Below, piece after piece: positions 1 through 64,000 of a stretch of 64,000 nt of DNA. Positions within the stretch are counted from its first letter, which is position 1. Each line of letters opens with the position of its first letter. The DNA comes from Epithemia pelagica (taxonomy: Eukaryota > Protista > Bacillariophyta), in the NCBI GenBank assembly GCA_946965045.2, contig OX337237.1:434001-498000 (forward strand). Reading direction: 5' to 3'. The notes under the pieces are model-generated. The model saw nothing but the letters and a program-made list of their open reading frames with translations. It did not search any database and was not told where the DNA came from. A program made the position numbers and the translations under genes.

Positions 1-117
1 GCCCAGCACATTACTCCCAAGTTGTATCCACAACTTCTCGAGTATTATCGGGTGGACTACGAAAACCCCTACTTCAACTTTACTCCTCCTACCCTGTCTT
101 GGGTGGAACAATCATAA
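1..117 (+). CDS. 3' end of a gene entering the window; C-terminus resembles carbohydrate sulfotransferase (Sulfotransfer_2-like) proteins
   Basis: Frame 1 is open from base 1: AQHITPKLYPQLLEYYRVDYENPYFNFTPPTLSWVEQS*. The L..YY..DY..F pattern is typical of this family's C-terminal helix. Only 38 aa are visible. Confidence 0.4.
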   Translation, partial: AQHITPKLYPQLLEYYRVDYENPYFNFTPPTLSWVEQS

Positions 118-1869
118 TCCACCCAGCATCCGCCGTCGATTAAGCAACTTGCAGTGTGACGACTGCAACGGCTTCGTTGGAGTGTTACTACTAGAATGTT
201 TGGACCTATTTGCCCTGGACCAACCAACGGCTGTTGTTGGGTTGTGGGATGCACCAGAAACAAGGAACGAAAACAGAAACGAGCCTTGCGTACGAATCCC
301 ATCGCATAGAGAGACGACAACGACGTTTGAATTTGTCACAACACACATGGTTGCCATATTGTCATTGGTCAAACAAAAAGACTCCATTGTAGTGTTACTC
401 CTATACTTTATAGTAGAGAGTGCCGTTGCCTCTCAACTATTATTCCAACCATGGATGTTCTTGTAGACTCTTTTTTTTATATCGTTCTCGCTGCTCCACA
501 CGTTTGGTGTCTCCCAACCAAACACTCTACTACTAGGAGTAATAGAGCGAATATTGACTCGAGCAGCCGCAGCAGCAGCATGTGCCGCGACAAGGTGCAC
601 CCTCTCTATTACTACCCAAGGGTCATGCCCTCATGGGACAGCCGGCAAGGTCCCGTCCATGGTCGGTTCCAGTTTCACAAAACGGCACGGAATGGTGGGT
701 CATGACACTCGTTTGGTTCACCCCCCACACTGTTGTTGTGGCGCCACAAAAAAAAGTCTCCCTGACATTCCATTGGAGTGTGCTGTATAACCATAAATGT
801 GGTGTGGAGAGGAACAAGGAGCGAGTTGCAAAATCGTGAACGACCCAACCGCAGAACCGTGCCATATACAAAATCCAAACGGCGAGCCGGTACGAGCATT
901 CGACTCGTTGTGCCAAGTGTGGATCCCACCCGTGATCCCGTCGTTTCCGGTACACCCCAATCGATAATCCCACACACACCCGACGAGGCCCCCCAAGACA
1001 AGACAATGGGTGTGTTGTTGTTCCTCCAGGTGGAGGAGGTGGAGCGTGTGTACGGCGTGCCGAACCGACCCGGATACGCTCGAGAAGCAACACACACACA
1101 CACACACACACGAGCGCGCACAAGGGACCGAACCAACTCCAGCACGGTTGTGGATGGGAATCTACTACAATATATGGACAACAACAAGAGAGGAGATGTC
1201 GAAGGTCCTTGGAGGTCATTCCCACTGGGAATGAATGTTACAGGTACTACTACATGTTGGGTGTCTACGAATTCTAATTTAGAAATGGATTTGGAAACGG
1301 TCGATTCTAGTAATATAACAGTTGGATGTTTTGGTGCTTGGGGTGTGCATCGTTTTGTGCGGACCAGACAATTCCCATTCGTTTCCTGCTCGGTTGGCTC
1401 GCTTTTTGTTGGTCCCAACCACTTTCAGGGACTTGAGCCTCTTGATCTTGATGTCTCGATACCAAAAAATGGAGCCGCATAATATCCCAGACCCAGATGT
1501 AACCTTTAACCTTAATAATACGAGAGTATTATTATTTGCCAAGACTTTTTTCCATGCTCCACATCCGTTCAGGGATTTCAAGACAATTGCCCTTTTGCAC
1601 TTTGTGTGCGCCGGCTCACAAGTCTTGCCTTTTTCAGGGACATTTCCAAATTTTGCGACAAGAGAGCATCAGTCATTCATTCCTTCGGAGAGGCATCCTT
1701 CCTCTCCATATTGCATCACCATTCCATATCATTCATCATCCTTTCAGGACACAAGTCATTCTCTCCACCTGCTTGGTTTGGGATTCTCCTGTGGAACTCC
1801 AGACGCACAGAGTTTGCTGAACCAGGCCAGCAAGCAACAACAACAACAAGGCATCCACAAGACAACATC

Positions 1870-4029
1870 ATGTCGTTTGGCGGTGGTGGTATTGATGTCG
1901 GTCCGACGCCTCCCACGGATCCACCCACGTTGGCTCCCACCTTTTTTCCCACGCGATCGCCCGTTGCCTTTGGCAGTGGGGGCATTGTGGTGGGGCCCAC
2001 GCCGCCGACGGATCCACCGACCATTTCGTTGCGACCGTCGCCGTCTCCGACGACTTCGGCCGCGCCCACGTCGACCGACACGGCCAATCCGACCCCCGGT
2101 GGTCCCTTTCCTTTTCGAGCCGAAGGTCCCGGTAGTTTTGGTTGGAAATGGAGCGATTATTATTACGATGCCTTTCAACATGGCATTCGACGTCCTGGAT
2201 GGTCCTGGGGACAAGACGATGGGTCCGGATTGCCGGCCCCCTTTTGTCATGCCGATACTTGTTACAATGTCGCCAGTGCCTGTGTCGCCTTTGGCGGAAT
2301 CTTGTTGCATTCGTCCGTATGTAGTTTTCCACCGTCCGTCAAGGTGGCCGGTCCGTCGTGTTGGAATGACGAGTGCGTCGCCGAGGGTGCACAAACCTGT
2401 TCGCAAATTGGCGGTGTGACCGTCGGAGAGCCCGATGGAAGCAATGGTCCGCAATGGTGTATTTTTAGTGGCGTTCGCAGTTTGGCCGGTCCCTTTTGTT
2501 ACAATACGGATTGTTTTGCCAGTGACATTGCCGACGCGTGTACCGTGGCCGGTGGTCGCGTCTGGAATGATAATTTTTGCATCTTGAATGGCGATTGGAC
2601 GACGGTCGGCCCGGTTTGTTGGAATAGTTTTTGCTTTGAAAATGAAGTCCAAGCCAAGTGTATCCAAGATTTGGGCGGCATTCCCTTTGCCAATCGATGG
2701 TGTCTCGTGCAGGGATGCGATCGGACTGGTACGTGTATCTATATTGGACAGTGCGTGTGTGTCACACACATGAGGAATGTTTGCGACGACGACAGGTCTG
2801 ACTGGAATTTTTTGGTTCATGGTGTGTGTGGTTCGTTTCTTTTTTTTCTGGCTTTTTGCTCTCTCTACATCTCCCTCGATATTATTCTACAATGTCATTA
2901 TCATTATCATTATTGTCGACATTAGTCATTGGTCCTACGTGTTCCATGGTTCCCGGTTTGTTTGATCAATGCTTTCAAAGTGAAACCATTGCCCTGTGTC
3001 AAGAATTGGAGGGCATTAACTTGGCCAATCGCTTTTGTGTCGTGGAGGGGACGGATTGGACCGAAATTGGACCGACCGTCTATCATTTGGATGAAAACTT
3101 GCAAGCCACGCGTCAATTTTGTACCCAATTGGCGGCCGCCGCGGACGATGACACGGAAAACAACCAAGGCATGGATACGAATACCAATACCGATGGTACG
3201 GGCGACAATGAGGACGAGGAAAAGGAATTTTTGGACCGCGCCACCTTGTTTCGGGGCGAACAAGCCTTTGAGATTGCCGGCAATTTTTGCATTGTCAAGA
3301 ATCGTCGCTTGGTCACGTCCACGCCCTTTTGTGCCGGCAATAGTTTGCACGTCGATTCCTTTTGCAATTTTGAACAGGGCCGGGCCTTTTGCGACCGGTT
3401 TGGCGGCCAAACCGTGGCCAATGGCTTCATGTGTACCCTGTGCGATTCCTTTCAACAAGTGGTGGGACCGTTAATGTGGAATGGCGAATTTCTCGACGGC
3501 GATCCCGCCTATTGCGAAGGTCCCTTTTGTGCCATTCCCAATCTTGGTACGTAGAACAGTGTGTCGAGTGTATGCGTGTGGTGGTTGCTGTTGCTGTTGG
3601 TGTTGTTGTTGGTGTCATGGTGGAGAACCTGTAGCTCTGTGGATGGATACTATACTGCTGATTGTTCCTCTTTACTCACACGTCTCCCCAACACCTTGTT
3701 TGTATTCTTTTGTGTACTGCTTATGCCTGTGATTGTGCTCGGAATAACAATGACGACATTTAACAGACATTGTCAATGGGACCAATGTCAATGCGCGATG
3801 TCCCGCGTCGGCCCCCGTTCCCAACAAGTGTGAAGCCTTTGGTGGGGCCATTGGCATTGGCCTGCAAGTCGATGACATTAACAATCGCACGGGCGATGAC
3901 GATTTGTTCAACAATACGACCTCTGGGGCACCCGCAGCAAGGACACTGTGGGGTGGGTACCATCATCGATGGATCGTCGGGACGGCCCTGGCCACTCTGG
4001 TGTTACTGACGAGTGGATCCATTCCGTAG
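1870..4029 (+). CDS. Cys-rich repeat cell-surface-like protein with Pro/Thr-rich N-terminus and hydrophobic C-terminal tail; join(1870..2728,2926..3546,3767..4029)
   Basis: GT-AG introns 2729-2925 and 3547-3766 join three frames with matching phases. Repeated GPxC-x3-C-x7/9-C-x3-GG...C units. The last exon, not in the ORF track, ends NNTTSGAPAARTLWGGYHHRWIVGTALATLVLLTSGSIP*. Start codon uncertain; no signal peptide found. Confidence 0.7.
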
Positions 4030-4996
4030 CAACCAGCAACGCGTGTATCAAACCGAGTTGCAAGATACGGCGACGACAAACCTTTGTGTTTTTCGAAATC
4101 CTTGTGTGTGTTGGTGTGTAATAGTATTGGATGATGGGAAGGAAACGTGTGTGTGTGTGTGTCGTCCGTTCCAGAACTGTGTGGGCAGGGAAAACGGTTG
4201 GCGCACACGAGAGACGAAACAAGAAACAAATAATAATCCAATGGGTACTGACTGTGAGGAGGGAGAGGACGGTGTTGCATCATCATTCGATCCATCAATA
4301 ATGTACGAGACGCCAATCGATCGTTGGGAGCAGGGCGGCACTCTACGGATGAGAGAGTCAGTCAGGACGCTCTCGACAGTTTCATCCAGGAGAGGAACGA
4401 TTGGGACTTGTACTTTTTCTTTCATGTTGTTCATTGACGTTAAAATTATACGAATGTTAGCCTTAGATATATAACGTGGTAAACTCAATTCCTCCATGGT
4501 ATATGGTCGGACCTAGGGACTATGTGGACAACCACACCATCTAGACTTTGGTCTTGCGTTTTGTGTGCGGGTTGCTTGAACTTTTTGGGGGAAATGAGCA
4601 AATGGGGGAAGGGGAAGAAAGCCTTTTGGGCCTTCTTCTTCAACTTGGATGGGGTGTAAATCTCCTATAAGTACAAGAATTGGTCCGTTACCAAAACGGT
4701 TACTGATGACGAATCGCCCAAATTTTCATCGCTTCAGGATCCCTTTCGTATATATCAATAAGTACAAAGTCATTGATGAAATGCTGGAAATCATTCTTCG
4801 ATTCCGTTTGGTCTTGGTCCCTAACTACCCTTCCAGCTACTTAGAGAGAGCTCCACGCCACAAGCGATACGACCCTCCGTCATCCATCGGGGCCCCCGCC
4901 CCTTCACAATAACAGCTTCTCCCTTTTTCTCTTTTGGATACACGAAAGTTTGCTGGCAACACCTCTCTTTGGACTCGTGCTCTCTCCCAGCAGCCG

Positions 4997-5088
4997 AGTG
5001 TTATTGTTTGTCCCTATTACACCGGCAACTCCATAATAGAAAAGTGTTATTGTTTGTCCCTATTACACCGGCAACTCCGTAATAGAAA
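4997..5088. repeat. Two tandem copies of a 46-bp unit upstream of the kinase
   Basis: agtgttattgtttgtccctattacaccggcaactcc(a/g)taatagaaa at 4997 and 5043. Confidence 0.85.
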
Positions 5089-5209
5089 AGAGAAACAATA
5101 TACCACCGAAGCCAAGCCAATATTCGAGGTAACGTTGGATTCCCCCACCAACTCTCTCTCTCTCTCATTGTCTCCCACCATACGCCAAATCGGAGTTGGT
5201 ACTACTCAA

Positions 5210-7243
5210 ATGTCTCTTCACGAGATCCTCCATCCCCAATCCTCCTCCTCCTCCTCCTCGTCCCTGTCCACCACCGCCATGGTGTCCCACAACTCGGATT
5301 CTTCTTCTTCTCCTTCTTCTTCTCCTCCCCATGGTGGTACGACCATAAAAGTCTTCGATTCCCTCCAACCCTTTCAAGTGGGCGCGCTCCTGGGAACGGG
5401 TGGATATGCTGTGGTCCATCAAGTGCGACACCGACGCACCCACCCAATGATGATTCGTCGTTGTGGTAGTACTCCCAACACGAAACCAAACAAGCTTCAT
5501 CCGCAGCAGCAGCAGCATCCAAACGATGATGATGACGACGAAGACGAGGAGCATCCCATTGTCCCTCTTCCTCCGTCTCCCACACGACGATTGTTCATAG
5601 CTGACTTATTGAACGGCCCAGAAATCTCCAATCCCAACAAGAACAAGCACAGCAACACCAGTCTCCCGAACCAGCAGCAGCCACGAGAAAAAGAGGACCA
5701 GAATCCTACCCGAAAGCGACCCTCGGTACAAACCACAACGACCACCACTACCACCCATTCTTCCTCGACGGAATGTGCCTCTTCCGTCTCATCGTCGTCC
5801 TTCTCCTCCCCCTCCTTGTCCTCCCACTCATCATCATCCTTGGATGGATCCACCAGTAGTACACCTCCTCGTTCTTCCACCCATAAACCAACGACGAAGA
5901 CAAGTCCCATTCGTGCCTTCCAGCAAGACGACGACGACGAATCATCGTCGTCTCCTCCAACAGTGTGGGCCGTGAAACGATTGCATCGCAAAACCTTGGC
6001 CGATCCATCCAAACGACGATTGGGCATTCAAGGATTGCGTCACGAAGTCCAACTCTTGTCGCAACTCAAACCCCATCCCAACATTATACGATTGGTGGGG
6101 GCCTCCTCCAATTTGGTGATGGACCAGTCATCATCCGACGACGACAACAACCACCACAACAAGAACCACCTCTCACACTTTATCCTGTTGGAACAATTGG
6201 TCCAACCCCTGGACCAAGCCTTGGTGGAATGGAAACAAGAAGAAGAACGGGAACAACAACAAAGACGACGACAACAACAACACGATGCACCCGGAAACGT
6301 CAATCCATGGAAACGTCTCCTCCAAAGACGACGACAACGACGACGACGAGGCAACCACCACCACACAACCAACCAACAACCATCCGACCCGTCCACAGGA
6401 CAACGTGTCCCGAACCACAGCAGCAGCAGTACTGGTAGTAGTTGCAGTAGTAGTAGCAAACACGAGGGACAAGTTCATCGATTGCAACACGTGGGAGTGG
6501 CCTTGGGCCAGGCCCTGGCTTTTTTGCACCAACACCACATTGTCTATCGCGATTTGAAACCCTCCAATCTGGGATTGGATCGTCACGGCACCCTCAAGGT
6601 GTTTGATTTTGGATTGGCCCGTCGTCTTGAATCGGCCATCACCACACGAGTCCAGGGTCGGTGTGGCACCTTAAGATACATGGCCCCCGAAGTGGCCGCG
6701 CACAATCTCGATCCCGCCCTCCGACAGCAATATCAAGCAGCCTTGCACATACCACCACCACCACAATCACAACCAGCCACTCTCTCTCCCAACAACAACA
6801 AAACCAACAACAACAACAAGAAGAAGATCAAAAAACTCGTGCCGCGTGGACTTTCCTCCGATGTCCATTCCTTTGGCATGGTCTTGTACGAACTAGTCTC
6901 CTTGCACAAACCCTACTACACGGTGACGGACAAGTACGACTTGAATCGCATTGTCGTTGGCAATGCCTTGTGCCTGGAAGCGGGCCATTCCACTCATGCC
7001 ATGAAGTGGCCCACCCCCTCGGTTTTGGCGGTACCCGCCCTGCGTCCGCTTTTGCGCGACTGTTGGCAAGAACCACAAACGAGACCGTCCATGGGCCAAG
7101 TTGTCAAACAATTGGAAACCATCGTGTTGCAACAACAATCACAACCACAAGAACCACACTCCTCAAAATTGGTCGAACGGCTGGACCCTGGCGATTCACG
7201 GTTGGCCGTTTCGCCGTCTACCACTGTCCTACCAGAACAATAA
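5210..7243 (+). CDS. Protein kinase (TKL-like, with low-complexity insertions)
   Basis: Gly loop LGTGGYAVV, WAVKRL, YRDLKPSN, DFG, GTLRYMAPE, SDVHSFG, CW...RP. First in-frame ATG at 5210; the track's 4934 start is a non-ATG codon. Confidence 0.9.
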   Translation: MSLHEILHPQSSSSSSSSLSTTAMVSHNSDSSSSPSSSPPHGGTTIKVFDSLQPFQVGALLGTGGYAVVHQVRHRRTHPMMIRRCGSTPNTKPNKLHPQQQQHPNDDDDDEDEEHPIVPLPPSPTRRLFIADLLNGPEISNPNKNKHSNTSLPNQQQPREKEDQNPTRKRPSVQTTTTTTTTHSSSTECASSVSSSSFSSPSLSSHSSSSLDGSTSSTPPRSSTHKPTTKTSPIRAFQQDDDDESSSSPPTVWAVKRLHRKTLADPSKRRLGIQGLRHEVQLLSQLKPHPNIIRLVGASSNLVMDQSSSDDDNNHHNKNHLSHFILLEQLVQPLDQALVEWKQEEEREQQQRRRQQQHDAPGNVNPWKRLLQRRRQRRRRGNHHHTTNQQPSDPSTGQRVPNHSSSSTGSSCSSSSKHEGQVHRLQHVGVALGQALAFLHQHHIVYRDLKPSNLGLDRHGTLKVFDFGLARRLESAITTRVQGRCGTLRYMAPEVAAHNLDPALRQQYQAALHIPPPPQSQPATLSPNNNKTNNNNKKKIKKLVPRGLSSDVHSFGMVLYELVSLHKPYYTVTDKYDLNRIVVGNALCLEAGHSTHAMKWPTPSVLAVPALRPLLRDCWQEPQTRPSMGQVVKQLETIVLQQQSQPQEPHSSKLVERLDPGDSRLAVSPSTTVLPEQ

Positions 7244-7514
7244 GTCTACATACATACACATACACAACACTGGAGGTCGGCCTGCGTATCCTACAAACGA
7301 CGCACACATTCCTCAATCGTTCCAATCCGTTCCATTCATTCATTCATTCATTCATCTATCCTTCTCTCCCACTTGGTTACTTTGGAAAGAGAGAGAGAGA
7401 GAGAGATGGAGAACAAGTAGACGAATCGAGAGAATCGGTTGCTATGGACCAGAGACTAGGTATAGTCGTTTGTTCCCCCACTGTTAATTCTTTCGTTTGT
7501 TGTGGAAATTGCCT

Positions 7515-9572
7515 CTAGTCGTCCTCCTCCTCTTGACTCGATACTACGATGACGGCTTGGGCATTGTCCCCATCATCGTCTTCGGTATCGTCATCATCCA
7601 CACTGGCTTCTTCTTCGTCATCGTCTTCGTCGTCGTCATCAGTACCATCACCCGGATTGTCCTCCTGCTCCATGGGTTCGTCGTCGTCGTCGTCATCGGG
7701 ACGTTCCACCCACTGATAATCGGGATCTTCCTCCTCTTCGTCATCCTCTTCGTCATCCTCGTCGTCATCCTCGTCTTCGTGTTGGACATGGCGGTCCGTG
7801 TCATTGGGACGGTGTCGTTTCGATCCATGTGGTTGTTGTTCTTGTTGTTGTTGCGTTTGTTGTTCTTGTTGTTGATGATGGTGACAAATGGCATTCCAAG
7901 CGTCTTGACTGGCTTGGCGTTGCGGTCGTCGTTTTCGATAGGTTGAAGTGGTGGTTGGATTGTTGTCGTCGTCGTCCTTATTCGTCGGACCATTCGGATT
8001 GTTCTTGTGACGTTTCTTTTGTTGGGCCGGCCGCAGGACTTGCTGAATGTATCGATTCCAAACCGGTACATGATCTCGATCAATATTGGTCCATTCCACC
8101 ACTTGGTGTACCGTATCGTCCTCTGGGTCGTCGTTGTTGGTGTTGTGGTGGTGGGAAGCACCCGTCGGCCCGGACGGTGGTTGCGTCACCACCAATTGGA
8201 GCGTGGCGTAGCGACCCCCTCCCCCACTGGGCAGAATGGTCAATTGGTGTATGTCGTCCAGGGGATACCAGACCAGGTAGGACGGTGTGGGCGTTGTGAC
8301 AAACAAGAGTCCCTGGTCGTCCAACGGCCACACGACACCATCGCGGGTTCCGAGAAAACAGGCACAAAAGGGCAAACCAGTGTCGTTGTTGGTGGTGGAG
8401 GACGATTTGGCAAAGGAAATGGTGTTGTTGTTGTTGGTTCCAGTGGGTGTCAAGGATGCCACGGTCAGAATGCGGCTCACCGGAGGAGCCAAAGGAACTG
8501 GCTGGTTTGATGGTGGGTCTTGCTGGTTCTTGTTGTCATTGTCGTCTGTACGGCTCTGAAGCATGGTGGTGGCCACTTGTTGCATCCAGGGTCTCAGCGA
8601 TTCTTCGACAGATTGGATCTCGTCTGGCTGGTTGTTGTTGTTGTTGTCCTTGTCGCTCTTGTTGGAGGCCTGCTGCTTTTTGGGTTTGGGTGGCGGAGTC
8701 ACCATCCAAGCGACTTGATAATAAGATTTGGAATGCAACGTCGTCTTGTTGTGGTGGTTGCTGTCGGATTGTGCATGCAAAGTCACCAAGGAGGGTGGAA
8801 GGCATGCCAACGAGCGAGATGCATCAGTCGTCGTGTGCTGCTGGTTGGATGCCTTTTGCTCCTTCTTGACTTGTTGTTCCAACGTTTGATGACGTTGAGT
8901 CCAATACCAGGCGTGGGGTGCCACCATCAACGCGACCCAACTCACAGTTTCGGGAGATTTGCCCCATTTGACATCATTGGGTTTGGGAACGACGAGCAGG
9001 TGCGGCAGTTGTCGTGCGGATGAGGAGGACGATGATGGTCCAGGCTGGTTGGAGGAAAAGGGCACGGTCCACACGGCTGTTGCTGCTTCCATACTAGTAT
9101 TAGTAGTAGTGTTGGCAGGATTGACATACCGTCGTGCTTGCAATCCCTGCGGAAACAAGTGCAACGTGACCTTGCCACATTTGGGCGGTGTCAAACACGA
9201 CACTGGTTGTGGCAGTGTTGTGGTATTTGTTGTCGTTGTGGTTGTGGGCCAGCACGAAATCTCGCTTCCCCAATCCTCATTCAACCCGAAAGGAGGAGAC
9301 AATGTTACAGGTTGGGCGACCGAAGTGTCCGTCTCTGGTCGTGGTGGTGGTAACACGGACAGAGCCTCTTGCAAAAAGGCACGAGCTTCCTTCTCCATCT
9401 CGTGGTGGTTGGTGTTGGATGATTGGTAGCGTTCCAAACAAGCGTGTGCCAATTCGGCGGCCGTACACGTTGCCACATTCAACCAACCATCACTATCATT
9501 GTTGCTGTTCTTCTCCTTCTCCTCCTCCTCCTCTTTCATGTTGCTCTTGTCTTGGTCATTGTCCGGTAGCAT
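7515..9572 (-). CDS. Rtt106/SSRP1-like histone chaperone PH-domain protein with acidic tail
   Basis: 685-aa ATG ORF. FCACFLGTRDGVVWPLDDQGLLFV...GGGGRYATLQLVV...VEWTNIDRDHV matches the Rtt106-type PH domain pattern. Long D/E-rich C-terminus. Confidence 0.7.
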   Translation of the reverse strand: MLPDNDQDKSNMKEEEEEKEKNSNNDSDGWLNVATCTAAELAHACLERYQSSNTNHHEMEKEARAFLQEALSVLPPPRPETDTSVAQPVTLSPPFGLNEDWGSEISCWPTTTTTTNTTTLPQPVSCLTPPKCGKVTLHLFPQGLQARRYVNPANTTTNTSMEAATAVWTVPFSSNQPGPSSSSSSARQLPHLLVVPKPNDVKWGKSPETVSWVALMVAPHAWYWTQRHQTLEQQVKKEQKASNQQHTTTDASRSLACLPPSLVTLHAQSDSNHHNKTTLHSKSYYQVAWMVTPPPKPKKQQASNKSDKDNNNNNQPDEIQSVEESLRPWMQQVATTMLQSRTDDNDNKNQQDPPSNQPVPLAPPVSRILTVASLTPTGTNNNNTISFAKSSSTTNNDTGLPFCACFLGTRDGVVWPLDDQGLLFVTTPTPSYLVWYPLDDIHQLTILPSGGGGRYATLQLVVTQPPSGPTGASHHHNTNNDDPEDDTVHQVVEWTNIDRDHVPVWNRYIQQVLRPAQQKKRHKNNPNGPTNKDDDDNNPTTTSTYRKRRPQRQASQDAWNAICHHHQQQEQQTQQQQEQQPHGSKRHRPNDTDRHVQHEDEDDDEDDEEDDEEEEDPDYQWVERPDDDDDDEPMEQEDNPGDGTDDDDEDDDEEEASVDDDDTEDDDGDNAQAVIVVSSQEEEDD

Positions 9573-9620
9573 ACTGTTTTGACACTAGTGTGTATCTATC
9601 GCACACACACACACAAGAAC

Positions 9621-9661
9621 CTCTGTCTCTCTCTGTCTCTCTCTGTCTCTCTGTCTCTCTG

Positions 9662-9704
<43 letters not shown>

Positions 9705-9749
9705 GTCTCTCTCTGTCTCTGTCTCTCTCTCTCTCTCTCTCTCTGTCTC
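9621..9749. repeat. Compound (CT)n/(CTCTGT)n microsatellite
   Basis: Directly visible; explains the spurious SL/ER-rich ORFs here. Confidence 0.95.
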
Positions 9750-10290
9750 GCTCCATCCATTCAAGAGCTTGATGGTTCCCCAGTCTCTCTCTCACCCTGT
9801 GTCGATCGCTTTGTATCAATGACACCCAAAATGGTGGAGCGTTTACCAATCGCGATCCACGTGCGACCGGAAAGGAGGGAGATTCGAGGTGCGCGCCGGC
9901 CGTCAGGGGGCTTTGGGCGCACAGGACGACGAGCACATCCGATCCGCAAAAACATCTTCACTATTTTTGATTCGTGGTTTCCCCATTCATTGCGCGCAAC
10001 ACCCAAACGATGTTCCTTCTGGATGATTCGTGGTGGCAACTCTCTCGTTCCCCAAGAAGGAGGCCGTGGTGTGTCGTTTTTCGCTTCTTTTTCTACGAAT
10101 CTCTACATACGAGTTACAAAATCCATTCTACTAAAGTAGTATTCTTGACACACACAAAACAACAAATGTAGTACCGTTCCAACTTGTGCGCGCGCAACCG
10201 TAAACCTCTTGCTTGTCGTCCTTGTCGGTGCGGCACGCTCCACTTCCTCCGCCTCGTGGAGTAACAACACACCTATTGTCCTATGATGCC

Positions 10291-11777
10291 TTACGGCTCA
10301 TCAGGTGTGTGATCAATGTGGGCAAAGGAAAAGACGTGGTCACTGGTGGGGTCCACTTCGCACAAGACCCAGCCGATATCACCCGATCCAGGACATTGGA
10401 CGGCCACGAGATTGTCGGCCAAGCCACCAGGGTTGGGATAGACACTGTAAAAGTGACAATCGCCATGAAACAAGACGACGGGCTTTTCAAAGTCATTGGC
10501 TTCTTCCACGAGGGCATGCCAAAAGTCTTGCATGCCGGTCAAAATGCGCACGGGCGTACTGCTGTCGATACAGTCGCCTTCGCAGCGAAAAAAAGTTGGC
10601 TTGAATGGCCACCATGACACCGGCCATGTCGTACTCCTGGGCAATTTCAAAGGCATGCTTCATAAAGTCAATACCGACATGGTTGCGTTCCCGAAATTCG
10701 GCATTGGCATGTTCACAGCCGGGATCAATAATGTCATGGTAGGTACTGCAGGTCGCATCGACACCGTCGTAAAAGGTATTGTTGGTTCCCGTCACATGAA
10801 TGGCCGCATACATGACATTGTTGTACGTCCACAATTGCATCTCGGGATAGGCCTTGCTGTAAATGCTGGTATCAAGACTGCCGGCGTACTTGCTACCAAA
10901 CATGGTGCGTTCGCCGTCATAAAAGCGGTGACGAATGTAGTCCAAACGCTCCAAGGGATCGTAATTGCCATTGCTCAAGCGATGACAATCCGTCCATTCG
11001 TCTATTGTTGTCGTATAGAAGAAAACAAGTTTTAGTGTGACGATGAGGGCCAATCCACACCTGGATACATGATACCACAAACCAAAAACACATAGGAGGA
11101 CCATTGCGTAGTACTTACTGTCACCAAGCGTCAAGATTCCGGGACTGTCAAACGAGTTGATCAAATCTTCAAAGCGCTTGTAACTGAGTTCCCCACACGA
11201 GGCACCTCCTCCCTTGACATCACCGGCATGAATGTTAAAGGCCAAATCATAACTGTTGACGGCATCGCGCATGGTCGCATAGACATCTCCGTACGTGTCT
11301 TTTTCGCAATTGTCAAACACATTCACCGTTTCGCCACGGTAGGGCAAGTCACCCCACAAGGCAATCTTGTACGGCTCCGAGCTTGCCTAGTATACAAGAA
11401 GTACAGGGAACAAAACAAGACATGAGGATGAAAAGAACAAAAGCAACGGATCAGGATGAATCTTGACAATGTCTCCAATGGTCCAACAACAACAAGTCAA
11501 TCAACAATGCACAGGACTTACCTTGGCCATTTCTTTCTTTCCCTTGCCACCGTCTGTGATTCATGAGAATGGAATCAACCGCCCAACATCACCGGCAAAT
11601 AGTATTATGGAACAACCATGAATGATGAGTCCTTGTCACCCCATGAGAATCACACTAAGTTTCATCCACTATTGAATGGTCCTCACCTTTCTTTCCTTCA
11701 TCCTTTTTGCCTTTTCCGGCCTGAACCATGACGCCACACGAAGACACGAGTGCCAAACAAGCCAAGGAGAGCTTCAT
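10291..11777 (-). CDS. Secreted calcineurin-like metallophosphoesterase, copy 1; join(11777..11687,11553..11522,11386..11119,11001..10291), with a +1 frameshift at the A7 run 10588-10594
   Basis: Signal-like MKLSLACLALVSSCGVMVQA. Motifs WGDLPY, HAGDVK, GD/NEWTDCHR (split by an intron), HVTG, FHGDCH. Splice phases are consistent, including a 32-nt micro-exon. Removing one base from the A7 run restores a continuous frame. Confidence 0.8.
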
Positions 11778-12517
11778 GGTTTAATTTCTGTTATTGTCTT
11801 TTTGGATCGAGGGGATTGCACGAGGAGTCGAATGCTCGTCACGGCTGGATTTTATGACACGGTGTTGCTGTTTTGTCGGTCACATTTCGTGAATCTCCTT
11901 GTTCCCACACACACACACATGCTTGTAGCATAGAATGGCAGGGAGACTTTTCGTTGTGCAAACAACATTTTTGGTGAATCAAAGTTCATGGACCGCCGTT
12001 CCTTGCCGTTGTCCAACTGGAACCAACCAGTGGCTGGACCTGGCCTGTCCCATGACACCGTGAAGCTTGGGTAGAGAGTCTACGGAAGCATGCCATGGAG
12101 GCCAGGCTTGGAGCAACGGATGAACAAGAGAATGTCCAATATCTGTGCATACCGAATTTTTTGTCCATCTTCTCTCACATTCATATTGTTTGTTTGTTGG
12201 AGTATCGAGTAGTCTAGAGAGATCCAGAACAGGGGGTTCTTGAACTGCATCCAGGAGATGCAACAAAGATTCATGTGGATTGGATGGAATCTTTGGGTCT
12301 TTTTTTGGTTCGTTGCGGTTCGCAGTTCGCCGAGTTCGATCGGCTGTTGCGGGAATCCGGTCGCGTCGAGTGGCGCAACGGGGCGTTCTTTTGAAGGACG
12401 CCCCACTGCGGGGTTTGCTACGGTGGCTATACCTCCTCGTCATCGTTGCCACAACAAGCCCAAGCAGGAGCAACCGCCAAGTCCTTTCACTTGTTGTTTG
12501 GATCGTCGTCTCGGCGC

Positions 12518-13629
12518 ATGCAACGATTGGGTACGACCGTGTGGGCGGCTGGTACGATCGGTTCGGTAACAGCTTGGTTTTTGGGTTATATCAATCCAGA
12601 ACTCATGATGCGACCTCGCAATCACAATGCTCTCTATGTGCACGAATGTGACTGGAACATGATCTGGTGTCAAGACCAAACTTTTTCCAAGAACGACGGC
12701 ACACTTTTCACATCGCTGACGGTCCATCGAATAGATGCCTCTGGGAAGAATATCCGAGGGCAGCTGCCGAATGATCTGGGACTCTTATCAAATCTAAAAT
12801 CGCTAGATTTTAGATTCGACAAATTGACCGGTACCATTCCAACGGAATTTGGACAACTCAATCAACTCACCTATCTGAATTTTTTTGACCACGATCTCTC
12901 TGGATCCATTCCCGACGAAATATCCGGTTTGTCGGACCTCCGATTGCTAGATTTTCGGAATAGTCAATTGAACGGTGCCATTCCAACGCAATTTGGGCAA
13001 CTCAATCAACTGACCTTTCTGAATTTTGGTTCCAACGATCTTTCGGGACCCATTCCCCATGAACTATCCGGTTTGTCCAACCTCCGTGTGCTAGATTTTT
13101 CGTACAATCAATTGAATGGTACCATTCCAACGCAATTTGGGCAACTCAATCAACTGACCTATTTGAGTTTGGGTTACAACGATCTTTCGGGACCCATTCC
13201 CGTCGAAATGTCAAGCTTGTCGAACATCAAATCGCTCGATTTTGAGCGGAATCAATTGAATGGTACCAAGGATTTTGGACAACTCAATCAACTAACCTCT
13301 CTGGTGTTTTCGGACAACGATATCTCAGGACCCATTCCTAATGAGATTTCAAATTTGACAAGGCTGATATCGTTGTATTTTGACCAGAATCCAAGGCTGC
13401 AAGGCACTATCCGAGCTCTCTGGCCTCACTCCCGCGTCTCGATAACCTACATGTCTATCTAACCAACTTGACTGGAGAGATGCCACTTTGTGGGGCAGTT
13501 GGTAGGACGTACTTTGCTGTCATTGCCGACTGTGATTCGGTGGAATGTCCATGTTGCACATATTGCTGTCCCGCTTTGGGGGATATTCCGGCGTCGTCGT
13601 GGCTTCCTCCCGAATGTGGCGTGGTTTGA
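12518..13629 (+). CDS. Chimeric DUF3179-fragment/LRR gene; in-frame fusion at 12640/12641; -1 frameshift at 13411-13412 before the Cys-rich cap
   Basis: 12421-12640 matches the reverse complement of 20679-~20900 (DUF3179 gene). 12641-~13740 matches the reverse complement of 22554-~21370 (LRR gene and its 3' flank). 24-aa plant-specific-type LRRs. Adding one C restores ...ADCDSVECPCCTYCC...* ending at 13629. Confidence 0.7.
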
Positions 13630-14007
13630 CGAAATACGAGTAACCTGTTCGTTCCAAAGTATTAGGAGTACAAGGTATGGTGAGTTTACTATCTAGATAC
13701 TAGAGGGGTAGCTTCGAGTCAAAAGAATCATTTTCCTTAGAAGGAATGCGCCGCCATGGGATAACTTCTTGCTCTCCTGCAAGAGAAATGGAATCAAGGC
13801 ACATAAAAGGTTGTCGTATCCTAGTACTTTCGTCTGATGGAGGTCACAAGAAAGGGAACATTGAGAAACTATATGGCAATGCATCTTTTAAGTATAAACA
13901 GTATGAATCGGGAACGAAATCATATATCCCCGCTTTTCTCATGGAATGGGCACGCTTCCAAACGGCCGGACCCTGGCGGCGCGTCAACAAGTGAAGGACC
14001 CCCTGGC

Positions 14008-15321
14008 TCACTCAAAGGTCAATTCGGTAATGTGTTTGTGGGTAAATTCAAAGACGTGTGGACTGGTCGGGTCCACGTGGCACAAGATCCAACCAATGCT
14101 GGCATGTCCCGGACACTGGACTTGCACCAGATTGGGTGCCGCGTCAAGAGGATTGGACTGGACCTTATAGAAATGTCCATCTCCGTGAAACAAAACGACG
14201 GGCTTGTCCTCAAACTGGTTGGTTTCGGCCACCAAGGCTGTCCAAAAGCGTTGCGACCCCGAAAGAATTCGATTTTGGTGAATCATATTGGCTTGCATGG
14301 CCACCAGAATTCCAGCCATGTCCTTGTCCTTGGCAATTTGAAAGGCCTCTTGTACGAATTGAATTGCCGCCGTGGTACGAGCTTGGGATTCATTCTTGGC
14401 TCGTGCGCAATCCTGGTCGAACCGATTCAAGGAGGCCGTACAATTGGCATCGACATTGTCGTAATAGGCATTGTTGGATCCGACCATGTGAACCGTGACA
14501 TACAAGACATTGTTGTACGTCCACAATTGCATTTCGGGGTACTTCTTCTTGTCGTACAGTGTCACGTCCATTCGTCCTTGTCCCAAGATCTTGTGTTTGT
14601 CGTCGTAAAAGAAACGATCCCGGAGATGGTCCAGACGCTCCAATGGATCGTATCCACCCACATGATCACGATGACAATCCGTCCATTCGTCTACGTAAAG
14701 TAGGATGGATATGTGGCAACGATGATGAGGAAGAAGCAACATGGAACACGAAACATAAAGACACACCCGCATGTTGTTCGATACACAACGGCAGTGAAAC
14801 AACTATCACACTTACTGTCTCCAAGAGTCAAGATTCCCGGACAGTGCAACGAATCCATCAAGTCTTGAAACCGTGTGTAACTCGTGTCGTTGCACTGCCA
14901 CAAAGTACCAGTCCCTCCCCACAGAATATCCCCGGCATGAATGGTAAAGGCATGCGGATATGCGTTGATGGAATCACGCAATTGGGTGTAAATGGTACCA
15001 TACGGATACGGGTCATTGGCGTCGTCATCATTGTCATCAAAGACACGAGCCGTCGTTCCCCGATACGGCAAGTCGCCCCACAAGGCAATGGTATACGGTT
15101 CCGTGTCTTTCTGTATCGTGTATGGTGCCAACAAAACACGGGGAAACGGCTGAGAAGGACGAGTATTCTCCATCACTGGACTTTCCGTCCTGCAGATCTT
15201 GACATGTGTGTCTCTCGCCAGAAACGCAACTTACATGGATCTTGACCTTTCGTTTCTTTGCCTTTACTCCTGCTCCCAACGACAGCAAAACAGCCACAGA
15301 CGATGTCCATAGCAGCTTCAT
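14008..15321 (-). CDS. Secreted calcineurin-like metallophosphoesterase, copy 2 (intact); join(15321..15235,15110..14816,14690..14008)
   Basis: Signal-like MKLLWTSSVAVLLSLGAGVKA. WGDLPY, HAGDI, GD/NEWTDCHR, HMVG, FHGDGH. The intron in GDN is at the same position as in copy 1 and all phases are consistent. Confidence 0.85.
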
Positions 15322-15360
15322 GGTGCGTTTGTGGGTGTATGTTTGTCTTGTACGCACGTG

Positions 15361-15361
15361 G

Positions 15362-15403
<42 letters not shown>
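15361..15403. repeat. (GTT)n microsatellite upstream of the phosphoesterase start
   Basis: Directly visible. Confidence 0.9.
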
Positions 15404-15404
<1 letters not shown>

Positions 15405-16341
15405 GGTGGAGGAGGATTTGGCAAGTAGCTATCGTCACGTTGTTCTTGTTGTTGTTACTGTGGAGGAATCGGCAAAGCGATGTCGTTCGAAACGCACAGT
15501 CGATGGTGTGGGACACCCTCGTGTGTTTCCAGCTTCTGGGACTTGTTCTCCGCGTTGCGCTTCTCTACCGAGTCTTGCTTCCAAATTTTGGAAACGCACC
15601 TCCATGCTCAAAAGGAAATCCGTCGTCCTCTAGAGGTTCATGGGGCTTCCATTGTCCACGATTCCTTCCGTTGATGGATGTCGCACACCCGAATAGTAGT
15701 CCGCGATCCCATGACGATTGGAAAAAAAGAGAGGATCGATCCTTTTGTCGACTTGTCGATAGCAAGATCTTCCAGGATGGACACGCAATGTGTGATGGTC
15801 ATTGTCATTGGAAGCAACATTCATGATTCATTTGGCAAACCATGACTGATACAGCGACCATAGAGCAACCGATTCGAAATCCCTATCGCTATCGCCGTTT
15901 CTATGTCGAAACATAATCCAATGCGAGTTGCTACCCGATCTGTTATCTGTGGTGTAGCAGTACCTAAAGACGTGTCTGAAGCAAAAGCCTCCTCATCTAC
16001 TCTCGTACGTAGCTTGTCAATGGGTCATGCCAAAGGTTGCAACAAAGAATGGCTTCTATCAGCGACGCTGTGTCAAAGAAAAGAGCGCAATCACATTCAA
16101 GGTAGCTGTGAAAAGTTCGACTTTTTATATCCATGTGTATTTATGTAAATACTGAACTAGAAATGGACTCGGTTTCGCATGCAGGATAAAATACAGGTAC
16201 TGTTACAGAAGCAAGTGTCAAAAGAAATAGCAGCGACTCGGATGTATGATGGTAGTGGTGGGGGTTGTCCAAGAACCTTTTAGGTGATGAAGCAATTGCA
16301 AAACTGTGTACTTTTTCGGATCGCAGCTTGGCAAGTAAGAA

Positions 16342-16683
16342 TCACTTGCTTGCCGTGTCATCGTGATCGTTTCTTCGAGTCGTCTCTTGTTGCGTAGAAT
16401 CGTCGCTCACAATACTGTTGACAGAATCATCGTCATATTTTTCCGACGACTGATACTGTCGAACATCCGTAATGCCCACTGCTTCCATCAACAACCGTCG
16501 TTTCATGCGACGAAGCTTGGTGGCCAATCCAATGGGAGAATTCAACAGGTCGTCCGTCGTAGTAGTTGTTTGGGTGCGGGTCGACTTGGCGGTGGCGGTG
16601 GATGTGGCGGCAATTCTTCTTTGTGGAGGACTCTGGAACGAAGCGCAGGAATGGTTGGCACAGAAATCATTGGAGCAAGCCAT
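16342..16683 (-). CDS. Small hypothetical protein (MACSNDFC...LATKLRRMKRRLLMEAVG...)
   Basis: ATG-initiated ORF with protein-like composition; no family recognised. Confidence 0.3.
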   Translation of the reverse strand: MACSNDFCANHSCASFQSPPQRRIAATSTATAKSTRTQTTTTTDDLLNSPIGLATKLRRMKRRLLMEAVGITDVRQYQSSEKYDDDSVNSIVSDDSTQQETTRRNDHDDTASK

Positions 16684-17609
16684 GGTGTTACCGAAACAAT
16701 TGGAACTTGATTTTTCGTCTTCTTGTCTGGATTGATTGTTCAACCGTTGGATGGATACACACAGACAGTGTGTTTTTCGATTCTTGGAATTATGAGATCG
16801 CTACACGAGAAAGGATCTTTCCCACCGTGACACGCAGAACGCAGAGACCAGAGACACGAGACACACTCCGCGAAAAAAAGCTGGTGAGGAAGAATTTGGA
16901 GCGATTCCCCGTCAGTTCGCAAGAAGCGAGGGGGACTATTGCCTTCACAGAGTGGTAACGGCTTTCTTAACGGATTTTGGACGGATTTACGAAGCAAGAC
17001 GCTAACACGATCACGCTTAAGTAGGATGTGGGATCTAAATCCATTGCCCCTCAGGAATTCGCATAAGTCACGCGGTCGCACTTCCAGGAAGGTCAAGAAT
17101 GGAACGATGGAAGAACTTGTGGGACTTGTTCCATTTTCTTGAGCTTCGTGGTGGGGCGAAAGGGTGAGCAGTGGGGGGATCTACCCACTCTTGGCATCTA
17201 CCTACTCCTAGGTAGTTTTTGCGCATGTCTATTTCAGAGGGGAGATGTTGTTGGAGTTGTTATCTTGCTCCTCTAGGACTACTTTCTTGCGTTTGCAATC
17301 GAAGGCATTCTGTTCACCAACTCTCTCGAGTTAAGGTTTCGATAACAAAGTCAGTTTATTAGGAATAAAAGGTCTTGAAATGCTTTAATATATGACCTTT
17401 CGAGTGGAACGTTGCTTCCCGAGCACGACGAAGGAGGGAAATATGCAAACCGAAACGCTCCTCGCAATATCGAAACAAATCAACCCAACTCATTGACACA
17501 GCAATGTTTCTTTCCAAGACTACAATCGTGTTTTAATCGTTGAACTATCCATTCATACTGTTGGATGAACGATTGCTGTTCAATCTACTACCGCTTCTGG
17601 CTTTGCTAG

Positions 17610-18710
17610 CTAGGAATCCGAGGCACCTCCAATGGTTCCCAATCCGACACAGGTTCGAAAGGTGTCATACAAGAGCCATTGACCGGCCAGAATGGTACCC
17701 GTCATGGCCACACGGGGGCCCAGTCCGTTGGTACACAAGTACCAGAGACCCACGCGTTGAATCAGGCCGCGGTAGGTGAGAGAGGCAAACTCGGGCCGTG
17801 ATTGCAGCGATAACAGTGAATCGGGGACGTGAGTGCAGACCGTGGCCACCAAACCGGCCGTGTAACCGCCCACCAAGGTGACACTCAATTGAGTGGTCAT
17901 GTCACAGTCTTGTTTGGGTCTGTGCAACACGTCTCGATGCAAATACGCCACCACATTTTCAAACAAGACAAAATTGACCATGGTGGTTGGTACTTGTCGA
18001 CCCAATAGTGGTCCCAAGGATCCAAAGGGAAAGGATGGTTCCGATCGCATCACACGTAGGCCGGACCAAAAATCTTTGGGAAAGGTACGATCGGTTTGGG
18101 TCCGTACCTTGAGCATTTCCCACGGACACATGAGAACATTGGCAATGGCTTCGGCCCCAGCAGCAGAGACTAGATAGACCAAACTCTTGTATTTTTCTCG
18201 TATGGATGACAAGGGTTCGTGAGTGTCGTCCTCCATCAACATCATTTGACGAAGCAACTGACCCTTAAAGACTTCGTACATTCCGTACTTGACTCCGGTT
18301 TGTGTGCCATAGGCGAGCATGGTGGGGATCAACCCACGGTACAAACCCGCCACGCCTTCGGCTTGATAAATTAACCACAATCCCTGTCGAAAAGTAGGAT
18401 ACAGCTGCGGCGAAACTTGCATGTTGCACTTGACATTGTCCAGTGGCGTTTTGACCCATCGGATACTACTCGACAAGGCGCCTCCCAAGAAACATAGGCC
18501 GATGTGAGACAGCGATTGCTGCGGAGGAGAAGGACCAATTCCGGGAACGTTTTGTAGGTGGTGGGATGCTGAGTGTCGTGATGATGGCACTGTAGAAAAG
18601 CGAGAGACGTTCATTGTAGTGAAGGATCTAATTCCACCATTCTGATGTCCCGAGGAAGGACGGAGATTCGATTTGTGGACTTGATGATGATCACTTGATG
18701 CTACAACCAT
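17610..18710 (-). CDS. Mitochondrial phosphate carrier (SLC25A3/Mir1-like)
   Basis: PxDxxK signature (TPLDNVKCNMQ), GLYRG, YGTQTGVKYGMYEVFK, AEAIANVLMCPWEMLKVRTQ, RQVPTTMVNFVLFE. Confidence 0.85.
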   Translation of the reverse strand: MVVASSDHHQVHKSNLRPSSGHQNGGIRSFTTMNVSRFSTVPSSRHSASHHLQNVPGIGPSPPQQSLSHIGLCFLGGALSSSIRWVKTPLDNVKCNMQVSPQLYPTFRQGLWLIYQAEGVAGLYRGLIPTMLAYGTQTGVKYGMYEVFKGQLLRQMMLMEDDTHEPLSSIREKYKSLVYLVSAAGAEAIANVLMCPWEMLKVRTQTDRTFPKDFWSGLRVMRSEPSFPFGSLGPLLGRQVPTTMVNFVLFENVVAYLHRDVLHRPKQDCDMTTQLSVTLVGGYTAGLVATVCTHVPDSLLSLQSRPEFASLTYRGLIQRVGLWYLCTNGLGPRVAMTGTILAGQWLLYDTFRTCVGLGTIGGASDS

Positions 18711-19312
18711 GTTATTGGGATTTCAAAGTTGACATTATGACATCTCCCTGGTCCAAACCATCAATGATCGAATGAATGCAATCGAAAGGAATTTGTGATG
18801 CAGCACAATTCGCCGTGACAAACTCACGGCTTACGTGGCGAGGAGTTCGCGAGACGTGGTTTTCAAGTATGACCGTTATTCATGCAAATTATGTGCGACC
18901 GGGAAAGTACTTCCGTTTGTTTTCATAGTTACCTGGAGTAGTTTTTATCTGCATGGTCCTAACACTATCTCTACTCATGCAATGATCTACCTCTCTTAAA
19001 TTCATTCATGGATCCAACCAACCACAGCAACCATGTGCGAAAATGGACTGTATGAATCAGGAATGGAATGTCCTTCGTATGTCTTTGACACAAACAGACT
19101 TACATACTAAACAGAGTCTCCTCCAATTGGACACAAACAGACTTACCTACTAACCACAAAGTCTCCTCCCAGTGGAGCCTTTGACCACCTCGTTTTCCAA
19201 CGCATTTCTCTTGGAAAAGTCCATAGATAGCATTGTATATTCCGAGCTTTCTCCTTGTCACTCACCGGTGTGTTGGCTTGGATTTGGCAACAATTGGTCC
19301 ACTCGTCTACTA

Positions 19313-21125
19313 TTAGGAGTTGTTTGCCGAACCAATATCCGTCGTGGGAATCAAGGCAGTTTGCGGAAAAAAGTTTTGCCACGAAAACCAAAAGAGACCA
19401 CTCTTGACGGTAGACAAGCGTTCCAATTGGAGTGGAGTAACGTTCACCTTTTTCTTCTTCTTTTGGTCCTTTTCGGACGACCGCAGGACGTGTCCATGCA
19501 CATTGATGCGCTCGACAATGGGATCGTTGTTGGGTCGAATAAAAATACCCAAGGATTCCGAGTCAGGATCCCACGAGGCCACCAAGGGCACTCCCCCAAT
19601 GATCCAGTTGCGATTTTGGTCTTGACAAAAGTCTTGCGTCACGGCCACATAGTGATCACCCACGTTAAAGCCCCACACACGTGTCTTGGCATGCAAGCGA
19701 TCATCAATATTCTAGCGAATGACAATAGTGCAGCAACACAATCCACAACCGGTTAGAAAAGGAGCCGAATAATACAACAACATAGAAAGAATGCCAACCA
19801 AGCGCCACACGCAACCCTTCTTGCGCAAACTTACATCGACGGTCGGGAAAATGGGCCTTGGACTCTTGCCATGATAGTCCAAGAATATATCAAAGACAAA
19901 TTGCATCACCTTATCGTAGATGGTCAAGGCTGGATTTTGCAAGAGATTGGGAAATTCCTTGTAATCATTGATAAAGACTTGGCCCGTTTCCGGATAAGCC
20001 TTGGCAAATTGTCCCAATGTCATGCGCCAACTGGGCAATTCCGTGGCCACGGGTACCTGCAATCGTTCCAATTCTTGGGTCGAGGGTCGTCGTCCCACTC
20101 GATTGTAATCGGCAGTGCCACCCATGGCTTGCAACAAGCGGGTTTCATCCAAACAATTGATTTGATGACCCATGTGCCCCGTCGTCTTGTCCAATACCAC
20201 CAAATTATTTTCCAATTGACTGATGTAGGGTCGTGCGTGTATCGAAACAGAACGCAGAAGGAGAAAAAAGCAGAAAAGTCCATGAGAAGGGGGGTTCGTC
20301 ATTGAGGGTCCACCATGTTTGAAAACAGGACGAATGTGAGTATGGTCGTAGCAGCTGTTACCAAGTCCACACTTTGATTGTCCTAGTGACAGGGTGGGGG
20401 TACACACACGTACGTACATGTAGGGAACCAATTCTCGGTATCGGGCGTTACCACCACGACACCAGTGCCGGTCAAGGCACAATAGGCAAAATCACGGCCG
20501 GTGGTTGCCGATTGCCGGGCAATCGCGCAATGTGCGGCCGCATAATTTGCGCATCTGGAAAACAATAGGGTATGAAAGTCGAGTTGTCGTTCTTGTTGCT
20601 ACTAGACCGTTGCTGTTCGGTGACGACACACCATTGGTGGGGATCCAATCCCAAGGTATCCACGGCTTGGTGAGCCGACACATAGAGAGCATTGTGATTG
20701 CGAGGTCGCATCATGAGTTCTGGGTTGATATAACCCAAAAACCAAGCTGTTACCGAACCGACCGTACCAGCCGCCCACATAGCTGTACCCAATCGTTGCA
20801 TGCGACGAGAAGACGATCCAAACAACAAGTGAAAGGACTTGGTGGTTGCTCCTGCTGCTTGGCCTTGTGGTTTCACCAACGACGAGGAGGAGGTAGACAC
20901 TGCCATTAGGGTGGTATGAATCAAGGTAGATATTCCAAACAATTGGGAGACTTTATGGCGATGAAAAAATGTTTGCATGACATGATCACGATTGGGTTTG
21001 TGAATCCAATGACTGAAATCGGCCAAATCACGAAACAAGAGACCCGAAGTGCCCCCGGCCACACTGCCAAACGTGGCAAAGGCGACACGAGCGGCCCAGG
21101 GATTCAACAGAGCCGTGCTTGACAT
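19313..21125 (-). CDS. DUF3179-like protein with N-terminal membrane segments; multi-exon; -1 frameshift at ~20485-20491
   Basis: YCFPDAQIMRPHI..., (A)YCALTGTG, NNLVVLDKTTGHMGHQI, DDRLHAKTRVWG and FWFSWQNFFPQT follow the DUF3179 motif order. Intron 19834..19712 is clear; the intron(s) between ~20400 and ~20215 are unresolved. Confidence 0.65.
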
Positions 21126-21480
21126 TGTATGGTTGCGATTTGTTTGTGTTTTGTTTTTGATTGGTTTATGTTCTTTGGAATTGAAGAGAGCCGAGAAATG
21201 AAGAAATGAAGAAAGGGAGAAAAGATACCATGGGCTTGGGGTACCTTTAGCGACCAAAACCAGAAGGTGATCGCGTTCGTGTCGTCTATGCAGTCGCTGG
21301 AGAAATGTAATCGTTAGGCTTCTCTCTAGCTAGGGGAAGGTAGGTGGGAAAAAACGTAATAGGAGTATAAGAAAAATGATTCTCGTTGAAACAATGCCCC
21401 TCTTGTATCTACATAGTAAACTCACCATACCTTTCACTCACATATTTCGGAAAGAACATGTTCATGCTACTCCTATTTCG

Positions 21481-23301
21481 TCAAACCACGTCACATTCGG
21501 GAGAAAGCCACGACGCGGCCGGAATATCCCCAAAAGCGGGACAGCACCAAGTGCAACATGGACATTCCACAGAGTCACAATCGGCAACGATGAAAGTGAA
21601 GGACGTCCTAGGAACTGCCCCACAAAGCGGCATCTCTCCAGTCAAGTTGGTTAAATAGACACGGAGATCGGTAAGATCCGGGAGTGAGGCCAGAGAGCTT
21701 GGTACAATTCCCTCCAACCTTGAATTCTGCGCAAAATTCACGGATGCCAGCCTTGTCAACCCGGATATTTCGTTGGGAATGGGTCCTGAGAGATCGTTGT
21801 CCAAAAAGCTCAGATCGGTCAGTTGATTGAGTTGCCCAATTTGCGTTGGAATGGTGCCGTTCAATTGATTGAGCCCAAAATCTAGCGTTATGATGTTGGA
21901 CAAACCGGATATTTCGTCGGGAATGGGTCCTGAGAGATCATTGTCCTAAAAACTCAGAACGGTCAATTGATTAAGTTGCCCAAATTGCGTTCTTGGAATG
22001 GTACCTTGCAATTGATTCAGCCCAAAATCTAGCCATCCAATGTTGGACAAACCTGATAGTTCATGGGGAATGGGTCCTGAAAGATCGTTGTCCACAAAAC
22101 TCAAATAGGTCAGTTGATTGAGTTGTCCAAATTTCGTTGGAATGGGTCCTGAGAGATCGTTGCGATAAAAACTCAGAAATGCCAGTTGATTGAGTTGCCC
22201 AATATGCGTTGGAATGGTACCGTCCAATTGATTAAACCCAAAATCTAGCCTGTTGATGTTGGACAAACCGGATATTTCGTTGGAAATTGGTCCTGATAGA
22301 TCGTTGTCCAAAAAACTCAAATAGGTCAGTTGACTGAATTGTCCAAATTCCGTTCGAATGGTACCAGTCAAATGGTTGAATCCGAAATCTAGCGATTCGA
22401 TATTTGATAGGAGTCCCAGATCATTCGGCAGCTACCTTCGGATATTCTTCCCAGAGGCATCTATTCCATGGACCGTCAGAGATGTGAAAAGCGTGCCGTC
22501 GTTGTTGGAATAAGTTTGGTCTTGACACCAGATCATGTTCCAGTCACATTCGTGCGCAGCAGTCAGCCAACCCACCCGAGCATCCTCATCCCATGGGTCT
22601 TGGGTATCTTGCGTGAACCAAAATGTCGCCAAGGCATATCGTTGGATCAGTCGATGTTGATCCACCTCAGTTTCGACTCCAAGTTGCGCTGAGTCGGTAT
22701 CTACAATCCACGCCAAGGCCTTTTCCTCCGCAGTGGCCGAACCTTCGGGCGCAGGATAGCGTAAGGGAGACGACGACAGAGTGTGATCCTGCAGATACGA
22801 TACCACATTCACGGCTCGTGAGTCGGTGGTCGGAGCAATTGATTGCGTGGGAGGATGATTGACAGTGGGCATCCTTGAGGGCTCCGAAGAGGGCCTTCTA
22901 GTGGGTTGGGGTGATACACTAATATTTTCTTCAGAAGGGGATATCGAACGGGGAGATTGGAAGTTTGCATTGACTTTCAATTCGGATGGCGTCGACGATT
23001 TGTTGTCTCCACAGTTTGCCAGTGGAACAACAACAGCCGTGACCATGGCAGCCAACACGACAATCACAGCAACAGCAACAAGAATGAAATGCCATCTCGG
23101 GTGAAACTGGAACAAGCCAATTTCATCTCGCTTGGCGTTTTGTTTCTGGTATGGTTGGGCTTCAACTTCGTTGGACAGTCCATAACTGATCAGATCGCTA
23201 CTTTCTTGGAAAGAGTTATTATTATTTTGCTCTTCCTTATTGTTCATGATCGGCACGGCATGGACAACCTCATGGCTGTTGCTCTTGCTCGTGAGCACCA
23301 T
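21481..23301 (-). pseudogene. Single-TM LRR receptor-like gene disabled by two in-frame TAG codons (22432-22434, 21946-21948)
   Basis: One continuous 607-codon frame: TM helix, Pro/Ser/Thr stalk, QRYALATFW, HECDW, LRRs, CDSVECPCCTWCC cap. The paralogue at 12.7 kb has CAG at the first stop, and sister repeats have TTG at the second. Confidence 0.85.
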
Positions 23302-23467
23302 GTTCGTTCGAGTCGGTTGTAAAACATTAAAGATTCAATTGCGTTGTGATGAAACGTTTCTTATGGATCTTTCTAACCAAGTCTCGCATTTGGATCTGGA
23401 TTCAAGTGCACTTCGGATAAGACTTGCATGATGTAAAATTATGAGGGTACTCGTCAGACACTAGAGA

Positions 23468-23530
23468 TACTCTCTAGCGGCAAGATGAGTCCTGCTGGTG
23501 AATGAGTAAGGGTGCAGTCTGAGTCTCTCA
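23468..23530 (+). mobile_element. Decayed terminus of the TACCCCC-type TIR family (compare 48827, 51109, 54571)
   Basis: tactctctagcggcaagatgagtcctgctggtgaatgagtaagggtgcagtctga aligns with 48827 taccccctagcggaagggtgagtcctgctcgtgaatgggtaagggtgcaatctga; several differences are C>T/G>A. Confidence 0.6.
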
Positions 23531-23856
23531 TTCTGTAAGTGAGTCACGACCACACAGGATTTCATCTGCCGCTGGGGATATCAATGGGGATCAGGATTTC
23601 GAGCGGCGCAACGACGCCCTGGGGCGCTGCTTTTTCGAGTCAAAAGGCGTTGCATACGTATGCATCAGGAACACCACCGATATTTGTATCTTAGGAACAA
23701 AAATCGTCTGTGGGCTAGGTGCTAGGTGACGAAAGAACTGGTCGCGCGCCAGCAGTCCGGTAGAGAACATGACCGCGACCTGCAAGACTAAATAGAAATC
23801 GCATTTAATACATGACGGCTAAGTAATCAACAAGGACATGTGTGAGTCACCGGCTA

Positions 23857-24404
23857 GGCCCTTATTTAACAAATTTGATAGAAGATGTATCCTTTTGTAC
23901 CAAACGGATACAGGACCAAATCTGGGGTACATTCGGCGAAGGATGAACTATGTACCCTTTTGAACGAACTGTACCCCCTTTGTCCCCAGTTGTACCCATG
24001 TATCCATTGGATACATTTTATACATATTTTGTATCCGATGGATACAAAAACCACGACGCAGGCTCGCTCGCTAGATTTTTAAATAGTCCTAGAATATTTA
24101 CAGTGAGTTTCAGTGATTTTGCCGGCGTGATGAGATGCAACCCAAAATATGAACCTGTCAGTCATCCGTTAGGTCCTTATTTAACAAATATGATAAAATA
24201 CGTATCCTTTTGTACCAAACGGATACAGGGGGTACATTCGGCGAAGGATGAACTATGTACCCTTTTGAACGAACTGTACCCCCTTTGTCCCCAGTTGTAC
24301 CCATGTATCCATTGGATACATTTTATACATATTTTGTATCTGATGGATACAAAAACCACGACGCAGGCTCGCTCGCTAGATTTTTCTCATTCTTAAATAG
24401 TCTT
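23857..24404. mobile_element. Two near-identical ~230-bp MITE-like copies (23857-24089, 24172-~24404)
   Basis: Direct repeats with imperfect termini GG(C/T)CCTTATTTAA...TTAAATAGTCC. Copy 1 is flanked by TA on both sides. Interior rich in GTATCC/GGATAC/GTACCC motifs. Confidence 0.6.
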
Positions 24405-24827
24405 GTTGATGTTCGAATACATAGGCTTATTCAAGATTAGAATAACGTAAATACAACCGTGTCCTACTAAATCTACAATAGTGATTTTTAGTGATAATGC
24501 CGGCGTGACGAGATGCGTTGAAACCATTTTACCCATCGGGATTGGGGCTGACCCGAAAAATGAACCTTGGTTGCAGATATCGGTGGTGTTCCAGATGGAT
24601 GTGCATTGTGCATGCCAATCCAGAAGCAGATCTTTTTGCTTTGTGATTGTTCCCTCACTCCACTGTGTTGGAAAGATTGCAAGGGACCGGCGAGAGAAAC
24701 TAATAACAGGGAAACATCGTCATCTTCTTCTCCTTCTCTTGTGGAGGCAGCGTGTGAAAGAGAATACAATCAATCGATTTGTTCGTTGGAAAAAAGAGAG
24801 AGTCGCAAAAGGCGCACAAGAAACACC

Positions 24828-25928
24828 ATGCGTTTGCCCCAGGAAGAGACTCCAGGACGACAGCGATGCACATCGACAACAACAAAAAGACTGTCACATC
24901 CGATCGTCCTCCTTGTTGCGGCTCTTGTATTCGTATCCGCCAGTCCTGAGTATAGTACTGCTGTACATTCCTTTTCATCTGAAACCACTACGACAATCAG
25001 CACCCCATCGCAATCACGATTATCACCACCACTCATAAAGAAGAATGGTGCTCAAAACACTCGATTGTTTCAATCCAATCCTTTCTTTCAACCCATCACC
25101 AAGAACAACAAGAACAAGAACGTGCCATCGCAACGACCACAATCTCAGAGTCCCGCTCGAGAGTTTGCCACACTTGCCTTGATCCTGACACTCTCGACAA
25201 CCACAATGCTCGGTGGAATGCCGACTTCCTCAATGGCAGCCACTGTTCGTTCGGATTCCTCTACCCTTGTGGTAGCGGCCGATGAATCGGTCGATGATTC
25301 CTTTTCCTCCATGGACTCTGGATTTTCCACACAAGCCGTCGTCGTTCCCAGTACGACTCCCACTCCCCTGAATCCGGCCGACACGGTTCGTGCGACGGTC
25401 GACGTGTTGAAGCGTGCACAGGGCAATGTCGATTCCACCTTGCAAGCCTACGAGACGGTGGCCGATATCATTACAGAAGGAACCGGTGTGGGTGGCAAGA
25501 TTAATTACAAGGGCATTCAATTGGAACGTGGCTATGTGGCCGACGAAGATACCACCTTGTACAATCCCGGCTTGTCCCTCTTGACGGAGGGCGAAAAACA
25601 AGCCTTGATGCAAGCCGTCTTGGACGCTCGCAAAGCTGGCGTGGCGGCCAGTCAATGGAATGACAATGTCGAATTGGGCTATCAATTTTTGAAACAAGCC
25701 TTGGATCCCTGGCATGTCGTGGAATTGCGAGGCTATTTGCAAATTTTGCCCTGGTATGGCGGAGCCGTCTATCTCGCCGTCTTGGCCGTTCAACAACTGG
25801 TGTTAAACGAGCAAGAACAAAACAACAAGAGTCCGTCGGCGCGAACACCCTTTACCATTGCCTATCTCGTGGGAGTGGCCGCCGTCTTTGGACCGGCCCT
25901 CGTCTTGATTGCCGTGGGGCCGCAATAA
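24828..25928 (+). CDS. Hypothetical protein, probably plastid/thylakoid-targeted, with C-terminal TM helices
   Basis: Hydrophobic signal ending VHS|F, S/T/K-rich transit-like region, second hydrophobic stretch ending SSMAA, two C-terminal hydrophobic segments. Confidence 0.55.
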   Translation: MRLPQEETPGRQRCTSTTTKRLSHPIVLLVAALVFVSASPEYSTAVHSFSSETTTTISTPSQSRLSPPLIKKNGAQNTRLFQSNPFFQPITKNNKNKNVPSQRPQSQSPAREFATLALILTLSTTTMLGGMPTSSMAATVRSDSSTLVVAADESVDDSFSSMDSGFSTQAVVVPSTTPTPLNPADTVRATVDVLKRAQGNVDSTLQAYETVADIITEGTGVGGKINYKGIQLERGYVADEDTTLYNPGLSLLTEGEKQALMQAVLDARKAGVAASQWNDNVELGYQFLKQALDPWHVVELRGYLQILPWYGGAVYLAVLAVQQLVLNEQEQNNKSPSARTPFTIAYLVGVAAVFGPALVLIAVGPQ

Positions 25929-26736
25929 TAATAATAAGAAGAATCGTAGACGAACGAATAACGTAGAAACGACTTGTACCAAATCGAACCGAACCGAAAC
26001 AACAAGAACAAGAACAACATCCACGAAAAAAAACAACGCCAACTGTCAAATCACCGTCTATCGAGAACCCAGTAGACAATCCGTTTTCTAGCTAACATAT
26101 GGGCAGACAGGTCCAACCGAGATTTTCGTATCGTAGACAATCGTAGCAAACAGTCTCTATCCTCAAGTACTACTAGCACCAGCGACGAATCATGTCTCCT
26201 CCCATACTTGTGTAGGTTGTATACTCCATCCTCCTCCTCCTAGTACGAGTCTTGAGCTCCAGACCGTTTCGGATATGTGAAAGTGCGTTGCGTTGCGATT
26301 CCATGCTCTGTCGAATACTGTAAGTCATCCAACAGCAACATAGTAGTACGTCTTATCACAGCGTTGTCTTTGGAGCAAGAGAAAGAGACAACCTATGCGT
26401 TCCTCCTCAAAGTGGGTACAAACTCTACGATTTCCTCTTTGGGATAGAGAGCTGCCAACTTTCCCTATCGCCGTAGATGAATCAACCAACGGGACTGTAG
26501 AAGCGACCTATTTTTGGTCGCTCGTGACAATACTACTACCACTACCCCTATTAGGACTCCTCTAGCTACACCTATTTTCACCCCAAAATCTTTGTGCCCC
26601 GAACCGAAATCTTTTTCGGTCCGCAGACGCAGAGGTGTCATATAATATTCCGTCATTGATTCCAAAGAACACGATTGAGTACGAGCATCCACGAAAAGGA
26701 TTGAACCAAGCAAGACAAAATAGGGATCCAACACAC

Positions 26737-28470
26737 ATGACGATCGATCTGGCATGCTCTCACGAGTCGACGGCCATGGTTGTTTCGACCGCTGCCTTTG
26801 TCGGTATCGCAATCCTCGTCTTGGCGCAACAGCAGCAGTCGCAAGGTCCGCAGCCTGGAACAACCAGCCTCTGGACACGATTCTGTGGTGGCTGGTTCCA
26901 ACCAACCAAAACAACAACAGAGCGTAGTAGTACTACGAGGGATCCTCGTTCGATGCGTCGCGGATTGAGTTTTGTCCATCCCAGTTTTCACAGCCACAGC
27001 GACACTACCAAGACGAAACCGGATTCCATGGTCTGGATCTCGCCAAATGAGGACATTAACAACAACAACGACAACAACGACGAGGATGCCTTGTTGTTGC
27101 AACATGCCCATGCCTTGCGACAGTCCTTGTCCAAACCCGGCTTGAGTCAATTTCGAGTCGTGGCCTTGCTCTTGGTCGACTTTTTTGTGGAGAATGAGGA
27201 CGACAACCACAATCATCCTTTGACCACCATGGTCATTCCGGGGGCCAATCAGGAATCGGGATCCTTTTTGGGCGGTGCCATTTGTGCCGAACGAGCGGCC
27301 CTCTTGCAATTGCGAGCCTGGGATTTGTGGCAGACAAAGCCTCTCGTGACGGTTCCCCAAACAAGCACTAGTGGCAGTAACAACAAGACAGCTGAACCAT
27401 CCGAGTCGTTGGAGAAGAATGGTCGACAACTACCAAACCAACGACCCTCGATTCGTCGCATTTACATTGTTTCCGATGCCGTGACGGAGGCCTTGCCTCC
27501 GGGATTGTTGTGTCGTGAATACATGTACGGACACCCCGCCACCTCGCCGGAAACCGTCTTTGTCCTTCAATCCTCCTCCTCCTCAACGGCCCCGAACCAT
27601 ACTGTATGGAAAATTAACCTGCGAGACTTGTATCCCTTTCCTTCCATTTACATGAAGTGGACGACCGAGCAACAAGTGGCGTTTGGAACACATCATATAG
27701 AACAACAGCAGCAACAACAACAGCGACAACAACAGCCATTGCCAAACCCAACACTGTGGTCCTGGATGAAGGAGGCCGACTTGCTGGCACAAGTCGACAC
27801 GGTGGTATCCATCCACTCGTGGTGGTTTCAGGCCGTCTTGGAGGCGGCCCACCAGGCCACTCGATACGATGAACGCGACGACGTTCATCCCATTCGCTAT
27901 GGCGCCGCCGCCTTGGTGGTTCGTCGAAATCACCACCACGAGCAGCAGCCGGACGATACGACTCCCACCACCACTACCACCACGACGGGTCCATTGCAGA
28001 TAGTGTCGGCCCGGCAACTCAAGGCCTTGGAATACGGTGCCACTCAAGATGCCGTGAGTCAATTGCTTCCGCAACTCTTGCCGCATCCTCCTCATGAGGA
28101 TGCGGAGGATGATCCGGTTGTGCTTGCTGGTCTGGACCATGACAAGGCGCCCAATTCGTCCAATCCTCCCTCGCACGAACCTAAAACGACAGTAATCGGT
28201 CCTCCCCTCTTGCTCGTTCAAGTGGATCAATTTGGCATTCCTCATGCACCCTTTGCGGCAGCCCGCAGTTTGCTCGTGGAACATGGATTGGGTACGACAC
28301 CCTGTCTCCTGGCCAGTCTTGCGGAACACCAACAACGACAAGAAGAACAATTTCAAGACCAAGAAGAACCACATTCCTCTTTCAACCGCACGACCAACCA
28401 CTCTTCGTTGACGGCTCACATTGTCTTGGCGCAGGATTTGGCACCCTACGTTCCCAATTTTCGGGCCTGA
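26737..28470 (+). CDS. Cytidine deaminase-like protein with N-terminal TM and a second degenerate deaminase-like domain
   Basis: FRVVALLL, GANQES...GAICAERAAL, PPGLLCREYM; second module HPIRYGAAAL...LKALEYGATQDAV...PFAAARSLLVEHG. Start at 26737 or 26776. Confidence 0.7.
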   Translation: MTIDLACSHESTAMVVSTAAFVGIAILVLAQQQQSQGPQPGTTSLWTRFCGGWFQPTKTTTERSSTTRDPRSMRRGLSFVHPSFHSHSDTTKTKPDSMVWISPNEDINNNNDNNDEDALLLQHAHALRQSLSKPGLSQFRVVALLLVDFFVENEDDNHNHPLTTMVIPGANQESGSFLGGAICAERAALLQLRAWDLWQTKPLVTVPQTSTSGSNNKTAEPSESLEKNGRQLPNQRPSIRRIYIVSDAVTEALPPGLLCREYMYGHPATSPETVFVLQSSSSSTAPNHTVWKINLRDLYPFPSIYMKWTTEQQVAFGTHHIEQQQQQQQRQQQPLPNPTLWSWMKEADLLAQVDTVVSIHSWWFQAVLEAAHQATRYDERDDVHPIRYGAAALVVRRNHHHEQQPDDTTPTTTTTTTGPLQIVSARQLKALEYGATQDAVSQLLPQLLPHPPHEDAEDDPVVLAGLDHDKAPNSSNPPSHEPKTTVIGPPLLLVQVDQFGIPHAPFAAARSLLVEHGLGTTPCLLASLAEHQQRQEEQFQDQEEPHSSFNRTTNHSSLTAHIVLAQDLAPYVPNFRA

Positions 28471-28775
28471 AAGCAGTATATACCTACGACGATAAGCACC
28501 ATCACCGCCACACAAGGCCTGTCGTTTGGTTCCGTTTGGATCATATACCCTCGTCGAGTTCAAAAAGAAGTATGACGACTGCAACACCCACATCACCTTT
28601 GTTTGTGCCATTGAGCCATATCACATTTTGGGAATCGCATCTAGAAACATGCGGTTGCCGACTTTGAAGAAAAGCTACAAGAGAGAGAGACACACACAAA
28701 TGTATTATGCATGAATTCTATTATCTACTGGAATTCTCCATGAATGGGAGTCAGCCGATCGTGTCCAGGACAGAA

Positions 28776-29910
28776 TCATGGCGTCGGTGCAAAACATTCC
28801 GTGTCGCACTCTTGAGGTTCTAAATGATGTTCTCCATGAGGCGGCCCACCTGTAACGTTGACCCATCCCATGACACCAATTTCTTCATGTGCCAAAATAT
28901 GACAATGAAAAATGGTCCGTCCACCAATGTCATGGAGACGAAACCGAACCGTGCAAGGATCACGATCCGAGCTGGCAATGACATCGTACCATTGTCCTTG
29001 CTCGTAAATGTTGCCACATCCTCCGGGTGTCACGACTTGCATGTGGTACAAGTGCAAATGAAAGGGATGACGATTGCTGGCTTCAATGGTCCACTCTTGT
29101 AAGTTGCCATGATCAAAGCTTTCCAATGGAGTGCTGGCATCAAAGGCTTGTCCATTAATGGTCGTGGCAGTCAATGTGACGGTAAAGGTGTCGTGCACCT
29201 CCAGGTCCGCATGGTCGAGATCCTGCAAGTAGACGGGTCGGTCCGGGACCCACGGTTGCAAATCGACCGTTTCTTCCGGAGATACACCTGCCACGTCCAA
29301 GTGAACCATGCGGCTTTCTTCCGTCAAGGTCGCTGTCCCATGCTTGTACTAAATACCACTGCTTTCGCTACACTTGACGGCCAGGTCAATGCGCGTCGCA
29401 CCGGTAATGTCATAGACCGAAGATGCGTCTCCGGGCACTTGAGTCCTCCAAACACCATCGTATGCAATGGGATGGACTTGACATTTGGTATCGTCAAATC
29501 GAAGATCTCGTACCACGGCAGCCGGATCGGCACAAACCACACGCAACCGTGTCCACGTGTCGGGTGCCATATCAAACCTTAACACTCCGGCATCCAATCC
29601 ATTGGCCAGATCCACATTCTGGACGGTCGCCAACAACAAGAGCCTCTCATTTTGGATCATAGCTTGAATGCCATTGGGTCGTTCTGGAATACGGTCGGCT
29701 GGTTCAATTAACAAGACACCCACGGCGCCACGACTGACTTGAAAATTGGTATGTTCGTGGACATGGGCATGATACCAAAAGGTTCCGTCCATGTGATCTT
29801 CTGGAATTGTCCAGTTGTAAAACAAGCATTGACCAGGATCGACGGAGCGTGTAATATCATCGGCATTCCCGTCCCCGGGAATGTGGAGTCCATGAGTATG
29901 AATGTTGTTG
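28776..29910 (-). pseudogene. Multicopper oxidase paralogue, 5'-truncated, with TGG>TAG nonsense at 29349-29351
   Basis: HTHGLH, FWYHAH, HPFHLH, HCHILAHEEIGVM. Similarity to the neighbour begins abruptly at PNNIHTHG. In-frame TAG where the paralogue has W. Confidence 0.85.
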
Positions 29911-30648
29911 GGATCAACAATCAACAGCCGAAGCAAAGACATCAGAATCAGGAATAAGAGCACGTCAGCTCCAGGGCACAAATAGCACTAGCTGGTGTAG
30001 TCTAAATCTATAACCTTATCCAATACTGGTACTCGTGTACTTCTAGCTAGAGCAAATAGCAGAGTGCGAGGTGCGAGTAGCGAGTAGTACAAGTTACAGC
30101 TAGGAGTAGGAGCTAGGAGTATCTACAAGATCTGTGAATGAAGAATAATAATATTTTTATGTACCACCAAGACCGAAAGTCCACCCAGTCAGCTTTTGTA
30201 TCAAGTTTCAGTATTGCCCAAATTCAATAATTCTATCGAAGCTAGTTTCTGGTTTCTGCGTAACGAGTAGATCCTCTACGCCACTGTAGGAGTACGCGAC
30301 CTAAAATATGGTCACTTTTATCGTTGTTTTATTACGCATGTCCGCCACAAAGCAATCTTTCGTCTCAATTCAAGGAGTGTCACTATATTACGTTTCAGAG
30401 CAACATGAATGTTGCGGACATTCCCGAGAAATGAGATTGATCCACGGAACATCCCTTTCGTTTATTTTAGAAACAAGGGTGGTGCAAAGCTATGAAAGTA
30501 TCGTATTTCCGCTAACTTATAAAGATCAATGAAAAAATTAGAACTTCTCAACAACCCAACTCTTTTACCTCAAAAAAACACTCAGAACCACACTCATGAA
30601 TGAAGTTCTCCATGAATGGGATGCAGCCTGATCGTGTCCAGGACGGAA

Positions 30649-32725
30649 TCATGGCGTCGGTGCAAAACATTCCGTGTCACACGCTTGAGGTTCTAAATGG
30701 TGTTCGCCATGAGGTGGACCACCCGTAACATTGACCCATCCCATGACACCATTGTCTTCATGTGCCAAAATATGACAATGAAAAATGGTTCGCCCACCAA
30801 TGTCATTGAGACGAAACCGAACCGTGCAAGGATCACGATCCGAGCTGGCAATGACATCATACCATTGTCCGTGCTCGTAAATGTTTCCACATCCTCCTGG
30901 TGTAACGACTTGCATGTGGTACAAGTGCAAATGAAAGGGATGACGATTGCTGGTTTGGATCGTCCACTCTTGTAAGTTGCCATGATCAAAGCTTCCCAGC
31001 GAGATATCTTTATCCCATGGTTGTCCATTAATATTATTCCCAGCCAACGCAATCGTAAAGGTATCCTGCACCTCCACGGCGTCAAGACTCGCGAGATTCT
31101 GCAAGTATACGGGTCGAACCGGCTCCCACAGTTGCAAATCGACATCTTGACCCGTCGATGCACCCGTAACATCCAATTGCACCATGCGGTCTCCATCCGT
31201 TAAAGCATTAATTTCCAGGTCGTACCAGATTCCACTGCTGCCCTGGCTACACTTGATGGCCAGGTCAATACGAGTGGCGCCGGTAATGTCATAGACGTGC
31301 TGTTCGTCTCCTGGTACTTGGGTTCTCCAGACGCCATCGTAGGCAATGGGATGGACTTGACATTGGGTGCCATCGAAGCGAAGATCTCTTACCAACCCTG
31401 CGGGGTCTGCACATACCACGCGCAACCGTGTCCACGTGTCGGGAGCTAGAGTAAATTGCAATTGACCGGCATCCAATCCATTGGCTTTATGCGTCCCTAG
31501 GAGAGTCGCCAAGAGCAAGATTCGCTCATTTGCAATCATCGATTGAATGTCACCGGGTGGAACCTCAGCACTGTCGGCTGGATCAATCAACAAAACACCC
31601 ACCGCACCACCGCGGACTTGGTCGTTGGTGTGACCGTGGACATGGGCATGATACCAAAACGTTCCATCCATGTGGTCTTCTGGAATCGTCCAATTGTAAA
31701 ACAAACACTGACCAGGATTGACGGAACGAGTAATGTCATCAGCATTTCCATCCCCCGGGATGTGAAGTCCATGAGTATGAATGTTGTTGGGTGTGCCGCT
31801 CGAGGCCTGATTCTCAAGACGAAGTTGGTATGATTTTCCAGCCTGCATTCTGTAAGAAACATGCCAGCAATAACAAGAACGGACAGAGGGTTAGTTGGGT
31901 GGATGGTGTTAATTGAAAAGAAATGGAGGTCGTTCTTGCGTTTGAATTCACTATGACATACCGGATGAGTGGGCTCAATCCACCGCATTCGTCAGTGTCC
32001 GAAAGGCGGTATCCAAAGATGTCGTCTCCCTGTTGACAAAATTTGAGGGTTCCGACAAAATCGTATGGGGAAGAATTACAAGCACTTTCCCATACCAATT
32101 CTTGAAACTCTCCGGGAGACAATACTGGTGAAGGCTCAGTAGGAGATGACGTTGGGGATGATGTTGGGGACGACGTCGGGAATGAGGTCGGTGCTCCCGT
32201 AGGAGAAGAAGAAGGCTCGGCTGTTGGGGACGACGTTGGGGTGCCTGTCGTCTCAGAGCCTGTAGGGGATGAGGTTTTAGCTTCCGTAGGGGAAGAAGTA
32301 GGCTCGGCAGTGGGTGACGACGTCGGGGAAGAAGTAGGCTCGGCAGTGGGCGACAACGTTGGGGTTCCTGTCTTTGTAGACGTGGGTGACGACGTGGGAG
32401 ATTCAGTCGGGAGAGATGTAGGTTCCGATGTTTGTGTACCCGTAGGAGCAGGTGTTCCGTTCATTGGCGGACCGTTCATGGGCGGCCGGTTAATTGGCGG
32501 CCGGTTCATTGGCGGCCCGTTCATGGGCGGCCCGTTCATTGGCGGTCCATCCATAGGTGGCCCGTCCATGGGCGGTCCGTTCATTGGCATTTGCCCTCCT
32601 GTTTGGAGTTTTCTAACATCTTTTGCTCGAGCTCGTTCTCCACGGAGTCTCGCTTGGCACTGCACGCCAAAACTTCCAAGGACAACTATCCATAAAGCCA
32701 GTGCTGATGGCAAGTACAACCGCAT
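30649..32725 (-). CDS. Secreted multicopper oxidase (laccase-like) with MNGPP repeats and Ser/Pro/Thr stalk; join(32725..31962,31849..30649)
   Basis: Signal-like MRLYLPSALALWIVVLGSFGVQCQA. All four Cu motifs: HTHG, WYHAH, HPFHLH, HCHILAHEDNGVM. Intron phase is consistent. Confidence 0.9.
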
Positions 32726-34132
32726 GTTAGTCTTGAAAAGCGCTCGAAGGATCAATAGAAAGAAAGACTTACATTTCGCAATCATTGTTTGAGTTGCAAA
32801 CAATACGTTCAAATACAAGCAAGCAAAACGAATGACCAATCTCAGGCTTGCACTTTTTATGAGGACTTTGAAAACAAGAGGGGTCGAGTGAAAAATCGGT
32901 AGGGAGGTTGATGGATGTCTTTGACAGCAGGCACCATGGGTGCATCCGATAAAAATGTCACCTTGGATCTTGCGTAAAAGCTATGGTGCGCGTGCGTATA
33001 GGGGAAATGTGATCGAATATGATCAATTGATAAGCCCTCTTCTTGAGATTGCGCGTAGGGGTGACTCAAAAGTCCCCAGCAGAATATACGTACAGTACGC
33101 AGTGCGTGCCTCATAACTCACACTACCAAACTTTAAGTGCTGTGAGTTTCGATACGAGCTTCTTCGGTCCCGTTCATCCACACTTGTCACTTTGACAATG
33201 CCTCAATGACTACTCGAATGCAGAGTTTCAAATTTCCAGTGAGGGGGTTCCAAGAAGCTGTAAAAGAAAGAGGCCTCACGTCTTGAGAGGAGGATGAGAC
33301 CCAAGAATGGAATGACCACCAATCACAGTACCTAGTACGTATTTGTTAGCCATGTCTTTTCAACTCCTTTCCTTTGTATGGCTCATACCTCCAGGAGAAG
33401 TCGAGGTTGGGTCTCAAACTGTGAAAGGCACTTTCATTCGTCACTGACAGCGATGATTCAAGCGTTATCGATACCAGAGAAGATAATCGATTATCACCAT
33501 GCGACTGCTATAGCTTACCAGACAGAGTGATGACAGGGAATGTGGTTTCGTGGTAGCTTGTTGTCTGCAGTCTGATTCTGATGACGAACAGACGCTGTGG
33601 GATTGTGATCTGGGATAGGTGTGTCAGTTGAAACCTGTTACCTAGGTAATTCGATTTGTAGAGGCAGAACGTGTTGTTGGTTTTGTTGATGTCTGTCGCT
33701 TCTCCTACCGAGTATTCTCGCCTATTGAACGTAGAAAGTGCACTTGCTGTAGTTGTGATCGTTTGAAGCAGTTTGCCTTGTAGCTCGTGTCGCTGTCGTC
33801 GTCCTGTATGGAGCACACACGATGGGCCATGCATCGGTCAGCAGAATCGTAGTCCGTGAGTTCAACGTACTACCTTGTCCTATCCATGTCGAACGAGGAA
33901 CACAATAGGCAGGGAGTTGTGTAGAACGTGTTCCTAAATAGCGTTACGGTATTGCGGAAAGGTGATAAGTGGTAAAAAGAAGAATGTTTGTGGGTGGGTT
34001 TGGGTTTTGTCCATGTACGGAGTGATACGGCAAATAGAAACTGCGTCGTTTCGTGTGGTGGTCCCTGGGGTTCATTCCAAGAACGCACGACGAGTCGTCC
34101 TGGTGGACCTTTTGTGTGTGTGATGTGGTTTT

Positions 34133-35223
34133 TCAAAAGAAGGGTCCATTGCGTGGATCGCTGCCAATCCGATTCACGACCAAATGATTCAAAATGGGTG
34201 GTGCGGGTTGGGACGAGGACGAAATGCGTGCCGTCGTGGCATCGAGGGGAACGCCAAAGTCGGATGGTTTGTTGCTCGTGGACGGGGTCGTGGCGGCAAA
34301 GGCCGCGGCGGCCGCCGCCGTCGACGGAGCTTCCGAGGCCTCCAAGGCATAAAAGTCGGCCGACGATTCGACCGATTCCATCAAGACGGCATCGCCATAA
34401 AAAAAGAAGAGCAAGACGGCAAACAAAATGTAGAGCGGTGCCAAAAACATGCACGTGACGGCCAAAATGGTCGAAATCCGTTCAATTTCGTAGGGTTCCA
34501 TGCGTTGGTCCATATTATTATTATTGTTTTTGTCTTCGCGGTCATTGCCATCCGACCAATCTTCCACCTGTACAACAAAGATGAAAAGAAGGAGTCTAGT
34601 GAGATCCACCAACCCACAAAAAGACTAGGTTCACCCTATTCAATTCCATTCGTATTCCCCCTCTCCCTTACCCGCACTTCTCCGAGTACCATGGCACAAA
34701 CGAACAGGACATTGGCAAACATGACAATGGCGCCACCAAACATGCCAATTTTCAAGGTTTGATGGGCCGTGGGAGAAAAGCAGGGGGCAATGTAATCACC
34801 GCGCATACTGGTAAAGCCCACCAGCGTGGTACTCCCATACAAGGACAAGCCCAGTGCCATGAGGACGGTATACAAGGCCACGGCCACGACACTTTTGCTC
34901 TCAATTTGACCCAATTGCAAGTGCATCTCAATGTCCCGTTCGTCCGCCGAACCGCCGTGTTGACAATTGTTGTTATTATTGTCGCCGTCGTCGCCATTAT
35001 TGTTGTCGTTGCAGTCGCCTTGGTTTTGTTGTTGTTGTTGATTGTAGTCGAGCATGGCATTGTAATAGCGATCCATTCGCATATAATGGGCATGCACATG
35101 ACCCGTCATGACAATGGCCAAGACAAAGGCAACCAAGGTCAAGACGGTCGTTAAGGTCCATGTAAAGGCCACAACCGAACGCTTATTGGTCAAAAAGGAA
35201 CCACAGAGGGAAGGAGGAGACAT
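34133..35223 (-). CDS. Multi-pass membrane hypothetical protein; join(35223..34672,34567..34133)
   Basis: ATG ORF with about four hydrophobic segments; a phase-0 GT-AG intron joins ...GEVR to VEDWS... Confidence 0.7.
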
Positions 35224-36698
35224 GGTTGGTGATATTGAAAGGCAACGAGTGTGTGCGCCAATGGGAAGTGGATTCTTCGAGTTTTGGAATGGTCCAGGCC
35301 TCAAGCTGCTATGGCTGGTTTCGGACGATCCAACAAGGGACTTGTGTACACGCAAATGATTGAGTGGAACAAAGCTCTCTCTCTCGTCCAAACACTCCTT
35401 GTAGGGGGCTCAAACTCAACGGCTTCTATCTTTGTTGTTGTTGTGTGCTACGATATAGGACGAATGTACAGACCAGACGAGGCGTAGGGACCATGTTCCT
35501 TCCAAACAATGAACCAACGTATAATTTTTTTGCCTGCAATAACTTGTCGTCGTCGTCTTTTTGTTGTTGGTATCCTTTTTTGGGAAGTCGACAATTCCTG
35601 TAATACTCAACAAGAACGAGACACACAACCACAATGGTGAATGCTCTAGATCGATGGGTTCGGCTTGTTGTTGTTGTTGTTGTTGTGTCGCCCTCCTTCG
35701 CTCCGTTGTCTTCGCCGAGTCCGAGTCCGGCCAGACATTTTACAGCCAGGCGACCCTGCGCTCGAGCATCTCGCCGTTCACACCCTGCCTATCTACGCAG
35801 TCACGATTGCCCACACGTGGCGTGTGTCCGTTGAGTGTGTCATTGTCCCTATGGCTGGCGCGTTTTCGGTCGCGGATAAGGTCGCATTCCGAGCCTGTCA
35901 CTCCTTCGGCTCGCGCGCGTCGGAGGTACTCACAACCACAACAAACTCGACCACACCATGGCGGCGGCGGAACGAATGGCAACCATGCGGCAGCGCCACA
36001 ACCACCATCCCGAGCACCAATCCTGGTGGTCTGTCGTATCCTTGTTCCGGACACCGCAACGAGCACGACAACGACGAAACCGGTCCAGGATTGGTGCCTC
36101 TTCTTCTTGTTGTTGTTGGTCGACGATGGGTTCTGGAATGCTGCTGCTGCTGTTGCTTCTGATGGTCGGTCTGCATCCGTTGGGGGACATGGTCGTAATG
36201 GTACAGGCGTTTGGGGACGACGACGATACCAATGCTCGATTTGATCCGTACGACTTTGCAACCAATATCAAGTCCTGCCATGTGCCCGACCATCAATCCA
36301 CCACGAACAACGACGATCTTCCACCCTTTGCCACCAACACGTGTCGGTCTCGAAACAACAAGGAGGATGATCCAACGTGGTGGAATACCACCGAGAATGC
36401 GGCCCTCCTCCATGAATTGGCTGTCGCCCATGCTCCCATTTTGTATTTTCATCCCCTCGAAGTCTACTCCCCCGCTTCGGTCCATCGTACCCTGAATCAG
36501 GATGCAACGAATGACACTCCACCACCAAACGACAACGACGCCGACAAGGATGACGAATTGCCGGCCCGATTGTATTATGGAGACGACAGTTTGGTGGAAG
36601 GTTCGGCCACACCCGACGGTTTGCAACGCACGACACGCGATCCCAATTGGGTCTTGTTCTCCCACAGTTTTTATCTCACCAAAACACCACCAGCCAAT

Positions 36699-36770
36699 GA
36701 AGAAGAAGAAGAAGAAGAAGAAGAAGAAGAAGAAGAAGAAGAAGAAGAAGAAGAAGAAGAAGAAGAAGAA
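36699..36770. repeat. (GAA)24 coding microsatellite (poly-Glu)
   Basis: Directly visible. Confidence 0.95.
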
Positions 36771-39410
36771 GATGTCACTACCAATTCAACCACGGCCGCC
36801 TTGTTGTGGTGCGAGTATCAACGGGGCGACGGCTTTGACAAAAGTACCGGTACCGCTCGCGCCCCCTTGTATTATCAAGTGGTGGATACCAATGATACGA
36901 CACCGTGACGATTCACTACTTTGTGTATTTTCCCTGGAGTGGATCGAGTAGTTTTGGCGCCTGGACCAGTCTCAATGGACCAGTCTCAATGGAACGTCCG
37001 AGTATACTCGCATGACGGTACCGCCCTGGGGCGTTCACGAAGGCGATTGGCAACTCCTCAGTGTCACCCTTTGCAATTCGCCCCAAGTTTCCAGGCCCTT
37101 GGCCGTGACCTATCGACAAGACGAGGGTCGATTTGGACAAGTGTACGATTGTATCCAAGGAGAGTGTACCTTTCATCAAGCACTCGACGACGACGGTGTC
37201 ACCACTTTGTCCTTTCATCCCGTGGGCTTTGTCGCCCTCCATACCCATGACGTGTATGCCGTGGCGGCCGAGGAAATTCTCTACGATCAAGTATGGCCCT
37301 TGGAATTTTGGGTCAATTTGCAAGGCTTTTACAGTGTCCATCGAACCGCCTATTACAATCATAATGATAATACTAAGGACGACACGAATCACCCATCGTC
37401 CACCCAGCCCGAAAACAATGATGATGATACCAATACTACTACAACGTCACCACCACCCTTTCGACGGTTGCTTCCCATCCCCGAAACTCTCGTACGATTG
37501 CCACGCAATGCCGATATTCCCACGGCCGCCGATCCTTCCGAATATTGGGTGGCCTTTGGAGGACGATGGTACGTACCATGTAGGGTACACACAATAGCCG
37601 TGACAAGAATTGTTGTTTTGTGGCTCTGTTTGCAGAGGGCGTGCCTGTTTTCCCTCGTGGCAAACTCTATATCTCACTGAACAAGTGTTCTTGCGTGTGT
37701 GCATGTGTTTGTCTCTCTCTCTCTTTGTTGTGGACAGGGGCCGTCCCACGACGGATCCGACGACACTCTTGTTTGACTATGACGAATTACCGATTTGTGT
37801 CGACCATTCCACGACCCGCATCATTCCGTGTCCCACGGCGGAGGAAAATCCCATGTTTGATTTGGTCTTGCAATGCTGGGATTGGTTCCCCCCTCGTCTC
37901 CTCTCATGGAAGGAGGCAAGTTGCTCTTGGATTTTTTAACCTCCCACCATGTCGGACAAGCCCCGTATGGACCGGCGGCGCATCCCACCTATTTGACCTG
38001 GACCCGACCCGGCAATGCTCCCTTGTGGAAGCGGCTGGATCCGGAGGAGGATGGTTCCGCATTTTGCGAACGCTTTCGAGTCATTCCCGATACATTTCGC
38101 ATGACCCCGACGCAAGAAACCTTACCGGCCGAACGGGCGGCCTGGAATCTTGTCATTTTGTGTACGGCCGCGACACTCTTTACCATTGTCTATGTCGTCT
38201 CGACCAAGTACATTCCGGTTCAACCCGTCTTTCAGTCCGACCCGGCCACGGGCCATTTGGTCTCGCCCGACAATCGCAAAGATCGGTTGTGGGTCTTTCA
38301 TTGGGCCTTGGTCTATGCCGTTGTCTATGCCGGCTGTAATCGGAGGAATGATTTTGTACTTTATTGGCAATGATCGATTGTTTGTCTTGTTGGATTGCTT
38401 TTTTGGCAGTGACTTTGAAACGCTGGTACGAGGCTTTCAAGTGATTGGAGTCCTCTTGGTGATCTTGGATACCTCGGGACTTATTGTGGTCATACTCCGA
38501 AGTGAAGATACCTGGAGAACCATGAAACGAACCTATTACGACATTGTCCAAGATCGGCAAGGTCTCCAAGACTTTGAAGACTCGATTCGGATTCCATTGA
38601 ATTCGTCGCGGGTCCTGTTGGCCACTGCCCTCGTCAATGCCTTGACCTTGCCCAGTTTGATTTTTACCGTTCTCATGGCGGTCTTGGGTGTCATGAGTGT
38701 CGGAATGGCCTATGGAATTGGAGAATTGTGTTCCTCCATTGTGGGCTCCCTCGAAGGAATTTGTTTTCGATTTACCTGGTTGGGAATGGAGGAAATTCAA
38801 TGCGGAGAAAATTTTCATGTCTTTTGCAACGGTACGTGGATGAATGGTAAAGTGTTGTTGTTGTTTCGGAAAATCCATCTACGGTGGTAGAGTCTCATAT
38901 GGATGGCTGTTTTTTGTTGTGGTGCTGCTACTAGAATGGGCCCAGCGCGAAATTGTCTTGACCCTGTGGGGTGCCTTTGTCGTATTGATTGGGCACTTTT
39001 TCTTGATTGCCGTGGCCTCCATGGCACGCATTACGCTTCGTTCCGTCTTGAGAGAAATCCAAGTCCTTCAACGACGAACCCGTTTTTTGCAATCCTTGGC
39101 GCTTTCCCGCAACAAAGCACCAGAGATTTGGAGGGAGGACGATTCCGACACTAATCATGACAACAACAACGACGACGATGACGACGAGGACGGTAGTAGT
39201 AGCAACAACGAGAATGGGATTCGCGAAACCGACGAGGCCACGGAACCAATGGCGCACGATTGTGAAGAAGAGGAGAACCTCTTGAGCGCGGAACGATCCG
39301 ACGATACTATAGAGGAGACAAGTTTTTTCAAGAATGATGATAATGAGGAGAGCATGGAGATTTTCCAAGCGACAAACTCTCACAATGACTCGAAGCAACA
39401 ACAACAACAA

Positions 39411-39536
39411 CAACAAGATGGATATGAATGTGTTGTTCCCGAAACCTTGCTTGATTACACGGATGAAAAGAAACAACAAGATGGATATGAATGTGTTGTT
39501 CCCGAAACCTTGCTTGATTACACGGATGAAAAGAAA
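39411..39536. repeat. 63-bp perfect tandem duplication (QQDGYECVVPETLLDYTDEKK x2)
   Basis: Units 39411-39473 and 39474-39536. Confidence 0.9.
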
Positions 39537-40521
39537 GAGGAATCCGATCAATGGAGATGAAGTGTCATGCCACTTGTCTGTACCTCCACTCTGCGTGTCA
39601 TGGTCTTCCGTTGTGTGGTTCGACACGCGTGTGCCAACAATTGCACCGACTGGAATTCAATGGGCAACCAAACTCGGCTGTCGGTACAGTTCGTACTCCT
39701 CACTCGTCACGTGAAAAGAGAAGACGAAGAACCAGAAGAACCAGAATTGCGTCATGGTACTGGCTCTAGTATTACTATTATTATTTGGAACAGAGGACCA
39801 ATCGTTTCCGCAATCGCGTACCGCTCCATGGAAGATGGACTCGGTCGTATCGAGCGTTGCAGCCACATTCGGCTCCAACACATACAGTAATAGAGTCGTC
39901 ACTACGAACTACTACGAGTGAATAGTAGTAGAGAAATGCAAGGAGTATCGAAAGTGGCGTCCTTGTTCCTAATGCACAATTGTCCTTGCGCATCTGATAA
40001 GTAGGAACTACTGGGAGTGATTCTCCAACCAGCAATTTTTTGTGTTGCGCGATGGACGAGCCTGTTTCCGAATATACTGTTGCGGTTGCTCCTTTTGTGT
40101 CAACCTCCAGTGTGATTTGGTCGTTTACGCTGTTCTTGATAAATTAGGATGAGAAAAGAAGGCAAGTGAGCCGTGTCGGAGAGCATGTCGTCGTGGAGAA
40201 AGCAAAACTCTCTCTCTCTCTCGATCGATCTCTCTACTTCCCCCCTCTGCGTGTGAAACAGACACTGGCAGTTTGAAAACGGAAACAGGAGAATCCTTCT
40301 CGTTTCTGGCCAGCTAGCAGTCCACACGAAACGTACAGTCTTGCCATGGTACCACCACCACCACCACCACCACCAGGACTTGAGTATAGCAGGTATGGAG
40401 AAAGGCGGATAGGACGATCCATGTTGTTTGTTTGGTGTTGTGTGTGGTTCGTCGTCGTCGTTGTTGTTTGGGTGGTACTACCCACAGTGTCTTGGGGTTT
40501 TGGTTCGTGTGGTGGTGGTTG

Positions 40522-40869
40522 TTAGGGACAGTTCTTGTCCGAGTCCTTTTGGGGCACTGTCGTCGTGTCGTTGGGGTGGAATAAAGTATCTGGTTGTGGT
40601 GGTGGTGGTGGTGGTTTCTCCACGACGCGACATTGGGCGATCCAGGCTGGATCCAAGACCCATCGAGTCCCCTCGAGTCGTCCGGCCTGCGGGTCCTTGT
40701 CATTCGGATGGTCCTTCTCATCCTTTGGAGTGTCCGGCAAAGACCCAGCCACCAAACGTTGTCGATACATGGGGCCATCCAGACACATGGTATGAAATTC
40801 CCCATTGTCCCCGGCAACCCAATCGACAGGGAATGAAATGGAAGAGGTGTCATCCTCCTCCTTCTCCAG

Positions 40870-40918
<49 letters not shown>

Positions 40919-41742
40919 CGAACGTGTTGTTGCAATGCGGCCAAGGTCTCGGCCGTTACGGTCCGTCCAATCCATGATGATTGGAAGGAGGATGGCAGAC
41001 AGGAAAAGACGCAGACAAAGTCATGCTTCCACAATTCCTGCCAACCGGCGTGTCGGCACGTGTGCCACAAGGGGACCCGGCAGTGGAGAGGCAACCGAGT
41101 TGAGGTTGTAGTACTCGTCGTAGGATCGTCCTTGTCGTCGTCGTCGTCCTTGTCCTCGGCCATGACTGCTTCACAACAATCCGTCATCCAATGAGATGCC
41201 ATGGTACATTCCACGGTTTGAACCAAGTCGCGATCCCCCGTATACAGGACTTGCACATGATGCAAGGATTGCAAGTGTCGCAAACACTGCACATAGCGCG
41301 CTTGCATGGTAGTACGAGTCGCAGTGGCTTGGTGGCTGTCGTCGTTCGTTCGGGGTTCCACGTGCAATTCCACCAAGGGCAGGTCCATGGCGTGCGCTTG
41401 CAATCGCATGAGGGTCAACGAATGAGCTTGAAACGACGTTTCCATGTGAAATGGACCAAAGACGGCCAAGGCCACGACGTGGACCATGGGATCTTGCCAG
41501 GCATGCCACAAGGCCAAATGGCAATTCTTTCCGCCCGTCCACGAAATGGCAGCGGGCACAGCCTCCGGTCCAATCGTTTGCGGAATGTACCGGGCAAACT
41601 GCGATTGGTCCACCGTAGTTTTGTCTTTGTCCGACACTGAAGTATCTTCCCTGGGTGATGAGAAGAATGATAGAGAAGCCATGTCGTCGTTGCTCTTTGT
41701 CTTTTGATTTTGGTGGTCGAGCTCGTTGCAAGCGATCGTCAT
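40522..41742 (-). CDS. Diphthamide-synthase (Dph6/MJ0570)-like ATP pyrophosphatase domain protein
   Basis: ISWTGGKNCHLAL PP-loop-like motif, FQAHSL..M..QA, GD.D, PLW, GDNGEFHTMCLDGPMY. Start codon uncertain. Poly-Q is encoded by the (GTT)n run at ~40868-40917. Confidence 0.75.
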
Positions 41743-42352
41743 GGTGGATCCGAACAAAACGATAAAAAAATGAGGGGTTCGAAGCACGTGTCTCGAGAGT
41801 CAGCGTCCCATTAGCGACTGGAACGCTACTGAGCAGAGAAGACCGTCCCGCTGCGGTTAGCATCCATAGACATGCCAATCCTATTACTGATACTCCTATG
41901 TCAAGTGTCAAGAGCGAATCGAAAGCTAGGGTCTACGGTAGACACAATGCGTTGCTCAAGTCTTCATTATTATTTTGGGGGCGCCCGAAAAAACGGTTCG
42001 TCTATAGTATGGGGCAAGCGGGCTGTCGGAAGTCGGAATGTAGGAGTAGAGGGCCATCTGAAGTCTGAAGACAAGACAGAAAGAGATTTCGCAGCAGTAG
42101 ATAGTGGTTCGTCGATCGGAATGATGCCGCCGCATCCAAAAGAGCACACTCCCCATAGATTACACTAGACCTACCTAGGTAGAACCACAACAACCACATG
42201 AAGGGATAGATTTGGAGTGATGGATGCCGAATGCCGATGCCGATGCCGGGCACATGATCATGAGATGCGGAATGCGGATCGTTTCTTGTCAAACGCGAGT
42301 CGAAGAAGTGCCTGGCTCGAGTACTTGGCGCGGGCCGAGTCCGGAAGAGTAT

Positions 42353-42580
42353 TGTAACCCCCAAGACTCACTCGCGACTACCTTCACCCTCTGGGGGGAA
42401 TAGAATAGAATGTGCGGATAAGGGATGCTACGTGTCTTATACTCTTCGTACAAACCAGTTCCTAAAAGACTAAGCTTACACTACGAACGAAGATTTCCCC
42501 AAAAGTAGTAATTCGGTACGAGGTAATGACCCTTCCCTTACACCCGTGATTCCCAGTCCCGCTACAAGGTCATTCGGACA
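42353..42580 (-). mobile_element. 3' LTR of the copia element (about 228 bp, TGTCCGAA...TTACA)
   Basis: Begins with TG right after a purine-rich PPT-like tract (GCGGGGAC) downstream of the RNase H stop. Its first 104 bp recur at 54638-54572 + 51099-51063. The distal end at 42353 is inferred from TTACA only. Confidence 0.7.
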
Positions 42581-42612
42581 GTCCCCGCAAGAGACTCAAT
42601 AAGGATCTTGTC

Positions 42613-45600
42613 TTATAAGCTTGCGGGGTTGGGAATTGTACGTGATGCCAGTGTCGGCGGACCCGATGCACCAAATGCAGACGAGTAAGTGAACTGTGAT
42701 AATAGCTCGTTCCGGCGGTCCCGTGACAACATCTTGGTAAAAAGGTCAGCAATGTTGGTTTCCGTATCCTCTTTCCCCACACGGAGAATCCCAGCCGCAG
42801 CCGCTTCCCGGACGGCATGGTAGTTAATGGCATTGTGCCGTTTCGACAATACAGAGGATGGCAAGCTTGTGTTCTTGACCACACCGCGGTTATCGCATAA
42901 CAGATTAGCAGGTGCAACAACAGGTACGCCAAACATTCGCAACTTGTATCGGATCGCCACGATCACTTCTTTCGCGATTCTCATTGCCACGAACTCACTG
43001 CCAAAACTTGATGTTTCGACCGTATTTTGCCGCCTAGAGTACCACAAGATGGGCGCATTTTGCAGCATGACCAGGATTCCGCTGTGTGACCGTCTTGTCA
43101 CCAAATTACCGGCGTGGTCTGCGTCGACGAAGCATGTTACCTGGATCGGCTTCCCAAGCGGCACCGGCATGTTAACAGGGAGCTCTTCGGCCACATCTCC
43201 ATAGAACTCTCTCCACTCGCTCATCTGCACTTGTGCAAAGCACGATTCGTCCAAATCAACATCTTTCGGATCGAACACCAGTTTCATCTTTGGGTGTTTC
43301 TTCAGGTAAGCAACTATGTGGTATGCAGCTTCGAGATGTCCCTGTCTCGGGTTTGCCAAATATTGCGACAAGAGTGACACCTCCAGGTAGATATCCACTC
43401 GTCCGAGCTCGACGGCCCAACGCAGAATCCCAATCAGTTGTTGATACCGTGCTGTCAATTCCTTGTCTAACTCTTGACTCACATGAAGTTCTGGTTTATA
43501 TGTTGTCGGTACAGGCACCTTCGCCGTCGTCTTGAGGTGTTTCCCTGATGCGTCGTCCTTTAGCATCCCTTCGACGATCTTAATTGCATTGCCAACGTAT
43601 TTCTCACTATTCATTCCCCAGGCCCACGAACCATCGGGTAGGTTATGCCGATATATCTGCGCGCCAAGATATATGTCAGGCTCACCCAAACTACCTGCCT
43701 TGATTTTATACTTCTTGTCGATCTCATTCAACACAGGCTCCGGATCATCACTAACCAATAGTAAATCATCCACATATACCAAAATAAGCTCGTAGTATTC
43801 CTCTCCGTTCTTCCTTTTCGACTTCCGCCGTAGTACGCAAGGGTCAGCCAGTGTATCCTTGAAGCCCATCTTGTAAAGCAACGCCATCATGGTGGCCCGC
43901 CAACTCGCTCCGGAGGATTTCAGGCCGTAGAGTGCCCTCACCATCAAGCATATTCGACCCTGGAACTCCTTCCCTACCTTTTCCCTGCATGGCGCGTTCA
44001 AGTACGCGTTTCCAATATCACATGCCAATATGCGTAGTCCTTTCAATGCGGCGACCAGAAATGCCACCCGGATCGAATCGCGGCTCACCACGCTCGAATA
44101 CGTTAAGCTATTCGGCGCGTCAGTCATATGCCCTCCTGCAACGAGTCTTGCCTTCCGAGTCAGGTCCATCTTCACGTCGAAAACCATGTGGCAAGATATT
44201 TCTGTGTGGCCAATCAGCTGTCGCCCTGCTCTCACTTCTCCTAGATCGAGGTCGTCCCTGGCTTCCCAAGCTACCTTCACTACCCGCAGTTCCTTATCTA
44301 TAGCGTCCCGCCCATAGGTAGTTCCAGTAACCTCGTCTATCTTGAGTGCCTCTTCCACGGAATGAGGTAGTTGAATCCTGTACTTCTTCGTCGTCCGCCA
44401 ATACTTTTTCTTTACCTTCTTAACTATCCGTCGCAGATGATTCAGTACCTGCGGTACCCACCAGTGGAACGCTGGCTCTTGTTCGATCTCTTGGGCGACC
44501 GCATATTCCGCCAATTCGATTGCGTATCCCTCTTTCACATCTTTCAATGGGACCCACTGCTGGTCCCCGTTCTTCCATTCAACTGCGATCTCCCACCCTT
44601 TGGTCGTCCTTTTCGGGTGTTTGTTTCCGTTCGAAGAGAGCACGAACCCATCCTTGCGTTCCACGGCGTCCCCGTTTCTCCTGTGCCCAATAATCTCTCT
44701 CATCATGAGATGTAGTCTACCCTAACTGTCCAACTGTGCGTGCAAGTTCTCTGCCACGACATTTGCCGTGTACTCATGCAACACCCCACCTGGGAACTTA
44801 ACCGAGTAAGTCCTGGTGTCAAAGAGAGGATTATTGTGCCGCCTCCCAATTGGTTTTCCATCTAACCCCTTTTGCCTTTTTATCACCGTTCCGACCAACT
44901 CCTCACCCCCTATATCCATCCTTATCTCGGCACCCACGTATTCGTCGTACCCATCACCGTATTCGTCTGCTTCCTTTGTTTCCTCTTGGATCATTGCTCC
45001 GTATTCCTCATCGGTCGGTATCACGCCTACCGTCCGTCCCCGTCTTTCTTCTTCCGAGTCCAAATCTGTATCATCTTCCAGGTATCCGGGCCCAGACGCT
45101 CCGTGGTCGGTAAAGTTCTGGTCATTTAACCGTTCCCCAACAATCAACTTGAATTGTCGGACTCGTTCCCTTATTCCTGAGTCGTCCATGTCCTGCTGGG
45201 TCACATGCTGCACAGTAGTGCGAGCGATAACCTTGCCTGCTTTCGTGAGTACCCAATAGCACAAATCGCTACCGATGCGGTGTGCTATCCCCAACCAATG
45301 CCCAAGGTGCGGTTGCTCGTCGGTGGTGTCTCCTTTCGAGTTGTCATGGTACCAGACTACGTCAAAGAAAGCAAAATCCAGCCATTCCGAAATGTCTGGG
45401 GTATCCCCAGCTAGTCGTTCCAACCCTGTTGTGCCATCTTGTCCCCGGGCGACGCGGCTGAGGATACCTGCTTCATAAACCAAACCATAATCCCAAAGTC
45501 GTTTTGGGACCTGCAAATCAGCCATGCGACGCCACCACCGCTGCTTGAAGAGTCCGATTTCACGTTCTGCCTTGTGGTTCTGTTTCCCAGTTCCCTTTTC

Positions 45601-48600
45601 GCACCATTTCATGTCGATGCGGTGGTGACGGACCAATTTAGAAAATAAGGTAGACATGCCAGTTTGTTCTCCAGCTAGATCAGCCGTAAGTCGATCCGGA
45701 ATCCCAACTTCATCGATAAATTGTGCAAGCGCTTGACCTGCGTGGGACTTCGTTGACAAAGGGTAAACGGCGGTATACTGCCCGTCCGTAAAGACCTGGG
45801 CACATTTGTTCCCGGAGAGTGAAAGGGTCTTCGAGAACAATGTGTCCGTGTGGATCCTTGCATCCAAGCGATGGCGATGTAGAGCTAAGTTGTCTACCCG
45901 ATACCTGCGTGTGATCGGCGAAACCGCCGTCCGGATCCCCTGTTGGGTGGTAACTCGGAGGGTGTTTCGCGCAGTTTCCAACCCGACCTTCCATTTGCGA
46001 CTGAGTGCTTCCGGCGTGACTTGCGAGTGGCGCGACGTTTCCACTTGCTTGACGCTCGGGCGTGCAGCCAATTCCCGACTGATCCCTGTAGGTGTGAGCA
46101 ATGCTGAGACATGACCGATTCCAGCTTCTGTTTCCCCATACGCTTCGATATGCGGGCTCGCATCATGTGTCGTAAGATCGACCTTTCTTGGGTCCCACAG
46201 TTCCTGTCGTGTGATAACAACGCACGGCAGTTCTTCGATTTCCTTGAATGTGGGTGCACGGGACTCAAAGAAAACTGTCGTGCCTTAGATTGCGAAAGGT
46301 ATGTGCAACCCGTAAGCCCAAATCCCGAACCCATCCGTCGTTGCGCGAGTCGGGTCGTCCTTTACCGTGTGTCCCGCAAAGCAAATTTGGTTCTGATTTA
46401 ACAAAGTCTTAACTAACTTCTGTCCGAACCATAACATCTGATGCCCAATCAACACGAACTCCACCCCACTTTTCGGCTCTCGAACCAACGTCGCACAAGT
46501 GGCCACGGGTACATGCCCACCATTCACTTCATTCCCAGCAAAGTCGCTCACCGAACACTCCATTCCAGTGGTCTCAATTAAAGTCCAGTTCATGCCTGCA
46601 CAGCAGGTATCCGCCATGGTATCCGTTTCATTCCTTCCGAGTGTGCTCCCGTTTCCCTTTTCCAACAACCAACCCTTCTGCATTTTCCCAATTCGCCTCT
46701 GCGGCCCACACGTGATGGTGCTGACGTTTCTGCTTTGCCCTTGGCTCTGGTTCTCCCCTTGTCCCTGGTTTCCTTGTTGCCCATAAGCCCCTGCCCCGAA
46801 TCTACGCCCATTATGGCTTCCCCGTTCGCCATTTTGTTCTGACTGTCCCCCTTGTGATGCCCTGGTCTGGTCATTGGTGATGTCAGTAATGACAGTATCA
46901 CCGCTGGTGTCAACTTCGGAAATCCCTCGTCCGCCGCCGTAACCAACACGACCTTGTCCGCCGCGACCACGACCGCCGCCATGGCTGCCATGACCACGTC
47001 CCCGACCACCGAAATTGCCACGATCTCCATGATGGTCCTGGCCACGAATCCGAGCCCTTTCGGAGTGAATGTATGCTTGGCCGGCCGGACCAAGAGTGTG
47101 CATTTCCTGCGACGTGAAACGTCCCTGGACGTCAGTAACATCCACACCATAAAAATGATACACGCCATTACCATTATGTGTAAGGCCGTTGAATTGTCGA
47201 GGGCGTGACGATGAGGTGGTTTCCGAAACAAACCGATGACAATGGCGGCCACCGGTCCCTGCCATGACGTCAGGAAAAAGTTCTGAGACTTCCCGAGAGA
47301 TATATTCGATAGCACCATGGAGATTGGCTCGAAAGTTGGCTCGGACGTGTCCTTTAATGACCGCGAATTCTGCAGGCGAAATCTTAATATTGTCAATTAA
47401 GATCTTAACCTGATTCGAGGGAGTACGACGGTTCGGCGTATTCTCGAGTGTCCGAAAGGCCTTCAGGAGTTTAGCAGCATAGGATTCGAAACTATAGACA
47501 CGTTCGTTGTTGTAGGACAACGTCGTCAAGATCGCCTCGGCCTTGGAGATACGTTTTTCCTTCTGGCCTCCTCCATCAAAGTGATCAACCAGTGCCGTCC
47601 AAGCCCGTCGGCCATCTTGTGAAGCCATATACGGCTGAATCCATGTAGCAGGCTGTTCCTTGACCAAGTCACTAAGGAGCCTAAATACTTGCTTATTGTC
47701 TTCACGGAAATGGGGTCCTCCCAATGGGTAGCTATATAGCTCCTCTTCGCGGCGACTAGCAAAGATGTGTGTTGGATCTAGATCGGGACGGATGACGTAA
47801 TCCAATGGGGCTTGTTGCTTGCCCAAGATATGAGAAAGGTAGGTCGGGAATTCTTGACTCCAATCTTCCCAGTTCTCTTCCTTCAACACGGAGGGTTTAA
47901 TCTCGGGGGCAGTGATCTTCTCCGCTTGGATTTCCATAGCATCGAGAGCTTCTTGAAGTTCTGCATGTCCGAATTCCCCAGCGAGTACAATACATCCTTG
48001 GCGACGGGCACGAGCTGCCCAGAAGCATAGTCCTTGTATGTTCAATACCACAGCAGTGGGGATGCTTACATTATTAGGCGCCGCACGCTTCTCTAGTCGT
48101 GATACCAACTGGGTAACGTCGTAAGAACTCAACCGGCCCAGAGCGGCCAGAGTGTTGAGACGCTCAGTAACTTCAAAGGCCTGTATCTCTTGATTGTTCG
48201 CTCTGCAGATCGTAAGCGCCAATCCCACGGCCGAGAGTGGCGCGGGAGGTACCGGTGGCGCGCCTCCACCACCGCCTCCCGGTGCTCCTCCGCCAGGAGC
48301 GCCTCCTCCAGGAGCGCCGCCTCCTCCACCGTGATCTCCACCACCATCTCCTCCACCACCGGGTGCGCCTCCTCCACCACCGCCGGCTGTACCTCCGCTA
48401 CTCCCACTTCGACTACCGCGTCCACTCGTTCCTGCGGACGTTCCTGTGCCCCCAGTGGTGCGTCCTCGTGAACCCGCACCACTTGAAGTTCCAGTTGAAC
48501 CTGAGTTTCCTGAACTCGTTCCCTTTCCTCCACTTCCGCGATTCTCGCGTGAAGTACTGTTTCCATTCCCATGCGCCGTAGCGCTACCATTATTCCCACC

Positions 48601-48807
48601 ACTTCCGCTTCCGCTTCCACCACTTCCGTTACTTCCACCACTTCCGTTACTTCCACCACTTCCGTTACTTCCACCACTTCCGCTTCCGCTTCCGCTACCA
48701 CCACTTCCGCTACCACGTTTCCCATCGTTCCTTTCCTCCGCCTCCGGTTTTCCATCCCCCTCGTTCGTAGTAGCATTCCAGGTGTTAGCTCGCGTCGTTG
48801 TCGTCAT
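42613..48807 (-). mobile_element. Ty1/copia (CoDi-like) gag-PR-IN-RT-RH polyprotein in a single frame, with two nonsense codons (46285-46287 TAA, 44722-44724 TAG)
   Basis: Protease DTMADTCCAG; integrase TDTLF, TD/DLAGE, QNHKAEREI; RT KARLVAGG, YVDDLL; RNase H DADHAG, DN..V, NIADLFTK. IN precedes RT, as in copia. All segments share one frame (2065 codons). Confidence 0.95.
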
Positions 48808-48826
48808 CTTTCGATGCCAGTGGGTC

Positions 48827-48901
48827 TACCCCCTAGCGGAAGGGTGAGTCCTGCTCGTGAATGGGTAAGGGTGCAATCTGATACTCACCCCCACGGCTCG
48901 A
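48827..48901 (+). mobile_element. Orphan left terminus of the TACCCCC TIR family, 20 bp upstream of the copia gag ATG
   Basis: taccccctagcggaagggtgagtcc...gtgcaatc...actcacccccacggctcga has the same start, internal GGGTGAGT/ACTCACCC stem and CACGGCTCGA end as 51109 and 54571. Confidence 0.65.
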
Positions 48902-49499
48902 TCTCGCTCCTCCGACTTTGACAAAAACTCACAACAACCACAACGAAAACACCACGAGGCCCATCTTGTTGTGGTTGTAACAACAACTATGGACCCTTTC
49001 AATCGCTACCGACATGTCACTCCTATCTCTTTTACTCCAAGGGACCCTTGTGGCGTTGAAATAGCAGACGCGGACCCTGTCATCGGTTTGGTTGTTGTTC
49101 GTTTGATAGGTGCTGTGTTGGTAGTAGTGGTGGAAGCCGGCAGAGGGTCGGGGTGCTCAATTCCAGCCTCACAAGGGTTCCTTGGGGTAGTAGAGACAGG
49201 ATTGACACGTCGGTGGGGGTTCAAAGGGTCCATGGGTGTTGTAGGGAGGCATTCGAACGGAAGCAAATCGCATTTGGGAGCAGGTTCATCTTGTTGGTGT
49301 TTGTAGCGTATTGGCAGTGGTGGTTTGAAGTCGTAGGAAGGTCGAGGCAGTTTGTTCCAACGCCAGGACGGTCCATGAGATGGTTAGGAATAGGGTTGAC
49401 AACTCGGGTCGGATTGGGCGGGTGCATAATGGCGTCGGATGGATGGTTTTCATTCGGGTTGTTGTTGCTTCCCATTGCACTGTCTTGGTACTGAGAGCT

Positions 49500-50855
49500 A
49501 AAGCCATTCTTCTTCTTCGGCGTTGACTCGCGCCAGAGTCGAAGTTCATCCTTTTGGGCATTGGTGAGTTTGTCGTACTCAGCAGGGGTGTGGTAACGAA
49601 GATGCACTCCTGTTTTCCCAATGCTTGTTTTCTTTGGCTGTGTGGTGGTTGAGCCTACCTCGGCCGTCGTCGATGCTTGCTCCTCATCTGCTTTGACGGA
49701 CGAAATCTGAGCTGCATTTCGTTTGTTGTTACTCGCTGCGGCCCTCTTCTTGGCCACCGGATCATACGGTAGCAGATGGGCAGCGGCAGATTCAAAATTG
49801 TTTCGCATGCCATTAGGGTCATTGTCCGTTCTGACACTTGCCATGGCTGCTTGGAGTCCGGCATCAGAGCATTGGATGCCTTCCAATAGATAGCCAACAC
49901 GTGTGTGTTCGTTGGGCAACTGGTAAGATACGTGTTCAGCACATTGCTGCATAGAAACATAAGCATTTCGATGCTGTGCGATGAAACCCTCGAGTGGAAA
50001 ACTGCTTTGTCCTTTCCATACACGTTGGTGGAGGAGATCGTCTTGTCGTTTGATCTCTGCCTCCCACTTATCCTGACCAGCATACTGACTTGTAAGTGCC
50101 ATCCAGGCACCTCGACCATCTTTTCCTCGCTGATAGGGCTTGATGGATGCCGCATACGTCGTCCCTCTAGTTGCTTCCTCGAGGTGGTAGTATACTGCCG
50201 CATTATCTTCACGGTACAATTCATGGTCATGGGATGCACGCGCCACAAGTTCAACTTCAATTGAGCCATACTCCGTCGAATGGGGCTTATTGGCTGCTTG
50301 TGCTGGCGGTACAACTGGAACATCCACCTCTTGTCTGGTGACATAAGCTAGAGGGATTGTTCTCACTCCAATCACACGATTGAGATAATCTTGTAAGGCT
50401 TCGGTCCATTTCATGATTGGCAGCGCCTTGCTGATCTTGGGAGTCTCGGGTTCATCCCCTTCCTTCCGTGACTTCAATGCCTTCCACTGTGACTCAAAAT
50501 TCTTCATGACCTGGGTCCAACGCATGTTGTTTGCTGTCATGTCACGCCCAACAGTATTGTAGTACCTGACCAGTTCGCATGCCACAGATAGGCGATGCTG
50601 GGATTTGGCACCAAAAACAAAGGATGGTGTAGGGATTGTTGCTCCAGGGGCCGCACCAGGGGTTGGGTCTGGAATCCTTCCTCCCGGTTTCCTGAGATTG
50701 TCCGCTACTTGCTGGAGCGTATCCTTATCGAAGTCGGCTAAGTCGGAAAGTGTCGTGATTCCCTCAACTTGAAGTTGAGTTACAGTAGCCTGTGGGATGC
50801 CCATTTGGTCGGCATCGCGAAAGAAAGATGTCGTTTGGGCAGCAGTTAGTACCAT
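49500..50855 (-). mobile_element. Second copia (CoDi-like) gag without pol (truncated or internally deleted)
   Basis: MVLTAAQTTSFF...QMGIP, WTEALQDYLNRVIGVRTIPLAYV, DGRGAW, WKGQSSFPLEGFIAQHR, LRYH...EY..L. The frame runs on to 49223, but gag-like character ends near 49500 and no protease follows. Confidence 0.85.
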
Positions 50856-50937
50856 GGTGATGTAGTTCACTCGAAAAATCGGAACGAATGGGTCTGATAA
50901 ACTACTAAAAGTTCGCTTATCAGAAAGATTATACACT

Positions 50938-51065
50938 TGTTACATGAAATCTACCCTGATCCACAGGTGGGAGTCTTACACAGCTCCTGCCAAAATCGGC
51001 CACATAGCCGGGGTAGTTTCGACACATTTGTCATGCATTGCCAAATATCGGCCACAATTTCAACA
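50938..51065 (-). mobile_element. Candidate 128-bp LTR of the second copia (TGTTG...TGTAACA)
   Basis: Starts exactly where the first element's LTR match stops, has TG...CA ends and lies 83 bp upstream of the gag ATG. No second copy in the window. Confidence 0.4.
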
Positions 51066-51514
51066 CTACGAACGAAGATTTCCCCAAAAGTAGTAATTCG
51101 GTACGAGGTACCCCCAAGCATGGGGCGACTTGGTCAGTCGCACTTTTTAAGTGCATTCCCTTAGTCACCCCCACGGCTCGAGGGCCCCAAATCGCCAATT
51201 TCTCGACTCAGATACAAAATGCATTTCACCTCCACAGAGCCACCACGGAGGCAAACTAGTGAGGACGATAACATCCATCATGGCTACCCGCACCTCCAAC
51301 CCCAGCCACACCAACGACAATGATACTACCCACGATGCTTCCATGAGGGCGGAATCTTGCCAGAACCACCCTTCTCTCGACCATGGCACTCTTCATTCAA
51401 GCCTTCAACAAAGTAAAAACGACAAACCAGATGACCCTGTCGAAATACCTCAAGCATCCCTTTTTCGACACAACCGAAACCCTCCGGCCACTCCTCTTTC
51501 AACTACCAATTAGT

Positions 51515-51979
51515 CCCATGGGCGGCCTTCACTCGATTGCGGGCCCACTGCCATTTAATCTTCGTCCAAGTACACCGCAGCTTAAGACTGTTGTACTCTA
51601 CCACAACGCATTCAAAGGAAAGTTGCTGTCATTGCAGAATGCAACCCAATTAGAGACACTTATTCTCCACGGTGGCAATGAATGGGCCGACAATGTTCAG
51701 CTAGAGCCATTTTGCAACAATCAAAAATTTCCTCGAATGAATCGCTTTGTGGTTCGTCCTTGTACGAACAATGCCGAGGAAAGCCACATGCTCCTTCCAT
51801 ACTGCTCCTGTTGTCACTGCTGTCCTGACTCTAGTACGTCAGAGTGCCATTTGTATCATTGGTTCCCCGAAACAGAAAATGCTTGGGACACGCGGTATAC
51901 CAAGGATCGTTTCCGTACTCGGGAAGTCATGCTGTCCGAGACTGACCTTTTGAAACTCTCAAACCCCAATAAAAACTAA
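51515..51979 (+). pseudogene. Captured 3' fragment of an LRR gene
   Basis: IAGPLP, LKTVVLYHNAFKG, LETLILHGGN and a CSCCHCC cap; no N-terminus. Confidence 0.65.
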
Positions 51980-52094
51980 CGATACGAAGAATTCCACGTC
52001 GTCATGAGGAGCTGCATGAAACTGTTCAGAGCTTTTGTCGTCAACTGCAGAAAGCGTCAACTACATAGATAAAATCATGATGGTATTTTAATTC

Positions 52095-52630
52095 TTACAC
52101 ATTGGGATATTCAACTCGTAAACCCTGTCTGTCAAGACTCCATATCAGAGTTGGCTGATATTCGCGACAAAAGCCAGGATCATGAGACACGGCAATTACA
52201 GCACCTCCCCAGCCACATTCAGGGTCATGGCGTGTGCCACCTTCCGACTGAGGCTTATTAATGAGTTGAATCAAACTATCTCGCGTTTCGACGTCCATAT
52301 TTTCCGAAATTTCGTCCAAGACTAACAACGACAATCCCCATGCGGCTTTGTTGTTTTGCCAATTGTTGGCGGACACGGCCGATTTGTGGGCCAACCACAG
52401 TCGAACATGTTGACCGGCCGACAAGGCGCGAATGGGACGCAAAACAGTATAACGTGACAATCCATAATCTCACAAATGCTGTCGTATCTGTGTTTTGGTC
52501 CAGGACGATGAGGACGTGATGGCACTAGTATGATCATCCTTGAGTGTCATGGCTCGGAGAAAGAATTCCATGGCAGATTGAGATCCGTGGTCTCGAACCA
52601 AATCATGAAGCGCCGTCTGCGGGAAATACA
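52095..52630 (-). pseudogene. Captured 3' fragment of an ABC-F-like ATPase, with in-frame TGA at 52470-52472
   Basis: YFPQTAL...IRQHL*DYGL...RPIRALSAGQHVRLWLA (signature-like), LLVLDE (Walker B), VSHD (H-loop); no Walker A. Confidence 0.75.
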
Positions 52631-53322
52631 AACAGCTTTGTTTGCTATTCATCGTTCGGCAATTCATTGGGAGCAACACCAGCAGTAAGAGCCGCAATGG
52701 GAAAGGCTTGGAAGAAGGTGTCGGGGGAAGGACGTCGCATGAAGCGAGTAGATGAGGCATCCGATGGAATGGTGGACATGGAACTAGCTGCTTCAAGGCT
52801 CAGAAAGGTTGGTGGTTCGGATTCCTCGGAGGTTCGACTTGGATGGGCCAATGGATCCTTCTGCGCCATAGGGGTTTCATAGGCTTGCGGATCGACCGTG
52901 GGAAACGAAGCGAAACGAGGCAGAGACGAAGGATTGTTGTTGCTGGTGGATGGGGTGGTGGTTTGGTTTTTGGCGATGCTTTCATCTTGGTTGTTAACAG
53001 ACGCCGTCGACCTTTCGGAAACACTGCGAGCGTCAAATAGCTCCCTTACTTCCTTCTGAGTGAGGCGGTGCCGTTTGTGGGAGGAAGACGACATTAAAGA
53101 AGATGTTCTGGACCACTGCACCTCCACCACCGTGATGAATGAGGGTGCGTTGCATTTTGTATCAGAGTCGAGAGAGACCAGGGACACAGCGCACGATCAG
53201 GTATGTGTCAGTTGTCCAGAAAGCGGGCTGGCGTGCGCCCGCGCGCAAGAAGAAAATTCGTCAGATGCAACACGGGGTATCGTGGAAAACCATGGCGCTT
53301 CAGAGGTCGGTCCGAAACCCTA

Positions 53323-53415
53323 AACATGTACCTTTTTCCATTCGAAACCTTACAATCGTCCCTTTGACCATGGTTTGACTGGTTGTTACCTTTCGAATGG
53401 AAAAAGGTACATGTT
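53323..53415. repeat. 93-bp foldback with perfect 25-bp arms
   Basis: aacatgtacctttttccattcgaaa (53323-53347) and its exact reverse complement (53391-53415). Confidence 0.9.
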
Positions 53416-54571
53416 CTGATCTTCATTTTCTACTTGACATTGTGTACAAGGTGTGGTGCGTTGCGTGGGATGGTTGGGTGGAGTGTCGCGTCCCGTCCCA
53501 TCCCATCGTATCGATCGAAACACAGAAGTAATAAAATTATGCATACGCTATAGTGTTGTATTTCTAGCCATTAGACCAGTCGTCGTGATTGTTCAGCTCC
53601 TGCTGCTGCGTTTCCGCAAAGTCGGCTGGGACGACTCCAATAGGGCAAGCCAGTCTCTTCGTCGTCGTCGTCGGGCACAAAGTCACGGGCCTGGTAGACA
53701 AAGGGCGACGAGGTCGATTCAAAGACACGGATATCGAAGCTGACACATTGCTGACACGCCGGTCACTGGTGAGGTACCTTCCAAAGACTGACGCATTGAT
53801 GGGCAATTTGTGATCCGCGTTGTGGCTCTCGTTCGTCTCCTTGGTCTTGTTACTCTCGTTGCCCTTGTTCGTCGTGTCGCTTTCGTTGCCCTTGTTGCTC
53901 TCATTGGTCGTGTTACCTCTCGTTGGTCGTGTTGCCCTTGTTGCTCTCGTTGGTAGTGTTGCTCTCGTTGGTCTCGTTGCTCTTGCTCGTATTGGTGATT
54001 GCTGGAAGATTGAGAGGTTGTTTGGTTGCCTTGCTTTTCACCTCAGCCAGCCCTTCCCCAGCATGCAACTTGTTGCCTCGGATGCAAGTACTGCAACGGC
54101 AATTGTTGATGTACGTCGACATGTTTGGTTGTTGGTTTTGTGTTTGCACTTAGCACATCGGTGCTTTGTCATCACTGGAGAGAGAGAGCGGGTGCTGCGA
54201 GTCCTTCCAACAAGCTGAGTCGACGATCGTGTACCACATCTTGTTGGTCCATGGCAAGCAAGGTAGGATCATTGGGTCGTCGAGTATCCAGAAGAGGAAA
54301 GGGGCACGGAGGTACGGCATTGATTTTGATGGAGTGTCCCCTCCCGGTCACGTGGGTTGTTGTTACGAGTACTCTCGTAGTTGTTACGCTGTGAATTTCT
54401 CTCTTTACTGACTAATTGTCAGTAAACTGAGAATGTAAGCGTAACACTCTAATTAAGCCCCACCACATACCTGATCGTGCGCTGTGTCCAGGTCGAGCCG
54501 TGGGGTGAGTAGACGAATGCACGAAGTGCATTCAATCACGCGTGATTGGACTCACCCCATGCTTGGGGGTA

Positions 54572-54638
54572 GGTACGAGGTAATGACCCTTCCCTTACAC
54601 CCGTGATTCCCAATCCCGCTACAAGGTCATTCGGACAT
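54572..54638 (-). mobile_element. 5' part of the split 5' LTR of the copia element; continues at 51099-51063
   Basis: After removing the TIR element and one TSD copy, the reassembled 104 bp differ from 42580-42477 at one position. Confidence 0.85.
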
Positions 54639-54845
54639 ACGTACCTCCACGGTGTTGTCGCGGCTAGCTAGAGGTACGCTATCTATGCTATTCCTCTACT
54701 ATATAGAATAAAGGGAGAGAGGTGGATAAGTCTTTTGGTGGAGCTATCTTCTACTCCTCTAGGACCAAAACCAGCTCACTACCGAGGGACATCCAGGAAG
54801 TAGAAGAGTGAATGATTGTGGACTCTTTTTCTTTCTTCCATGTTA

Positions 54846-55962
54846 CTAATATCTATCTTGAGGATTATGATTTTGGCTCGGAGTACTTGATCTGTCTCGG
54901 ATAGGACGTTGGCGCTTTTCTGCCGGCTTTAGAATCTGAAAGGAACACATGAGAGTCTCATCAATGGACATCATGGCTGCGGCATTGTCAAATTCACCAC
55001 AATAATTTGGAGCCGAGAAAATTGTCACTAGTTTCCTGTTGGCAAAGAATTCGTAACCATCTTCCACCACTTGATGAGCTCGGATGATGAGATCCAAGTC
55101 ATTTTTGGCACAAAACAGTGACACAATGTCTTCCCCAAACGTAAAGGAAACTCCGCGATCGTTTTCTCCCCATCCATCAATTTCCTTATCCGGGTCGGAC
55201 CAAATCATATCACACAAGAGCCCCGTGTCCGGAACATCCGTGGGCCGTACAATCCTGTTCACATGGTGCAAGCTGGTCAATTCGGGGCTCAGTCCACCGT
55301 GGACACAAAAGATTTTCTCATCGATAACGGCAGCCGCTGGAAGACAGTTGAAGACGTCCGTGAAAGACTTCCAAAGCTTGATGGAAAATCTTCTCTTGCA
55401 CTCATCGTAAAATCCGTAAATACGATTGATGGACGCACATTCATGATTCCCACGAATGCAAAAAAAGTTTTCCGGATACTTGATTTTGTAGGCCAGCACC
55501 ATGGTCACGCATTCGATACTTTGTTTTCCTCGGTCGACGTAGTCTCCCAAAAACAGATAGTTGGCTTCGGGAGGGAATCCTCCATACTCGAACAATCTAA
55601 GCATATCATAAAATTGGCCATGGACGTCGCCCACCACCTTCACAGGGGCCACGAGCTCGAGCATCATGGGTTGCTGAATCAAAATGTCTCGTGAGCGGAG
55701 GCACACCATTTTAATCTCGGCTTCCGTTAGATCGGCAAGCTTTCCTGGTCGGCACCCACGGAGCCTTTAGTGCCAAATGTTGTCGTCGTGAAGCAAACAT
55801 ACCACATGAGAGGGAAACATTGAGACGTTTTGCCATTGTCGTGGAATCTCTCAAATACGTTGCTGCTTACCTCAAGAGCTTTTCGATCACAACATCGATA
55901 GGATCAGTTCCAGCACCATCGTTGGAATCCAGACCATTGCTAGACATTCTTGAACTGTCCAT
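54846..55962 (-). CDS. PP1: Protein phosphatase 1 catalytic subunit, copy 1; join(55962..55871,55764..54846)
   Basis: [44 protein letters not shown] 92-nt first exon (MDSSRMSS...IEKLL) joins in phase. Confidence 0.95.
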
Positions 55963-56112
55963 AGCGAGACCTTCCGATGGTCATTTTGGTTTTGAGGCCA
56001 AATGCAAAAGTGAGCAAGGATGAGATAGAAAAGAGCCTTTTTCTCCCAATAGTAGTGTACACCGTACGAGGGCGTTCTGTCTGTCCGTCTGTCTGACGAA
56101 AGTAGCAAGGTA

Positions 56113-56726
56113 AGGGCTGGGGATACCGATCCATGTACATCTAAGTAGGCTCAGTACATTAACCTACGTAGTACTATTTTCGTCAGTGTAAGAAGTGGGG
56201 CGGATGGTCACACCGAGTCGCACGTCGTAAACTTGCCACCGATAGAAAAGGTGCAATCCGGAAGCCATCATTCGACAATGATGGAAGTCATCACCCCCAT
56301 GGCAATAACTTCCTGAACAATTGAGCCTGCCTGAATCACTTTTACAATAAGAATCTTTACTACTAGAGCAACTTTGCTTTCACTTTGATTCAGGCACCCT
56401 TGAAAAATGAATGAGTTAGGGCGGTCGTTCGATTTCATCACTGAAGAAAAATGAGCGTACCTTTTCAGCCAACTTGGCAAATCTTCTGTAATTTCAGACA
56501 ACCATTTCAAAGGTAAAGGCAACGGACTTACGGTGGTTGGATGTTTATGCGATGCATGGGTGAATGCATACGGTGTCACCGGATCTCGCCATCATTGTCG
56601 AGCGTTTTTGCATTTTTTTGAAATCCGACCATTTCCGGCGTGACGTGTACTATGTGATTTGATGTACTCTACGTAGCTTTTGTATTGAGCCTACTTAGAT
56701 GTACATGGATCGGTATCCCCAGCTCT
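56113..56726. mobile_element. 614-bp MITE with ~45-bp TIRs, flanked by TA on both sides
   Basis: AG(G/A)GCTGGGGATACCGATCCATGTACATCTAAGTAGGCTCA(G/A)TACA inverted at the two ends; TA at 56111-56112 and 56727-56728; no long ORF inside. Confidence 0.85.
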
Positions 56727-58652
56727 TACCCATGATATTTATGCCGTGGCGGCCGAGGAAATTCTCTACGATCAAGTGTGGCCCTTGAAATTTTGGGTCA
56801 ATTTGCAAGGCTTTTACAGCGTCCATCGATTCGCCTATTACAATCATAATGATAATACTAAGGACGACACGAACTGGATCCGGAGGAGGATGGTTCCGCC
56901 TTTTGCGAACGCTTTCGAGTCATTCCCGATACCTTTCGCATGACCCCGACGCAAGAAACCTTACCGGCCGAACGGGCGGCCTGGAATCTCGTCATTTTGT
57001 GTACGGCCGCGACACTCTTTACCCTTGTCTATGTCGTCTCGACCAAGTACATTCCGGTGCGACCCGTCTTTCAGACCGACCCGGCCACGGGCCATTTGGT
57101 CTCGCCCGACAATCGCCAAGATCGGTTGTGGGTCTTTCATTGGGCCTTGGTGTATGCCGTTGTCTATGCCGGCTGTATCGGAGTAATAAGTTTTGTACTT
57201 TATTGGCAATGATCGATTGTTTGTCTTGTTGGATCGCTTTTTTGGCAGTGACTTTGATACCCTCACACAAGGCTTTCAAGTCATTGGAGTCCTCTTGGTT
57301 ATCTTGGATACCACGGAACTTATTGTGGTGATGCTCCGAAGTGAAGATACCTGGAGAACCATGAAACGAACCTATTACGACATTGTCCAAGATCGACAAG
57401 GCCTTCAAGACTTTGAAGACTCGATTCGGATTCCATTGAATTCGTCGCGGGTCCTGTTGGCCACTGCCCTCGTCAATGCCTTGACCTTGCCCAGTTTGAT
57501 TTTTACCGTGCTCATGGCGGTCTTGGGTGTCATGAGTGTCGGAATGGCCTATGGAATTGGAGAATTGTGTTCCTCCATTGTGGGCTCCCTCGAAGGAATT
57601 TGTTTTCGATTTACCTGGTTTGGAATGGAGGAAATTCAATGCGGAGAAGATTTTCATGTCTTTTGCAATGGTACGAGGATGAATGGCAAAGTGTTGTTGT
57701 TGTTGTTGTTTCGGAAAATCCATCTACGGTGGTCATTCACAACAATCCGTCATCCAATGAGATGCCATGGTACATTCGACGGTTTGAACCAAGTCGCGAT
57801 CCCCGGTATACAGGACTTGAATGGCATGCAAGGATTGCAAGTGTCGCAAACACTGCACATAGCGCGCTTGCATGGTAGTACGAGTCGCAGTGGCTTGGTG
57901 GCTGTCGTCGTTCGTTCGGGGCTCGACGTGCAATTCCACCAAGGACAGGTCCATGGCGTGCGCTTGCAATCTCATGAGGATCAAGGAATGAGCTTGAAAT
58001 GCTTCCTTCATGATGGCGAGTGGACCAAAGACGGCCAAGGCCACGACGTGGACCGTGGGATCTTGCCAGGCATGCCACAAGGCCAAATGACAATTCTTTC
58101 CGCCCGTCCACGAAATGGCGGCTGGAACGGCCTCCGGTCCAATGGTTTGGGGAATGTACCGGGCAAACTGCGATTGGTCCACCGTAGTAGTGTTTTTGTC
58201 TGACACTGCAGTATCGTCCCTGGATAACGTTGAGGATGATGGAGAAGCCATGTCGTCGTCGTCGTCGTCGTTTCCCGTTTTCTTCTTCTTCTTCTTCTTT
58301 GGGTGGTTCCGCTCGTTGGAAGTGTCATGGTGGAGATCCGAACCAAGATCGAGGAAACCATGGAAATGTTCGCGAAGCACGTGTCTCGAGAGTCAGCGTC
58401 CCATTAGCGACTGAAACGCTAGTGATCAGAGAAGACCGCCCCGGGGGAGCAGAGGTTAGACTACCTAGTTGCCCTCCCGTTTGTTAGTCCTCGCCTGGGT
58501 AGTCTACCTAGACTACCTAGTCCTGGCCCGGCGCGTCGGTCGACGTTTCCCTGCGGGGGCGGGGAGCGTGCGGCAGCGTTTTAATAGAGATATTGTGTTT
58601 TTTTTGCGGTTATTATCCATAGACATGCCAATCCTAGATTACTGATACTCCT
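56727..58652. repeat. Deleted duplicate of 37246-41898 (Vps62-like and Dph6-like gene fragments)
   Basis: 56727-~56870 = 37246-37388; ~56875-57732 = 38035-38888; ~57735-58443 = ~41170-41850; ~58605-58652 = ~41853-41898. Two internal deletions of about 0.65 and 2.3 kb. Confidence 0.9.
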
Positions 58653-59767
58653 AATATCTATCTTGAGGATTATGATTTTGGCTCGGAGTACTTGATCTGT
58701 CTCGGATAGGACGTTGGCGCTTATCTGCCGGCCTTAGAATCTGAAAGGAACACATGAGAGTCTCATCAATGGACATCATGGCTGCGGCATTGTCAAATTC
58801 ACCACAATAATTTGGAGCCGAGAAAATTGTCACTAGTTTCCTGTTGCAAAAGAATTCGTAACCATCTTCCACCACTTGATGAGCTCGGATGATGAGATCC
58901 AAATCATTTTTGGCACAAAACTGTGACACAATATCTTCCCCAAACGTAAAGGAAACTCCGCGATCGTTTTCTCCCCACCCATCAATTTCCTTATCCGGGT
59001 CGGACCAAATCATATCACACAAGAGCCCCGTGTCCGGAACATCCGTGGGCCGTACAATCCTGTTCACATGGTGCAAGCTGGTCAATTCGGGGCTCAGTCC
59101 ACCGTGGACGCAAAAGACTTTCTCATCGATTACGGCAGCCGCTGGAAGACAGTTGAAGACGTCCGTGAAAGACTTCCAAAGCTTGATGGAAAATCTTCTC
59201 TTGCACTCATCGTAAAATCCGTAAATACGATTGATGGACGCACATTCATGATTCCCACGAATGCAAAAAAAGTTTTCCGGATACTTGATTTTGTAGGCCA
59301 GCACCAGGGTCGCGCATTCGATACTTTGTTTTCCTCGGTCGACGTAGTCTCCCAAAAACAGATAGTTGGCTTCGGGAGGGAATCCTCCATACTCGAACAG
59401 TCGAAGCATATCATAAAATTGGCCATGGACGTCGCCCACCACCTTCACAGGGGCCACGAGATCGAGCATCATGGGTTGCTGAATCAAAATGTCTCGTGAG
59501 CGGAGGCACACCATTTTAAGCTCGGCTTCCGTTAGATCGGCAAGCTTTCCTGGTCGGCACCCACGGAGCCTTTAGTGCCAAATGTTGTCGTCGTGAAGCA
59601 AACATACCACATGAGAGGGAAACATTGAGACGTTTTGCCATTGTCGTGGAATCTCTCAAATACGTTGCTGCTTACCTCAAGAGCTTTTCGATCACACCAT
59701 CGATAGGATCAGTTCCAGCACCATCGTTGGAATCCAAACCATTGCTAGACATTCTTGAACTGTCCAT
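58651..59767 (-). CDS. PP1: Protein phosphatase 1 catalytic subunit, copy 2; join(59767..59676,59569..58651)
   Basis: Same exon structure and motifs as copy 1; 8 aa differences in the large exon. Confidence 0.95.
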
Positions 59768-59950
59768 AGCGAGACCTTCCGATGGTCATTTTGGTTTTGA
59801 GGCCAAATGAAAAAGTGCGCAAGGATGAGATAGAAAAGAGCCTTTTTCTCCCAATAATAGTGTACACCGTACGAGGGCGTTCTCTGTCTGTCCATCTGTC
59901 TGACGAAAGTAGCAAGGTAGTAGGGGCGGAACAGCAGAAGAGCAAGACCC

Positions 59951-61080
59951 ATGGATGTAATTGATACACCTCCGTCTTTGCCAGTGGAGGAAGAACTGGA
60001 AGATATCAGCAGAGAGGAGGAGGGCGCGGAACAGGAAGGCGACGAAGAGGACGGTGAAGCTGAATTTCTGCCGCATGTCGATCGTTACATTCAACAACTC
60101 CCGAGAATCATCGGTCGGGGTGGTCTGGCTTCTATTACGATCCGCAGCGTCTCGAAAAGTTCCATTCCGCGGTCAGCTTGACTCCCAAGAACTTGTCGTA
60201 CTATGCCAAGCCACGTCCAAGAGACTGCATCGAGAGAGCGGATGAAACTCCCCGCAGCGACCATCCACTCCGGGCCATTGCCGCGGTTCTAGAATCCGCC
60301 CCAGACAATTCCATTGTTCGAGTCACTGCTTCCTCATTGACCGATATGTTAGCCATTGATCTCCTCTCACATCATGGCGGCTCAAAAACAATTCGAGTTC
60401 TCCTGCATCGTTCCACGGACACCAGAAAAGCTCTTGCGAAGTGGGTCACTGAGATTGGAAACAAGAGGGCTCTCTTGGAGAATGTCGAAATTCGGTTGGT
60501 CGCCATGTCTACTTTTGGGGCCAATAGCAGCAGCAAAGCATCCCTTGATGTAAAATCAGTCATTTCTGACACATACACTGTGCTAGGGAGCTACAATCTC
60601 TCCCGAGCTGGGAATTTTGAGGTGATCGCCACCCAGCAGGAGAGTATCACAACGTTCGACGAGATGTGGGACAATGACTTGGTTTTGACAAACCAAGCAG
60701 AGCGGATATACAACGAACTTTACTATTCCGCGCCGGAAGGATCGAAACGTAAAGCTCGGTATGATGCCATAAATGCTCAAGTTTCAGCCAGAAAGCGAGC
60801 CAAAGCTACGACCCAATCCCAAGCATCCTAATGGATCGTACCACTCAAGGGTATGCACGGTGACGGACACGACACTTGGGAAATCCAGGATTTCGAGCTT
60901 GACGTCGCACATACAGTTGTGGCTCACAGAAAGTGGCATTCCAACAATTGGAACCGGTACAAACTATCTAAAATGCTGCATTTGAAATTCCCAAGTTTTG
61001 ATCAAACCGGGAAAAAGGCTTATGATTTCATTGAAGATGGAGACTTACCTGACGACGCAATTGAGCAGGAAAAAAAATGA
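59951..61080 (+). pseudogene. PLD/Nuc-like single-domain protein with degenerate HKD motif; probable frameshift at ~60100 and in-frame TAA at 60829-60831
   Basis: IRVLL...SLDVKSVISD...VLGSYNLS...NFE...FDEMW follows the HxKxxxxD...GSxN pattern with H replaced by D. The acidic N-terminus (ATG 59951) is in another frame. The frame continues beyond the TAA to 61080. Confidence 0.5.
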
Positions 61081-61908
61081 TTGACAGTGGAGACCCGATA
61101 GAGCCTTGCTTCGAGGATCCCGACAATGTTGAAAATGATAGGTTTTAGGAGACAAAAATGACAAGTAGGAAAACCAAATAGTTTACTAGCATGGTCAACT
61201 CTTTGTCTGGTAGAAGCCAGTGATCATCGGAAGCATTCATTACCTTTGTTGAATCGTCCCTTGGCCATGGTGATGCTGTTGCGGGGATTGCTTTCGGTGG
61301 ATAGAAGACGGAACGCGAGACCTGTGCTTAGGCATCATAGATTATGTAGCGTTCATCTACCTGTCGTCGTGATTGTCGTGACGATGTCGTCTGACTATGG
61401 GAGCAGGGCGACTTTGTCTCTTATGTGTCGTGATGACTGTCGTGAGAATGTCGTGATCGTCGAAAATAATATGTCGTATTACTTGTAGCATTGTTAACTC
61501 GTAGGAGTACTCAATAATACGGTTCAGTGTGCATAGCCACGATTTAGGATAGTATAGTTGTGGTTGTCATCCCTTTGGGCACTCCAAGCGAGCGAGCGAG
61601 TTTCCAGAGACTCTCTTGCAACAACTACAAGAACAACAAGAACAACAACCTTCCTTGAGAGCAAAAGAACCACTCTAAGACAACGACCAACAACGACGAG
61701 ACACTGCAACCAACAAGCCAAAAGAGAATCCAACGAGTTCTCCTCCTCTCCCTCTCTTCAACGACAAACCTCCCTCCACAGAACAAAACAAGAACCACTC
61801 TCCTTCTCACCACCACCAGGAGACAAACAACGACAACGTCTTGAGATTCTCTCGAACAACAACCAACAAGTCAAGAATCTATCCACGAAAACACCGATTT
61901 CATTCATC

Positions 61909-64000
61909 ATGAATGCTTTGTTTCTTGTTTTGTCGTTTTGGACGATGCTCTTGCTTGCCGTGTCACCCTGTCACGCTTGGCAGGGGTCGACACCACGAAC
62001 CGCCACGACCCGTCCGTTGCACCATCCTGGTCATTGTCGTCGCCATTCCATGGTTGTCTTGTCCATGACTAGTAAATCACCGAAGGCTCCGAAGGATGAC
62101 GAAACCCTCAAATACTACTACGATGAAAAACGGTGGAAAAAGGATAACCTTACGGATGGTCAAGAGAGGAGCTTAAATGTCAGTTTGGGATACCGAATTG
62201 GGGATCTCAAAGAAGACAGTAATCGAGTCAATTTAATTCAAGAGGAGTTGAAGATCGACTTGCCTCACTTTTTAAAGACTGGCGAAGAAGTCCATCGTCA
62301 ATCCGTCCCCTTGGACTCTTTGAGAATGGCTCCCTATGACTTTGGATTCAGCCTGCGCCTTGCTCACGACGAGGACCTGAAAGTTTTCTTGCAAGAATTG
62401 GACAAGGTGAGACAATGGCACAAGGATGCCAAGATCCGTGATACATATCTTTCACCGACCTTGACAATAGTGCAATCAAGTGGAACGGGCAAATCGAGAC
62501 TAATGATTGAGGCAAAGAAACAACTTGAGACAAAGAACATTGCATGCCGGACTATTTTACTATCATCGAAGGACCACGCCAACCTTGAAAAAGATACATT
62601 TGATACCTCTTACTGCATTCCTGACACCCTGCCTGGAGAAGATGGTTTGAATAAAGCACGAGATATGTTTCGCAATATGATTTTCCATCAATGCGCCGAG
62701 GCAATTTCAAAATCAAATCCAAATGGGGAACCGAACGAAAATGATCTGGCCGAGGTTATTCTGTTTTTCGACGAAGCACAACACCTGGCAAAGCACGGCG
62801 GCTACTTGTTTCGAGTGCTGCGATGGATTCTTCGAGAGAACCCTGAAATTTCTCTCGACGAAAAGAAATATCGAATTGTTGCTGTTTTGGCGGGGACAAC
62901 CACGTCATTGACCAATTTTTCCTCCGAAGTTGAGGCACAGTCGTCAGACACGAGAGTTCTTAACACCGAGGGCGCATATTTCGAGAAGGGGGAAACACCG
63001 TTTGACCCGTTCTTCATGTTCCGAACGATGGGATGTCTTGCAAACCACCCCGACGTTAGGACTCCTCAAAGCATGAGTGAAAGTGAATACGACAATATGA
63101 TTCGATATGGTCGTCCCTTGTTCGCAGCAATGCACAAGGAGAAAAGGTTGGGCAATAACGAGATCTTTGAAATTGCCAACAAGATTATCCTGGGAGATAT
63201 GACAATGCCTCTGGCGTCTTGTCTCAGTGTACTGGGAACTCGCATCCAGATGGGACAGACATCTGTTGCCATGGTGTCAAGACTAGTCTCCAAAGGCTAC
63301 GCTCACTTGACATCGTTTCAGCAGGCACCAAAGCGGTCTGACGTACCGTCTAAGGCAACATTTACGTTCTTGCCAGACCCTGTTTGCGCCCGGATCTGTA
63401 TGGCACTCATGGACAAGGACTTTGCTATCCAAGGTGGACGGAATGGGAGAGAACGTACGCTTGACGCGACTATCACTGGGAACAAGAAGACCTTTTGGTC
63501 CGCTAAGATGGGCGAGCTTTTTTCGAACAGTATATGCGAGGCCAACAAGGGGGACTACGGCGAAGTGGCATCGGCTTTGTTTTTGTTGTTTTGCGGAGAC
63601 ATTCTTCGCAAGAAGGCAGACCCTGACTACAAGACATTTTCAGTTGCCCTGGGTCAATATCTTGAACAGATTGCAAGAAATACCAATGCTACTGAGGATG
63701 ATGACCCGACGAACGTAGAATCAGGCCATGCGATATCAAATTGTCACGTGAATTTCATACAGTTGTTTCAATATAGATTCCACGTTGCATTGTCCGATCT
63801 TGGGCGGTCGGATTTTCTTGAGGGTTTGTACAACAAGGCTTGCGCAATATACTCTCCAAACAACCGGGAAGCAGCAGATTTGGTGTTTCCCTGCCGATCA
63901 ATGGCATTGTCAGGAAGGGTTGAGTACATTCCCATCTTTGTGAGTGTAAAGAATCAAGCTGAGGTGTATCCCGCGACGGCGAACGGCTTCCTGTCTGAAT
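61909..64000 (+). CDS. Crinkler-type P-loop NTPase + PD-(D/E)XK nuclease protein with signal/transit-like N-terminus; runs off the window (697+ codons; absent from the ORF track)
   Basis: Translated by hand with no stop: YLSPTLTIVQSSGTGKSRL (Walker A), ILFFDEA (Walker B), LAGT, YGRPL, SKGYAH, PDPV, KGDYGEVASAL, AADLVFP...IFVSVKNQ. Confidence 0.8.
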   Translation, partial: MNALFLVLSFWTMLLLAVSPCHAWQGSTPRTATTRPLHHPGHCRRHSMVVLSMTSKSPKAPKDDETLKYYYDEKRWKKDNLTDGQERSLNVSLGYRIGDLKEDSNRVNLIQEELKIDLPHFLKTGEEVHRQSVPLDSLRMAPYDFGFSLRLAHDEDLKVFLQELDKVRQWHKDAKIRDTYLSPTLTIVQSSGTGKSRLMIEAKKQLETKNIACRTILLSSKDHANLEKDTFDTSYCIPDTLPGEDGLNKARDMFRNMIFHQCAEAISKSNPNGEPNENDLAEVILFFDEAQHLAKHGGYLFRVLRWILRENPEISLDEKKYRIVAVLAGTTTSLTNFSSEVEAQSSDTRVLNTEGAYFEKGETPFDPFFMFRTMGCLANHPDVRTPQSMSESEYDNMIRYGRPLFAAMHKEKRLGNNEIFEIANKIILGDMTMPLASCLSVLGTRIQMGQTSVAMVSRLVSKGYAHLTSFQQAPKRSDVPSKATFTFLPDPVCARICMALMDKDFAIQGGRNGRERTLDATITGNKKTFWSAKMGELFSNSICEANKGDYGEVASALFLLFCGDILRKKADPDYKTFSVALGQYLEQIARNTNATEDDDPTNVESGHAISNCHVNFIQLFQYRFHVALSDLGRSDFLEGLYNKACAIYSPNNREAADLVFPCRSMALSGRVEYIPIFVSVKNQAEVYPATANGFLSE

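Follow-up and report, generated by a model that had tools for sequence, protein, structure and literature searches.

Most of the well-documented cases in which DNA transposons capture and shuffle host gene fragments come from flowering plants, and they concern a few superfamilies. The AcademH lineage of the Academ superfamily reportedly goes back to Kojima 2020 (Mobile DNA 11:15). As portrayed in two accounts (PMC10045372; PMC10799480), AcademH elements encode a helicase and generate target-site duplications (TSDs) of 9 or 10 bp, and the hosts given there are animals and fungi. No report of an Academ derivative carrying host gene fragments was found in the literature searched. The Pack-MULE and other Pack-TYPE elements of plants (PMC8903248, PMC5861414) are non-autonomous, with terminal inverted repeats (TIRs) and TSDs and no catalytic transposase; their interiors consist of host gene fragments with extant parent loci, and they were amplified after capture. 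Among diatoms, Phaeodactylum tricornutum has a recently mobile cut-and-paste MULE with a 9-bp TSD, ~200-bp TIRs, a MULE plus SWIM transposase and an E3-ligase-like ORF (bioRxiv 10.1101/2023.01.02.522487).

We have compared these systems with a 3,463-bp block at positions 51109-54571 of a 64,000-nucleotide stretch of the Epithemia pelagica genome (the window), which a first-pass annotation had described as a Pack-MULE-like element. The block is most likely a non-autonomous AcademH-like derivative that carries captured host DNA, was later amplified and would be mobilised in trans. Its family shares with AcademH the combination of a large DDE transposase and a separate SF2 (DEAD/Helicase_C, RecQ-like) helicase gene between TIRs, as well as the 9- or 10-bp TSDs, whereas the host is a diatom. 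The features listed above for the plant Pack elements are all present here, together with a sister subfamily that joins three loci and a chimeric ORF that begins in transposon sequence. In contrast to those elements, the diatom element is DUF6589/Academ-like and not Mutator, CACTA or hAT, its host is a stramenopile alga, the copy number is very low (3-4 per subfamily), and the cargo of the 51109-54571 copy is a single segment across two convergent gene ends. The Phaeodactylum MULE is likewise a diatom cut-and-paste TIR element, but it is without helicase, DUF6589 or reported captured host fragments.

The block is bounded by perfect 17-bp TIRs (TACCCCCAAGCATGGGG; 51109-51125 and, inverted, 54555-54571) and flanked by a 9-bp direct repeat, GGTACGAGG (51100-51108 and 54572-54580); both were found again where the first-pass annotation had placed them. 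The chance expectation for such a TIR within the 64-kb window is 0.02, and a genome-wide search, which had been suggested at that stage, returned 18 exact sites versus 0 for a reversed control pattern. The TIRs of the AcademH-like family are long and imperfect (~80-110 bp), with the perfect 17 bp outermost within the left and right long TIR. An intact, unoccupied GGTACGAGG target lies at 42517-42525 in the sister LTR of a copia-type retroelement, whose RVT_2 domain is found in ORF 42613-44706. This retroelement is on the minus strand, so the occupied LTR is its 5' LTR and the empty one its 3' LTR (42478-42580, minus strand), in agreement with the earlier description. The split 5' LTR consists of 51063-51108, the last 9 bp of which are the left duplication, and 54572-54637, which opens with the right duplication (both minus strand). 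The two LTRs had been said to differ at 1 of 104 bp; the single mismatch is there, and the length is 103 bp each. An 11-bp TSD with asymmetric ends, proposed as an alternative reading, would demand an incomplete left end lacking its TA, and the two complete ends give 9 bp. The insertion is recent and the transposon is real, a non-autonomous cut-and-paste element.

Mapping of the block by segments against the rest of the genome resolves it into a non-autonomous element of 2,158 bp and, nested in it, an unrelated TIR element of 1,308 bp. Element positions 1-428, 1555-2074 and 3380-3463 match a coding copy on contig 6, positions 429-1557 match contig 3 only, and positions 2074-3381 match a separate repeat. 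The helicase-side end of the AcademH-like family (51109-51536, plus strand) contains the TIR followed by the start of the helicase gene (5' region and first codons), and is 81% identical to the contig-6 coding copy and 87% to a subfamily on contig 1. The transposase-side internal part (52663-53181, minus strand) is 89% identical to the contig-6 copy and lacks the catalytic domain; an ORF at 52645-53187 (minus strand) contains the N-terminal 159 codons of the family transposase (about 52654-53130; 83% amino acid identity). The earlier view that the block has no recognisable transposase is correct for the catalytic domain and overlooks these codons. The terminal 82 bp (54490-54571, plus strand) are the right long TIR, which joins 53181 directly in a sister copy on contig 11. 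Between them, 82 bp from the right end, sits the nested non-autonomous element (53182-54489), whose ends (53182-53207 and 54464-54489) are perfect 26-bp TIRs and whose 2-bp TSD is AG. A copy at G000:C5:1276290-1277592 shares 98.4% identity with it. The element has copies of its own with 2-bp TSDs on contigs 1, 5, 7 and 13, whereas none of the sister copies on contigs 11, 7 and 17 contains it. Since the nested element has its own copies elsewhere, insertion of the whole block as a single unit, as first claimed, does not follow. The additional protein-like fragments that had been taken for host genes are the transposase N-terminus, the 5' remnant of the helicase gene and the nested element.

The captured host DNA (51537-52665) forms a single contiguous stretch of 1,129 bp. 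It shares 94.4% identity with G000:C3:2161793-2162923 and is missing from the coding copy; both junctions are sharp, with 0-3 bp of microhomology. The parent locus on contig 3, the mapping of which had been called for, has two convergent genes, an intact LRR gene (810 aa) and an ABC-F-like gene with two ABC_tran domains, and the homology ends inside both coding regions. In the transposon, the LRR gene 3' end (51537-51979, plus strand) retains the last ~150 codons and the stop, with 87% amino acid identity to parent residues 647-796 (of 810), and lies in a 198-aa ORF (51383-51979) beginning in transposon sequence. The ABC-F-like ATPase gene 3' end (52095-52460, minus strand) is a 121-aa ORF facing it. 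This arrangement of the two 3' ends had been recognised in the first-pass annotation, which took the cargo for separate pieces of several unrelated genes; it comes from one locus as one segment. The same annotation held that a cargo proving to be one contiguous intact host locus would speak against capture. The segment is contiguous but not intact, carrying only two gene 3' ends. Against its parent, the captured LRR fragment has a dN/dS of 1.01, as in neutral evolution, and the cargo is without sign of selection. It should be mentioned that an in-frame fusion of the helicase N-terminus with the LRR fragment was considered and rejected, ORFs 51151-51513 and 51383-51979 being in different frames.

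The cargo-bearing element exists in at least four copies, 98.8-99.5% identical, at different sites with different TSDs, and it was amplified after the capture. The sister copy on contig 11 has 2,158 bp, is 99.5% identical without the nested element, and has the TSD CCATGCATCC; the copy on contig 7 has the TSD AGGAAAGTGG, and that on contig 17 is truncated. Among the eight family copies with both ends, the TSD is 10 bp in six, 9 bp in the 51109-54571 copy and ambiguous in one, all within the AcademH range where unambiguous. The expectation that other family members would have 9-bp TSDs and carry host DNA is borne out for the host DNA, the usual TSD being 10 bp. Two joints in short Logan contigs, one skipping the whole insert and the other only the nested element, match paralogous unoccupied copies and are not evidence of alleles.

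The TIR family also includes a second subfamily of three copies, on contigs 1, 3 and 17, whose 1,610-bp interior is made of fragments from three loci on three chromosomes. The sources are C1:5356288-5357052 (96%), where a signal peptide peptidase gene supplied its 3' half, now frameshifted in the element, C5:1109251-1109398 (86%) and C4:1468274-1468964 (93%). A second subfamily with three fragments from three loci indicates that capture is recurrent. The core of the first-pass proposal, a gene-capturing non-autonomous TIR element in a diatom, is upheld by the parent locus, the four copies and this second subfamily.

The sole TIR-matched coding copy (C6:3281976-3298047) has two convergent ORFs, each starting beside a TIR. 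One encodes a 1,615-aa transposase whose only Pfam match is DUF6589, and the other a 642-aa RecQ-like SF2 helicase with DEAD and Helicase_C domains. A very young LTR element cuts the helicase gene close to its 3' end, the rest of the gene was not recognised on contig 6 beyond that element, and no fully intact partner with matching ends was found in the assembly. There are ~30 DUF6589 paralogues in the genome. An AF2 model of the transposase from a 40-sequence alignment (pLDDT 90) replaced an earlier one from 8 close homologues, which was discarded (pLDDT 55). An exhaustive VIA-align search with this model gave the P-element transposase (Z 8.2, 354 residues) and Hermes (Z 8.1), with further matches to integrases, Tn5 and RAG1; Foldseek of the model against the PDB gave nothing significant, and phmmer against PDB sequences no match. 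D816, D1059 and E1314 are invariant among 29-38 aligned relatives. As modelled, the contig-6 transposase has an RNase-H-fold DDE core. A distant relative (25% identical) on an unrelated eukaryotic contig has a DUF6589 protein and a convergent helicase, homologous to that of contig 6 (E 2e-28), between 25-bp TIRs; its TSD is 8 bp, not 9-10 bp. Two relatives are annotated as DUF6589-helicase fusions, and the DUF6589 relatives are concentrated in fungal groups with reported Academ (rust fungi, Mucoromycota). The literature searched mentions DUF6589 only incidentally.

The element fits the AcademH-like kind, a label drawn from architecture, TSD length, fold and taxon overlap, with Academ itself known by description. 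The original assignment to Mutator, in which the block would be a Pack-MULE, draws on the TIRs and the 9-bp TSD, and canonical MULEs that make 9-bp TSDs have been described from diatoms (bioRxiv 10.1101/2023.01.02.522487). Those ends agree with the 8-11-bp TSDs and TIRs of Mutator/MULE elements, but the feature is common to AcademH and does not separate the two. Against the Mutator assignment, DUF6589 is the domain of the contig-6 copy and of about 30 paralogues, searches of the coding copy and 40 relatives with E up to 10 detected neither MULE nor Transposase_mut nor SWIM, and a helicase gene is present, unlike in MULEs; the modal TSD of the family is 10 bp, and the published diatom MULE differs in its TIR length and domains. 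The copy with the same TIR that was expected to encode a MULE DDE transposase is instead this partly disrupted DUF6589-plus-helicase copy. No solved MULE transposase is among the structural matches, so that by fold alone a very distant DUF6589-MULE kinship keeps some probability. Membership of the Mutator superfamily may be given a small residual chance.

The nested repeats bear on another reading, just as improbable, in which two inverted-repeat modules are joined head to head into a composite transposon, mobile only as a 3.46-kb unit. A single TSD pair does enclose the whole block, and there are two internal inverted-repeat pairs. However, the pair 51201-51230/53144-53173 belongs to the long TIR of the family, forming its inner part, the pair 53182-53207/54464-54489 is the TIR of the independent element described above, the contig-11 copy has the precise unoccupied site, and the form without the nested element is also seen in short-read contigs (joint 53182-54502). 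No other genomic copy of the 3.46-kb arrangement was found. The least credible reading is that the contig-3 locus copied transposon DNA, or that the junctions are assembly chimeras. No junction-spanning piece is among the short Logan contigs listed (four runs, one study), and just 23 kb separate the contig-3 locus from another copy of the family. Against this, the contig-3 homology lies within long intact ORFs that extend far past it, whereas the transposon copies have no more than the two 3' ends; four transposon copies share the segment, at about 99% identity to each other and 94% to contig 3. The direction of capture is from contig 3 into the transposon. A chimeric join would not be expected to produce a perfect TSD together with an exact empty site in the sister LTR.

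For the AcademH-like derivative, we propose the following course of events. The element has kept the parental ends, i.e. the long imperfect TIRs and the 5' regions of the helicase and transposase genes, while its coding interior was swapped for 1.13 kb of host DNA from the tail-to-tail LRR/ABC-F-like junction on contig 3. The 0-3 bp of junction microhomology would be consistent with template switching during repair of an excision gap. Because the catalytic domain is absent, the element must be moved in trans, presumably by a DUF6589-type DDE transposase recognising the common ends; the element-encoded RecQ-like helicase probably participates, and integration would proceed via 9- or 10-bp staggered cuts. 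Capture was followed by amplification to at least four copies, one of which landed in the 5' LTR of the young copia element, and the unrelated 1.3-kb TIR element entered the right TIR of this copy before or after that landing.

Pack capture of the plant kind thereby extends to a diatom and to what is probably another transposon superfamily, one that is little studied and carries its own helicase. One small family has two independent capture histories, a two-gene segment in one case and three fragments from three chromosomes in the other. Two capture histories, a different superfamily and a diatom host suggest that cut-and-paste transposition and repair generally yield Pack-type capture as a by-product, which is perhaps not peculiar to plant Mutator elements. 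With few young copies, known parent loci and an almost intact coding partner, the family is tractable for studying the capture mechanism. A bolder proposal, which we regard as rather doubtful, is that diatom AcademH-like transposons form a systematic capture system, 'Pack-Academ', that arose independently of plant Pack-MULEs. If so, non-autonomous derivatives would repeatedly join exon-bearing fragments of several loci and spread them, the RecQ-like helicase encoded by the transposon itself might favour template switching while gaps are repaired, and new genes might arise from some of the chimeric ORFs. The finding also corrects the annotation of the Epithemia pelagica genome, where elements of this kind would otherwise pass for LRR, ABC or peptidase gene fragments.

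The 3,463-bp block at 51109-54571 is bounded by the TIR TACCCCCAAGCATGGGG (51109-51125, with its reverse complement at 54555-54571), which has two sites in the window compared to 0.02 expected from shuffles. The 9-bp target duplication GGTACGAGG flanks the element at 51100-51108 and 54572-54580, and the intact 9-mer is present unbroken once, at 42517-42525, within a 103-bp repeat that differs at one position from the split copy. Considering that minus-strand ORFs, one with a copia-type RVT_2 domain, lie between the two 103-bp repeats, the repeats are LTRs, and the copia-type element to which they belong is young. The insertion sits in its 5' LTR and came after its integration. The boundaries proposed in the first-pass annotation thus hold, with the TIR pair, the duplication and the empty site in the sister LTR all located, and its dating of the insertion as younger than a young retroelement is borne out. 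None of the short Logan contigs bridges either junction. The insertion is real and young.

The block is not one unit, as had been proposed. When the 3,463 bp were searched against the whole genome and compared by local BLAST, they fell into five parts (numbered from window position 51109 as 1). Positions 1-428 match other members of one TIR family (81-87%), 429-1557 have their sole match on contig 3 at 2161793-2162923 (94.4%), 1555-2074 and 3380-3463 belong to the same TIR family again (89-98%), and 2074-3381 is a separate repeat that shares 98.4% identity with a 1,303-bp element of contig 5. Contig 11 has a 2,158-bp copy that matches the window element minus the 1.3-kb part at 99.5% identity, with the exact unoccupied site visible; the block is therefore a 2,158-bp element with a second element nested in it. 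The family has long, imperfect TIRs of about 80-110 bp, and in the window copy the right TIR is interrupted by the nested element 82 bp from its tip.

The contig-3 match covers the 3' parts of two genes that converge: one is an unbroken 810-aa ORF with LRR_8, LRR_4 and LRR_1 domains, the other an ABC gene in which two ABC_tran domains are recognised. The LRR and ABC 3' ends noted earlier are thus real and face each other, but as one contiguous segment rather than separate pieces, and the intact parent locus is found, with both genes continuing past the homology. Since the homology starts and stops within both coding regions and the junctions to family sequence are sharp (microhomology none on the left, 2-3 bp on the right), the transfer went from host to transposon, as a single segment. 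A 198-aa ORF of the element aligns with residues 647-796 of the LRR parent protein at 87% identity; its first ~47 codons are transposon-derived, in a frame different from that of the helicase remnant. Compared with its parent, the LRR fragment has a dN/dS of 1.01 and is thus unconstrained. The "at least two other protein-like fragments" ascribed to host genes come from transposon sequence: ORF 52645-53187(-) corresponds to the N-terminal 159 residues of the family transposase (83% identity), and the remaining ORFs belong to the nested element. The element was said to contain no recognisable transposase, which stands for the catalytic domain but not for this N-terminal piece. Here a non-autonomous DNA transposon has genuinely captured host-gene DNA.

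Family members were listed by pairing exact TIR sites across the genome (60.5 Mb, 23 contigs). They comprise a 16,072-bp coding copy on contig 6 (3281976-3298047); a 3,060-bp internal-deletion derivative of it, with an ambiguous target duplication; four copies of the LRR/ABC cargo element on contigs 10, 11, 7 and 17 (the last truncated), with 98.8-99.5% mutual identity; three copies of a 2,538-bp second cargo subfamily on contigs 1, 3 and 17; and a 118-bp MITE of only the two family termini (C1:584511-584628), with a perfect 10-bp duplication, ATTGTTACCT. Cargo-bearing copies do occur at several sites, but the usual duplication is 10 bp (six copies), the expected 9 bp being found only in the window copy. 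In the 2,538-bp subfamily, a 1,610-bp interior not found in the coding copy consists of three abutting pieces, each matching one other locus: C1:5356288-5357052 (96%), C5:1109251-1109398 (86%) and C4:1468274-1468964 (93%). The C1 piece comes from a signal-peptide-peptidase gene, of which it holds the 3' half; the parent spans the full Pfam profile and the captured copy is frameshifted. Small as it is, the family has therefore captured host DNA on at least two occasions, one of them producing a multi-locus mosaic.

The contig-6 copy, ~7.75 kb after discounting a nested LTR element, has two convergent genes, each beginning beside a TIR. One is an open 1,615-aa ORF with DUF6589 as its only Pfam match; the other is a 642-aa ORF that contains DEAD and Helicase_C domains as well as RecQ-like motifs. 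The nested LTR element (8.3 kb; 758-bp LTRs, 100% identical) has its insertion point exactly where the helicase ORF ends, which probably means a very recent truncation of the helicase gene. Across the genome there are about 30 DUF6589 paralogues (ORFs of 1,600-1,800 aa, 51-61% identity, many without internal stops), apparently a diverse and young AcademH-like population. An exhaustive HMMER search gave 493 relatives. Two relatives carry an annotation as DUF6589-helicase fusions; D816, D1059 and E1314 are invariant among the aligned relatives. An AlphaFold model from 40 relatives covers residues 650-1360 with pLDDT 90. Foldseek gave no significant match to this model; an exhaustive structural search placed P-element transposase (Z 8.2, 354 residues) and Hermes (Z 8.1) at the top, followed by retroviral integrases, Tn5, ISCth4 and RAG1. 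These matches indicate that the modeled protein has a DDE core of the RNase-H fold, interrupted by a helical insertion. A 25%-identical relative shows the same two-gene layout in a complete 7.4-kb DUF6589 and helicase element, with perfect 25-bp TIRs and the 8-bp duplication ACTTACTC. It lies at 9636-16998 of the JGI metagenome contig Ga0214477_100477, which is unrelated and eukaryotic and has a gene for a chitin synthase with a Cyt-b5 domain; this insertion is also present in a second metagenome.

The Mutator assignment of the first-pass annotation is wrong: where a partner with a MULE DDE transposase and the same TIR was anticipated, the coding copy carries a DUF6589 DDE protein and a helicase, and domain searches found no MULE, Transposase_mut or SWIM domain. 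An AcademH reading was tested by architecture, duplication length, fold and literature. In two reports, AcademH elements are stated to encode a helicase, to make 9- or 10-bp duplications and to have been described from animals and fungi (PMC10045372, PMC10799480). Academ is commonest in Pucciniomycotina (PMC5751038); DUF6589 is likewise enriched there, and also in Mucoromycota. We call the family AcademH-like, a likeness drawn from published descriptions rather than reference sequences. A literature search found no report linking Academ with diatoms, and the published diatom MULE is a separate element. The present case is one of Pack-type capture by an AcademH-like family whose host is a diatom.

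The window element shares its ends with the coding element and has several near-identical copies with different duplications; lacking a catalytic domain, it would have been moved in trans by the family transposase, which presumably makes 9-10-bp staggered target cuts. By analogy with Pack-MULEs, for which this route has been proposed, the cargo may have been gained by template switching or end joining in excision-gap repair. That the helicase takes part in capture is speculative; such a role has been raised as possible for helicase-bearing transposons generally (PMC10799480).

The nested element has perfect 26-bp TIRs (GGACACAGCG...) at 53182-53207 and 54464-54489. Its non-autonomous family has ~7 copies, among them window 53182-54489, C5:1276290-1277592, C1:4999360-5000663 and C7:2225766-2228007, and makes 2-bp non-TA duplications (AG in the window, GG on contig 5, AT on contig 7); no coding partner was found for it. 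The 2.2-kb contig-7 variant has an ORF with a weak Metallophos match (21.8 bits, cut-off 21.5) and adjoins the 75-bp terminus (C7:2228008-2228082, ending ...CCCCTGCTTGGGGGTA) of a paralogous AcademH-like family, downstream of a paralogous transposase ORF (C7:2218492-2223033). Two related elements thus each landed ~75-82 bp from an AcademH-like tip. The contig-7 sister copy of the cargo element (C7:865495-874015) holds a copia-type LTR element (RVT_2; 213-bp LTRs, 100% identical; 5-bp duplication TACTC) 65 bp from the same terminus and 17 bp from the site used by the 1.3-kb element in the window copy. The long TIR may contain an insertion hot spot.

Elsewhere in the window, direct repeats pair 54846-56112 with 58651-59919 (98% identical), and 37242-38888 and 41170-41850 with 56727-58443 (87-95%), consistent with segmental or tandem duplication. 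Full-length silicon-transporter (PF03842) genes number at least 11 in the genome, among other places at C11:1001834-1006098 and C11:3159754-3166955, which supports a diatom host; several form tandem pairs on contig 11.
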